The notes under the pieces: model-generated
Told to the model about the DNA's origin: nothing
Seen by the model: the letters and a program-made list of their open reading frames with translations, nothing else
Database searches by the model: none
Shown here: positions 1 through 32,000 of the stretch, piece after piece
Layout: the number at the start of each line of letters is the position of its first letter
How positions within the stretch are numbered: the first letter of the stretch is position 1
Program-made: the position numbers and the translations under genes
Assembly: GCF_003314995.1 (NCBI RefSeq)
Contig: NZ_QNRH01000014.1
Span: 4,056 to 36,055, forward strand
From: Pseudochrobactrum asaccharolyticum
GTDB taxonomy: Bacteria > Pseudomonadota > Alphaproteobacteria > Rhizobiales > Rhizobiaceae
Length of the DNA: 32,000 nt
Reading direction: 5' to 3'

Positions 1-304
1 GCAGCATGTTGGTATGACTAGGGTTGTTTATATTACGTAAATGCCTTTTTCGTGATGCTAACCAAATTTTACAAATAGTCGGTACTATTGAGGGTGGCTT
101 TATTCCTCATTTCCATTTGGTCAGTCCCATCAAGTCATCCGGGCGAATGGAAAGACATATTGGTAGTGGAGACTTGTTGAGTTTCAAATATTGCAATCGT
201 TATATTTATGTGTATATAGCGATTGGCAGTATTTGAATGAAATGTATTAGATCATGTAGTGTGCGTGCTGTTGCAAGGCTAAGTGCTCGTCGCTATATTG
301 AGGC

Positions 305-1153
305 ATGTCTGATGCATTAAGGATAGCAAGTGGTCGCTTCGGGAGGGTGGCTCTACTTGATATGGACAAACCTCTCGTACGCCATGCGCATCCGCATTGT
401 CACGTCCTGCTGAAGGTAGAGGGCGCGGATACCCAATTCTCTGTAAAAGACAGCTTGGTTCCTCTGACGGATGAAAGTGCAGTGCTCATCAATTCGTGGG
501 AGCCGCATGCCTATGAACATAACTGCATGATGCCCAAAACAATTATTTTGGCTCTGTATGTTGAACCAAAATGGCTCAGTTATTTCCGGCCAAACTGGGC
601 GGCGAGCAATTCTCCTGACTTTTTTGAGAAGAATGTTGGCGCGATTACGCCGCACATTCATAGCCTTACACGTACTCTGGCCGAAGCTATGATGTACGAA
701 CCTGAAAACGCCAAATACCATGAGACACTGCTTGCCGATTTGATGATCGCAGTGATCGAACGGTTTACGGCGTGGAAGGATGTGCAGGTCTCGGTTCGCG
801 ATATTGCAAGCCTGACATCTATTGATTTCAGAATCCGCAAGGCGATCCGGTTGATGAAGGAAGCACCGGAAACCATTGCCGATTTGGACGGATTGGCTTC
901 TAGCGTTGGTCTTTCCCGCGCACATTTTTATCGGCTGTTTGAAAGCGCTACGGGCGTTAGTCCGCGTATCTATATTAATGTCCAGAGGGTAGAGCAGGCT
1001 GTGATGGCACTATCTGACGGGTCGGTTCCGCTGGCGACAGTCGCTGATAGGCTCGGCTTTTCAGCCTCGTCACATTTCTCGAGATTTTTCCATGATAATG
1101 TCGGATCTACACCCAGTAGCTTTCGAAGTGCATCATTTCTCGCCAGCAAATAA
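305..1153 (+). CDS. AraC/XylS-family transcriptional regulator (282 aa)
   Basis: The C-terminal double HTH is typical of AraC (GLSRAHFYRLFESATGVSPRIY and VADRLGFSASSHFSRFFHDNVGSTPSSFR). The N-terminal half is His-rich and looks like a sensor domain. The gene lies directly upstream of, and co-oriented with, the Mo-hydroxylase operon. Confidence 0.85.
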   Translation: MSDALRIASGRFGRVALLDMDKPLVRHAHPHCHVLLKVEGADTQFSVKDSLVPLTDESAVLINSWEPHAYEHNCMMPKTIILALYVEPKWLSYFRPNWAASNSPDFFEKNVGAITPHIHSLTRTLAEAMMYEPENAKYHETLLADLMIAVIERFTAWKDVQVSVRDIASLTSIDFRIRKAIRLMKEAPETIADLDGLASSVGLSRAHFYRLFESATGVSPRIYINVQRVEQAVMALSDGSVPLATVADRLGFSASSHFSRFFHDNVGSTPSSFRSASFLASK

Positions 1154-1260
1154 TGAGACGATTTGGTAATTCGTAAGACAACCGGGCATCGAAACTGCAT
1201 CTTTAAAATTTCATAATCTCTTGTAGGCGCGGCTTAAAAAGCGCTGCAGGGGATTGGTGA

Positions 1261-4230
1261 ATGAATAGGCCTGAGAGCTCAAATAAATTTTTGGGTCAGT
1301 CTGTTGAACGTGTAGAAGACGCAAGTCTTTTGCTCGGGCGTGGCCGTTACATCGACGATTTACCCATTCGCAAAGATACAGCATATCTGGCAATCCTGCG
1401 GTCACCTCATGGTCATGCGCAATTGATATCGATTGATGTCAGTTCTGCTCTGGCTTTAGAGGGTGTGCATACCGTTATCACCGGTGAGGAGATCGCAAAT
1501 TATACGCGCAGCCTCACCGTTGGCGTGAAAGCGAATGTTGAATGCTGGCCAATTGCACGTGACAGAGTGCGCTATGTTGGTGAGCCAGTAGCGCTTGTTG
1601 TTGCTGACACGCGATATATTGCAGAAGACGCACTGGAACTCATTGCCGTTGAATATGAAATTCTGCCGTCAATCATCGATCCGGAAGCCGCCTTGTTGCC
1701 GGATGCCGTCATCTTACATCCAACTCTTGGCACCAATCTGATCAATGAACGAAAGTTTCGCTATGGTGATCCAGAAGCGGCTTTTGAGCGCGCTGAACAC
1801 CGTGTCTCCATTCGAATTGCCTATCCCCGTAATTCCTGTACGCCAATTGAAACTTATGGCCTCATTGCCGAATATAATCCGGGCGATGATGCCTATGATA
1901 TTACAGCAAATTTTCAGGGGCCGTTTTCTATTCATGCGGTGATTTCCCGTGCTTTAAACACACCGAGCAACCGTGTGCGGTTAAGGACGCCACCAGATTC
2001 AGGCGGCTCCTTCGGGGTTAAGCAGGGGGTGTTTCCGTATATCATTTTAGCGGCCGTTGCTGCACGTATTGCGCAAAAGCCGGTCAAGTGGATTGAAGAT
2101 CGCCTTGAGCATCTTACTGCATCTGTATCGGCTACAAACCGCGTTACGACCCTTGAAGCCGCTGTATCTGCGCAAGGCAAGATCCTCGCGCTGGACTGGG
2201 ATCAACTTGAGGATTGCGGCGCACATTTACGCGCACCGGAGCCTGCAACATTATATCGAATGCACGGCAATATGACCGGTGCATACGATATCCAGAATGT
2301 CTGTATTCGAAATCGGGTTGTCCTGACGAATAAAACACCGACAGGCCTCAATCGCGGATTTGGCGGCCCGCAAGTGTATTTCGCACTTGAGAGATTGGTT
2401 CATCGCATTGCCGATGAACTTGGTTTGGACCGACTGGACGTCATTCGTACAAATTTGATACAGGCGCATGCCTTCCCATATCGCACTGCAACCGGAAGCC
2501 TTTATGATTCCGGCGATTATCAGGCGGCATTAGAGCTTGCGGTGAAAGATGGTGGTCTATCCGCGCTTTACGAAAAGCGTGACCGGCTGCGCTCAGAGGG
2601 GCGCATTTATGGCATCGGGCTAACAGCTGCCGTTGAGCCAAGTGTTTCCAATATGGGATATATCACGACCGTATTGACCCCGCAGGAACGCACTAAGGCC
2701 GGGCCTAAGAATGGATCGCAGGCTGTGGCAACTCTTTCGATTGATCCATTGGGGGCTGTTATCATCAAGGTTGCTTCTGTTCCGCAAGGACAGGGGCACA
2801 GAACTGTCTTGGCGCAAGTTGTTGCTGATAAGCTTTCGCTGCCGTTTGCATCAATCCGGGTCAATACTGAGCTTGATACCAATAGAGATGCATGGTCGAT
2901 CGCCTCAGGCAATTATGCCAGCCGGTTTGCCCCAGCAGTCGCAGGTGCTGTCGCGCTTGCAGCGGATAAAGTTCGTCACAAACTCATAGCCATTGCTGCA
3001 CATATGCTCAGTGAAACACCTGAGGCAATCCGCTTGGAAGACGGCGCTTTCATTCACAAAGATGATCCAAACCGCCGGATCTCTTTTGCCCGTGTTGCCG
3101 CCGCCAGTCATTGGGCGCCCGGTACGCTTCCTGACAGTGTTGACCAGACGATTCAGGAAACTGTTTTCTGGACACCGCCTGAGCTGGTTGCCCCGACACA
3201 GGAAGATGGCATCAACTCATCACTGTGCCATGGGTTTATTTTCGATTTCTGCGGCATTGAGATCGATCAAAACACAGGTTCAATTCATATCGATAAATAT
3301 GTGACCATGCATGACTGCGGGACAATTTTGCACCCGGGTATGGTGGACGGCCAAGTGCGCGGCGCATTTGCGCAGGCTGTCGGCGCATCGCTGTTTGAAG
3401 AATATACCTATGGTTCTGATGGAAGTTTTCAGGCCGGTACGCTGGCTGATTACCTGATACCTACCGTGATGGAAGTGCCAGATCTGCATATCATGCATTT
3501 TGAGACACCTTCACCATTTACGCCGCTCGGCGCTAAAGGGGTTGGTGAAGGCAATTGTATGTCAACGCCTGTCTGTATCGCGAATGCGATTGCAGATGCT
3601 TTGAGCATCAGAGATGTCACTTTACCTGTCACACCAAGCGTCTTGGCTGAATATATCTTTGAGGAAGAAAAACCATCCTCAAAACCTGCCGGTCAAGTGG
3701 AGGCCATCTCTGGCAATGCCAGCGACCGTAAGCTGACCGGTGAGGGCAGTGCAATGGTTGCCATGCCGCGCGATAAAGTTTGGGACCTGCTACTCGATCC
3801 GAAGACCCTTCAGGCGGTGATCCCCGGCGCCCATGACGTGCGGAAAATTTCAGATACGCATTACCGGGCTGAGGTAACGCTTGGTGTTGGCCCTGTCAAA
3901 GGCCGTTATAAAGCGGATATCAAGCTGTCAGACATGCAAAAGCCAGAGAAGGTGACACTTTCCGGTGGCACAGAAGGTGCGTTGGGCTCCGGTAAAGGGG
4001 TGGGACGCATTACCTTAACTGAAGCCGATGGCGGTACACGCATTGATTACACTTATGAGGCGGCGGTCGGCGGAAAAGTTGCATCTGTCGGCGGACGCTT
4101 ACTCGATGGCGCTGCCCGCGTTGTCATTGGCCAGTTTTTCCAGTCATTAGCCCGATTTATTGGTGGTCCAGGCCACCAGAAGACAGGTTTTATCGCGCGT
4201 ATAATCCGTTTCTTCAGGAGGCAGTCATGA
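1261..4230 (+). CDS. Xanthine-dehydrogenase/CoxL-family molybdopterin-binding large subunit with a fused C-terminal CoxG/SRPBCC domain (989 aa). Putative 2-furoyl-CoA dehydrogenase large subunit (HmfA-like).
   Basis: The N-terminus (GQSVERVEDASLLLGRGRYIDDL) and the GGSFGVKQG motif are typical of Mo-hydroxylase large subunits. Residues ~823-989 (KLTGEGSAMVAMPRDKVWDLLLDP...GPVKGRYKADIKL...GGRLLDGAARVVIGQFFQSL) resemble CoxG. An ATGA overlap links it to the next gene. The gene order matches hmfABCDE. Confidence 0.9.
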   Translation: MNRPESSNKFLGQSVERVEDASLLLGRGRYIDDLPIRKDTAYLAILRSPHGHAQLISIDVSSALALEGVHTVITGEEIANYTRSLTVGVKANVECWPIARDRVRYVGEPVALVVADTRYIAEDALELIAVEYEILPSIIDPEAALLPDAVILHPTLGTNLINERKFRYGDPEAAFERAEHRVSIRIAYPRNSCTPIETYGLIAEYNPGDDAYDITANFQGPFSIHAVISRALNTPSNRVRLRTPPDSGGSFGVKQGVFPYIILAAVAARIAQKPVKWIEDRLEHLTASVSATNRVTTLEAAVSAQGKILALDWDQLEDCGAHLRAPEPATLYRMHGNMTGAYDIQNVCIRNRVVLTNKTPTGLNRGFGGPQVYFALERLVHRIADELGLDRLDVIRTNLIQAHAFPYRTATGSLYDSGDYQAALELAVKDGGLSALYEKRDRLRSEGRIYGIGLTAAVEPSVSNMGYITTVLTPQERTKAGPKNGSQAVATLSIDPLGAVIIKVASVPQGQGHRTVLAQVVADKLSLPFASIRVNTELDTNRDAWSIASGNYASRFAPAVAGAVALAADKVRHKLIAIAAHMLSETPEAIRLEDGAFIHKDDPNRRISFARVAAASHWAPGTLPDSVDQTIQETVFWTPPELVAPTQEDGINSSLCHGFIFDFCGIEIDQNTGSIHIDKYVTMHDCGTILHPGMVDGQVRGAFAQAVGASLFEEYTYGSDGSFQAGTLADYLIPTVMEVPDLHIMHFETPSPFTPLGAKGVGEGNCMSTPVCIANAIADALSIRDVTLPVTPSVLAEYIFEEEKPSSKPAGQVEAISGNASDRKLTGEGSAMVAMPRDKVWDLLLDPKTLQAVIPGAHDVRKISDTHYRAEVTLGVGPVKGRYKADIKLSDMQKPEKVTLSGGTEGALGSGKGVGRITLTEADGGTRIDYTYEAAVGGKVASVGGRLLDGAARVVIGQFFQSLARFIGGPGHQKTGFIARIIRFFRRQS

Positions 4231-5054
4231 AGCCTTTTTCATTTGATTATTGCCGTCCTGAGAGCATCGAAGAGGCCGCAAATATCTTGTTTGAAGCTGG
4301 CAGCGAAGCCCGGATACTTGCAGGCGGCCAGTCTTTGGTGCCAATGCTTAATATGCGCTTGGCCAAGCCAGCCGTGCTGATTGATATCATGCATATCGAG
4401 AGCCTGTCCAAGATCAGCGATGGGGCGAAAGAGGTTGTTGTTGGTGCTGGTGTTCGTCAGGCAAGCCTGGAAAAATGGTCAGGGCTGTCAACCAAGCTGC
4501 CTCTTCTGGCCGTAACAATGCCGTGGATTGGTCATGTGCAAACGCGATCACGCGGCACGGTTTGCGGATCAGTTGCGCATGCCGATCCAAGTGCTGAGCT
4601 TCCGCTTTCTCTTCTGGCATTAGATGGCAGTGTGACTGTTCGCTCCAAGAAAAATATCCGAAAAATTAAAGCGGCAGACTTCTTCATTGGCATGATGGCC
4701 ACCGATCTTGGCGATCAGGAAATGATTGAAAGTGTTTCCTTTCCGGTGGCTATTACAGGTGCCGGTTATGCTTTCAAAGAGATTGCCAGACGTCACGGGG
4801 ATTTTGCAATCGTTGGCTGTGCAGCAATCGTCTCGAAAGACGCAACCCGATTAGCAATTTCAGGGGTTGATGATCATCCTCGCGTCTTTAGTTTGCCCAA
4901 AATTGACACCGACCAGTTCGATGACGCACTCAACGATATCGCCTGGGACTTGAATGCCCGCAGCGATACGCATGCCAGCGCGCGCTACAGGCGGGAACTG
5001 GTGCGCCGTCTTGGAAAGCAAACGCTTTTGGAGGCGTATAAATGTCAAAATTAA
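4227..5054 (+). CDS. Mo-hydroxylase FAD-binding (CoxM-like) medium subunit, HmfB-like (275 aa)
   Basis: FSFDYCRPESIEEAANIL...ILAGGQSLVPMLNMRLAKPAVLIDI is the classic FAD_binding_5 start of CoxM/XdhB-type subunits. The start overlaps the upstream stop (ATGA). Confidence 0.92.
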   Translation: MKPFSFDYCRPESIEEAANILFEAGSEARILAGGQSLVPMLNMRLAKPAVLIDIMHIESLSKISDGAKEVVVGAGVRQASLEKWSGLSTKLPLLAVTMPWIGHVQTRSRGTVCGSVAHADPSAELPLSLLALDGSVTVRSKKNIRKIKAADFFIGMMATDLGDQEMIESVSFPVAITGAGYAFKEIARRHGDFAIVGCAAIVSKDATRLAISGVDDHPRVFSLPKIDTDQFDDALNDIAWDLNARSDTHASARYRRELVRRLGKQTLLEAYKCQN

Positions 5055-5554
5055 TCGCAGGCAAGAAGCATCCGGTTTCCTTCACGCTGAATGGGCGGAG
5101 TGTCACGGTAGAAGCAGAAAACAGAATGCTTTTATCGGATTTACTTCGCCATGAGTGTGGTGCAACCGGAACACATGTTGGATGCGAGCATGGCGTTTGT
5201 GGCGCATGCACCGTTCAAATTGACGGTGTATTAGCGCGAGCCTGTCTGACAATGGCCGCTCAAGCCGCAGGCACAACTATCCGTACAGTTGAGTCCCTAG
5301 CGGAAGACCCCATGGAATTAACGCCTCTTCAGGCGGCCTTTAAAAAATATCATGGTTTGCAGTGCGGGTTCTGTACGCCTGGAATACTCATGTCGCTCGA
5401 TCACTTGCAGACAATAAACCCACATGCAGGGAAAAGTGAAATTGAAGACTACCTGTCGGGGCATTTATGCCGTTGCACAGGTTATGCAAGCATAGTGGAG
5501 GCAGCAATTTCTGCATTTAATGAACAGATGAGGGGAGAGGATCGGAATGTTTGA
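5042..5554 (+). CDS. Mo-hydroxylase (2Fe-2S)-binding small subunit, CoxS/HmfC-like (170 aa)
   Basis: Two Fe-S cysteine clusters are present: CEHGVCGACTV and CGFCTPG...CRCTGY. The gene overlaps both neighbours. Confidence 0.93.
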   Translation: MSKLIAGKKHPVSFTLNGRSVTVEAENRMLLSDLLRHECGATGTHVGCEHGVCGACTVQIDGVLARACLTMAAQAAGTTIRTVESLAEDPMELTPLQAAFKKYHGLQCGFCTPGILMSLDHLQTINPHAGKSEIEDYLSGHLCRCTGYASIVEAAISAFNEQMRGEDRNV

Positions 5555-7046
5555 TTTGGGCACAAGTTTTAAAGCAAGTGTTCTTCGCGATCCGAATACA
5601 GTGGCGATCGTGGATGGGGATACACGACTTACTTACCAGCAGTGGTATCGTAAAGTATCAAGCATTGTTGCGAGCCTTGATGGTTTTGGGCTTGTAAATG
5701 GCGATCACATTCTTGTCGTTATGCAAAATCGCTGGGAATATGCATCCTTGCATTGGGCTTGTCAGTTTCGCGGGATCATCGTCACGCCTCTTAATTGGAG
5801 AGCGAAAACAGACGAAATTGATTACGCTGTTACCGATGCCCATGCAAAAGCAATATTTTACGAGGATGCTACAGCAGAAGCCGTATTGAGCTCTGTTGAA
5901 GCGGGCAAAATACCCAATATCTGTACCAATAAGCTGCATGAGATCATGCAGGCCTCAGCACCAGATGCAGAGCCGCACGCTGATGCCAATGACTGGTCGC
6001 TGATGCTTTATACGTCAGGGACGACTTCAAAACCCAAAGGGGTTCCAAGGCGGCATCGTGCCGAGCGGGCGGGTGCATTGGCTCATGTCGCCCAGAATCT
6101 ATACAGGAACGGAGAAATCACCTTAGGCGTCATGCCGCTCTATCATACGATGGGGGTTCGCTCACTTCTTGCGTCTTCATTGACGGGCGGTACTTTCGTG
6201 TGTTTGCCACGATTTGATGCAGGTAAAGCGATTGATCTGATCGAGCAGGAAAATATTACCAACCTGTATTTGGTGCCAACGCTTTATCATGATGTTGTGC
6301 ATCATCCTGAATTCACACCGGAACGCGTCAAGTCTGTCACGAAATTAGGCTATGCAGGGGCCTCAATGACAGACGGTCTGCTGAAGAAACTAAATGAGAC
6401 TTTTGCGCCTGATTTATTCGTAAACCATTATGGTTCTTCCGAGATTTATACATTTACGATTGATCAGAAAGCCGCTTTGAAACCTGGCTCTGCTGGTCGC
6501 TCCGGTATCAATCAAATGATCCAGGTTGCCAAGCTGGGGGCGAACTCGCCAACAGACCTTGCTGACACGCGTGAAGAGGGTGAGATCATTGCTTCTCTAA
6601 AGGGTGATGAGGCATTTGAGGGGTATTGGAACCGTCCGGAAGCCGACCTTAAAGCCCTGAAAGATGGCTGGTACTTCACAGGCGACACCGGTTTTGTCGA
6701 CGAAGATGGCGATCTGTTCGTCACCGGCCGCGTTGATGACATGATCATTACTGGTGGTGAGAATGTATCACCGGTAGAAGTTGAAAGCTTCTTATCGCTC
6801 CATCCAAATGTTGATGAAGTTGCCGTTGTCGGCTTGCCGGATGAACGCTGGGGACAACTGGTAACAGCATTCGTCAAAAAGAATGGCGAAATTACCTCTG
6901 AGCAGCTCGATCAGTATTGCAGAGGTTCCAATCTGGCGAACTTCAGGCGGCCGCGTCAGTTTATCTTCGTAAAAAATATTCCAAAATCACCAGTCGGGAA
7001 AGTCTTGCGCCGGATGCTTGTCGCCGGTGATTACACACCTGAATAA
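5547..7046 (+). CDS. AMP-dependent acyl-CoA synthetase; putative 2-furoate-CoA ligase (HmfD-like, 499 aa)
   Basis: AMP-binding motif LYTSGTTSKPKGV, plus YFTGDTG and a C-terminal PKSPVGKVLRR. It occupies the position of hmfD, after the three dehydrogenase subunits. Confidence 0.88.
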   Translation: MFDLGTSFKASVLRDPNTVAIVDGDTRLTYQQWYRKVSSIVASLDGFGLVNGDHILVVMQNRWEYASLHWACQFRGIIVTPLNWRAKTDEIDYAVTDAHAKAIFYEDATAEAVLSSVEAGKIPNICTNKLHEIMQASAPDAEPHADANDWSLMLYTSGTTSKPKGVPRRHRAERAGALAHVAQNLYRNGEITLGVMPLYHTMGVRSLLASSLTGGTFVCLPRFDAGKAIDLIEQENITNLYLVPTLYHDVVHHPEFTPERVKSVTKLGYAGASMTDGLLKKLNETFAPDLFVNHYGSSEIYTFTIDQKAALKPGSAGRSGINQMIQVAKLGANSPTDLADTREEGEIIASLKGDEAFEGYWNRPEADLKALKDGWYFTGDTGFVDEDGDLFVTGRVDDMIITGGENVSPVEVESFLSLHPNVDEVAVVGLPDERWGQLVTAFVKKNGEITSEQLDQYCRGSNLANFRRPRQFIFVKNIPKSPVGKVLRRMLVAGDYTPE

Positions 7047-7089
7047 AATATCATCAAAATTAGTAATGCATGAGAATGAGGCAATCCCA

Positions 7090-7896
7090 ATGGAAGTGAA
7101 CGCACAATTTAATGACCCGCGTCTGGAGAAACTCGATGGTTTCACCGTTACAATTAACAGTGAAAGTCAGCGTGCAAATATTACACTGAACCGTCCCCCA
7201 TATAATGTTGTCTCAATGGTTGAGCGGGATCAGCTGCGTCTTGTTTTTGAAGCCCTGGATGAAGACGAGAGCATCCGCATCATCGTTGTTTCCGGCGAGG
7301 GAGAACACTTTTCTTCTGGCGGACACATCAAGGGATTTTTGGAATCCAGCCCTGAACATGTCTCCAAACTTGCATGGAACATTGCAGCTCCTGCACGTTG
7401 TTCCAAGCCGGTTATTGCTGCAAACCGTGGTTATTGTTTCGGCGTTGGTTTTGAACTGTCACTGGCATGCGATTTCCGCATCGTGACAGAAACAACACGT
7501 TATGCACTGCCTGAGCAGAAACTTGGTCAGATCCCAGGTTCCGGTGGTTCGGCACGCTTGCAAAAAATGGTTGGCGTTACACGCACTAAAAATATCGTTA
7601 TGCGTTCAAAACGTATAACCGGCCAGCAGGCCTATGATTGGGGGATTGCCTCAGAAATCGTAAGCAATGACGATCTTGAGAAAGCGGTTGATGATCTCGT
7701 CGCTGAACTGCTCACATTCTCCCCATTGGCACAGCGCACAGCCAAGAAACTGCTCAATGATACAGATGATGCACTGTTGTCGACTGCAATTGAACTTGAA
7801 GGCCATTGCTACAGTCGTTTGCGTTCATCGGAAGACTTCAAGGAAGGCGTTACAGCGTTCCATGAAAAGCGTGAGCCAAAATTCACCGGAAAATAA
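7090..7896 (+). CDS. Enoyl-CoA hydratase/isomerase (crotonase) family protein; putative 2-oxoglutaroyl-CoA hydrolase (HmfE-like, 268 aa from ATG 7090)
   Basis: Crotonase core GYCFGVGFELSLACDFRI...LPEQKLGQIPGSGGSARL and C-terminal FKEGVTAFHEKREPKF. The ORF is open from 7018. ATG 7090 has a GAGG 8 nt upstream and does not overlap the ligase gene; 7066 and 7018 are alternative starts. Confidence 0.85.
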   Translation: MEVNAQFNDPRLEKLDGFTVTINSESQRANITLNRPPYNVVSMVERDQLRLVFEALDEDESIRIIVVSGEGEHFSSGGHIKGFLESSPEHVSKLAWNIAAPARCSKPVIAANRGYCFGVGFELSLACDFRIVTETTRYALPEQKLGQIPGSGGSARLQKMVGVTRTKNIVMRSKRITGQQAYDWGIASEIVSNDDLEKAVDDLVAELLTFSPLAQRTAKKLLNDTDDALLSTAIELEGHCYSRLRSSEDFKEGVTAFHEKREPKFTGK

Positions 7897-7947
7897 AACC
7901 AATAATAATAAAGGAGCAGCCTGAGAGCTGCTCCAGAGGGAGCGTCA

Positions 7948-9189
7948 ATGGGAACGATGTATGAGCGCAGTATTATTGAACGCGGGCCAGGATATGCCGC
8001 GGGAATAAGAGATTTTTCAAAATACCTGAATATCAAAACCGTAAGTGCTGGCTTTGTCGCCGCTATTTTTGGTTGTTCCGGCCCTGCATTGATTGTGATA
8101 GGTGCTGCCGGGGCAGGAAATCTGACAAATGGACAGACGGTAGCGTGGCTGTTTTCCATCTATTTTCTGGGCGGACTGATCAGTCTGATTATGGCGCTTT
8201 ATTATAAGCAGCCCATTTCAGGTGCTTATTCTATTCCCGGTGCAGCGCTGGTGGCCGGTTCTTTGGTCAGTATACCATTCGATCAGGCTGTTGGTGGTTT
8301 CATCCTTGCGGGTGTCATTGTTTTACTTCTTGGTGTGACAGGACTGATCGGTAAGATCATGCGCTGGCTGCCGATGCCGATTGTTATGGCAATGATTGCA
8401 GGCGCGCTGATCAGATTTGCGACAGGGACTGTGACGGCAGCAGGAGCAGCACCGATCATCGCTGGCTCTGCTATCGCTGCGTTCTTCATATCCATGCGTT
8501 TTATCAAGGTAGTGCCACCGGTTTTATCTGCATTGCTTGTCGGATTTATCGCGGCCTATGCAACGGGATCACTCGGTATCGCTGAAAGTGTTGTCACTTT
8601 TGCGGCGCCTGAATTTACATGGCCTACTTTTACGATTGATGCATTTTTTGCCATTGCTGTACCATTGGCACTGCTGGTGATCGGTGCTGAAAATGCGCAG
8701 GCGATTGGGGTGCTTATGACAGAAGATTACAAGCCGCCAATTAACGCCATGACTGTGATTTCAGGTATTGGTGGTATTGCTGCAGGTTGTTTAGGTGGTC
8801 ATAACGCCAATATTGCGGGCCCGATGACAGCGATCTGTTCTTCTGAGCAGGCCGGATCGGATAAAGCAGGACGTTATGCTGCATCTGTTGTGAACGGCGT
8901 ATTGTTCATGTCATTCGGACTGGTTTCAGGGCTTGCAGTGCCACTGGTATTGGCCTTGCCTGCTCCTTTGATTGCGACTGTTGCAGGGTTGGCGATGATC
9001 GGCGTATTGCTTACGGCATTTCAAAATGCCTTTGGCAAGGATCATGGAAATCAAATTGGAGCATTTGTAGCTCTGGCTGTGGCCATGTCCAATATTTCAT
9101 TGCTTGGCATTAGTGCAGCTTTCTGGGCGCTGGTCTTTGGTGTCGTCGTGTCATTGGTTGTGGAAACAAAGACCTACAAACCTGCATAA
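7948..9189 (+). CDS. BenE/YdcO-family benzoate-type carboxylate:H+ transporter (413 aa)
   Basis: A polytopic membrane protein with clear similarity to the BenE/YdcO pattern (SAGFVAAIFG...GQTVAWLFS...SGAYSIPGAALVAGSL...IMRWLPMPIVMAMIAGALIRF). GAGGGA lies upstream of the ATG. Confidence 0.85.
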   Translation: MGTMYERSIIERGPGYAAGIRDFSKYLNIKTVSAGFVAAIFGCSGPALIVIGAAGAGNLTNGQTVAWLFSIYFLGGLISLIMALYYKQPISGAYSIPGAALVAGSLVSIPFDQAVGGFILAGVIVLLLGVTGLIGKIMRWLPMPIVMAMIAGALIRFATGTVTAAGAAPIIAGSAIAAFFISMRFIKVVPPVLSALLVGFIAAYATGSLGIAESVVTFAAPEFTWPTFTIDAFFAIAVPLALLVIGAENAQAIGVLMTEDYKPPINAMTVISGIGGIAAGCLGGHNANIAGPMTAICSSEQAGSDKAGRYAASVVNGVLFMSFGLVSGLAVPLVLALPAPLIATVAGLAMIGVLLTAFQNAFGKDHGNQIGAFVALAVAMSNISLLGISAAFWALVFGVVVSLVVETKTYKPA

Positions 9190-9198
9190 ATACAAACC

Positions 9199-9238
9199 TG
9201 AACGTTGCCCTAAGACTTTGAATGTGTGGCAACGTTCA
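9199..9238. terminator. Candidate bidirectional hairpin between the convergent benE-like and ubiD-like genes
   Basis: A perfect 11-bp inverted repeat, TGAACGTTGCC (9199-9209) and GGCAACGTTCA (9228-9238), with an 18-nt loop. A T-rich run follows only on the minus-strand reading. The loop is large for an intrinsic terminator. Confidence 0.35.
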
Positions 9239-9292
9239 ACTTTATCCCCGTTATTTGACAAGTTTATTATATTTAGATCTCACGCTGAGCTT

Positions 9293-10681
9293 TCAGAGAA
9301 TTGCTGATAGTTCAGCGTGGGGGGCGATGACTGTATCAAGGTCTATTTCCATTTCACCGGGCACACGAATTTTGGTGAATTTAAATTCAGGCGCGCCGAA
9401 CGGAACTGTTGCATCCAGTCCCATTTTGGATCCAAAGCCATCGTCGGTTGATGGATCGAGTTTTGAACCTTGTGCTCCACCAATGATGATGACGTCCCGG
9501 TCAGCTTGAAAGCGTGTGGCTATTGCCCATGCGACACTGCGTTCGTCATAAATATCCACATCCTCATCAACGACGACCACATGTTTAATATCATAATGAG
9601 CAGCAAAAGCAGCAGCTATGATATTTTTGGCTTCGCCGCGGTTGCGCTTTTGGAGTTGCACGACAAGATGGTATCGGCCTACACCGCCAAGTGTCAGATG
9701 GACGGCTTTGACATTGGAAAAACTAGCCTGAATGGTGCTGAGTATCGTCGCTTCACGTGGCAGGGCACCCAGAAGTAAATGCTCTAGGGCACCACCAACG
9801 ATGGTGTGAAACAATGGGTTCTCTCGATGCGTAATACGATCGACGGCGATCACATGGCGCTCAGCGCGTTCGCCGTAGTATTGTGGAAATTCGCCGAATG
9901 GACCCTCTGGCGCTCGTTTTTGAGCCAAAAGGCGACCTTCTATGACGATTTCCGCATCGGCTGGGACGCGGATCTCGGAGCCGATGCATTTGGTCACCGC
10001 CAGAGGCGTTCCGTTGAGTGCGCCAGCGACCTCCAGCTCATCGTGATCAATAGGTAAGATTGCTTGTGATGCCATCAGGCAAGACGGGCTGCAGCCCACA
10101 ACAATTGCCACATCCAGATCAGCTCCGGTGGATTCAGCCTCGTTGAAAAAGGCAAGCGTATGTCGTGGGAGAAGTAGAACGCCAAGTTCGCGCGGACCTG
10201 AGACTTGCAACCGGTGAATGGCAACATTCTGGATACCCGTGCGAGGGTTACGGGCAATTAGCAGGCCAGCAGTAATATAGGAGCCGCTGTCAAATTCGTT
10301 ATGTACCGGAATTGGTAGCCGACCGAGTAAATCGCCGTCCTCAACAATAATTTGCTGGCAAGCTGCGTTATCAACTTGGTGCCACGGCAGGGGGCTTGCC
10401 GCAGCACGCTGGAACGCTTTCACAAGTTCGCTGGATTTAACGCCGAGGGCTTCTGCCATCCATGACCGATCCGACAAAAGGCCGGAAATGACTGTTATCC
10501 CTGTTCCACCGGCATCAGGGAATGCTGTGGCTTTGGTGCCATCCATACGGTTTGCAATGCCAGCGATCGTATGTTTGAGTTCGGTTCCAGGCTGGATAAT
10601 GCAGAGCCGGTCACTGTCATGCAGGGTTTTTAGCCAGTCACGCAATTCAGGAGCTCGGCGTGCCATCGAAGAATCGGTCAT
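9293..10681 (-). CDS. UbiD-family (prFMN-dependent) reversible decarboxylase, HmfF-like (462 aa)
   Basis: The length and overall sequence pattern fit the UbiD family. It is paired with a UbiX gene 1.1 kb away. This matches the hmfF/hmfG (2,5-furandicarboxylate decarboxylase) context beside furoyl-CoA pathway genes. Confidence 0.85.
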   Translation of the reverse strand: MTDSSMARRAPELRDWLKTLHDSDRLCIIQPGTELKHTIAGIANRMDGTKATAFPDAGGTGITVISGLLSDRSWMAEALGVKSSELVKAFQRAAASPLPWHQVDNAACQQIIVEDGDLLGRLPIPVHNEFDSGSYITAGLLIARNPRTGIQNVAIHRLQVSGPRELGVLLLPRHTLAFFNEAESTGADLDVAIVVGCSPSCLMASQAILPIDHDELEVAGALNGTPLAVTKCIGSEIRVPADAEIVIEGRLLAQKRAPEGPFGEFPQYYGERAERHVIAVDRITHRENPLFHTIVGGALEHLLLGALPREATILSTIQASFSNVKAVHLTLGGVGRYHLVVQLQKRNRGEAKNIIAAAFAAHYDIKHVVVVDEDVDIYDERSVAWAIATRFQADRDVIIIGGAQGSKLDPSTDDGFGSKMGLDATVPFGAPEFKFTKIRVPGEMEIDLDTVIAPHAELSAIL

Positions 10682-10696
10682 GTTTTTTCCTCTTTC

Positions 10697-10732
10697 TACG
10701 TGGCGAAAGTTTACGTTGTAAGGACGTATAAT
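10697..10732. promoter_or_regulatory. Candidate LysR-type operator and -10 element in the divergent ubiD-like / lysR intergenic region
   Basis: Dyad TACGT-N7-ACGTA (10712-10728), an extra TACGT at 10697-10701, and a TATAAT hexamer at 10727-10732, all within the 104-bp divergent spacer. Confidence 0.3.
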
Positions 10733-10785
10733 CCCTACTAATTTAAGATGATGTTCGTAATAGCGTTTCGTGATGGGGGTGGTTT

Positions 10786-11700
10786 ATGGAGTTGCGTCAA
10801 TTAAATTATTTCATTGCAGCCTATGAGGAGGGGTCTATTACCCGCGCGGCTCAGCGTTTGAATATTGTGCAGCCTGCGATCAGCCAGCAGCTTGCAAAGC
10901 TGGAGGCCGAATTAGGCGGTGCACTGTTTCAGCGTACACCCACGGGGTTACGACCGACTTTTTTGGGAGATGATGCTTATCGATTGTTAAGGCCACTGGT
11001 GCATCAACTGCAATCAGCGCGTCATGACCTTTCAGCTGATCGATCTCGGATAGGCGGTGCGCTGGCGATCGGGGCTATTGCATCCATGGCAATGGAAATT
11101 CTTCCCGAGACCCTGATCGCTTTGGGGGCACAATATCCTGATGTTACTTTCAGGGTAACAGGCGGTTATTCAGCTGAAATGCTGGAGATGCTGCGCATTG
11201 GAAAAATTGATATTGCGATTATCAATCATACAGATAACCGGCGTACTGACTTTGTTGAAATTGAGTTGTTTAATGAGAGGCTGGCTTTCATCTGCGCGCC
11301 AGATCATCCAGTCGCCATGCAGAACGGTCGTATCCGCGCTTCTGATGTTAAGCGCCTTGTTTTGCCAACAACGCGCCATGGTTTGCGCGATGTCATTTCA
11401 ATAGCAGCACGTGCAGCCGCGTTAAATCTGGATCCGCAATTGGAATGCGATGAAATTGCGACCCTTGAAAAATTCGTAGAACATGGCGGCTATGTTACTA
11501 TTCTGCCGCCGATCGCTCTTTTGAGTGCCCTGACTGAGGGGCGACTTATTGCATTACCAATCGCCCCGGGTGTGCGTCGGCGCGTTGTTTGTGCTTACAG
11601 CAATAGCCGGCCGCTCAGCCGTGCCGCGGAAGTATTTATCAGAGGGTTGCGTCAGCGGCTGAATGATGTGCCGAAGGATCTCATCAGCGTGCATCCATAG
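10786..11700 (+). CDS. LysR-family transcriptional regulator (304 aa)
   Basis: N-terminal LysR HTH: MELRQLNYFIAAYEEGSITRAAQRLNIVQPAISQQLAKLEAELGGALFQR. It is divergent from the UbiD gene and upstream of UbiX. Confidence 0.92.
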   Translation: MELRQLNYFIAAYEEGSITRAAQRLNIVQPAISQQLAKLEAELGGALFQRTPTGLRPTFLGDDAYRLLRPLVHQLQSARHDLSADRSRIGGALAIGAIASMAMEILPETLIALGAQYPDVTFRVTGGYSAEMLEMLRIGKIDIAIINHTDNRRTDFVEIELFNERLAFICAPDHPVAMQNGRIRASDVKRLVLPTTRHGLRDVISIAARAAALNLDPQLECDEIATLEKFVEHGGYVTILPPIALLSALTEGRLIALPIAPGVRRRVVCAYSNSRPLSRAAEVFIRGLRQRLNDVPKDLISVHP

Positions 11701-11794
11701 TGAATCATTATGGCTTGCGTTGAGATTACTTAATGGCATCTGATTGATTTTTGTGGTGCTCTCCAATGAGACAAAAAGCTTAAGTGAGTTATCA

Positions 11795-12397
11795 ATGGTG
11801 GGTGCGCAAACGAATAGATTGATTGTAGGTATCTCGGGAGCCTCAGGTGCTATCTATGGCATAAGATTATTAGAGTTACTGCGTGAGAGCCCTATCGAAA
11901 CGCATCTGGTGATTTCTCGTGCTGCCGAAATAACGATTGCACTTGAGACGGGAAGAAAGCTTGCTGATGTTCGGGCATTGGCCGACCGCTACTATCGTTT
12001 TGAAGATGTCGCTGCTTCAATTTCTTCCGGCTCGTTTCTCACTATGGGGATGATTGTTGCACCATGCTCTGTACGCAGTCTCTCAGAGATTGCTACCGGA
12101 ACAACGTCATCGCTACTGACGAGAGCTGCGGATGTTGTGCTGAAGGAGCGTCGCAAACTCGTGCTTATGTTGCGTGAGACCCCACTTCATCTTGGCCATT
12201 TACGCAGTATGACCGCTGTGACTGAGATGGGGGCGATAATATCTCCGCCGGTGCCTGCATTTTATGCCAAGCCGCAAAGTCTCACTGAAATGGTGGATCA
12301 TAGTCTTGGACGCGTGTTGGATATGTTTGGGGTGGAGACAAACACTGTCCGGCGCTGGAGAGACAACCAGCCTCAAATCGCATCGCTCTCATGTTGA
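11795..12397 (+). CDS. UbiX-family flavin prenyltransferase, HmfG-like (200 aa from ATG 11795)
   Basis: RLIVGISGASGAIYGIRLLELL...ETHLVISRAA...MIVAPCSVRSLSEIATG...RRKLVLMLRETPL is the canonical UbiX/Pad1 pattern. The ORF is open from 11744, but the conserved domain starts just after M at 11795. Confidence 0.9.
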   Translation: MVGAQTNRLIVGISGASGAIYGIRLLELLRESPIETHLVISRAAEITIALETGRKLADVRALADRYYRFEDVAASISSGSFLTMGMIVAPCSVRSLSEIATGTTSSLLTRAADVVLKERRKLVLMLRETPLHLGHLRSMTAVTEMGAIISPPVPAFYAKPQSLTEMVDHSLGRVLDMFGVETNTVRRWRDNQPQIASLSC

Positions 12398-12609
12398 TTG
12401 CTCAAGCTGCGGAATTGTCATTTGAAATAAGAGTGAAGCCTTCATCATCAGGCTGGAATTGTAGGTGGTTCCTATTGAAATGATAGGGGCAAATCGGCTG
12501 TTTATCGGAGTAAGTTTTAGAAGAATAAGAGACATTCTGTAATTGCGGGAGGCAAAACAGAGTGAGGCGTATTCGCTTTAAGTCTTGTTGCTCGGGAGGG
12601 AGAAAATTT

Positions 12610-13605
12610 ATGAATAGAATGACACGCAGAACCATGCTCTGTGGAGGCGGTATCGCGGCTGCAGGTGCACTCACGGGTCTTTCATTGCCCGCTTTTGCTC
12701 AACAAAGCGAGGTGCGCTGGGCAGAGCTGAAGCCAGGTTTCACTGTTTTACTGACCGGCTTCATCAAGCATCATCGCTTGGATAAAAAGCACGGATTTTC
12801 ACTTTCTACAGCGACGGAATATACGTCCGTACCCACTTATTATAGTGATTTTGATGTCGGTAATTACGATATCTGTATTGGCAGCTGGGACACCTTTGCA
12901 ACGCGCTACGTTCGCGGCGTACCGTTGACATATATATGTAACGTGACCACCGCCAATATGATCAATTTCATATCACTTAAAGAGACCGGTGTGGATGATG
13001 TGTCGGTGCTGGCCGGAAAAGTTGTGGCTGCTCCTCAGTCAACCGGAACCTATCAGATGGCAAAAGCTGTTCTGGCTGAATTTAAAAAGATTGATCTTGA
13101 AGGCAGCTCGACAATCCAGAATGTGAATAATCCTGCAGCGTCGGTGTCTGTGTTGCGGGCGGGTAGTGCCAACGCCGGACTAACCTGGGAACCGAACGTT
13201 ACGAATGGAATGGCCGAAGATGGTCGTATTCAGAGTATCTTTAGTATTGGTGATGCCTACACCAAGGGTACAAACGGCAAAACTCTTCCCTATTTCGGCG
13301 TCGCGGTTCGCAATGAATTGCTAGCAACCGATCCACAGATCGGGGTCAAAATTGATGCGATGTTCCGTGACTGTATCGAGGGTATTCTGAGTGACGTGCC
13401 AAGTGCAGTGACTGTTGTCGGAGAAGCAACAGGCTTCCGGCCTGAAGTTCTGACTGAAGCGATCGCGTCGGGACGACTGGATTTCAAATATACTTCAATG
13501 ACCGATGCTGCTGCACGAGAAAATCTCAAAGCTGCTGCTGAATTCTGTGTTCGCAACGGTGCGCTTGCGGGTGTTCCGGATGACAACTTCTTCTTCCAGG
13601 GTTGA
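12610..13605 (+). CDS. ABC transporter periplasmic substrate-binding protein (NMT1/NitT-TauT-like) with a Tat-type signal peptide (331 aa)
   Basis: MNRMTRRTMLCGGGIAAAGALTGLSLPAFA|QQ carries a twin-arginine motif and an AxA cleavage site. GGGAGGGA lies upstream of ATG 12610. A cognate permease and ATPase follow. Confidence 0.8.
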   Translation: MNRMTRRTMLCGGGIAAAGALTGLSLPAFAQQSEVRWAELKPGFTVLLTGFIKHHRLDKKHGFSLSTATEYTSVPTYYSDFDVGNYDICIGSWDTFATRYVRGVPLTYICNVTTANMINFISLKETGVDDVSVLAGKVVAAPQSTGTYQMAKAVLAEFKKIDLEGSSTIQNVNNPAASVSVLRAGSANAGLTWEPNVTNGMAEDGRIQSIFSIGDAYTKGTNGKTLPYFGVAVRNELLATDPQIGVKIDAMFRDCIEGILSDVPSAVTVVGEATGFRPEVLTEAIASGRLDFKYTSMTDAAARENLKAAAEFCVRNGALAGVPDDNFFFQG

Positions 13606-13674
13606 AGCTAATGTCATGTGAAATGGCATGTGCCGTTTTCTTAAGTACATGCTTACCAGTTCCCGGAGGAAATC

Positions 13675-14496
13675 GTGTCTCAAGCCCAAGTGCACCCGAG
13701 CCAGAATGAGCTCGAGGGTAATCCATTGCCTGTCGAGCGCAAGCTGACGCAAAGCAGCGTAATTCCTATCCTTGTCGTTGTGGCCGCGTTGACAGTTGCA
13801 ATCCAGATTGCCAGTTTTTACGTCCCCCCTTATGTAATGCCATCACCGGCCGTTATTCTTGCCGCTGTCAGCGAAATTCTAACCACCCAATATCATCATA
13901 TTGGTGTCACCGCTTTGCGCCTTCTTGTGGCGCTGCTTTTCGCGATGATGCTGGGGGTTCTCCTTGGTGTGATCATGGGGATCTTTCCGAAAATCCGCCC
14001 GTATTTGCACTCGCTGATCATTATCGACACTGGGATACCTGCACTGTCCTGGATGCTTTTGGCGATTTTTTGGTTTTCGCAACCAGAAGTCCGGATTTTC
14101 TTCATCTTGTCGGTTATTCTGGTGCCATTTTATGCATTGAGTATCTATGACGGCATTCGCGCTCTGTCGAACGACCTTGTCGATATGATCGAAAGCTTTC
14201 GTCCCAATCGCTGGCAGGTGCTGCGTTATCTGATCCTTCCGCATATTGTTCCCTATATCCTGTCCACCACGAAATCCGTGATCGGGTACGCGATCCGTAT
14301 GGCGATTTTTGCTGAACTGGTTGCTTCTGCGATGGGGATTGGCTCGCGGATGAGTCTTGCACAATCGATGTTCCGTATTGACCAGGTTCTTGGTTGGACT
14401 GTGATCCTCGTGGTGGCGAACATATCGCTGCAAGCACTGCTCAACAGAACAGATAAGGTTCTTCTAAAGTGGCGTCCGGAGGCTTCAGTAAGATGA
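13675..14496 (+). CDS. ABC transporter permease (NitT/TauT family type, 273 aa, GTG start)
   Basis: Multi-TM protein with a binding-protein-dependent permease core. GGAGGA lies 4 nt upstream of GTG 13675. Confidence 0.85.
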   Translation: MSQAQVHPSQNELEGNPLPVERKLTQSSVIPILVVVAALTVAIQIASFYVPPYVMPSPAVILAAVSEILTTQYHHIGVTALRLLVALLFAMMLGVLLGVIMGIFPKIRPYLHSLIIIDTGIPALSWMLLAIFWFSQPEVRIFFILSVILVPFYALSIYDGIRALSNDLVDMIESFRPNRWQVLRYLILPHIVPYILSTTKSVIGYAIRMAIFAELVASAMGIGSRMSLAQSMFRIDQVLGWTVILVVANISLQALLNRTDKVLLKWRPEASVR

Positions 14497-15245
14497 GCAA
14501 CCAATCCATTATCAGCCTTGAAAAAGTAGGGAAATCCTATGGATCTTATCAGGTTCTCAGCAATATCTCGATGAAGGTCAACCAAGGGGAAATCGTTGCG
14601 CTCCTTGGTCAGACGGGAGCTGGAAAAAGCACTGTTATGAATATGGTCATGGGCACACAACCGACCAGCGCAGGAACAGTGCGCGTTGCGGGATATGACC
14701 CTTTTCGTGATTTTGCGAAACTACGTGGAAAAATGGCCGTCAGTTTCCAGACCGACCGGCTCTTACCTTGGCGAACAGCTGTTGAGAACTGTGAGTTAGG
14801 CCTGCTTATCTTGAAAGTCCCGCCCGCAGAAGCCCGCAAACGTGCACTGACATGGTTGTCGCGCGTCAAACTGGAAGGGGCCGCAGATAAGCACCCGCAC
14901 GAACTCTCAGGCGGTATGCGCCAACGTGTTTCTCTCGCACGGGCTTTGTGTGTCGACCCTCAGCTTGTGTTGTTGGATGAGAGCTTCAGTCAGCTCGACC
15001 ACGTTACCTCAAAAGAGCTGCGTCAGGATTTCGCACGTGTTGTGCGGGAGTACAACAAGACCTGTCTTTTCGTAACCCATCGTATTGATGATGCAATCGA
15101 AATGGCCGATCGCGTGATCGTGCTACGCCCAAATGTTGGCGTTGCGCTTGAAGAAAACATCAGTGCCGAAGTCTGTAAAACCCCAGAACTTGCTCAGGCA
15201 TTACATGATCGGATCGCCGCCTGTATGGCGGGGGAAACTCAATAA
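14493..15245 (+). CDS. ABC transporter ATP-binding protein (250 aa)
   Basis: Walker A GQTGAGKST, signature LSGGMRQRVSLARAL, Walker B LVLLDESFSQLD. ATG 14493 overlaps the permease stop (ATGA). Confidence 0.9.
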   Translation: MSNQSIISLEKVGKSYGSYQVLSNISMKVNQGEIVALLGQTGAGKSTVMNMVMGTQPTSAGTVRVAGYDPFRDFAKLRGKMAVSFQTDRLLPWRTAVENCELGLLILKVPPAEARKRALTWLSRVKLEGAADKHPHELSGGMRQRVSLARALCVDPQLVLLDESFSQLDHVTSKELRQDFARVVREYNKTCLFVTHRIDDAIEMADRVIVLRPNVGVALEENISAEVCKTPELAQALHDRIAACMAGETQ

Positions 15246-15288
15246 ATTATCGGGAAACACTTGGGAAATACAAGTTTGGGAGCATAGC

Positions 15289-16083
15289 ATGAGTTATCAG
15301 GATATTATCGTTGAGCGGCAGGAAAACTGGATCGAAATCCAGATTAATCGACCTGAAAAGTTGAACTCACTACGTGAAACGACCGCGTCCGAAATTATGG
15401 AGGCAATGGCTGCGGCAGAACATGATCGCGATATACGAGCCGTTATTCTCAAAGGGACCGAAAAAGCCTTTTGCACAGGTATCGATACGTCGGAATTTAC
15501 AATTGGTGACAACGAGTATTTCGATTTTTATCGAATGCGTCGGCGTAGCCGGAAAGTCAATCGCCTGTTCAGAGAGATGCCAGAATATACCAAGCCGGTG
15601 ATCACTGTGATTGAAGGCTTCGCTTTGGGTGGCGGTCTGGAGCTGGCGCTTGTCGGTGACATTATTATCGCAGGTGAAAAAGCCAAGCTTGGGCTTCCTG
15701 AAATCCGCCTTGGCCTGATGCCCGGCGGTGGCGGTACTCAGACACTACCGCGTTTGATCGGTAAATCATTGGCCAAGGAACTTATGTGGACAGGTCGCCG
15801 CCTGTCGGCACAGGAAGCCAAGGAAATCCGCCTTCTCAATCACGTAACCGCCGCAGGCGAAGCCTTAGATAAGGCGCGTGAGATTGCACGCACGATTGCG
15901 GGTAATGCTCCGTTGTCGGTCATGCTCACCAAAGGGGTGATTGATCGCGGGATTGATATGTCACTTGCTGATGGTTTTGCAGCCGAGGGTGATGCGTCCT
16001 TCATGCTCTATTTTACGGGTGACCGTCAGGAAGGGCTGTCTGCTTTCCGTGAAAAGCGTGAACCTCAGTTCAAGGGAGAGTGA
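15289..16083 (+). CDS. Enoyl-CoA hydratase (crotonase family, 264 aa)
   Basis: Both catalytic Glu positions appear present (GFALGGGLELALVGD and LGLPEIRLGLMPGGGGTQ). C-terminal QEGLSAFREKREPQFKG. GGGAG lies 7 nt upstream of ATG 15289. Confidence 0.88.
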   Translation: MSYQDIIVERQENWIEIQINRPEKLNSLRETTASEIMEAMAAAEHDRDIRAVILKGTEKAFCTGIDTSEFTIGDNEYFDFYRMRRRSRKVNRLFREMPEYTKPVITVIEGFALGGGLELALVGDIIIAGEKAKLGLPEIRLGLMPGGGGTQTLPRLIGKSLAKELMWTGRRLSAQEAKEIRLLNHVTAAGEALDKAREIARTIAGNAPLSVMLTKGVIDRGIDMSLADGFAAEGDASFMLYFTGDRQEGLSAFREKREPQFKGE

Positions 16084-16089
16084 TTAATT

Positions 16090-17256
16090 ATGTCAAAATC
16101 AGATATCGTCATCGCGGCCTATTCGGAAACGCCTGTGCAATTCAAGTCTGGCCGCAGTGCTTATGATCTTGCAGGAGAAGCTTTCGCCCAGTTGCTTGAG
16201 CGTTCCGGCATTGCCAAGTCTGAAATTGATGGATTGTCCGTGACTGTTCCATTGAGTGAATGCAGCAATCCGTTTTTCGCGGTTTACATGAGCGAAGCAC
16301 TGGGGATCTCACCAACCTGGATGAATTATGGTGGTACCGGCGGCTGCTCTGCCACCGGTGGTGTTGCCCGCGCAATGTCTGCAATCCGTGACGGTCATTG
16401 TGAAGTTGCAATGGTTATGTCGGCGGATGCTCCTTCAACACGGTGGGCAGCCAATTACGGGGCTTATCGTGGCGAGTTTCAAGATCCGCAAGGCGTGCAG
16501 GGGCCACCGGCTGTATTCGGCCTTTTGATGAGCCGCTATGCTTATCAATATGACCTTAAACCTGAAGCTTTGGCAAAGATTGCAATCACGCAGCGCAATC
16601 ATGCATTGCTGAATGAAAATGGACTTGAAAAGTTTCGTAAACCTCTGAGCGAAGAGGATTATTTCGCTTCGAAAGTTATTGCTGACCCGTTGCGCGTGCT
16701 GGATTCGGTGATGTTCTGTGATGGTGCCAACGCCTTTCTTGTTATGAAACGTGAGAAGGCTGATGCGCTTGGGATCAAAACGTATGTCTATCCGACCGCC
16801 TATGCGGAACTGACCAATGTCAACGGATCGGATCCGCTGGCGGATGTAACCGAAACCGGATTTTCAAAAATCGCACCAAAAATCTGGCAGCAATCCGGGT
16901 TAAAACCGTCGGACATCTCGATGTTTCAACCCTATGACGATTTTACCATCGCCGTATTGATGAAGTTCGAGGATTTCGGGTTCTGTGGCCGGGGTGAAGG
17001 CAGTGATTTTGTCCTGTCTACTGATCTTAGCTTCAAGGGCTCTTTGCCGCTCAATACTGGTGGCGGACAGATTTCAGCGGGCCAACCCGGATTGGCAAGT
17101 GGTGGATTGAACCTTGCCGAGGCTGTTCGGCAACTTATGGGCGAGGGCGGTGAGCGTCAGGTCGCCAATCCTAAAAATGCACTTGTCACAGGTATTGGTG
17201 TTATCCCGTTCGCTCGTAACTGGGGTACCAGTGCTGCTATGATTTTGGAGGTCTGA
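16090..17256 (+). CDS. Thiolase-like (SCP-x / Ltp-type) protein, probably not a canonical thiolase (388 aa)
   Basis: It has thiolase-fold signatures (GGTGGCSATGGVARAMSAIRDG; LNTGGGQISAGQPGLASG). The His of the conserved GHP motif is Gln, and the C-terminal HN.G/C.G region is absent. A DUF35 gene follows 1 nt later. Confidence 0.8.
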   Translation: MSKSDIVIAAYSETPVQFKSGRSAYDLAGEAFAQLLERSGIAKSEIDGLSVTVPLSECSNPFFAVYMSEALGISPTWMNYGGTGGCSATGGVARAMSAIRDGHCEVAMVMSADAPSTRWAANYGAYRGEFQDPQGVQGPPAVFGLLMSRYAYQYDLKPEALAKIAITQRNHALLNENGLEKFRKPLSEEDYFASKVIADPLRVLDSVMFCDGANAFLVMKREKADALGIKTYVYPTAYAELTNVNGSDPLADVTETGFSKIAPKIWQQSGLKPSDISMFQPYDDFTIAVLMKFEDFGFCGRGEGSDFVLSTDLSFKGSLPLNTGGGQISAGQPGLASGGLNLAEAVRQLMGEGGERQVANPKNALVTGIGVIPFARNWGTSAAMILEV

Positions 17257-17257
17257 T

Positions 17258-17674
17258 ATGTCCGAACTCGCTAATTTACGTCCAATCCCAAAACCGAATA
17301 CCTTTGTTAATACCGATGCTTTTTGGGACGGAGCGCGCCGTAAGGAACTGTGGCTGCAATATTGCCTCGATACCGGCAAGTTCCAGCACTATCCGCGTCC
17401 AGTATCGATCTACACGGGTTCCCGAAACCTGGAATGGCGTCAAGTGTCCGGAAAGGGCGTTGTCTATGCCGCCACGGTCATCCGTATTCCCGGCGTCGGC
17501 CTTGAAGGCCGTACACCACTTAATACCTGCACCATCGATCTTGATGAGGGGGCGCGGCTTTTGGGCAATATCACCAATGCTGAGCCCGGTGCAGTTGCTA
17601 TTGGTGCGCGGGTAGAGCTGGATTGGGAAAAGCTCGCCGATGACATCTATTATCCGGCCTTTCGGTTGGTATAA
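17258..17674 (+). CDS. DUF35/OB-fold protein (thiolase-like partner subunit) with a degenerate Zn ribbon (138 aa)
   Basis: FWDGARRKELWLQYCLDTGKFQHYPRPVSIYTGSRNLEWRQVSGKGVVYAATVI matches the DUF35 pattern. Three of the four ribbon cysteines are replaced by Thr, Ser and Thr. Confidence 0.8.
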   Translation: MSELANLRPIPKPNTFVNTDAFWDGARRKELWLQYCLDTGKFQHYPRPVSIYTGSRNLEWRQVSGKGVVYAATVIRIPGVGLEGRTPLNTCTIDLDEGARLLGNITNAEPGAVAIGARVELDWEKLADDIYYPAFRLV

Positions 17675-17689
17675 CTTGGAGAGTTTGCC

Positions 17690-19249
17690 GTGCGTCTTGA
17701 AAATATTTTGTTCTCCCATTCTCTGAGCCAACCAGAGAAAACTGCACTTATCTGCGGAGAAAATCGGCTCAACTGGGGTGATTTGGGTAACCGGGTCCGT
17801 TCTGTTGCGCGGGGCTTGGCGGCGCGCGGCATTGGCAGTGGTGACAAGGTTATTCTCTATATGTCAAACCAGATCGAGTTCGCCGAAGCGTTTTTCGGCG
17901 TTCTCGCAACTGGAGCGGTGGTGGTTCCTGCCACAACACGTATCAGTCCCCATGAACTTGCCTATTTTCAAGCAGATAGTGGCGCAGGATTGATCATTTG
18001 TGATGCAAATCTTGCAGAAAAAGTCGCCGCTGAAGTTTCTGTGGGTGCAGAAATTTACACTGTAGGAGAGACAATCTCAGACTTTGCTGATTTTTCATGT
18101 TTGCGCCAATCTGGCACTACCCCCTTGCCACCAATTCCGCTTGAACAGGACGAAGCGGCTATTCTCTACACCTCAGGTACAACCGGTCAGCCTAAGGGTG
18201 TGGTGTTAACCCATGCGAATATCCTCGTCTGTCATGGCTATATGAATGCTGTTGAATGGGGGATTAACGGCGACGATATCTATCTCGTTGTTTCCCCCAT
18301 GGCACATCGTGCCGGAATGGGGCGGATGATCAATGCACTGATGCTTGGTGGTACGCTGAATATCCTTAGCCGCTTTGATCCGGACGATGTGCTCTCCATC
18401 ATTGAAAGGGAACAGGTGACTGTACTGGGTCTCGTTCCAACAATGTGCCGGATGATGATGCCGGTTCTGGAGGCAGATCCGCAACGCGCTGCCTCATTAC
18501 GCCGACTGGCTGTGACGGGGGAAGCTTTTCCGGTGCCGTTGAAAGAACGGCTGATTGCCTTGCTGCCAAATCTCGAAATCGTTTCTTTCTTTGGCATGAC
18601 CGAAGCAGGTGGTGTGACGGGGCTGATGCATCGTGAACAATTCACACATGCCGGCTCGGTGGGACGACCTTGCCCCGGAGTGGAAGTCAGGATCACAGAC
18701 GAGGATGGCCGTGACGTTATGGATGGTGAGGCGGGAGAGCTTTTAGTTCGCGCCGGACGTCCCGGGGCTTTCACGGTGATGAAGGGATATCTGAATAACC
18801 CTGAGCAGACTGAAGCTGCATTTAGCGATGGATGGTTCCGTACCGGCGATATGGCACGCCGCGATGCTGATGGGTATCTCTATATTGTTGATCGTAAGAA
18901 AGACATGATCGTATCAGGCGGGCTCAATATCTATTCGAAAGAAGTCGAACAGACGATCACCGAACTGCCCGGTATCGCTGATGTCGCGGTCATCGCTGTC
19001 CCTGATGATGTTTTTGGTGAGAGTGTTGTGGCGGTGATTGAACCTGAAAAGGGGGCAGTTGCCCCGGATAAAAATCAGATCGTCGAACATTGCCGGCAGC
19101 GCATTGCCGGTTACAAGAAGCCCAAATATGTCCTTTACCGAAGCGAACTGCCACGCAACGCTACGGGCAAAATTCTTAAGCGTGACCTTCTGCCATGGGC
19201 GGTTGCGGAAATCACTGCGACAACGGATCAGGCGAAGGTGGCATCATGA
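17690..19249 (+). CDS. AMP-dependent acyl-CoA synthetase (519 aa, GTG start)
   Basis: ILYTSGTTGQPKGVVLTH, WFRTGDMARRDADGYLYIVDRKKDMI and GKILKRDL. GGAGAG lies upstream of GTG 17690. Confidence 0.9.
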   Translation: MRLENILFSHSLSQPEKTALICGENRLNWGDLGNRVRSVARGLAARGIGSGDKVILYMSNQIEFAEAFFGVLATGAVVVPATTRISPHELAYFQADSGAGLIICDANLAEKVAAEVSVGAEIYTVGETISDFADFSCLRQSGTTPLPPIPLEQDEAAILYTSGTTGQPKGVVLTHANILVCHGYMNAVEWGINGDDIYLVVSPMAHRAGMGRMINALMLGGTLNILSRFDPDDVLSIIEREQVTVLGLVPTMCRMMMPVLEADPQRAASLRRLAVTGEAFPVPLKERLIALLPNLEIVSFFGMTEAGGVTGLMHREQFTHAGSVGRPCPGVEVRITDEDGRDVMDGEAGELLVRAGRPGAFTVMKGYLNNPEQTEAAFSDGWFRTGDMARRDADGYLYIVDRKKDMIVSGGLNIYSKEVEQTITELPGIADVAVIAVPDDVFGESVVAVIEPEKGAVAPDKNQIVEHCRQRIAGYKKPKYVLYRSELPRNATGKILKRDLLPWAVAEITATTDQAKVAS

Positions 19250-20397
19250 TCCGGCCAGAAACAGCAGTAGAAGCGGAGTTCCGTGCGGAGCTTCGCGGGT
19301 GGCTGGCAAAAGAGGTGCCGGCACATCTTGCCCACACGACGTTCAGGCCTGAACCTGCTGAAGCGACAGCATGGCATCGCAAATTGGCGCAAATGGGTTG
19401 GATCGCTCCGCATTGGCCTAAGGAATATGGCGGGATGGGAGCAAGTCCTGTTGAGCAGGTCATTCTCATGGAAGAACTTGCCCGTGCAGGTGCGCCGGAT
19501 TTGCCGACACAGGGACTGAACCATATTGGTCCTCTCCTGATGAAATCAGGAACCCATGCGCAGAAAGAGCAGCATCTGCCGAGGATTCTTTCGGGCGATA
19601 CGGTATGGTGTCAGGGCTATTCCGAACCTGAAGCCGGCTCGGATCTGGCCAGCTTGCAGACCAAGGCAAGGATTGAGGGATCGGAGCTGGTCATAGACGG
19701 ACACAAAATCTGGACAACATGGGGACATCACGCGGACTGGATGTTTGCCTTGGTTCGGACTTCGCCGGAGCGACGCGATGGGATTACTTTCGTGCTCTTT
19801 CCGATGAACACACCGGGTATCACTGTTAAACCAATCAAAACCATCGCAGGTGATGAAGAGTTTGCTGAGGTTTTTTTTGATGCTGTACGGGTGCCTATAG
19901 AAAATGTTGTCGGTTCAATTGGTGGTGGCTGGAAAGTTGCGACTTCGCTTCTTGATGAGGAGCGGATGCATCTGGGCACACCGGCGCTTACTAATCGGGC
20001 CCTGGTCCGGTTACAGCGATTAGTACAGAATATGCCTGCGGTATCGCGCGATGAATGGCAAATTCGCCTTGAACAAGCGCGGGCAAAGGTTGAAGTCGTG
20101 ACAGCCGCATTCCTCGATACGGCTGAGCGTTTTGAGACCGGTGTGGCGGTCGTCAACGAGTCAAGTTATCTCAAAATTCTGAACACAGAGACTGTGCAGG
20201 GGATATTAGAATTGGTGTTTGAGGCTGCCGGAGCACTTGGCGCGCGACAGGGCTCGTTAATCGAAAGTGGTATGCGGATCGATCTGAATGAAATGTATCT
20301 GCAGTCGCGCCGTTTAACTATCTATGGCGGTTCCAATGAGATTCAGAGATCTATTTTAGCCAACCGTGTGCTGGGTTTGAACGGAGGGCGCACCTGA
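19246..20397 (+). CDS. Acyl-CoA dehydrogenase, probable catalytic alpha subunit of a heteromeric pair (383 aa)
   Basis: ACAD motifs WCQGYSEPEAGSDLASLQTKA, DGHKIWTTW and C-terminal IYGGSNEIQRSILANRVLGL. ATG 19246 overlaps the ligase stop (ATGA). The ORF is open from 19195, but that stretch overlaps the ligase coding region. Confidence 0.88.
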   Translation: MIRPETAVEAEFRAELRGWLAKEVPAHLAHTTFRPEPAEATAWHRKLAQMGWIAPHWPKEYGGMGASPVEQVILMEELARAGAPDLPTQGLNHIGPLLMKSGTHAQKEQHLPRILSGDTVWCQGYSEPEAGSDLASLQTKARIEGSELVIDGHKIWTTWGHHADWMFALVRTSPERRDGITFVLFPMNTPGITVKPIKTIAGDEEFAEVFFDAVRVPIENVVGSIGGGWKVATSLLDEERMHLGTPALTNRALVRLQRLVQNMPAVSRDEWQIRLEQARAKVEVVTAAFLDTAERFETGVAVVNESSYLKILNTETVQGILELVFEAAGALGARQGSLIESGMRIDLNEMYLQSRRLTIYGGSNEIQRSILANRVLGLNGGRT

Positions 20398-21395
20398 TGC
20401 CGGTATGGTCACAAGAGGATCGTCTGATTGCTGATAGCGCGGATGCGTTGTTTGCAGATACCGGCGGCCTGACCGGCCTGCGGTTGGGGAATGGGCGGAC
20501 ATTGGCACGCATTCGTGCTGAGGGCTGGGCGGGTGTCCTGCTCGATGAAGAACAAGGGGGGCTGGGTTTCGGACTGCGTGGCGCAGCGATTGTTATGCAG
20601 TCGGCAGGCCGTAATCTATCACCAGAACCACTCGCTGCTATGATAGCAGTCGCATGGCTGCTTGGCACGATAGGTGAAGGCACACTTGTGTCTGAGTTGA
20701 TGTCAGGGCAGCAGATAATTTTGTCAGCGCACGCTCAATGGGATGGTGAACGCTATGTCACGGGGGCGATACCGGGAATAGCCGTTGCCGATCATCTGGT
20801 TGTATTCTGCTCTGATGACCAATCACTGCGCCTGATCAATTGTAAAAATGCCAAAGATCCTGAGGTTGACATTGATATATTTTCAACTGTTGATTTTGGA
20901 AGTTCGGGCGCGGCGTCCTTTGCAAAGGGTGCGGGAACGATTTTGTGCGTTGGTAAGATAGCAACGGAACTGGCTGAGAAAATTGAAGATCTGGTTCGGC
21001 TGTTCCATGCTGCTGAACTGGTTGGCATCGCAGCACAGGCGCTAACAATCGTGTCAGACTATGTCAAAATACGGCAGCAATTCGGTGTCTCCTTATCCAG
21101 CCATCAGGTTATCCAGCACCGTCTTGCATCAGTGCATGTACAAATTGCAGCTGCAGAGGCGATTGTCTATGAGGCAGTGCGTGCGGTTGATGGGGAGCAA
21201 CGCCGGTTTGGGGTAAAGACTGCCTATCAGCAAGCCCGTCACGCTGCAGAGTTGTCAACCCGCGAAGCTATCCAATTTCATGGTGGAATTGGTTTTACCG
21301 ATGAATGCGATATCGGGCTGTTTTTCAAACGCGTGATGGGGATTGCTGCAGCTCAAAATGGATGCTTGCCGGTGATTGAGGAGCGAGTAGCATGA
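20397..21395 (+). CDS. Acyl-CoA dehydrogenase-like protein, shorter beta-type subunit (332 aa)
   Basis: ACAD-like N-terminus (AEGWAGVLLDEEQGGLGFG) and IQFHGGIGFTDECDIGLFFKRV. The protein ends before the C-terminal catalytic-base region. It is joined to the upstream ACAD by a TGATG overlap. Confidence 0.8.
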   Translation: MPVWSQEDRLIADSADALFADTGGLTGLRLGNGRTLARIRAEGWAGVLLDEEQGGLGFGLRGAAIVMQSAGRNLSPEPLAAMIAVAWLLGTIGEGTLVSELMSGQQIILSAHAQWDGERYVTGAIPGIAVADHLVVFCSDDQSLRLINCKNAKDPEVDIDIFSTVDFGSSGAASFAKGAGTILCVGKIATELAEKIEDLVRLFHAAELVGIAAQALTIVSDYVKIRQQFGVSLSSHQVIQHRLASVHVQIAAAEAIVYEAVRAVDGEQRRFGVKTAYQQARHAAELSTREAIQFHGGIGFTDECDIGLFFKRVMGIAAAQNGCLPVIEERVA

Positions 21396-22837
21396 CTTTA
21401 ATGACTGAAAAATATGGCCCTTTAACACTCTTTATCGATGGCGAATGGATCTCCGTCTCGGATAGTGGCGAAGATGTGTATAATCCTGCAACCGGGGAGG
21501 TCATTGCCAGATTACCTCATGCGAGTGCTTCCGATATCGACCGCGCAGCACAGGCCGCTGCCCGTAGTTTTCCGGCATGGCGCGCTCTGACTGCACTTGA
21601 GCGCAGTCGCATTTTGCGACGTACTGCCGATCTCTTACGTGAGCGTGCTGATCATATCGCCTGGCTGCTTAGTACCGAGCAGGGGAAAGCTCTGGGGGAG
21701 GCGCGGATAGAAGTTATGGTTTCGGCCGAAACACTGGATTGGTGTGCAGAAGAGGGGCGCCGTATCTACGGGCGGATCGTTCCCAGCCCGTATCCACAGG
21801 TGGAATATCGTGTGCTCAAGCAACCGGTCGGGCCTGTTGCTGCTTTTACCCCGTGGAATTTTCCGTTGATGATGCCTGCACGCAAAGTGGCCTCAGCGCT
21901 TGCATCCGGTTGCACGATCGTTCTTAAACCTGCGGAAGAAACCCCCGCTGCGGCAATTGAACTTGCGCGTGCTTTTCATGATGCGGGGCTACCTGACGGT
22001 GTCTTGAACATCGTTTTTGGTAATCCTGCCGAAGTATCGGAACAACTCATTGCTCATGAGGCTATCCGGAAAGTTACATTTACTGGTTCCACCGCTGTCG
22101 GTCAGCATCTTGCTGGTCTGGCCGCGCGCCACGGAGCCAAGCGCTGTACTATGGAGCTTGGCGGTCATGCGCCGGTACTGATCCTTGAGGATGCAGATCT
22201 TGAGCGGGCAATTTCGTTATTGGCACCGTTCAAATTCCGCAATGCCGGACAGGTTTGTATTTCACCAACACGATTTTACGTACATGACAGTCTGCATGAT
22301 CGTTTTGTTGATGGCATGGTTTGTGCCGCTACTAAACTGAAGATCGGATCAGGTGTTGAAGAGGGCGTGCAGATGGGCCCGCTGGCCAATCCGCGCCGGG
22401 TTTCAGCCATGCGTGAACTGGTCGATGATGCAATTGCGCAGGGCGCGCGCTGTATGACCGGCGGTAATCTTGTTGGTAATCGGGGCAATTTTTTTGCGCC
22501 TACTGTATTGGCCGATGTGCCTGAAAGCGCCCGTATTATGAATGAGGAGCCTTTTGGCCCCATCGTCGTCACCGCCCGTATCCATAATACGCAAGAAGCA
22601 ATTACACAGGCAAACCGGCTTCCGTTTGGATTGGCCTCTTATGCCTTTACCAGTTCGGCGCATAATATCAGTATGCTGGCTGATGGGGTTGAAGCGGGCA
22701 TGCTTGGCGTGAACGCAATCGCAGTATCAACACCGGAAGCACCATTTGGTGGTGTGCGCCACAGTGGTTATGGGAGCGAGGGTGGCATTGAGGGCATGGA
22801 GCCTTATTTGGTTACCAAACTGCTTGCACAAGGATGA
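21392..22837 (+). CDS. NAD(P)+-dependent aldehyde dehydrogenase (481 aa; GabD / semialdehyde-dehydrogenase-like)
   Basis: YNPATGEVIA, catalytic-Glu motif MELGGHAP, catalytic-Cys motif FRNAGQVCISPTRFYV, and EEPFGPI. ATGA overlap with the upstream gene. Confidence 0.92.
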   Translation: MTLMTEKYGPLTLFIDGEWISVSDSGEDVYNPATGEVIARLPHASASDIDRAAQAAARSFPAWRALTALERSRILRRTADLLRERADHIAWLLSTEQGKALGEARIEVMVSAETLDWCAEEGRRIYGRIVPSPYPQVEYRVLKQPVGPVAAFTPWNFPLMMPARKVASALASGCTIVLKPAEETPAAAIELARAFHDAGLPDGVLNIVFGNPAEVSEQLIAHEAIRKVTFTGSTAVGQHLAGLAARHGAKRCTMELGGHAPVLILEDADLERAISLLAPFKFRNAGQVCISPTRFYVHDSLHDRFVDGMVCAATKLKIGSGVEEGVQMGPLANPRRVSAMRELVDDAIAQGARCMTGGNLVGNRGNFFAPTVLADVPESARIMNEEPFGPIVVTARIHNTQEAITQANRLPFGLASYAFTSSAHNISMLADGVEAGMLGVNAIAVSTPEAPFGGVRHSGYGSEGGIEGMEPYLVTKLLAQG

Positions 22838-23203
22838 TAACGTTTAGTAAATTTGGTTTTACCTAATATGAATCGTCGGTAGTGTTTATGATTGATGCCG
22901 TTTGACATCTCACTGATATCTGCTTTTTGAAGCATGACTTATAAGCTCATGAAGGATATATCAGTGGTGACGGGAGCAAGATTTCTCAATATGGTTTGCC
23001 TGTACATTTCGAATGCGCTCTATCGCGAGACTACCAGGCCCCAAATGGCATGCAATAGGGACAACTTCATCAGAAGAAATCGTGATACCACTGCTCGTGG
23101 ATAGGGTTTCTGTTCTTAGTGAGCATTCCAAAACTGCTCCACAAGGAGTTTCAGCCCTATGAGATTCGGCGAAGTTAAGACTGAAAATGCAGTGGGAGCA
23201 ATT

Positions 23204-23683
23204 CTAGCGCCAGCCGCCATTGATACCCTTGTCGAGCGTCGGCTTGTCGCGCTTGACGGTGAAGGCCGTGAAGATGGTGTAGGTGAGGCCAAGCCATAGC
23301 ACCACGGCCAACACCCACAACGCCTTTCCGGCGACGAGGTCCTCACGCAAGACCATGAACTGGCTAGCCAGGATGCCGGTGCCAGCGACCGCCGTGAAAT
23401 AGCCGGGTCCGGTCAGATGGGTGAACATGTCACCGAAAAACCGCGCCGGATAGCGCCAGGCCCGGAGGGCGTAGAGGACGCATAACAGGCCGTATTGTCC
23501 GATATTCAGGTAGAAAAGGCTCGATGCCAGCGGGCCATACTCCATCATGTGCGCCGCCAGAGAAATGATGCCCGTGGCCATCACGAGACCGAAATAGGCC
23601 GGCGACATATCGGCGAGGCCGAAGCCCGGTCGCTCTGGTTGTGAATTGCTGATCGCGCTGGTCATCGCCCGGCCACCATCCAT
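23204..23683 (-). pseudogene. 3'-truncated TehA/Mae1 (TDT) family tellurite-resistance/dicarboxylate transporter; only ~159 N-terminal codons remain
   Basis: MSPAYFGLVMATGIISLAA...FTHLTGPGYFTAVAGTGILASQ...INGGW is the N-terminal half of a TDT-family protein. I expect these to be roughly twice as long, with 10 TM segments. The reading frame stops (INGGWR*) exactly where base composition switches. Confidence 0.7.
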
Positions 23684-23718
23684 CGCAGCCTTTGAAATCT
23701 GGCCTTGTCGCCCGGCAT

Positions 23719-24441
23719 CTAATTCCCGGCTCGTGCATTCAAGCGTCGGAGGTCAGGCACAATGATCAGACGATTGTTCTCGATGCAGATGATCTTATCG
23801 TTGCGTAACCGCGTCAACTGGCGACTGACCGTTTCGATGGTAAGGCCGAGGAAATCGGCAATGTCGGCCCTGGTGAGCGGCAGATCGAAACGTGCGAAGT
23901 TACGGCCTGCCTTCCCGGATGGCTCGGCATGACGGGCAAACATCAACAACAGGCTCGCGATCTTCTCGCTTGCTGTTTTGCGACCGAGTGTCACCATCCA
24001 GTCGCGTGCTTCATCCAGTTCGTCGAGCGCCTGCTTGTAGAGCCGGCGTTCCAGTTCTGGCGATTCCTGCATCATCCGTTCGATGGCTTCTCTAGGGAAG
24101 GAGCAGAGTACGACTTCTGTGGCGGCTTCCGCATTGAGCTGACTCTCGGCTCGAAATGGTCGGCCGAGGAAATCAGGGGCGAACTGGTGGCCAACGATCT
24201 GCTGGCGCCCGTCGGACAGCGTCTTGGTCAGCTTCACCACACCCGACAGGATATTGGCATATCGGTCGATCCGCTCAGCCTCACCCAAGAGAGCAGCCCC
24301 GCCTTCAACTGCGGATTTGCGCGAAGACCTGACCAGTTCGTGGAGCTGATGGCAGTCCAGCGTACTGCAAATGCCCTTGTTACGCCCCTCGCATGAGGCG
24401 CATAGCATGGGAACGGCATCTTTTGGGATATCCCTGCGCAC
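23719..24441 (-). CDS. Crp/Fnr-family regulator of the FNR/FnrN type with an N-terminal Cys cluster (240 aa, GTG start)
   Basis: N-terminal CASCEGRNKGIC plus a central Cys (VVLCSF), consistent with [4Fe-4S] ligands. C-terminal HTH LTRADIADFLGLTIETVSRQLTRL. AAGGTGG lies 7 nt upstream of GTG 24441. Confidence 0.88.
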   Translation of the reverse strand: MRRDIPKDAVPMLCASCEGRNKGICSTLDCHQLHELVRSSRKSAVEGGAALLGEAERIDRYANILSGVVKLTKTLSDGRQQIVGHQFAPDFLGRPFRAESQLNAEAATEVVLCSFPREAIERMMQESPELERRLYKQALDELDEARDWMVTLGRKTASEKIASLLLMFARHAEPSGKAGRNFARFDLPLTRADIADFLGLTIETVSRQLTRLRNDKIICIENNRLIIVPDLRRLNARAGN

Positions 24442-24520
24442 GACATTGCCACCTTTAGGGTCACTATAGCATCTTCAATCCTAGCATGCCCCGCGTTAGT
24501 TCGTCTTGCGAACGTGGTCT

Positions 24521-24534
24521 TTGCGTAAGGTCAA
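24521..24534. promoter_or_regulatory. Candidate FNR/FixK box (anaerobox) upstream of the fnr-like gene
   Basis: TTGCGTAAGGTCAA matches TTGA-N6-TCAA at 7 of 8 specified positions, about 80 nt upstream of the fnr-like start codon. Confidence 0.3.
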
Positions 24535-24708
24535 GTATACCGGATTGATGATGATGGTTTGTGTAAAAGTCTTTGGCCGCATTCCTGGAGCATTTACACG
24601 ATCTGGTCGGCAGAAAATTCAGGTAGTTCCAGCCCAGAGATTTCACCATATCGCGATACTGGACGTAGCGAATGCCTGTCGACTCGCCAGCGCAGTCGTC
24701 GCGAGCCA

Positions 24709-25104
24709 CTATCTTGGCCATCGGATCTTTACCGCAACTGTCGAAATAGCAACCCAGATGCCGAGCCGCAGGACCATCGCGGCCATCGTGCGGCTCTCGT
24801 AGGCCTCGCCGCGCCAGACGTGCCAGAGGAAGAAAGCAAGGACCACGGCCGTGGTCGCTGCGATACCGATGGACAGGGCAGGCGCCCAGGCCGTGCCGCG
24901 CCATAGTCCGATCCCTGCCAGCAGATAGGCGAAGCCGGCCACGAAGTTGAACCACAGCACGAATGGAACCACCGCTCCCATATCAGCGCCGCCGAAGAGT
25001 GCGCGGCCGCCCGAAATGACGGTGGCCAGGCCAAACACGACCGCCACACCGGAAGCGATGGAATGAGAGAGGGGTCTTGCGGTCATGGTATTCTCCTGTG
25101 TCAT
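24709..25104 (-). CDS. Small hydrophobic membrane protein of unknown function (131 aa, ~4 TM)
   Basis: Four hydrophobic segments are visible. The start overlaps the ABC ATPase stop (ATGA at 25101-25104), so it is the last gene of the exporter operon. Codon and GC usage match the neighbouring genes. Confidence 0.6.
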   Translation of the reverse strand: MTQENTMTARPLSHSIASGVAVVFGLATVISGGRALFGGADMGAVVPFVLWFNFVAGFAYLLAGIGLWRGTAWAPALSIGIAATTAVVLAFFLWHVWRGEAYESRTMAAMVLRLGIWVAISTVAVKIRWPR

Positions 25105-25793
25105 GCGTCGGCCAGCCTGCCGTCGCGCAGGTGAATCAGGCGGTCGAAACGGTCAAAAATCTTCTCGTCATGGGTGACGGTGACGATGCAGGCTTCCTGC
25201 TCAGCGGCAAGCTTGCGCAACAGGTCCATCACCAGCCCGGCCCGCTTGCTGTCGAGCGCGGCGGTCGGTTCGTCGGCCAGAATGATGCGGGGGCGGTTGG
25301 CCAGCGCCCGCGCAATGGCCACCCGCTGCGCCTCGCCACCTGACAGGAGCGCCGGCTTGGCCGCGGCGCGACGGCTGACTTCAAGATAATCGAGCAGTTC
25401 GCGTACTCGCGCCTGACCCTTCTCAACCGACCAGCCGGCGAGATGAAGGACCACGGCGACGTTCTCCTCGGCGGTCAGGAAAGGCAAAAGGTTGTGCGTC
25501 TGGAAGATGAAACCGATCTTGTCGAGCCTGAGCCTCCTCAGGTCGTGCCGCAGCCATTGCCTGTCGAACACCGTCTCGCCGTCCAGCGTTACCTTGCCCG
25601 CCGATGGCGCCAGGATGCAGCCGATGACGTTGAGCAGCGTGGTTTTGCCCGAGCCCGAGGGGCCAAGAAGCGCGACCACCTCTCCGGCGCGGACCTGAAG
25701 GTCGACGTCGCGCAGCGCATCGACACGGGTTTCGCCCTCGCCAAAATGCTTGGCCACACCCTTCACATCGATCAGGATTTCGCCGTCCGTCAT
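25101..25793 (-). CDS. ABC transporter ATP-binding protein, MacB/LolD/DevA-like (230 aa)
   Basis: Walker A GPSGSGKTT, signature LSGGEAQRVAIARAL, Walker B IILADEPTAALD. Confidence 0.93.
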   Translation of the reverse strand: MTDGEILIDVKGVAKHFGEGETRVDALRDVDLQVRAGEVVALLGPSGSGKTTLLNVIGCILAPSAGKVTLDGETVFDRQWLRHDLRRLRLDKIGFIFQTHNLLPFLTAEENVAVVLHLAGWSVEKGQARVRELLDYLEVSRRAAAKPALLSGGEAQRVAIARALANRPRIILADEPTAALDSKRAGLVMDLLRKLAAEQEACIVTVTHDEKIFDRFDRLIHLRDGRLADA

Positions 25794-25794
25794 G

Positions 25795-26928
25795 TCAGCT
25801 CCCTAGAGCCGTGGCCGGATCGACCTTCATTGCCGCCCGCACGCCAAGGCCTGAGGCGGCGATGCAGACGGCGAAGATGATCCCGGCCAGCACCATCACA
25901 TTGAACGGTTCCAGCACCACCCGGCGCGGGAAATAATCCTTTACTGTCAGGATCAGCAGTAGTCCGATCCCCCAGCCCGAAGCGCCGAGGATCAGCGCCT
26001 GCTGCACAATCAGCCCTATGATGGTGCGGTCGGGCGCGCCGATGAGCTTCAGCGTGGCAATCTGCTTCAGTTTCTCCATCGTCATCGTGTAGATGATCAG
26101 CGCGATCACTACCGCTGAAACGCTGAGCAGGATGCCAAGGAACAGGCCGATTTGTCGCCGCGCCAGATCGACCACCGATGAAACCAGAATGTCCTCCTGC
26201 TCGGCTTGCGTCAGCGCCGCCAGATGTTTCCACTGCCGCACGGTCGCGGTCAGCAATTCGACATCCGCGCCCGGCGCTACCCGTGCGATCACGGCCGCGA
26301 CCGAGGCGGACTTGACCGAAACGGTGCCCCGCGCCGCCTGAACGCGCTGCGCTGCCGGGTCAAGCTCTGTCTGTAGCGCCATCGCGTCCGCCAGCGTGAT
26401 ATAGACCGCCGGATCGCCGCCCGCGTTCATTGCCCCTTCGACCAGCCCGACCACGATGAAGCGGTTGCGCCCGAGACGGATCGTCTCGCCGGTCAGAAGA
26501 CCGGTCTTGCGATCTGCCACCAGTTCGAAGTGGCTTGTGCCGATGCCGCGTCCCTCGGCGATGCGCTGCGGGCCGCCGGGATGTCCCGGTTCATAGCCGA
26601 TGACGTAGAGCCGCAGCGACGCGCCGGCATGGGCAGCCTCGATGTTCTGGAAATTGATTGCGCCGGCTGCGGCCACGCCGGGCATCCGCGCCACGGCGTC
26701 GCGCGTTGTCAGCGGGATGTTCGAGGCTTCGGCGAACGGCCCCTTGGTGCCGCTCTCGACCACCCAGACGTCTGCTGCCGGCGCCTTCACGACCGCCAGC
26801 GCATCGGCGACAAGGCCGTTATAGATGCCGATCATCGACAGCACGACCGTCATCAAGAGCCCCAGCCCGAAACAGGTGAGGACGAAGCGGAACAGTCCGT
26901 GGCGTATATCTTTGAGAGCAAGGTTCAT
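25795..26928 (-). CDS. ABC exporter permease, FtsX/MacB-type (DevC-like, 377 aa)
   Basis: N-terminal TM segment, a large periplasmic domain, then a C-terminal FtsX-type 3-TM bundle (LKLIGAPDRTIIGLIVQQALILG). ATGA overlap with the adaptor gene. Confidence 0.88.
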   Translation of the reverse strand: MNLALKDIRHGLFRFVLTCFGLGLLMTVVLSMIGIYNGLVADALAVVKAPAADVWVVESGTKGPFAEASNIPLTTRDAVARMPGVAAAGAINFQNIEAAHAGASLRLYVIGYEPGHPGGPQRIAEGRGIGTSHFELVADRKTGLLTGETIRLGRNRFIVVGLVEGAMNAGGDPAVYITLADAMALQTELDPAAQRVQAARGTVSVKSASVAAVIARVAPGADVELLTATVRQWKHLAALTQAEQEDILVSSVVDLARRQIGLFLGILLSVSAVVIALIIYTMTMEKLKQIATLKLIGAPDRTIIGLIVQQALILGASGWGIGLLLILTVKDYFPRRVVLEPFNVMVLAGIIFAVCIAASGLGVRAAMKVDPATALGS

Positions 26929-28073
26929 GGCGTTGTCCTGGTCCGCGCCCGCCGCCCCTCGGTCGCGCCTTGCGGTATCCGGGCGACGATGGCGGCACCT
27001 TCCGGCAGGCTGCCCATGACCTCGACCCGGCCACGATCGTCGCGCGCGCCAAAAGTCAGTTCAGCCTGTTCCAGCCGTCCGTCCCGCACCAGCCAGACCC
27101 GGCCGCGATGCCCGTCGAAACCGGTGATCGCCACCTCCGGCACCATCAGAGCACTGTTGCGGTTGCCGGTGGTGATGCGCACTTCGGCCTGTTCGCCGAG
27201 ATACATCGGCTGGGGGCAGTCCGTGCAGGTCAGCCAGATCCGGCGTTCCTCATTCACCCGGTCGCTTTCAAGACCGATGCGGGCGATGATGCCTTGGAAC
27301 TCAGCCTGCGGCTGCGAGCGCAGCCGGATCGTGCCGGCCTGGCCAAGCGCAAGCTGGCCGGCGCGCTCCTCATCAACATAGGCCTGGATCCAGACCGTTT
27401 CGGGAGCAATCAGGGTGAAGATCGGATCGCCGGCCCGCACCACTGTTCCCGCTTCAGCATGGCGCGTAACGATCACCGCGTCATAGGGTGCGGTCAGAAG
27501 ATGACGGGCGAGAAGGACCTTCTCCTGTTGCAGGGCTGCCGCCGCGTCCGTGCCCTGAGCACGGATCACCGCCACATCCGCCTCGGCGACCGCCAGATCG
27601 GCATGGGCCACGTCCTCGTCACGCTGCGCTTCCTCGGCGCGCTGGATCGAGGTCACATCGCGCTGCGCCAATCCCTGCTGACGCTGATTTGCCGTCTGGC
27701 GCTGCGCCAGTACGCTGCGGGCACGCGCCACCGTGGCCTCGGCGCGGGCTAAGGCGGCGACATTGGCCGCGACAGCAGCGCGGGCACGGGCGGTACGCGC
27801 CTCCTGCTCGGCTGGATCGAGGGTCGCCAGTTCCTGCCCCCTGACTACTCGGTCGCCGACGTCGGCGGCCAGCCCGGTCAGGGCAGCCCCAACCTCAAAT
27901 CCAACCCGGCTGAGAATCCGTGCCTCGACCGAGCCGAGGCCGTAGATGCGCAGGGCTACATCCTGCTCTGGTTGCACCACGCTGACCGTGATCGGCCGCT
28001 CGGTGAGGAACAGCACACCCGCGCCCAACACCAGAACCGCCGCTACCGCACCGTAGATCCACCGACGTCCCAT
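26925..28073 (-). CDS. HlyD-family periplasmic adaptor (membrane fusion protein, 382 aa)
   Basis: N-terminal anchor, a long Ala/Arg/Gln-rich coiled-coil (AEQEARTARARAAVAANVAALARAEATVARA...), and beta-barrel-like C-terminal segments. Confidence 0.88.
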   Translation of the reverse strand: MGRRWIYGAVAAVLVLGAGVLFLTERPITVSVVQPEQDVALRIYGLGSVEARILSRVGFEVGAALTGLAADVGDRVVRGQELATLDPAEQEARTARARAAVAANVAALARAEATVARARSVLAQRQTANQRQQGLAQRDVTSIQRAEEAQRDEDVAHADLAVAEADVAVIRAQGTDAAAALQQEKVLLARHLLTAPYDAVIVTRHAEAGTVVRAGDPIFTLIAPETVWIQAYVDEERAGQLALGQAGTIRLRSQPQAEFQGIIARIGLESDRVNEERRIWLTCTDCPQPMYLGEQAEVRITTGNRNSALMVPEVAITGFDGHRGRVWLVRDGRLEQAELTFGARDDRGRVEVMGSLPEGAAIVARIPQGATEGRRARTRTTP

Positions 28074-28076
28074 GGC

Positions 28077-28528
28077 CTAATCCTCCTTCGCGGCCAGTAG
28101 CCGCAATTGCACGTCGAGGAGCCGCTTTCCTTCCCCGATCAGGGAGAAGTTGCGCGCCCCGAGCGACCAGCGGATCGCCATCCCCTGAACCAGCGACGTC
28201 AACAGAACGGCGGCATCCTCTGGGGCGACTTCGCGGCGCAAGAAGCCAGCGTCCTGACCGCGAGCCAGTTCGGCCACGATCAAACCCTGAAACTTCATCA
28301 GCAGGCCGCGAAAGGCCGCACGCAAATCCTCATTGCCGACATTCAGCTCGCGCGAGAACAGCAGCATCGGCAGCGCCGGTGTGGAAACAATCTGCCTCAG
28401 TTGCGCGGCCATCAGCGCCTTGACCCGGTCGATGGGGCCATCAGTCCCAGCCAGGGCCCGATCCGGTCCGCCAGGTCGAGGACGGCCGCGACGATTTCGG
28501 CCTTGCGCAATTCCGCGGATTTTCGCAT
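28077..28528 (-). pseudogene. TetR/AcrR-family regulator, apparently disrupted: two reading frames with the HTH segment missing
   Basis: ATG 28528 opens MRKSAELRKAEIVAAVLDLADRIGP, a typical TetR N-terminus, which then runs into a stop at 28412-28414. The TetR-C-like part (...IDRVKALMAAQLRQI...LVQGMAIRWSLGARNF...) is in another frame. The whole locus has room for only ~150 codons, and no frame encodes an HTH. Confidence 0.6.
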
Positions 28529-28537
28529 AAAGTACCT

Positions 28538-28559
28538 AGTAAGTGAGCAGTCACATACT
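28538..28559. promoter_or_regulatory. Candidate TetR operator palindrome in the tetR / lysR divergent spacer
   Basis: AGTAAGTGA-gcag-TCACATACT has 8 of 9 complementary positions per arm. It lies 10 nt upstream of the tetR start codon. Confidence 0.4.
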
Positions 28560-28679
28560 TAAGTGTAACAATGATCGTGGTCAAGCTTTTCTGACGGGGC
28601 AAAGCGAATGCGCGGTGTTGCCGGCAAGATGGCGACAAGCTGCCGGCAATGGGAGCAGGCTTGGAAGAGGTGATCCTTC

Positions 28680-29603
28680 ATGGATGCACAGAACCAGAAC
28701 TGGGACGATCTGCGCTTCTTTCTCGCTGTGGCCCGGGCGGGCACGCTGTCTGGCGCAGCACGCAGCCTTGGCGTAACGCACTCGACCGTGTTTCGCCGTC
28801 TCGGCGCCTTCGAGGAACGTCTGGGCGTCCGGCTCTTCGAGCGGCTGCCGGACGGCTATGCGCTGACGGGCGCCGGAGAGGCCATGCAGGAGACCGCCAT
28901 CCGGATCGACGAGGAAATTATCGCCCTGTCGCGTCAGGTGACCGGACAGGACCAGCGCCTGAGCGGGCTTATCCGCATCATAGCCATCGATATGCTGGCG
29001 ATCGGGTTATTGCCGCCGCATCTGGCAGCCTTCCATGCAGCGCAACCAGGGATCGAATTGGAAGTGATCGTTTCGGACACTCCCCTGGACCTGACCCGAC
29101 GCGAGGCCGATGTCGCACTGCGCATCTGCAACACGCCGCAGGAAATATTGGTCGGTCGGCGCGTCGGCCGGCTGGCCTTCGGAGCCTATGCCTCGGCAGA
29201 ACGCGCCGCTCAGGGGCTCGATGAGGATCTTGCCGGCAGCGACTGGATCGGCTTCGGCCGGTCACATGGGGCGATCGGCCATCAGTTGGCGGATTGGCTG
29301 CCGAAAATGCGGCCGATCTATCGCACCAATTCGATCTCGGCTGCGATTGCCGCAGCACGGGCCGGAATCGGCCTTGCGCCGCTGCCCTGCGCCGTGGCCG
29401 ACCGCACCCCCGACCTTGTCCGGATCGCCATGTTTCCGGAAGATTTCCAGCTCGATCTGTGGCTGCTGACCCATGAGGATCTGCGCAACACCGCCCGTAT
29501 TCGCGTCTTCATGGATTTCATGGCTGATGCGCTCGCCACCGACGCCGACCTTCTGGAAGGCCGTCGTCCGCAGGCTGGTCCTGCCCGGACAACCACGGCA
29601 TGA
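28680..29603 (+). CDS. LysR-family transcriptional regulator (307 aa)
   Basis: WDDLRFFLAVARAGTLSGAARSLGVTHSTVFRRLGAFEERLGVRLFER is a LysR HTH. AAGAGG lies upstream of the ATG. Confidence 0.92.
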   Translation: MDAQNQNWDDLRFFLAVARAGTLSGAARSLGVTHSTVFRRLGAFEERLGVRLFERLPDGYALTGAGEAMQETAIRIDEEIIALSRQVTGQDQRLSGLIRIIAIDMLAIGLLPPHLAAFHAAQPGIELEVIVSDTPLDLTRREADVALRICNTPQEILVGRRVGRLAFGAYASAERAAQGLDEDLAGSDWIGFGRSHGAIGHQLADWLPKMRPIYRTNSISAAIAAARAGIGLAPLPCAVADRTPDLVRIAMFPEDFQLDLWLLTHEDLRNTARIRVFMDFMADALATDADLLEGRRPQAGPARTTTA

Positions 29604-29789
29604 TTCATCCGTTATCTCTCTTGCGGTGTCCGGTCCTGTGGATACTATTTGCGATGCTGATGAAACGACAAGGTGCGCGCTTCGGCAGTCACCTGTTTGT
29701 TCCATTGCCCCATTACTGGGACAATGATCGCATGCGCCCTCTCAGGGCGTCTGGCGTGCCCCGGAAATCGCGAGCATCACGGAGAGATC

Positions 29790-31025
29790 ATGCCCGCCAA
29801 TGACACGCTGAATGCCGCGGCCCAAAGCCGACGACAAGGAACGCCCGGCGAGGTTCTGGCCGCCTTCCTGAAACTGGGCCTGACCTCCTTCGGGGGACCG
29901 ATCGCGCATCTGGGCTATTTCCGCGAGGAATTCGTTGCCCGGCGCGGCTGGATCGACGATCGTGGCTATGCCGATCTGGTCGCGCTGTGCCAGTTCCTTC
30001 CGGGGCCAGCATCCAGCCAGGTCGGCTTCGCATTGGGCTTGCAGCGTGCCGGACCGGCGGGTGCGCTGGCTGCCTGGCTCGGTTTTACCTTGCCTTCCGC
30101 CCTGCTACTGATGCTGTTTGCGCTCGGAGCTGGGGCGTTTTCAGGCCCGCTTGGCATCGGGGTGCTCCACGGGTTGAAACTGGTGGCGGTGGCCATCGTG
30201 GCGCAGGCGGTCTGGGGGATGGCGCGCACGCTCTGCCCCGACCGCTCACGCCAGACGATCGCGCTCGCCGCCGTCCTGATGGTGGTGCTGATCGGGGGCG
30301 CGACGGGCCAGGTGGGTGCAATTCTGCTCGGTGGACTTGCCGGGCTCTGGCTTTGCCGGGACACGGCGGGAGAGACGGGTGAAGCGCTGCCCTTCCCGGT
30401 CTCGCGACAGGCGGGGATAGTCGCGCTGGCCCTGTTCTTCATCCTGATCTTCGGCCTACCGCTGGCGGCGGCGCTGTTTCCCGCGCAGGGGTTGGCGGTG
30501 ATCGACGCGTTCTATCGCGCCGGTGCGCTGGTATTTGGCGGCGGCCATGTGGTCTTGCCTTTGCTGGAAGCCGAAGTGGTTCGCCCGGGCTGGGTCACGC
30601 CCGATGCGTTCCTGGCCGGCTATGGCGCGGCCCAGGCGGTGCCGGGGCCGCTCTTCACCTTCGCCGCCTATCTCGGCATGTTGCTCGAACCCGGCCCGAA
30701 CGGGATCGCCGGCGCGACGCTCGCCCTTCTTGCGATCTTCCTGCCGGGCTTCCTGCTGCTTGTCGGCGCGCTGCCGTTCTGGAACACGCTGCGCGCACGC
30801 TCCGGCGTGCGGGCGCCGATGGCAGGGGCCAATGCCGCGGTGGTCGGCATTCTGGGCGCTGCGCTCTACGATCCGCTCTGGACCAGCTCGGTCGGTTCGC
30901 CCCGTGACTTTGCGCTGGCGCTGACCTGCTTCGTGGCCCTGATGAGCTGGAAATTTCCGCCCTGGCTCGTGGTGCTGATCGCGGCTGCCGGCGGTGCGGT
31001 CCTGGAGGTAAGCTCGATGCTGTGA
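29790..31025 (+). CDS. chrA: Chromate ion transporter (CHR family, two-domain ChrA, 411 aa from ATG 29790)
   Basis: FLKLGLTSFGGPIAHLGYFREEFVARRGWI, with a repeated second-half motif (ALVFGGGHVVLPLL...GYGAAQAVPGPLFTFAAYLG), is the CHR signature. GGAGAG lies just upstream of ATG 29790. The 39 codons from 29673 look non-native. Confidence 0.88.
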   Translation: MPANDTLNAAAQSRRQGTPGEVLAAFLKLGLTSFGGPIAHLGYFREEFVARRGWIDDRGYADLVALCQFLPGPASSQVGFALGLQRAGPAGALAAWLGFTLPSALLLMLFALGAGAFSGPLGIGVLHGLKLVAVAIVAQAVWGMARTLCPDRSRQTIALAAVLMVVLIGGATGQVGAILLGGLAGLWLCRDTAGETGEALPFPVSRQAGIVALALFFILIFGLPLAAALFPAQGLAVIDAFYRAGALVFGGGHVVLPLLEAEVVRPGWVTPDAFLAGYGAAQAVPGPLFTFAAYLGMLLEPGPNGIAGATLALLAIFLPGFLLLVGALPFWNTLRARSGVRAPMAGANAAVVGILGAALYDPLWTSSVGSPRDFALALTCFVALMSWKFPPWLVVLIAAAGGAVLEVSSML

Positions 31026-31170
31026 TGGAAAAGGAATAACGGAACCTGATCGACCGGCAATGTAACGCCAGCCTGCATGGCGCACCGCTGCCCGGTTTCC
31101 CCAGCCACTGCCGCCGTCGCGGCACAGCCAGGAACACAAATTGCAAATCGACCTTTCTTCCGACCGCTTT

Positions 31171-32000
31171 ATGACAGCATTGACCGGCATCACACTTGCC
31201 GGGATGGCGCTTGCGACTGTCGATGCCTTTTTGATCCCCGGTCTTTGGGGACCGGTCGGTCTCGTGCTGGTCTATCTGGCCGGTGGTGTGCCGACCGGGG
31301 TCCGAGCCCTGACGTCGCTCTGGCACGAGCGGGTTCTCGACATCGATCTTCTGATGATCGTGGCAGCCCTTGCCGCCGCCGCGGTGGGTGCTGCGCTCGA
31401 AGGGGCGGTGCTGCTGACGCTGTTCAGCCTCTCGACCACGTTGGAGCAGCGGGCGATGGGCCGGGCGCGCCATGCCGTCGAGGCGCTGATGGCGCTGCGT
31501 CCCGACACCGCGCTCAGGCGCGCTCCTGACGGCACCGTCACGGAAGTTTCGGTGGGCGATCTCGTGGCCGGCGACCTGGTGGTGTTGCGCCCCGGTGCGC
31601 GTGTGCCGGCCGATGGCGAGGTGGCGGAAGGGGAAGGCTCGCTCGATGAGGCGACGATCACCGGCGAATCGATGCCGGTCGGCAAGGGCCCCGGCGCAAA
31701 GGTGTTCGAGGCCACGGTGAACCTCAACGCCGTGCTGCTCGTCCGCGTTACCCGTCCGGTCGCGGAAAGCACCGTGGCGCGGATGATCGAACTGGTGACC
31801 GAGGCTCAGGCCGCACGCGCTCCTTCCGAACGGTTCAGCGCCTGGTTCGGCCAGCGCTATACCATCGCGGTGCTGGCCGGCGCGGTGCTGGCACTCATTA
31901 TATTCCTCGCACTCGGCTGGACAATGCAGGATGCGCTTTATCGCGCCGCGACGCTGCTGGTCGCGGCCAGCCCCTGCGCGGTAGTGATATCGGTCCCGGC
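31171..32000 (+). CDS. Heavy-metal translocating P1B-type ATPase, 5' partial (runs off the window). SPC motif and no N-terminal metal-binding domain, so P1B-4-like (Co/Zn type).
   Basis: My own translation of this frame gives MTALTGITLAGMALATVDAFL...DIDLLMIVAALAAAAVG...GDLVVLRPGARVPADGEV...DEATITGESMPV...AQAARAPSERF...ATLLVAASPCAVVISVP. The actuator TGES motif and an SPC transmembrane motif (31969-31977) are present. The ORF is absent from the ORF track because it has no stop in the window. TTG 31141, preceded by AGGAA, is an alternative start. Confidence 0.85.
   Translation, partial: MTALTGITLAGMALATVDAFLIPGLWGPVGLVLVYLAGGVPTGVRALTSLWHERVLDIDLLMIVAALAAAAVGAALEGAVLLTLFSLSTTLEQRAMGRARHAVEALMALRPDTALRRAPDGTVTEVSVGDLVAGDLVVLRPGARVPADGEVAEGEGSLDEATITGESMPVGKGPGAKVFEATVNLNAVLLVRVTRPVAESTVARMIELVTEAQAARAPSERFSAWFGQRYTIAVLAGAVLALIIFLALGWTMQDALYRAATLLVAASPCAVVISVP

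What the first reader, a model, noticed from the sequence alone, without database searches (positions are those of the whole stretch)
15289..22837. Seven-gene operon resembling aldolytic acyl side-chain cleavage, physically attached to a furoyl-CoA-type pathway
Seen:
- Seven tightly packed genes: crotonase hydratase, thiolase-like protein, DUF35 protein, acyl-CoA synthetase, ACAD alpha, ACAD beta and aldehyde dehydrogenase.
- The last four share ATGA/TGATG overlaps; the other junctions are gaps of 1, 6 and 15 nt.
- The set is preceded by a dedicated ABC importer.

Established:
- In bile-acid and steroid degraders, side chains are shortened by CoA activation, a heteromeric ACAD, hydration, and then retro-aldol cleavage by a thiolase-like aldolase associated with DUF35.
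- The systems I recall are Pseudomonas Chol1 Stc/Scd/Shy/Sal/Sad and actinobacterial ChsE/ChsH/Ltp2.
- In Chol1 the resulting aldehyde is oxidised by a dedicated ALDH.

Inference:
- This operon is a compact, crotonase-based version of that logic. It would convert a (hetero)aryl-propionate or -acrylate into an aryl aldehyde and then an aryl carboxylate.
- That product would feed the adjacent UbiD/UbiX and HmfABCDE-like enzymes.
- I know of no described furan or heteroaromatic pathway with this architecture.
- The substrate is unknown. Candidates include furanpropionates, furan-fatty-acid breakdown products, furylacrylate and the thiophene or pyrrole equivalents.
Basis: partly seen in the sequence, partly recalled or inferred. 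Interest (0 to 1): 0.82.

Follow-up and report, generated by a model that had tools for sequence, protein, structure and literature searches.

The report
Side-chain-clipping module beside furan genes
Next to the genes that burn furan acids, this soil bacterium carries a conserved, undescribed gene set that most likely clips a two-carbon unit off a furan-bearing acid using a steroid-type aldolase, which would be the first non-steroid example and a new entry route into furan breakdown.

Summary
Seven tightly packed genes lie at 15289-22837: crotonase hydratase, thiolase-like protein, DUF35 protein, CoA ligase, two acyl-CoA dehydrogenase subunits and an aldehyde dehydrogenase. An ABC importer precedes them, and hmfABCDE and hmfFG homologues sit upstream. 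The window is Pseudochrobactrum asaccharolyticum.

- The thiolase-like/DUF35 pair is closest to the two solved steroid aldolase complexes, CtSal-Shy(DUF35) and TcLtp2-ChsH2(DUF35).
- It keeps their catalytic Tyr (YDDF) and the two Gln of CtSal, and lacks every thiolase catalytic residue.
- The ACAD alpha subunit is closest to steroid alpha2beta2 ACADs. No 3-hydroxyacyl-CoA dehydrogenase is present.
- In 80 related loci from Alpha-, Beta- and Gammaproteobacteria, 41 carry hmfA-E and/or an HmfF-type decarboxylase within 10 kb.

Corrections:
- The conserved core is LysR + ABC + hydratase + thiolase-like + DUF35 + ligase.
- The ACADs (38/80) and the ALDH (orthologous in 4/80; another type recruited elsewhere) are accessory.
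- The enzyme belongs to neither the Sal nor the Ltp2 clade: about 30% identity, Asp in place of the Sal catalytic Cys, and a zinc-less DUF35.

A 54%-identical paralogue lies beside tfdA on pJP4. Substrate and chemistry are untested. I found no description of this module in the searchable literature.

The parts
12562..13605 (+). ABC importer substrate-binding protein (NMT1/TauA-like; gene callers start at 12610)
   Evidence: Pfam NMT1. No PDB relative. Orthologue present with the module in most loci.
13675..14496 (+). ABC importer permease
   Evidence: BPD_transp_1. TauC/SaoP-like in NCBIfam, below cut-off. Present in 58/80 loci at >=50% identity.
14493..15245 (+). ABC importer ATPase
   Evidence: ABC_tran. 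Start as called in L002. 43-nt gap to the hydratase gene.
15289..16083 (+). Crotonase-type enoyl-CoA hydratase
   Evidence: ECH_1, E=6e-60. Both catalytic Glu present (GGGLE118LA, LPE138). Orthologue in 54/80 loci.
16090..17256 (+). Thiolase-fold protein, predicted retro-aldolase (YDDF type)
   Evidence: Best PDB hits 9myr_A (CtSal), 4u4e, 6ok1_A (TcLtp2). Y282-D-D-F285 and Q327/Q332 match CtSal Y302/Q347/Q352. GQP replaces GHP. Gly85 is at the nucleophile register.
17258..17674 (+). Stand-alone DUF35 (OB-fold) partner protein with degenerate zinc ribbon
   Evidence: OB_ChsH2_C, and zf-ChsH2 only weakly. Best PDB hits 9myr_B and 6ok1_B. Only 1 of 4 Zn ligands retained across the family. Next to the thiolase-like gene in 78/80 loci.
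17690..19249 (+). AMP-forming acyl-CoA synthetase of the module
   Evidence: AMP-binding. 29% identical to HmfD, so not a duplicate. Present in 65/80 loci. Replaced by an ADP-forming acyl-CoA synthetase in the Xanthobacter type.
19246..20397 (+). ACAD alpha subunit (accessory to the core)
   Evidence: Three ACAD domains. Best PDB hits are steroid alpha2beta2 ACADs 6wy9/6wy8 and 4x28, at 190 bits against 118 for the next. Present in 38/80 loci.
20397..21395 (+). ACAD beta subunit (divergent, accessory)
   Evidence: Only the C-terminal ACAD domain is recognised. Weak match to Tcur3481, the partner in 6wy8. Always follows ACADa.
21392..22837 (+). Aldehyde dehydrogenase of the KGSADH/SSADH group (accessory)
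   Evidence: Aldedh, E=2e-157. Best PDB hits 9zh8, 5x5t (alpha-ketoglutaric semialdehyde DH) and SSADHs. Orthologous copies only in L005-L007 and L045.
1261..7896 (+). hmfABCDE homologues: furoyl-CoA dehydrogenase large subunit fused to CoxG, FAD and 2Fe-2S subunits, furoate-CoA ligase, crotonase-type hydrolase
   Evidence: Pfam. 51-78% identity to hmfA-E genes next to the module in other loci, including BisB18. BisB18 is a confirmed furfural degrader (PMC3223595).
7948..9189 (+). BenE-family transporter
   Evidence: BenE. A 65%-identical BenE flanks the module in two of three Alcanivorax/Alloalcanivorax loci (L043, L049).
9293..10681 (-). HmfF-type UbiD decarboxylase (2,5-furandicarboxylate decarboxylase homologue)
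   Evidence: 414 bits to 6h6v/6h6x. Homologues of 53-79% identity lie within 10 kb of the module in 26/80 loci.
10786..11700 (+). LysR regulator divergent from hmfF
   Evidence: HTH_1 + LysR_substrate.
11795..12397 (+). UbiX flavin prenyltransferase (HmfG homologue)
   Evidence: Flavoprotein. NCBIfam UbiX above cut-off.

Best explanation
The region encodes a CoA-dependent, non-thiolytic module that shortens an acid side chain by two carbons and feeds the neighbouring furan-acid pathway.

Proposed steps:
1. The ABC system imports a carboxylic acid.
2. The ligase makes its CoA thioester.
3. The heteromeric ACAD introduces the 2,3 double bond. This step is needed only for saturated side chains, which would explain why the ACADs are optional.
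4. The crotonase adds water to give a 3-hydroxyacyl-CoA.
5. The thiolase-fold protein, bound to its DUF35 partner, splits this by retro-aldol cleavage into acetyl-CoA and an aldehyde. Tyr282 would act as base on the hydroxyl, and Asp284 would do the job of the Sal catalytic Cys.
6. The ALDH oxidises the aldehyde to the acid.

Here the product is most likely a furan carboxylate: 2-furoate, or 2,5-furandicarboxylate if the substrate carries a second carboxylate. HmfFG would then decarboxylate it and HmfD/HmfABC/HmfE would convert it to 2-oxoglutarate.

Shown: gene content, homology, residue patterns and conserved linkage. Inferred: every reaction, the complex, the aldehyde intermediate and the furanic substrate.
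For: Fold and partner:
- Both proteins of the pair hit the solved aldolase complexes 9myr and 6ok1 best.

Active site:
- Y282 equals CtSal Y302 and Ltp2 Y294, the catalytic base in both. Q327/Q332 equal CtSal Q347/Q352.
- The thiolase His of GHP is Gln, the His of HD(C/A)F is Tyr, and the acid/base Cys is Asp.
- These residues are invariant in 14 orthologues and in relatives down to 32% identity.

Operon logic:
- The hydratase has both catalytic Glu.
- No SDR or HADH lies in the window, and none is conserved in 80 loci.
- ALDHs of two unrelated types were recruited into the module. One sits at the end here. The other sits between ACS and ACADa in Variovorax/Cupriavidus loci that have no hmf genes nearby.
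- The AMP-forming ligase is displaced by an ADP-forming one in the Xanthobacter type.
- ACADa is closest to steroid side-chain ACADs.

Link to furans:
- hmfA-E and/or an HmfF-type UbiD lie within 10 kb in 41/80 loci, and in 29/53 loci with full flanks, across three proteobacterial classes.
- The same linkage occurs on a Bosea plasmid.
- The flanks are otherwise unrelated between loci.

Weak hints of a second carboxylate on the substrate:
- PimC-like ACADa.
- KGSADH/SSADH-type ALDH.
Against: - No enzyme was assayed.
- The essential catalytic Cys304 of CtSal is Asp here. In CtSal the Ala, Ser and His replacements were inactive; Asp was not tested.
- Ltp2 Tyr344 has no counterpart.
- An invariant Cys86 lies next to the nucleophile position. 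One HMMER alignment places it opposite the thiolase Cys.
- ALDH is absent from most loci, and ACADs from half.
- Minimal arrangements without hydratase or ACAD exist: thiolase-like-DUF35-ACS-UbiD in marine Rhodospirillaceae, and tfdA-ACS-thiolase-like-DUF35 on pJP4. The pair may therefore act on a substrate that needs no hydration.
- 39/80 loci show no hmf gene within 10 kb.
- No natural furan-propionate or furan-acrylate catabolism is documented in the library searched.
Confidence: 0.5

Rival explanations
1. The module is a side-chain or chain-shortening system for a non-furanic acid, such as an aliphatic dicarboxylate of the pimelate/adipate type or another aryl- or aryloxy-alkanoate. Its position next to hmf genes would then reflect co-mobilisation in catabolic islands, or a shared end product such as 2-oxoglutarate from 2,5-dioxopentanoate, rather than a furan substrate.
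For: - ACADa's best NCBIfam match is pimeloyl-CoA dehydrogenase large subunit, and the hydratase matches PaaF-type 2,3-dehydroadipyl-CoA hydratase, both below cut-off.
- The ALDH is closest to alpha-ketoglutaric semialdehyde and succinate semialdehyde dehydrogenases.
- 39/80 loci have no hmf or UbiD gene within 10 kb.
- A 54% paralogue sits in a 2,4-D plasmid, not a furan context.
- The window island is a mosaic.
Against: - Linkage to hmfA-E or to an HmfF-type decarboxylase recurs in 41/80 loci in different gene orders and in three classes. Hitch-hiking would not give this.
- The UbiD partners are specifically HmfF-like, 53-79% identical to a protein scoring 414 bits to HmfF.
- The KGSADH-like ALDH is present in only 4 loci.
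Confidence: 0.2
2. The thiolase-fold/DUF35 pair carries out a different C-C or acyl-transfer reaction directly on the CoA ester made by the ligase. Candidates are hydrolytic retro-Claisen cleavage of a 3-ketoacyl-CoA or a Friedel-Crafts-type acyl transfer as in PhlABC. The hydratase, ACADs and ALDH would be peripheral.
For: - Minimal units of ligase + thiolase-like + DUF35 exist without hydratase or ACAD, next to UbiD (marine type) or tfdA (pJP4).
- The Asp284/Tyr282 pair and the invariant Cys86 are not the residues of any characterised aldolase.
- The DUF35 family also partners real thiolases and the PhlABC acylase.
Against: - The hydratase is adjacent in 54/80 loci and ALDHs were recruited twice.
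- Similarity is highest to the aldolases.
- Cys86 is Ala, Gly or Val in the wider YDD clade, so it is not a conserved nucleophile.
Confidence: 0.12
3. The module is ordinary beta-oxidation. The thiolase-like protein would thiolyse a 3-ketoacyl-CoA made by a dehydrogenase encoded elsewhere, yielding furoyl-CoA directly. For the pJP4 paralogue, it would be the beta-ketoadipyl-CoA thiolase that has been predicted in print.
For: - Annotated as thiolase or acetyl-CoA acetyltransferase by all sources.
- A published prediction exists for the pJP4 homologue (PMC6449761).
- BbsAB shows that DUF35 can partner a true thiolase.
- Cys86 lies at or next to the nucleophile site.
Against: - The GHP His is Gln, the HD(C/A)F His is Tyr and the acid/base Cys is Asp. 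All are invariant.
- In the ungapped register to the conserved helix Gly, Gly85 takes the nucleophile position, as does Gly89 of CtSal.
- No conserved 3-hydroxyacyl-CoA dehydrogenase is present.
Confidence: 0.06

Closest known systems
Proteobacterial bile-acid C5 side-chain system StdA1 / Scd1AB / Shy1 / Sal1 / Sad (Pseudomonas Chol1, Comamonas testosteroni; CtSal-CtShy(DUF35) structure 9myr)
   Same: - Same order of chemistry: CoA ligase, heteromeric ACAD, hydratase, thiolase-fold aldolase bound to DUF35, then a dedicated ALDH (PMC8399759).
- The best PDB hit of both the thiolase-like and the DUF35 protein.
- Shares the catalytic Tyr, both Gln and the Gly at the nucleophile site.
   Different: - About 32% identity, a separate clade.
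- The essential Cys304 is Asp.
- The hydratase is a crotonase, not a MaoC hot-dog protein.
- DUF35 is a free-standing protein without the C3H1 zinc site.
- An ABC importer is attached.
- The neighbours are furan genes, not steroid genes.
Actinobacterial cholesterol C3 side-chain system ChsE1-ChsE2 / ChsH1-ChsH2 / Ltp2 (TcLtp2-ChsH2(DUF35), 6ok1)
   Same: - Thiolase-fold aldolase plus DUF35.
- The YDxF Tyr base is conserved.
- The alpha2beta2 ACAD relatives (4x28, 6wy8/9) are the best hits of ACADa.
   Different: - Ltp2's catalytic acid Tyr344 has no counterpart, and His296 is Asp.
- The C4 zinc ribbon is lost.
- MaoC hydratase there, crotonase here.
- The Ltp2 substrate has a tertiary alcohol that forces aldol cleavage; here that is unknown.
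CoA-dependent non-beta-oxidative hydroxycinnamate pathway (Fcs/Ech(HCHL)/Vdh; Acinetobacter hcaABCD with the HcaD ACAD). From my own knowledge, not tested here.
   Same: The same overall logic for an aryl-acrylate or aryl-propionate: ligase, optional ACAD, hydration, retro-aldol release of acetyl-CoA and an aryl aldehyde, then an ALDH feeding a ring pathway.
   Different: There a single crotonase (HCHL) both hydrates and cleaves. Here the crotonase has the ordinary two-Glu hydratase site, and a separate thiolase-fold/DUF35 pair is present.
tfdA-linked acyl-CoA synthetase / thiolase-like / COG1545 trio on pJP4 and related IncP 2,4-D plasmids
   Same: - The closest sequence relative outside the family: 54% identity, with an identical GGC / YDDF / GGGQxSAGQPG signature.
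- Its DUF35 is also zinc-less.
- It too is attached to a ring-degradation pathway.
   Different: - The ligase is only 31% identical.
- No ABC(Tau-type), ACADs or ALDH in the operon.
- Uncharacterised. It has been predicted in print to be a beta-ketoadipyl-CoA synthetase/thiolase pair (PMC6449761), which its residues do not support.
Benzoylsuccinyl-CoA thiolase BbsAB and the archaeal thiolase/HMGCS/DUF35 complex
   Same: SCP2-type thiolase fold with a DUF35 partner.
   Different: Those keep the Cys nucleophile, HDAF and GHP and perform Claisen chemistry. The window protein has none of these.

Membership tests
Sal-type steroid aldolase (CtSal) | SCP2-thiolase-like fold with highest similarity to Sal | tested here: met
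   Thiolase_C_1. 9myr_A is the best PDB hit at 168 bits. Identity is only about 32%, similar to its distance from Ltp2 and 4u4e.
Sal-type steroid aldolase (CtSal) | Catalytic base Tyr302 in the YDCY motif | tested here: met
   Y282 in YDDF, invariant.
Sal-type steroid aldolase (CtSal) | Catalytic acid Cys304 (essential; A/S/H variants inactive) | tested here: not met
   Asp284, invariant in the family and in the wider YDD clade.
Sal-type steroid aldolase (CtSal) | Gln347 and Gln352 flanking the active site | tested here: met
   Q327 and Q332 in GGGQISAGQPG.
Sal-type steroid aldolase (CtSal) | No nucleophilic Cys (Gly at that position) | tested here: inconclusive
   The ungapped register, taken 17 residues before the conserved helix Gly, puts Gly85 there and Cys86 at +1, as in CtSal G89-A90-S91. 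Position 86 is A, G or V in the wider clade. The HMMER alignment to thiolase 7yvy instead pairs Cys86 with the nucleophile by using a gap. The structural model was too poor to decide.
Sal-type steroid aldolase (CtSal) | Partner DUF35 domain fused to a MaoC hydratase, with a C3H1 zinc finger | tested here: not met
   Free-standing 138-aa DUF35. One of four ligand positions is kept. The hydratase is a crotonase.
Sal-type steroid aldolase (CtSal) | Physical complex of aldolase and DUF35; retro-aldol activity on a 3-hydroxyacyl-CoA | not testable with these tools
   Only adjacency could be shown: a 1-nt gap here, and 78/80 loci.
Ltp2-type steroid aldolase (TcLtp2) | Tyr294 (YDHF) base and Tyr344 acid | tested here: not met
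   The Tyr294 equivalent is present. There is no Tyr at or near the Tyr344 position; the aligned residue is Leu after a 3-residue indel.
Thiolase (SCP2-type, BbsB-type, archaeal) | Cys nucleophile, His of GHP, His and acid/base Cys of HDCF or CxG | tested here: not met
   GQP for GHP and YDDF for HD(C/A)F. There is no C-terminal CxG Cys (TGIGV). The nucleophile position is probably Gly85.
Heteromeric alpha2beta2 acyl-CoA dehydrogenase (ChsE4-ChsE5 / Scd1AB type) | Two adjacent ACAD genes, one complete and one degenerate, related to known alpha and beta subunits | tested here: met
   TGATG overlap. ACADa scores 190 bits to 6wy9/4x28. ACADb has only the C-terminal domain and is weakly related to Tcur3481. 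The two are always paired in the loci. Heterotetramer formation is not testable.
hmf furoate / FDCA pathway | hmfABCDE order plus an HmfF/HmfG decarboxylase pair, homologous to characterised enzymes | tested here: met
   Domain order. HmfF at 414 bits. UbiX is above its NCBIfam cut-off. 55-75% identity to the BisB18 cluster, a confirmed furfural degrader. There is no hmfH or psfG homologue in the window.
HCHL-type hydratase/lyase (Ech of the ferulate pathway) | Crotonase in which the first catalytic Glu is replaced, and which cleaves as well as hydrates | tested here: not met
   Both Glu are present (E118, E138). The best NCBIfam matches are plain enoyl-CoA hydratases. The HCHL residue pattern is recalled from memory.

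The most novel reading that the evidence does not exclude
The YDDF-type thiolase-fold/DUF35 pairs may be a widespread, unrecognised family of non-steroid acyl-CoA aldolases that trim (hetero)aryl-alkanoate side chains.

The furan-linked members would carry out the last round of bacterial furan fatty acid catabolism. The common furan fatty acids have odd-numbered chains on both sides of the ring. Chain shortening from both ends would therefore end at furan-propionates and then at 2,5-furandicarboxylate.

This would give the FDCA decarboxylase HmfFG and the furoyl-CoA pathway a natural substrate other than heat-derived HMF. It would also explain the module's presence in lipid specialists such as Alcanivorax and in marine Rhodospirillaceae.
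Probability: 0.15. Interest if true: 0.85.

Novelty: new variant of a known kind. Interest (0 to 1): 0.62.

Why it matters
- Thiolase-fold aldolases working with DUF35 are so far known only from steroid side-chain degradation. A conserved clade with a different catalytic residue and a zinc-less partner, tied to furan catabolism, would extend that chemistry to small heteroaromatic acids.
- The clade matched in 166 stretches of a 185,579-species genome scan (170 stretches hit the search pattern). A sister clade lies on the classic plasmid pJP4.
- It would add an upstream branch to the furfural/HMF pathway. Surveys of hmf clusters have drawn these genes as unrelated or noted only the transporter.
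- It would correct a published thiolase prediction for the pJP4 genes.
- It would offer new aldolases for making or cleaving furan aldehydes, which are of interest for FDCA-based polymers.

Tried and rejected
- **NCBIfam on all seven proteins and on the hmf/ABC proteins.** Nothing reached a curated cut-off except UbiD/UbiX, so no functional name can be borrowed.
- **Promoter/terminator scan of 10600-23800.** Fewer promoter-like sites than shuffles and no convincing terminator, so operon limits stay open.
- **Search for an operator shared between hmf and module intergenic regions.** Only chance k-mers turned up. A CCTAT-N7-ATAGG dyad upstream of the SBP gene was not followed up.
- **AlphaFold of the thiolase-like protein with 14 close homologues.** Mean pLDDT was 55.6 and the active-site segments were below 50. 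I did not use it and ran no fold search.
- **SBP against solved structures.** No hit, so no clue to the ligand.
- **A conserved 3-hydroxyacyl-CoA dehydrogenase among unassigned neighbours.** I found only a heterogeneous SDR group in 21 loci, mostly several kb away.
- **Literature searches.** I tried hmfABCDE + thiolase, DUF35 + furan terms, furyl-acrylate/propionate terms, and furan fatty acid + hmf. None described this module.
- **PDB entry 9zh8** (the best ALDH hit) could not be traced to a paper.
- **Hypotheses considered and dropped:**
  - Hydration of FDCA-CoA to 2,5-dioxoadipyl-CoA gives no beta-hydroxy or beta-keto group for a thiolase-fold enzyme.
  - DMSP or sulfonate catabolism was suggested only by the Tau-type ABC family.
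  - A steroid substrate has no steroid genes nearby to support it.

Full report
**Source and layout**

The thiolase-like protein is 100% identical to a Pseudochrobactrum asaccharolyticum protein. The same arrangement is found on several independent assemblies of that species.

The first 22.8 kb of the window has about 50% G+C and reads as follows:
- AraC regulator
- hmfA (fused to a CoxG domain), hmfB, hmfC, hmfD, hmfE
- benE
- hmfF (UbiD, minus strand)
- LysR regulator
- hmfG (UbiX)
- a Tau/NMT1-type ABC importer
- the seven genes of the finding

At about 23.0 kb G+C jumps to 0.65. Unrelated genes follow: a truncated SLAC1/TehA, Crp, MacB/HlyD efflux, a TetR fragment, LysR and the chromate transporter ChrA.

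**Observation**

The ACAD alpha gene is best started at 19246, which gives the ATGA overlap with the ligase gene; gene callers use the same start. The ABC genes are contiguous with the set, with a 43-nt gap. Consensus scans gave no usable promoter or terminator. 'Seven-gene operon' is therefore a convenient label, not a demonstrated transcript.

**What the proteins are**

No NCBIfam model reaches its cut-off for any of the seven, so none is a named equivalog.

Thiolase-like protein:
- Its best solved relatives are 9myr_A, 4u4e and 6ok1_A. True thiolases (7yvy, BbsB 7pxp, SCP2-thiolases) score lower.
- 9myr matches the CtSal-CtShy(DUF35) complex of Rolfe et al. 2025: chain positions minus 24 reproduce the paper's Tyr302 and Gly89.
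- 6ok1 is TcLtp2-ChsH2(DUF35).

DUF35 protein: its two best hits are the partner chains of those same two entries.

Residue comparison:

| Window residue | Counterpart |
|---|---|
| Y282 in YDDF | Catalytic base of both aldolases (Y302 / Y294) |
| Q327, Q332 | CtSal Q347, Q352 |
| Asp284 | Essential CtSal Cys304; Ltp2 His296 |
| none | Ltp2 Tyr344 |
| GQP | Thiolase GHP |
| YDDF | Thiolase HD(C/A)F |
| no Cys | C-terminal catalytic Cys |

The invariant Cys86 needs care. HMMER aligns it with the nucleophilic Cys of thiolase 7yvy, but only by opening a gap. In thiolases, CtSal, Ltp2 and 4u4e, the nucleophile position lies 17 residues before a conserved Gly at the end of the following helix. That register puts Gly85 at the nucleophile site and Cys86 at the 'x' of C-x-S. 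This matches CtSal G89-A90-S91 and the paper's statement that a Gly replaces the nucleophile. In more distant relatives that keep YDD and GQ, this position is Ala, Gly or Val. I conclude that a thiolase mechanism is very unlikely. The exact role of Cys86 stays open, because my structural model was too poor to use.

Other proteins:
- The hydratase has both catalytic glutamates of ordinary crotonases.
- ACADa scores 190 bits to the alpha subunits of the steroid alpha2beta2 ACADs (6wy8/6wy9, 4x28), against 118 bits for the next hit.
- ACADb retains only a recognisable C-terminal domain and weakly matches the partner subunit Tcur3481.
- The ALDH is closest to 9zh8, to alpha-ketoglutaric semialdehyde dehydrogenase (5x5t) and to succinate semialdehyde dehydrogenases.
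- The DUF35 protein has lost three of the four zinc ligands, and so have all orthologues examined.

**Comparative genomics**

The thiolase-like protein belongs to a very tight family, at least 70% identical across Alpha-, Beta- and Gammaproteobacteria. At the 50% clustering level it is isolated: the best full-length relative outside it is 50% identical and the next are near 40%.

A scan of one genome per species found 170 stretches matching the search pattern, 166 of them confirmed as relatives. I examined the best 80 with up to 10-kb flanks on each side where the contig allowed (53 of them had full flanks), using the window proteins as queries.

| Gene next to the thiolase-like gene | Loci out of 80 |
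|---|---|
| DUF35 | 78 |
| Ligase | 65 |
| ABC permease | 58 |
| Hydratase | 54 |
| ACAD alpha | 38 |
| Any ALDH | 26 |
| ALDH orthologous to the window's | 4 |

Further points from the survey:
- Clustering the unassigned ORFs revealed a dedicated LysR regulator in 55 loci, usually divergent from the SBP gene.
- Beyond the module the flanks are unrelated between loci, so it behaves as a discrete cassette.
- In the Xanthobacter type the AMP-forming ligase is replaced by an ADP-forming acyl-CoA synthetase. This supports CoA activation as a required step.
- No 3-hydroxyacyl-CoA dehydrogenase is conserved.
- A different ALDH type sits inside the module (ACS-ALDH-ACADa) in Variovorax and Cupriavidus loci that have no hmf genes nearby. 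Two independent recruitments of an ALDH argue for an aldehyde intermediate.

**Link to furan genes**

hmfA-E genes lie within 10 kb in 19 loci, an HmfF-type UbiD in 26, and either in 41 of 80. Among the 53 loci with full flanks, 29 have one or the other. The arrangements differ:
- hmfABCDE-(ALDH)-LysR-ABC-module in Bradyrhizobiaceae, including R. palustris BisB18. BisB18 is a confirmed furfural degrader (PMC3223595).
- Module-UbiD in Alcanivorax, in two of three loci together with a benE.
- A thiolase-like-DUF35-(ligase)-UbiD core in marine Rhodospirillaceae. There it is followed by a ThDP enzyme, an SDR, a flavin monooxygenase, a CMD protein and a BVMO-like protein.
- A plasmid-borne version in Bosea with UbiD, UbiX and an ALDH.

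The window UbiD scores 414 bits to the structurally characterised FDCA decarboxylase HmfF, against 218 bits for the next family. A survey of hmf clusters noted Tau-type ABC transporters near hmf genes but not this module (PMC8091172).

**A sister clade**

On pJP4 and related IncP 2,4-D plasmids, tfdA is followed by an acyl-CoA synthetase, a thiolase-like protein and a zinc-less DUF35. The thiolase-like protein is 54% identical to the window's and has the same GGC/YDDF/GQP signature.

These genes were predicted in print to be a beta-ketoadipyl-CoA synthetase/thiolase pair (PMC6449761). The missing thiolase residues do not support that. The context is compatible with a feeder role for longer aryloxyalkanoates, but this is my inference. 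Equally, it shows that the pair can occur with a ligase alone.

**Mechanism proposed**

Import, CoA activation, optional desaturation by the heteromeric ACAD, hydration by the crotonase, retro-aldol cleavage by the thiolase-fold/DUF35 pair to acetyl-CoA plus an aldehyde, and oxidation by the ALDH.

In this window the product would be 2-furoate, or 2,5-furandicarboxylate if the substrate bears a second carboxylate. It would be consumed by HmfFG and HmfD/ABC/E. Three weak hints favour a dicarboxylate: a PimC-like ACADa, an ALDH of the semialdehyde-acid group, and the attachment to an FDCA decarboxylase.

All reaction steps are inferred.

**Comparison with known systems**

It works like the Chol1/Comamonas bile-acid C5 system (StdA1, Scd1AB, Shy1, Sal1, Sad; PMC8399759), and like the Fcs/HCHL/Vdh route for hydroxycinnamates (the latter from my own knowledge). 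It is not a member of the Sal or Ltp2 clades:
- Identity is about 30% to each, about the same as those two share with each other.
- One defining catalytic residue of each is missing.
- The DUF35 zinc site is gone.
- The hydratase is of another superfamily.

**Novelty and limits**

Within the searchable library I found no description of this module, nor of any non-steroid aldolase of this fold next to furan genes. Subscription-only literature was not covered. I rate it a new variant of a known kind.

The main uncertainties are the substrate, whether the aldehyde is really formed, and the meaning of the minimal ligase-only arrangements.

**Window-specific point**

Nucleotide synteny with the closest relative (L005, Ruixingdingia sedimenti) ends exactly at the ALDH stop codon at 22837. 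The module's own LysR, which follows the ALDH in L005-L007, is absent here. Regulation in this strain may therefore depend on the hmf LysR or on read-through.

Noticed in passing
window 22838-32000: G+C jumps from about 0.50 to about 0.65 just after the ALDH stop. The high-GC block carries a truncated SLAC1/TehA-like ORF (159 aa against a 331-position profile), Crp, a MacB/HlyD efflux system, a TetR C-terminal fragment, a LysR and a ChrA chromate transporter. It looks like a junction between DNA of two origins. It is present in several independent assemblies, so it is not an assembly chimera.
   Followed up: partly
window 22837/22838; L005 16726-17625: The dedicated LysR regulator found with the module in 55 of 80 related loci is missing from this window. 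In the closest relatives L005-L007 it sits right after the ALDH. Synteny with L005 ends exactly at the ALDH stop codon.
   Followed up: yes
L085 (pJP4, NZ_AY365053.1 37821-40971): tfdA is followed by an acyl-CoA synthetase, a thiolase-like protein 54% identical to the window's with the same YDDF/GQP signature, and a zinc-less DUF35. The same is seen on other IncP 2,4-D plasmids. The published prediction of a beta-ketoadipyl-CoA thiolase does not fit the residues.
   Followed up: partly
L055, L080 and similar marine Rhodospirillaceae MAG loci (e.g. L080 5484-21100); in L069 the ligase is missing: A variant cluster reads thiolase-like, DUF35, ligase, HmfF-like UbiD, ThDP enzyme, SDR, FAD monooxygenase, CMD protein and BVMO-like protein. 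A molybdopterin oxidoreductase plus a 4Fe-4S/membrane subunit lie divergently upstream. There is no hydratase or ACAD. Its function is unexplained.
   Followed up: partly
window 1261-4230: The furoyl-CoA dehydrogenase large subunit homologue carries a C-terminal CoxG/SRPBCC domain (989 aa). The R. palustris BisB18 homologue has the same fusion (997 aa).
   Followed up: no
alignment A2 (proteins P0148-P0170): Many uncharacterised thiolase-like proteins at 32-50% identity share YDD(F/Y) and GQ motifs and lack thiolase residues. A few have the Sal-like YDC instead. This suggests a large unstudied aldolase-like clade.
   Followed up: partly
L076 3029-5200 and six similar loci: In the Xanthobacter-type module the AMP-forming ligase is replaced by a 723-aa ADP-forming acyl-CoA synthetase (CoA_binding_2 + Succ_CoA_lig + ATP-grasp_5), and the hydratase is a divergent one placed upstream of the SBP gene.
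   Followed up: yes
window 12471-12487: A dyad CCTAT-N7-ATAGG lies in the 164-nt spacer between ubiX and the SBP gene. It may be a leftover operator of the missing regulator.
   Followed up: no
window 1-32000: The island has hmfFG but no hmfH (GMC oxidase) or psfG (SDR) homologue. The usual route from HMF acid to FDCA is therefore not encoded here, which leaves the source of FDCA for HmfFG open.
   Followed up: partly

What the first reader, a model, noticed from the sequence alone, without database searches (positions are those of the whole stretch)
16090..17674. Thiolase-like protein with GHP->GQP substitution, paired with a DUF35 protein that has lost 3 of 4 Zn-ribbon cysteines
Seen:
- The thiolase signature-2 region reads LNTGGGQISAGQPGLASG (nt 17053-17103). 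Gln332 stands where thiolases carry the catalytic His of N..GG....GHP.G..G.
- I could not find a C-terminal Cys/His motif. The N-terminal Cys position (GGCSATG) is kept.
- In the partner protein, the canonical DUF35 ribbon C-x2-C...C-x2-C reads C-L-D-T ... S-I-Y-T (nt 17363-17416).

Inference:
- The pair is unlikely to be a Claisen thiolase. It fits an aldolase/lyase or a scaffold role.
- The DUF35 subunit probably no longer binds zinc.
Basis: partly seen in the sequence, partly recalled or inferred. Interest (0 to 1): 0.66.

Follow-up and report, generated by a model that had tools for sequence, protein, structure and literature searches.

The report
Zinc-free DUF35 partnered thiolase-fold aldolase
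This gene pair most likely encodes a thiolase-shaped enzyme that clips two carbons off an acid side chain as acetyl-CoA by an aldol-type cleavage; it is an uncharacterised, widespread cousin of the recently solved bile-acid aldolase Sal, with an aspartate in place of Sal's essential cysteine and a partner protein that has lost its zinc site.

Summary
The two ORFs are real, translationally coupled genes, and most of the reported residues are correct: Gln332 sits at the thiolase GHP histidine, and the DUF35 ribbon reads C..T/S..T. One point is wrong. Cys86 lies one residue after the thiolase nucleophile position, which is Gly85. The closest solved structure is the Comamonas Sal–Shy(DUF35) retro-aldolase (9MYR). 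It also has Gly at the nucleophile position and Gln at the GHP site, so GQP is a known aldolase-type feature. Three things are new. Sal's essential Cys304 is Asp284 here (YDDF, invariant in 120 homologues). The stand-alone DUF35 lacks three zinc ligands in 80/80 orthologous loci and 121/121 database homologues, while the ribbon stays highly conserved. The pair also sits in a conserved non-steroid operon: ABC transporter, crotonase, aldolase, DUF35, CoA ligase, with two-subunit acyl-CoA dehydrogenase and aldehyde dehydrogenase in some loci. No 3-hydroxyacyl-CoA dehydrogenase is present in the window. The operon often lies beside furan (hmf) catabolic genes. Best reading: a CoA-dependent retro-aldol module that shortens a side chain. 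The substrate is unknown; a furan-alkanoate is a guess. New variant of a known kind; moderate interest.

The parts
16090..17256 (+). Thiolase-fold, Sal-like putative retro-aldolase (388 aa). Key residues: Gly85 (nucleophile position, nt 16342-16344), Cys86 (nt 16345-16347), Tyr282-Asp-Asp284-Phe (nt 16933-16944), Asn322-Thr-Gly-Gly-Gly-Gln327 (nt 17053-17070), Gly331-Gln332-Pro333 (nt 17080-17088).
   Evidence: Pfam Thiolase_C_1 E=1e-35. PDB 9MYR_A E=3e-48. AF2 model pLDDT 90.8; Foldseek 9myr_A TM 0.87. Motif mapping. Motifs invariant in 120/120 homologues.
17258..17674 (+). Stand-alone DUF35 (ribbon + OB fold, 138 aa). Its zinc-ligand positions read C36/T39/S50/T53 (nt 17363-17374 and 17405-17416). 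The start codon lies 1 nt after the aldolase stop codon.
   Evidence: Pfam OB_ChsH2_C E=7e-18 and zf-ChsH2 E=2e-6. 9myr_B E=9e-14, 6ok1_B E=2e-11. AF2 pLDDT 91, with the ribbon blocks at 93-97; Foldseek 9myr_B TM 0.83, rmsd 1.9 Å. Pattern C-[TAS]-S-[TS] in 80/80 loci and 121/121 homologues.
15289..16083 (+). Crotonase-type enoyl-CoA hydratase (ECH2). It presumably makes the 3-hydroxyacyl-CoA substrate. The likely true start is Met53 of the listed ORF 15133-16083.
   Evidence: Pfam ECH_1 E=1e-59. Orthologue (>=60% id) directly upstream of the aldolase in 61/80 loci.
17690..19249 (+). AMP-forming acyl-CoA synthetase (lig2). It activates the acid substrate.
   Evidence: Pfam AMP-binding E=4e-85. 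Present in 63/80 loci. Where absent, a family found in 8 loci encodes an ADP-forming acyl-CoA synthetase, seen in loci without lig2 such as L055.
19246..20397 (+). Acyl-CoA dehydrogenase large subunit (PimC-like). Its start overlaps the lig2 stop.
   Evidence: Pfam Acyl-CoA_dh N/M/C domains. NCBIfam pimC_large E=8e-77, below cut-off. Present in 41/80 loci.
20397..21395 (+). Acyl-CoA dehydrogenase small subunit, with only the C-terminal domain recognisable (IpdE2/PimD-like).
   Evidence: Present in 37/80 loci.
21392..22837 (+). NAD(P)-dependent aldehyde dehydrogenase. It would oxidise the aldehyde released by the aldolase.
   Evidence: Pfam Aldedh E=2e-157. 557 bits to A. brasilense alpha-ketoglutaric semialdehyde dehydrogenase 5X5T. 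Close orthologue in only 6/80 loci; some ALDH in 28/80.
12562..15245 (+). ABC importer of the NitT/TauT type: NMT1-like binding protein 12562-13605, permease 13675-14496, ATPase 14469-15245. Start codons were not refined.
   Evidence: Pfam NMT1 E=5e-7 for the binding protein. The permease and ATPase roles are assigned from their translations, not from a domain scan. Conserved upstream of ECH2 in 59-67/80 loci.
1261..12397 (.). Neighbouring context. It comprises hmfABC-like molybdenum dehydrogenase (1261-5554), hmfD-like CoA ligase (5547-7046), hmfE-like crotonase (7018-7896), BenE transporter (7948-9189), UbiD decarboxylase (9293-10681, minus strand), LysR regulator (10786-11700) and UbiX (11744-12397). 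This is a furoate / 2,5-furandicarboxylate catabolic set.
   Evidence: Pfam. The gene set matches the published hmfABCDE and hmfFG description (PMC3223595, PMC8091172). hmf-like or UbiD/X genes lie within 10 kb of the pair in 32/80 loci.

Best explanation
The pair encodes a thiolase-fold retro-aldolase with its DUF35 partner. By analogy with CtSal–ShyDUF35 it probably forms an alpha-beta-beta-alpha heterotetramer.

Proposed pathway:
1. A carboxylic acid is imported by the ABC transporter.
2. The CoA ligase activates it.
3. If the chain is saturated, the two-subunit acyl-CoA dehydrogenase desaturates it.
4. The crotonase hydrates it to a 3-hydroxyacyl-CoA.
5. The aldolase cleaves the C-alpha–C-beta bond, giving acetyl-CoA and an aldehyde.
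6. The aldehyde dehydrogenase oxidises the aldehyde to the acid that is two carbons shorter.

Proposed chemistry (inferred):
- Tyr282 (CtSal Tyr302) deprotonates the beta-hydroxyl.
- Asp284 stands where CtSal has its essential Cys304 and is proposed to protonate the acetyl-CoA enolate.
- Gln327 and Gln332 (CtSal Gln347 and Gln352) hydrogen-bond this acid.
- No covalent acyl-enzyme forms, because the nucleophile position is Gly85.

The DUF35 subunit keeps the ribbon + OB fold without zinc and probably shapes the substrate cleft.

What is shown: homology, residue mapping, conservation and gene context. What is inferred: the activity, the role of Asp284, the absence of metal and the oligomeric state.

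The substrate is unknown. Repeated linkage to hmf genes suggests furan-2-propanoate or -acrylate type acids that yield furfural or 5-formylfuroate. Confidence in that sub-claim is about 0.3.
For: - Closest solved relatives by sequence and fold are the two characterised thiolase-fold aldolases: CtSal 9MYR and TcLtp2 6OK1. The DUF35 matches their DUF35 partners best.
- Residue mapping: Gly85 = CtSal Gly89 = thiolase Cys; Tyr282 = Tyr302; Gln327/Gln332 = Gln347/Gln352. Roles of the CtSal residues come from PMC12329534.
- G85, YDDF, NTGGGQ and GQP are invariant in 120/120 homologues at 73-100% identity.
- Asp284 co-occurs with Gln332 in 24 of 26 Asp-bearing representatives. 104 of 114 neighbouring representatives have Gly at the nucleophile position.
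- The window operon contains a ligase, a two-subunit ACAD, a crotonase and an ALDH, but no 3-hydroxyacyl-CoA dehydrogenase. An SDR family was found in only 6 of 80 loci.
- This gene logic matches the CoA ligase / dehydrogenase / hydratase / aldolase / aldehyde dehydrogenase route of bile-acid side-chain cleavage (established knowledge; PMC12329534).
- Synteny holds across Alpha-, Beta- and Gammaproteobacteria and a few other phyla. In loci without lig2, an ADP-forming acyl-CoA synthetase takes its place.
- Paralogues on catabolic plasmids sit in the same kind of context. On pJP4: tfdA – acyl-CoA synthetase – THL – DUF35. On a Sphingobium baderi plasmid: ACAD – crotonase – THL – DUF35 – CoA transferase.
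Against: - No biochemical data exist for any member of this clade. Literature searches found none.
- CtSal Cys304 could not be replaced by Ala, Ser or His. An Asp at this position is therefore untested as a general acid.
- CtSal's proposed oxyanion-hole residue Gln161 aligns with Pro139, in a loop modelled with low confidence.
- Cys86 is invariant in the orthologue group and is unexplained.
- A close orthologue of the window's ALDH occurs in only 6/80 loci, and the ACAD in about half.
- The hmf linkage covers 32/80 loci and gives no direct evidence about the substrate.
Confidence: 0.68

Rival explanations
1. It is a genuine, divergent thiolase. Cys86 acts as the acyl-accepting nucleophile after a local register shift, and Asp284 acts as the base. 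It would perform normal thiolysis of a 3-ketoacyl-CoA.
For: Cys86 is invariant in the orthologue group, in the 50% sister P0121 and in the pJP4 paralogue. Public annotation calls these proteins 'thiolase' or 'acetyl-CoA acetyltransferase'.
Against: - Cys86 aligns one residue after the nucleophile in every alignment. No indel separates it from CtSal, or from a true SCP2 thiolase, in the helix that follows.
- The GHP histidine and the second catalytic cysteine are both absent.
- The 46% paralogue with the same YDDF/GQP motifs has Ser at position 86.
- No 3-hydroxyacyl-CoA dehydrogenase is present to make a 3-keto substrate.
- Scores against all NCBIfam thiolase models fall far below their cut-offs.
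Confidence: 0.07
2. The pair catalyses other chemistry on the thiolase fold. Candidates are CoA-ester decarboxylation (as weakly seen for TbSLP), thioester hydrolysis, or a PhlABC-like C-acyl transfer on an aromatic or furan ring.
For: DUF35-partnered thiolase-fold proteins perform varied reactions: PhlC and MucABC acyl transfer, BbsAB thiolysis, and the archaeal thiolase/HMG-CoA synthase complex. All give TM scores of 0.8-0.88 to the model. Asp284 has no characterised precedent.
Against: - PhlC-type enzymes need a Cys at the nucleophile position and a KAS III-like partner. Both are absent.
- Sequence and profile similarity is highest to Sal.
- The adjacent crotonase, ACAD and ALDH fit a hydration / retro-aldol / aldehyde oxidation sequence.
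Confidence: 0.15
3. The thiolase-like protein is a catalytically dead scaffold, and the DUF35 ribbon is simply decaying.
For: Canonical thiolase residues and three zinc ligands are missing.
Against: - 126 of 388 positions are invariant across 120 homologues, including every Sal-equivalent active-site residue.
- The ribbon segment is among the most conserved parts of the DUF35: Q34, C36, Q43, P46-R47-P48, S50 and G54 are invariant, and H44, R56 and N57 nearly so.
- It is modelled with pLDDT 93-97.
- This pattern indicates purifying selection, not decay.
Confidence: 0.05

Closest known systems
CtSal–CtShy(DUF35), bile-acid C5 side-chain retro-aldolase of Comamonas testosteroni (PDB 9MYR; PMC12329534)
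   Same: Thiolase fold. Gly at the nucleophile position. The catalytic Tyr of the YDxx motif. Both Gln residues, including Gln at the GHP histidine position. Obligate DUF35 partner. Operon logic of ligase / ACAD / hydratase / aldolase / ALDH. Best hit by sequence, by family profile and by fold.
   Different: - The essential Cys304 is Asp284 (YDDF versus YDCY).
- NTHGGQ is NTGGGQ here.
- The DUF35 is a separate 138-aa protein, not the C-terminal domain of a MaoC hydratase.
- The hydratase is a crotonase.
- The Cys3His1 zinc site is replaced by C/T/S/T, with Lys at the CtShy His36 position.
- The genomic context is furan catabolism, not steroid catabolism.
- Identity is only about 28-35%.
TcLtp2–ChsH2(DUF35), steroid C3 side-chain aldolase (PDB 6OK1)
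   Same: Thiolase fold without a nucleophilic Cys. Tyr of the YDxF motif. DUF35 partner. Retro-aldol release of an acyl-CoA.
   Different: Ltp2 uses YDHF plus Tyr344 at the position of query Gln332. Its DUF35 has a canonical Cys4 zinc ribbon and is fused to ChsH2.
SCP2-type thiolases and SCP2-thiolase-like proteins (e.g. 6HSJ, 3ZBG, TbSLP 5AB4)
   Same: Same fold and subfamily (Pfam Thiolase_C_1). Conserved N-x-x-G-G loop and the F-C-x-x-G-x-G motif.
   Different: The thiolases have Cys / HDCF / GHP, and the query has Gly85 / YDDF / GQP. SLPs have YDCF and no DUF35 partner.
Canonical DUF35 proteins (PF12172 + PF01796; SSO2064 3IRB, BbsA, PhlB, archaeal thiolase/HMGCS DUF35)
   Same: N-terminal helix, ribbon and OB-fold architecture. 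Pairing with a thiolase-fold enzyme.
   Different: According to the Sal paper, the DUF35 homologues it compared coordinate zinc with four Cys, and Shy with Cys3His1. Here only the first Cys remains, and a sister clade has none.

Membership tests
Claisen thiolase (EC 2.3.1.9 / 2.3.1.16, including SCP2 thiolase) | Nucleophilic Cys at the N-terminus of helix N-alpha-3 (CxS motif) | tested here: not met
   That column holds Gly85. Cys86 is at +1. The database thiolase P0250 places its Cys on the Gly85 column.
Claisen thiolase (EC 2.3.1.9 / 2.3.1.16, including SCP2 thiolase) | Catalytic His of the GHP motif | tested here: not met
   Gln332, invariant in 120/120 homologues.
Claisen thiolase (EC 2.3.1.9 / 2.3.1.16, including SCP2 thiolase) | Acid/base Cys (CxG, or the Cys of HDCF in SCP2 thiolases) | tested here: not met
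   The motif is YDDF (Asp284). There is no C-terminal CxG.
Sal-type thiolase-fold steroid aldolase | Gly at the nucleophile position, catalytic Tyr302, and Gln347/Gln352 | tested here: met
   Gly85, Tyr282, Gln327 and Gln332. Their roles are taken from PMC12329534.
Sal-type thiolase-fold steroid aldolase | Essential catalytic Cys304 in YDCY | tested here: not met
   Asp284. In CtSal, C304A, C304S and C304H are inactive.
Sal-type thiolase-fold steroid aldolase | Partner DUF35 fused to the MaoC hydratase Shy, with a Cys3His1 zinc finger | tested here: not met
   Stand-alone 138-aa DUF35 with C/T/S/T and Lys41 at the His36 position. The neighbouring hydratase is a crotonase.
Sal-type thiolase-fold steroid aldolase | Retro-aldol cleavage of a 3-hydroxyacyl-CoA to an aldehyde plus acetyl-CoA | not testable with these tools
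   Needs an enzyme assay. Only context supports it.
Ltp2-type aldolase | YDHF motif plus the catalytic acid Tyr344 | tested here: not met
   YDDF, and Gln332 at the Tyr344 position.
DUF35 (zf-ChsH2 + OB_ChsH2_C) | C-terminal OB fold paired with a thiolase-fold protein | tested here: met
   PF01796 E=7e-18. Foldseek 9myr_B TM 0.83. Adjacent to the THL gene in 80/80 loci.
DUF35 (zf-ChsH2 + OB_ChsH2_C) | Rubredoxin-like ribbon with four Cys ligands binding zinc | tested here: not met
   Only Cys36 remains. The pattern is C-[TAS]-S-[TS] in 80/80 loci and 121/121 homologues. The ribbon fold itself is predicted to be kept. Actual metal content cannot be tested here.

The most novel reading that the evidence does not exclude
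The pair represents an undescribed catalytic class of thiolase-fold retro-aldolase. It would use a Tyr/Asp dyad instead of Tyr/Cys or Tyr/Tyr, and it works with the first naturally metal-free DUF35. It forms a portable 'two-carbon side-chain clipping' cassette that feeds the pathway encoded next to it. In this window and many Proteobacteria, that would be furan-alkanoic or -acrylic acids into the hmf furoate / furandicarboxylate route. On pJP4-type plasmids, it would be phenoxybutyrates into TfdA.
Probability: 0.3. Interest if true: 0.7.

Novelty: new variant of a known kind. Interest (0 to 1): 0.55.

Why it matters
- Thiolase-fold aldolases are known only from steroid side-chain degradation. 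There they use Tyr/Tyr (Ltp2) or Tyr/Cys (Sal).
- A widespread non-steroid clade with Tyr/Asp would broaden both the chemistry and the biological range of this enzyme type. The clade gives more than 145 genome hits, plus members on classic catabolic plasmids.
- It would give a natural test of whether the DUF35 zinc site is needed for complex formation.
- It points to an unrecognised upper pathway feeding furan catabolism. That is relevant to detoxifying lignocellulose hydrolysates and to furandicarboxylate biotechnology.
- Current public names are misleading: 'acetyl-CoA acetyltransferase' and 'Zn-ribbon domain-containing OB-fold protein'.

Tried and rejected
- NCBIfam scans of the pair and of eight neighbouring proteins gave only sub-threshold generic hits and no equivalog.
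- The binding protein of the ABC transporter has no PDB or NCBIfam relative, so it gave no clue to the substrate.
- Literature searches found nothing on this module. Terms tried: furoyl-CoA + thiolase; DUF35 + aldolase; furoic + beta-oxidation enzymes; pJP4 + thiolase; furan-propanoic acids. The hmf survey PMC8091172 mentions only tauABC-like transporters near hmf genes.
- A greedy longest-ORF clustering of the 80 loci was contaminated by antisense shadow ORFs in high-GC genomes. I used it only to pick out extra families: a LysR regulator, an ADP-forming CoA synthetase and a rare SDR.
- A megablast of the operon against plasmids found nothing.
- I considered an alternative metal site formed by Cys36, Asp38 and His44. 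I rejected it as a clade-wide feature. His44 is Ala in the pJP4 paralogue and Phe in both the Sphingobium paralogue and the P0121 partner, and Cys36 is Asp in the P0121 partner.
- I considered ring-directed chemistry on 5-hydroxymethylfuroyl-CoA or furandicarboxyl-CoA. It yields no beta-hydroxy thioester, so I dropped it (reasoning only).
- The first protein database search timed out and was repeated.
They served only as guides. The conclusions rest on the database thiolase P0250 and on the PDB alignments.
Full report
**1. What is in the sequence**

ORF 16090-17256 (388 aa) and ORF 17258-17674 (138 aa) lie on the + strand, 1 nt apart. Pfam assigns Thiolase_C_1 (E=1e-35) to the first. It assigns OB_ChsH2_C (E=7e-18) plus zf-ChsH2 (E=2e-6) to the second.

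The reported strings are present:
- LNTGGGQISAGQPGLASG at residues 321-338 (nt 17050-17103), with Gln332.
- GGCSATG at residues 84-90.
- CLDT at residues 36-39 and SIYT at residues 50-53 of the DUF35 protein.

The thiolase-like protein has only two His (103 and 171). Neither is in the C-terminal half.

**2. Closest relatives**

The best solved relative of both proteins is the Comamonas testosteroni Sal–Shy(DUF35) bile-acid side-chain aldolase, 9MYR.
- Sequence: E=3e-48 for the large protein and 9e-14 for the DUF35.
- A profile of the family gives E=6e-132.
- The Ltp2–ChsH2(DUF35) aldolase 6OK1 also scores highly for both proteins.

AlphaFold2 models are confident, with pLDDT 90.8 and 91.1. Foldseek ranks 9myr_A (TM 0.87) and 6ok1 first for the large protein. 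It ranks 9myr_B (TM 0.83, rmsd 1.9 Å) first for the DUF35.

**3. Residue mapping**

The Sal paper (PMC12329534) reports the following:
- Tyr302 and Cys304 of the YDCY motif are the catalytic residues.
- Gln347 and Gln352 are proposed to hydrogen-bond Cys304.
- A Gly occupies the thiolase nucleophile position. Its Gly89 backbone amide contacts the substrate hydroxyl.

I aligned the query with 114 full-length representatives of the nearest 50%-identity clusters, six close homologues and reference sequences (126 sequences in all). CtSal residues map as follows:

| CtSal | Query | True SCP2 thiolase P0250 |
|---|---|---|
| Gly89 | Gly85 | Cys (nucleophile) |
| Ala90 | Cys86 | Ala |
| Tyr302 | Tyr282 | His |
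| Cys304 | Asp284 | Cys |
| Gln347 | Gln327 | Leu |
| Gln352 | Gln332 | His (GHP) |

Three conclusions follow:
This is the Sal state, not an anomaly.
- The 'retained' Cys is one residue past the nucleophile position.
- The real departure from Sal is Asp284 in place of the cysteine that CtSal cannot do without.

**4. How unusual these states are**

Among the 114 representatives:
- 104 have Gly at the nucleophile position, and one has Cys.
- Position 332 is His in 47, Gln in 40 and Tyr in 14.
- Position 284 is Cys in 35, Asp in 26, Ser in 21 and Ala in 21.
- Asp284 pairs with Gln332 in 24 of 26 cases.

The query therefore belongs to a sizeable uncharacterised YDD[YF]/GQ[PA] class beside the Sal-like YDC[YF]/GQx class. 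Within the 120 closest database homologues (73-100% identity), G85-C86-S87, YDDF, NTGGGQ and GQP are all invariant.

**5. The DUF35 partner**

The four zinc-ligand columns read C-[TAS]-S-[TS] in 80 of 80 orthologous genome loci and in 121 of 121 aligned database sequences (the query plus 120 homologues).

The ribbon segment is nonetheless one of the most conserved parts of the protein. Q34, C36, Q43, P46-R47-P48, S50 and G54 are invariant, and H44, R56 and N57 nearly so. It is modelled with pLDDT 93-97.

Partners of related thiolase-like proteins show where the loss occurred:
- The sister protein P0121 (50% identity) has a partner with none of the four Cys.
- Partners of more distant YDD[YF] proteins (32-39% identity in the MAFFT alignment) have canonical CxxC…CxxC ribbons.
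- Paralogues at 54% identity (pJP4) and 46% identity (Sphingobium baderi plasmid) also have zinc-less partners. They carry Ala or Phe at position 44, and the Sphingobium enzyme has Ser at position 86.

Zinc-ligand loss is therefore an old, fixed trait of one subclade. No replacement ligand set is conserved, and Cys86 is not a clade-wide requirement.

**6. Gene context**

The pair is embedded in a run of tightly spaced + strand genes, several with overlapping start and stop codons:
- NMT1-type ABC importer
- crotonase (ECH2)
- aldolase
- DUF35
- AMP-forming CoA ligase
- PimC-like and IpdE2/PimD-like acyl-CoA dehydrogenase subunits
- aldehyde dehydrogenase

No 3-hydroxyacyl-CoA dehydrogenase is present in the window.

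Upstream lies a set matching the published hmf furan pathway: an hmfABC-like molybdenum dehydrogenase, an hmfD-like ligase, an hmfE-like crotonase, a BenE transporter, UbiD, a LysR regulator and UbiX.

Across 80 loci from Alpha-, Beta- and Gammaproteobacteria and a few other phyla:

| Feature | Loci (of 80) |
|---|---|
| DUF35 directly downstream | 80 |
| ABC transporter components | 59-67 |
| ECH2 | 61 |
| CoA ligase (lig2) | 63 |
| ACAD large subunit | 41 |
| hmf-like or UbiD/UbiX genes within 10 kb | 32 |

The hmf-linked loci include Rhodopseudomonas palustris BisB18, a published furfural degrader. In loci without the ligase, such as L055, an ADP-forming acyl-CoA synthetase takes its place; that family occurs in 8 loci.

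On pJP4 the paralogous pair follows tfdA and an acyl-CoA synthetase. On the Sphingobium plasmid it sits between an ACAD–crotonase pair and a CoA transferase, inside an IS6100-flanked segment.

**7. Mechanism proposed**

The acid substrate passes through these steps: acid, acyl-CoA, enoyl-CoA, 3-hydroxyacyl-CoA. The last is cleaved by a retro-aldol reaction to acetyl-CoA plus an aldehyde, and the aldehyde is oxidised to the shortened acid.

Tyr282 is the proposed base and Asp284 the proposed acid, with Gln327 and Gln332 supporting. There is no acyl-enzyme intermediate. The metal-free DUF35 probably acts as a cleft-shaping subunit.

Homology, residue mapping, conservation and context are shown. 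Activity, the role of Asp284, the absence of metal and the oligomeric state are inferred.

The substrate is not established. Linkage to hmf genes, and to tfdA on pJP4, suggests a 'feeder' that trims aryl-, furyl- or aryloxy-alkanoic acids to the acid handled next door. Other weak hints point elsewhere:
- The PimC-like dehydrogenase and the window ALDH (557 bits to alpha-ketoglutaric semialdehyde dehydrogenase 5X5T) would also fit a carboxylated substrate.
- One of the ligase's PDB hits is a feruloyl-CoA synthetase.

**8. Rivals**

- A true thiolase using Cys86 is unlikely. The register is wrong, there is no His, there is no second Cys, nothing supplies a keto substrate, and a paralogue has Ser86.
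- A dead scaffold is unlikely, given the invariant active-site residues.
- Other thiolase-fold chemistry cannot be excluded without assays.

**9. Verdict**

The GQP substitution is already explained by the 2025 Sal structure. The remaining novelty is the Asp-for-Cys active site, the zinc-less stand-alone DUF35 and the non-steroid, furan-linked operon. This is a new variant of a known kind, of moderate interest.

Noticed in passing
window 1-24600 versus 24600-32000: G+C is 0.47-0.53 across the hmf genes plus the aldolase operon. It dips to 0.42-0.46 at 22.6-23.2 kb, then rises to 0.61-0.68 beyond about 24.6 kb. The catabolic region may be a horizontally acquired island, or this may be an assembly junction. 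No tRNA gene is found in the window.
   Followed up: partly
L086 (pJP4, NZ_AY365053.1 37821-40971): IncP-1 2,4-D plasmids carry a paralogous pair directly after tfdA and an acyl-CoA synthetase. These are pJP4, a Variovorax sp. DB1 plasmid, and others in Ralstonia, Paraburkholderia and Cupriavidus. The THL is 54% identical with the same GGC/YDDF/NTGGGQ/GQP motifs. The DUF35 is 40% identical and also zinc-less. A role in trimming phenoxybutyrates to 2,4-D is conceivable. No literature on these ORFs was found.
   Followed up: partly
L088 (Sphingobium baderi SC-1 plasmid NZ_CP128176.1, locus 5855-13455): An IS6100-flanked cassette carries ACAD – crotonase – THL (46% identity; YDDF/GQP but Ser at position 86) – zinc-less DUF35 – CaiB/BaiF CoA transferase – amidohydrolase. 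The DUF35 is annotated 'Zn-ribbon domain-containing' although it lacks three of the four Cys.
   Followed up: partly
window 1261-4230: The hmfA-like molybdopterin subunit (989 aa) carries a C-terminal CoxG/SRPBCC domain at residues 829-965, fused to the large subunit.
   Followed up: no
window 23204-23683 (minus strand): A 159-aa ORF matches only positions 2-122 of the 331-position SLAC1/TehA anion-channel profile. It may be a truncated gene remnant at the edge of the low-GC region.
   Followed up: no
loci such as L055 (3087-5219), where tblastn finds no lig2: In loci that lack the AMP-forming ligase, such as the Xanthobacter locus L055, an ADP-forming acyl-CoA synthetase is present (CoA_binding + Succ_CoA_lig + ATP-grasp). 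That ORF family occurs in 8 of the 80 loci. It looks like a non-homologous replacement that preserves the activation step.
   Followed up: partly
L071 (Lautropia MAG), about 8.0-9.5 kb downstream of the pair: A second, divergent DUF35 (39%) and THL (32%) pair occurs in the opposite gene order, near the orthologous pair.
   Followed up: no
L081 (context of the sister protein P0121): The 50%-identical sister pair has a DUF35 with no ribbon Cys at all. It sits among TctC binding proteins, hydantoinase A/B-like genes and a glyoxalase. It has no ligase, crotonase or ACAD, which suggests a different substrate supply.
   Followed up: no
window 24464-24955 (minus strand) and 28107-28562 (plus strand): Two ORFs of 163 and 151 aa have no Pfam match.
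   Followed up: no

Follow-up and report, generated by a model that had tools for sequence, protein, structure and literature searches.

Replacement of variable-region cargo is known in ICEs and genomic islands of Alphaproteobacteria, for example in the Mesorhizobium symbiosis islands, and in the SXT/R391 hotspots. The locus described here resembles these systems in having a compositionally foreign element that adjoins a tRNA gene and carries its own recombinase, a cargo of toxin-antitoxin, anti-restriction and metal-resistance genes, an embedded catabolic module and mosaic variants. It differs from them in that the cargo is neither located in an intergenic hotspot nor flanked by IS or recombination-module genes; two blunt scars cut two genes of the island instead, and the conjugation genes are found off the same contig. 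The scar at this locus is of an ordinary kind, being a further case of a phenomenon already known.

A second point of reference is the hmf cluster for furfural, HMF and FDCA of Cupriavidus basilensis HMF14, with which the catabolic block in this locus agrees when the two are compared by domain order. Both sets comprise the Mo large, FAD and 2Fe-2S subunits, a CoA ligase, a crotonase, UbiD/UbiX and LysR. The present block departs from the hmf cluster in the fusion of CoxG to the large subunit, in having BenE (a transporter) and AraC as accessories, and in the side-chain operon of seven genes to which the module is joined.

The window, which is the whole stretch of 32,000 nucleotides that was analysed, corresponds to positions 4056-36055 of contig C14 (NZ_QNRH01000014.1) in a genome assembly of 4.65 Mb, 39 contigs and 50.8% GC. 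Its composition changes abruptly near 23.2 kb. We hold with good confidence that this change is a real recombination joint, and that the central part of a GC-rich mobile island gave way to a 23-kb block, by which a transporter gene was cut on one side and a DNA-polymerase gene on the other. The features on which this reading is based are listed below, in window coordinates unless given for C14.

C14 3402-4055, minus strand: dinB', 5'-truncated, left of the window, keeping the residues that correspond to 176-392
1-3 (C14 ~4055-4057), no strand: left joint
1-23208, no strand: catabolic block, ~50% GC (Pfam content; GC 0.504; tetranucleotide r 0.93 to the host; GC3 0.48)
21392-22837, plus strand: aldehyde dehydrogenase, last gene of the block (Pfam Aldedh, E 1.8e-157)
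22838-23208, no strand: non-coding tail of the block, 371 nt, ~43% GC, without a recognisable element
23207-23210 (breakpoint 23208/23209), no strand: right joint, from a base-by-base alignment with Aminobacter sp. Piv2-1
23204-23683, minus strand: tehA' remnant of the TehA/SLAC1 family, the first 158 of 358 codons plus an Arg codon and TAG supplied by the block
23719-24441, minus strand: FNR/CRP-family regulator, first intact gene of the GC-rich arm (Pfam cNMP_binding and HTH_Crp_2; colinear with Aminobacter)
23209-32000, no strand: right arm of the GC-rich island (Pfam content; 97% then 93% nucleotide identity to Aminobacter sp. Piv2-1)

Composition of the contig and gene content of the GC-rich arms

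The GC content in 1-kb windows was 0.47-0.55 up to ~23 kb, 0.57-0.58 at 23-25 kb and 0.62-0.69 at 25-32 kb, and in 100-bp windows it rose from 0.36-0.49 (22800-23199) to 0.58-0.64 (23200-23499). The mean GC3 also changed at ~23.2 kb, from 0.48 in the 19 left-side genes to 0.76 in the 8 right-side genes; the host value was 0.545 +/- 0.055 (948 long host ORFs). The discontinuity noted in the preliminary description was confirmed by GC, GC3 and tetranucleotides, but the 63-68% GC given there for the right side is reached only farther from the joint, the adjacent DNA being at 57-58%.

Contig C14 is 50.4 kb in length, with a GC content of 61-67% at 1-4055, ~50% at 4056-27263 and 60-67% at 27264-50389. 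When this layout was set against the 50.8% of the genome, the compositional outlier proved to be the GC-rich DNA (62-64% GC in the arms) and not the 23-kb block. The tetranucleotide correlation of the arms with the host was 0.52-0.62, and at 0.52-0.56 it fell below all 197 host 20-kb windows, while the block reached 0.92-0.93, which is the 13th percentile of the same windows. The two arms correlated with each other at 0.95 and with the block at 0.45-0.47. It is therefore the arms that deviate from the host in GC, tetranucleotides and GC3 in the manner of a genomic island. The catabolic block, initially described as the island, is host-like (r 0.93) and sits inside the foreign DNA. As a consequence for annotation, the composition jump is biological, and the catabolic genes are not the island but cargo that a mobile island carries.

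Other stretches with 59-63% GC were observed in the genome, namely C4:1-70000, C1:890001-910000, C23 and C37, and the tetranucleotide signature of C23 matched that of the arms (r 0.93-0.94). These stretches are probably the rest of the same island or sister islands.

In the left arm, a tRNA-Met gene (C14 104-180) is overlapped by the end of the gene for a 551-aa large serine recombinase (Resolvase, Recombinase and Zn_ribbon_recom domains). Beyond these lie the gene of a PIN (VapC) toxin, an ORF of 125 aa and the dinB' ORF. A recombinase of this kind adjoining a tRNA gene is a further property of genomic islands, and an integrase of the type that the preliminary description had suggested looking for is thus present beyond the window. 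The segment C14:1-180, including the tRNA-Met gene, recurs at the ends of contigs C5, C9, C11 and C18, which indicates that this tRNA gene is multi-copy.

The right arm encodes, within the window, a MacB-type ABC exporter with its HlyD adaptor, LysR, a chromate transporter and a P-type ATPase, and past the window more metal ATPases (three P-type ATPases in the whole arm), AbiEii and ArdC. In part of this arm, the identity is 92% to a Paracoccus versutus replicon and 83% to a Rhizobium plasmid. A check for conjugation genes found ArdC on C14, TraG/VirD4 in the separate GC-rich stretch C4:1-70000, which is not physically linked to C14, and no match to PF03135 (VirB4). The end of contig C14 is a repeat that also occurs in C18 and C23, and the right end of the island lies beyond the assembled contig. 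The GC-rich DNA is an integrative, probably conjugative element that adjoins a tRNA-Met gene.

The catabolic block and its two joints

According to Pfam, the block encodes AraC and a Mo-hydroxylase in which CoxG is fused to the large subunit and which also has FAD and 2Fe-2S subunits. A CoA ligase, a crotonase, BenE, UbiD, LysR, UbiX and an NMT1-type ABC importer were identified as well. These are accompanied by a seven-gene operon (crotonase, thiolase-like, DUF35, CoA-ligase, two ACAD and aldehyde dehydrogenase). Judging from domain content, the block is a putative hmfABCDE-like set of furoyl-CoA dehydrogenase, ligase and hydratase for furoate or furandicarboxylate, joined to a CoA side-chain operon. 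The nearest relatives of the aldehyde dehydrogenase, at 78% amino acid identity, occur in Ruixingdingia sedimenti (Rhodobacterales) and in a Logan contig (metagenome), both of which have a syntenic operon followed by a LysR gene. Neither 10 congeners nor 400 genomes of the order nor a set of 5.8 billion proteins yielded a donor of the block, the best match being at the same 78%.

The first ORF on the GC-rich side, which encodes 159 aa, matched the Pfam SLAC1/TehA model (PF03595) at positions 2-122 of 331 only. Full-length members of this family cover most of the 331 positions and measure ~320-400 aa, and the ORF is a truncated remnant of a member. A phmmer search with the 159-aa query against 1.84 billion representatives gave 1247 matches, and among the matches listed shorter fragments were in the majority. 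The alignments ended at query residue 158, a few of them earlier, which corresponds to approximately residue 150 of the full-length matches (~340-400 aa). Because they end inside full-length relatives, tehA' is truly truncated, and the lengths of these relatives contradict the possibility, allowed for initially, that members of ~160 aa are complete.

A scan of the genome collection with the 159-aa fragment identified an intact orthologue of 358 aa in Aminobacter sp. Piv2-1 (NZ_JARKMU010000012.1), identical over residues 1-158. This is the uninterrupted TehA-like gene for which a search in related genomes had been proposed, and it supports the earlier estimate that the transporter is cut about halfway, with 158 of 358 codons kept and intact relatives of ~350-360 aa. 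The base-by-base identity extends through ...GGCGGCTGGC and ends there, 5 nt within the annotated end of the tehA' ORF. Homology begins exactly at window position 23209 and continues at 97.4% nucleotide identity over C14 27264-32519 and at 92.9% over the next 5.1 kb. In Aminobacter, the intact gene is followed by an fnr-type regulator, a fused narK, narG and narH. The two loci are therefore alike in residues 1-158 (100% aa) and in the adjoining 5.2 kb (97% nt), whereas residues 159-358 and the subsequent nar genes are absent here. The composition change coincides with the truncation, as stated in the preliminary description. A search for the missing 3' half beyond the window had been proposed; residues 159-358 were not found by tblastn anywhere in the 4.65-Mb assembly, and a search of the assembly with the Pfam SLAC1 model matched the stump alone. 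From its sequence, tehA' is probably a dead, non-functional remnant.

The other end of the block had been placed outside the window. As the homology of metagenome contig APMI01002828.1 (L131) and of three more relatives (L133, L134 and L135) ends at C14 4054-4056, the left joint lies at window position ~1, where it truncates dinB. L131 is colinear with C14 119-4056 at 87.8% nucleotide identity and carries an intact dinB of 392 aa, compared with which the island dinB has lost ~175 N-terminal codons. The 209-aa ORF that is left (C14 3402-4031, minus strand) contains the IMS_C and HHH domains and no catalytic IMS domain according to Pfam. A tblastn search of the assembly with the first 185 residues of DinB from L131 returned only host paralogues at <=51% identity. 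Both tehA' and dinB' are pseudogene remnants. Beside its intact dinB, L131 carries an SOS-mutagenesis cassette (L131:3181-9494) with a possible imuA, then imuB and dnaE2, as well as an SRAP peptidase and an HTH-IrrE/M78 regulator.

The spacer between the aldehyde dehydrogenase gene and the tehA' ORF (22838-23203) contained no ORF >56 aa, no IS, no Rfam match or other RNA family, no promoter-like site and no direct repeat. Its six-frame translation revealed no paralogue in the genome and no coding remnant, and neither the spacer nor the junction sequence had a match in the plasmid collection. A remnant of LysR was also sought, and no trace of it was seen in the spacer, although LysR follows the aldehyde dehydrogenase in the two nearest relatives. 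ARAGORN detected no tRNA in the two contig stretches flanking the spacer, which were the parts scanned. The sole feature was a weak inverted repeat at 22911-22966 (20 nt, 80% complementary, 16-nt loop). The absence of ORFs, IS and direct repeats from the spacer, stated in the preliminary description, was confirmed. The repeat could be a weak terminator or operator.

How the joints may have arisen

The replacement of the island's middle would have started from a GC-rich (62-64%) island, integrative and probably conjugative, residing beside tRNA-Met in a 50.8%-GC host. By its RpoB, which has 89% identity to the Aminobacter protein and shares a 90% cluster with sequences from Brucella, Mesorhizobium and Phyllobacterium, this host belongs with the latter three genera. 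An internal stretch reaching from codon 159 of the tehA-like gene to approximately codon 175 of the island dinB would then have been lost. As neither missing gene half is found in the assembly, the 23.2-kb catabolic block would have taken the place of this stretch through two illegitimate joints, and the missing halves would fit deletion and replacement, not inversion or translocation. The joints themselves may be blunt scars made by homology-independent end joining or by replication slippage or template switching, rather than by transposition. Both breakpoints could be placed to within 1-3 nt, and microhomology of at most 1-3 nt is possible at the joints. At neither joint was there a transposase, IS, integrase, inverted or direct repeat, att-like site, target duplication or RNA motif, and no tRNA gene in the flanking stretches scanned. 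The two block ends share chance-level matches only, and no copies of the block or the spacer occur elsewhere in the genome, where only the contig-end repeats recur. The original proposal of a recombination joint that destroyed the transporter gene stands, in the form of a genuine joint without recognisable site-specific machinery.

Some of the evidence weighs against this account. The two arms were not found together in any one comparator. In L131, the 10 kb around dinB contain no tehA; Aminobacter does have a dinB, ~16 kb downstream of tehA and oriented like it, but at only 72% nucleotide identity. The former contiguity of the two arms in one element is therefore inferred and not observed directly. 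The nar cluster, located between tehA and dinB in Aminobacter, was considered as the replaced segment and rejected because of that low dinB identity; the closer left-arm relative L131 has SRAP, imuA/imuB and dnaE2 beside dinB instead. A target-site duplication is not expected, because the flanks of the block are not contiguous in relatives.

Ku and the LigD primase-polymerase were sought in the host and not found, and classical NHEJ in this host was rejected as an explanation for this reason; the event may date from an earlier host. A more specific form of the preferred reading is that the block was captured into the island without homology or IS, for example by linear-fragment end joining at a double-strand break without Ku/LigD, and now travels between hosts. 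We regard this version as unlikely. If it is true, the locus would be a natural, dated case of large-fragment 'filler' capture by which ICEs are given catabolic operons.

The block might also be native or long-resident chromosomal DNA on either side of which an island inserted separately, the arms being what is left after each eroded into a gene. Its host-like composition and the fact that both arms occur together in no comparator agree with this. The block was, however, not found in the 10 other species of the genus, and its last gene has nothing >58% aa among the 400 genomes of the order. Furthermore, the arms are of one compositional class (r 0.95) and have complementary island functions, with the recombinase and tRNA gene at one end and the ArdC/AbiE cargo at the other, and two illegitimate joints would be needed all the same. 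A native origin of the block is thus unlikely.

Delivery by an IS, a composite transposon or an ISCR-type rolling-circle element is a common route for catabolic cargo, and IS-adjacent deletions could subsequently have removed the island interior along with the IS. In Aminobacter, a fragment of an IS6-family transposase just upstream of dinB cuts a UbiD gene (L117:15525-16491), which points to IS activity at the site that corresponds to the left joint. The transposase, terminal inverted repeats and target-site duplication that characterise an IS or a composite transposon are nevertheless missing from both joints here, as are direct repeats, the resemblance between the block ends does not exceed chance, and neither block nor spacer is repeated in the genome. 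We consider such delivery very unlikely, and the capture of the block through two illegitimate joints remains our preferred reading.

Recurrence of the joints in independent contigs

The right joint was also found in data independent of the host assembly. A 1.2-kb stretch across it is present in runs from several studies. Among the contigs compared with window positions 17000-29000, one of 40,980 nt, assembled from a food-fermentation metagenome, crosses the joint with 0 differences and an even depth of 22. The joint is also crossed by a 10,206-nt contig of an unrelated biofilm metagenome (0 differences) and by a 1,431-nt contig from a run of another organism. The identical 159-aa product, flanked by FNR and the aldehyde dehydrogenase, was encoded on 9 contigs, which belong to at least 6 data sets, two NCBI assemblies among them. 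The left joint is present in three further runs. Both joints were seen at 100% identity in independently assembled contigs, including those of 50,174, 40,980 and 10,206 nt, all being short-read contigs and not single long reads.

Because the same joints occur in independently assembled contigs from several studies, the mis-assembly that the preliminary description had kept as an alternative is excluded. An assembly chimera or contamination, in which contigs of a GC-rich organism were misjoined to host DNA, would suit the abrupt composition jump and a draft assembly in 39 contigs whose contamination is estimated at 1.1%, yet it is exceedingly improbable given the identical joints in at least 6 runs or studies, the even depth across the joint, the lack of any assembler-misleading repeat at either joint and the two errors that two joints in one contig would require.

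One of the runs, SRR27755633, contains a variant of the island. As far as 24767 its sequence differed at a single position over 11.6 kb, and it was 97.8% identical from 24894 on, with a gap of ~130 nt (126-135, alignment-dependent) between the matching segments. The identity drop marks a recombination boundary between island variants. Since this run shares the joint and diverges beyond 24894, the right joint is present in at least two island variants, and it predates the diversification, or mosaic recombination, of the island. The segment absent from SRR27755633 (24759-24893; 135 nt, 45 codons) lies inside a 131-aa membrane-protein ORF (24709-25104, minus strand).

A literature search for papers citing the run or assembly accessions found none. 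The data sets with DNA bearing the module come from food fermentation, biofilm, freshwater, soil and wastewater. An hmf-like furoate/FDCA module, as putatively assigned, is hence found on probably transmissible DNA, which is relevant for tracking the spread of furan-detoxifying capacity. The contigs also provided a small observation on the right arm: the ORF at 28077-28562, upstream of the HlyD/MacB exporter, had no Pfam match in the window, and in the gene calls of other contigs it corresponds to a 111-aa product with a weak match to TetR_C_6.
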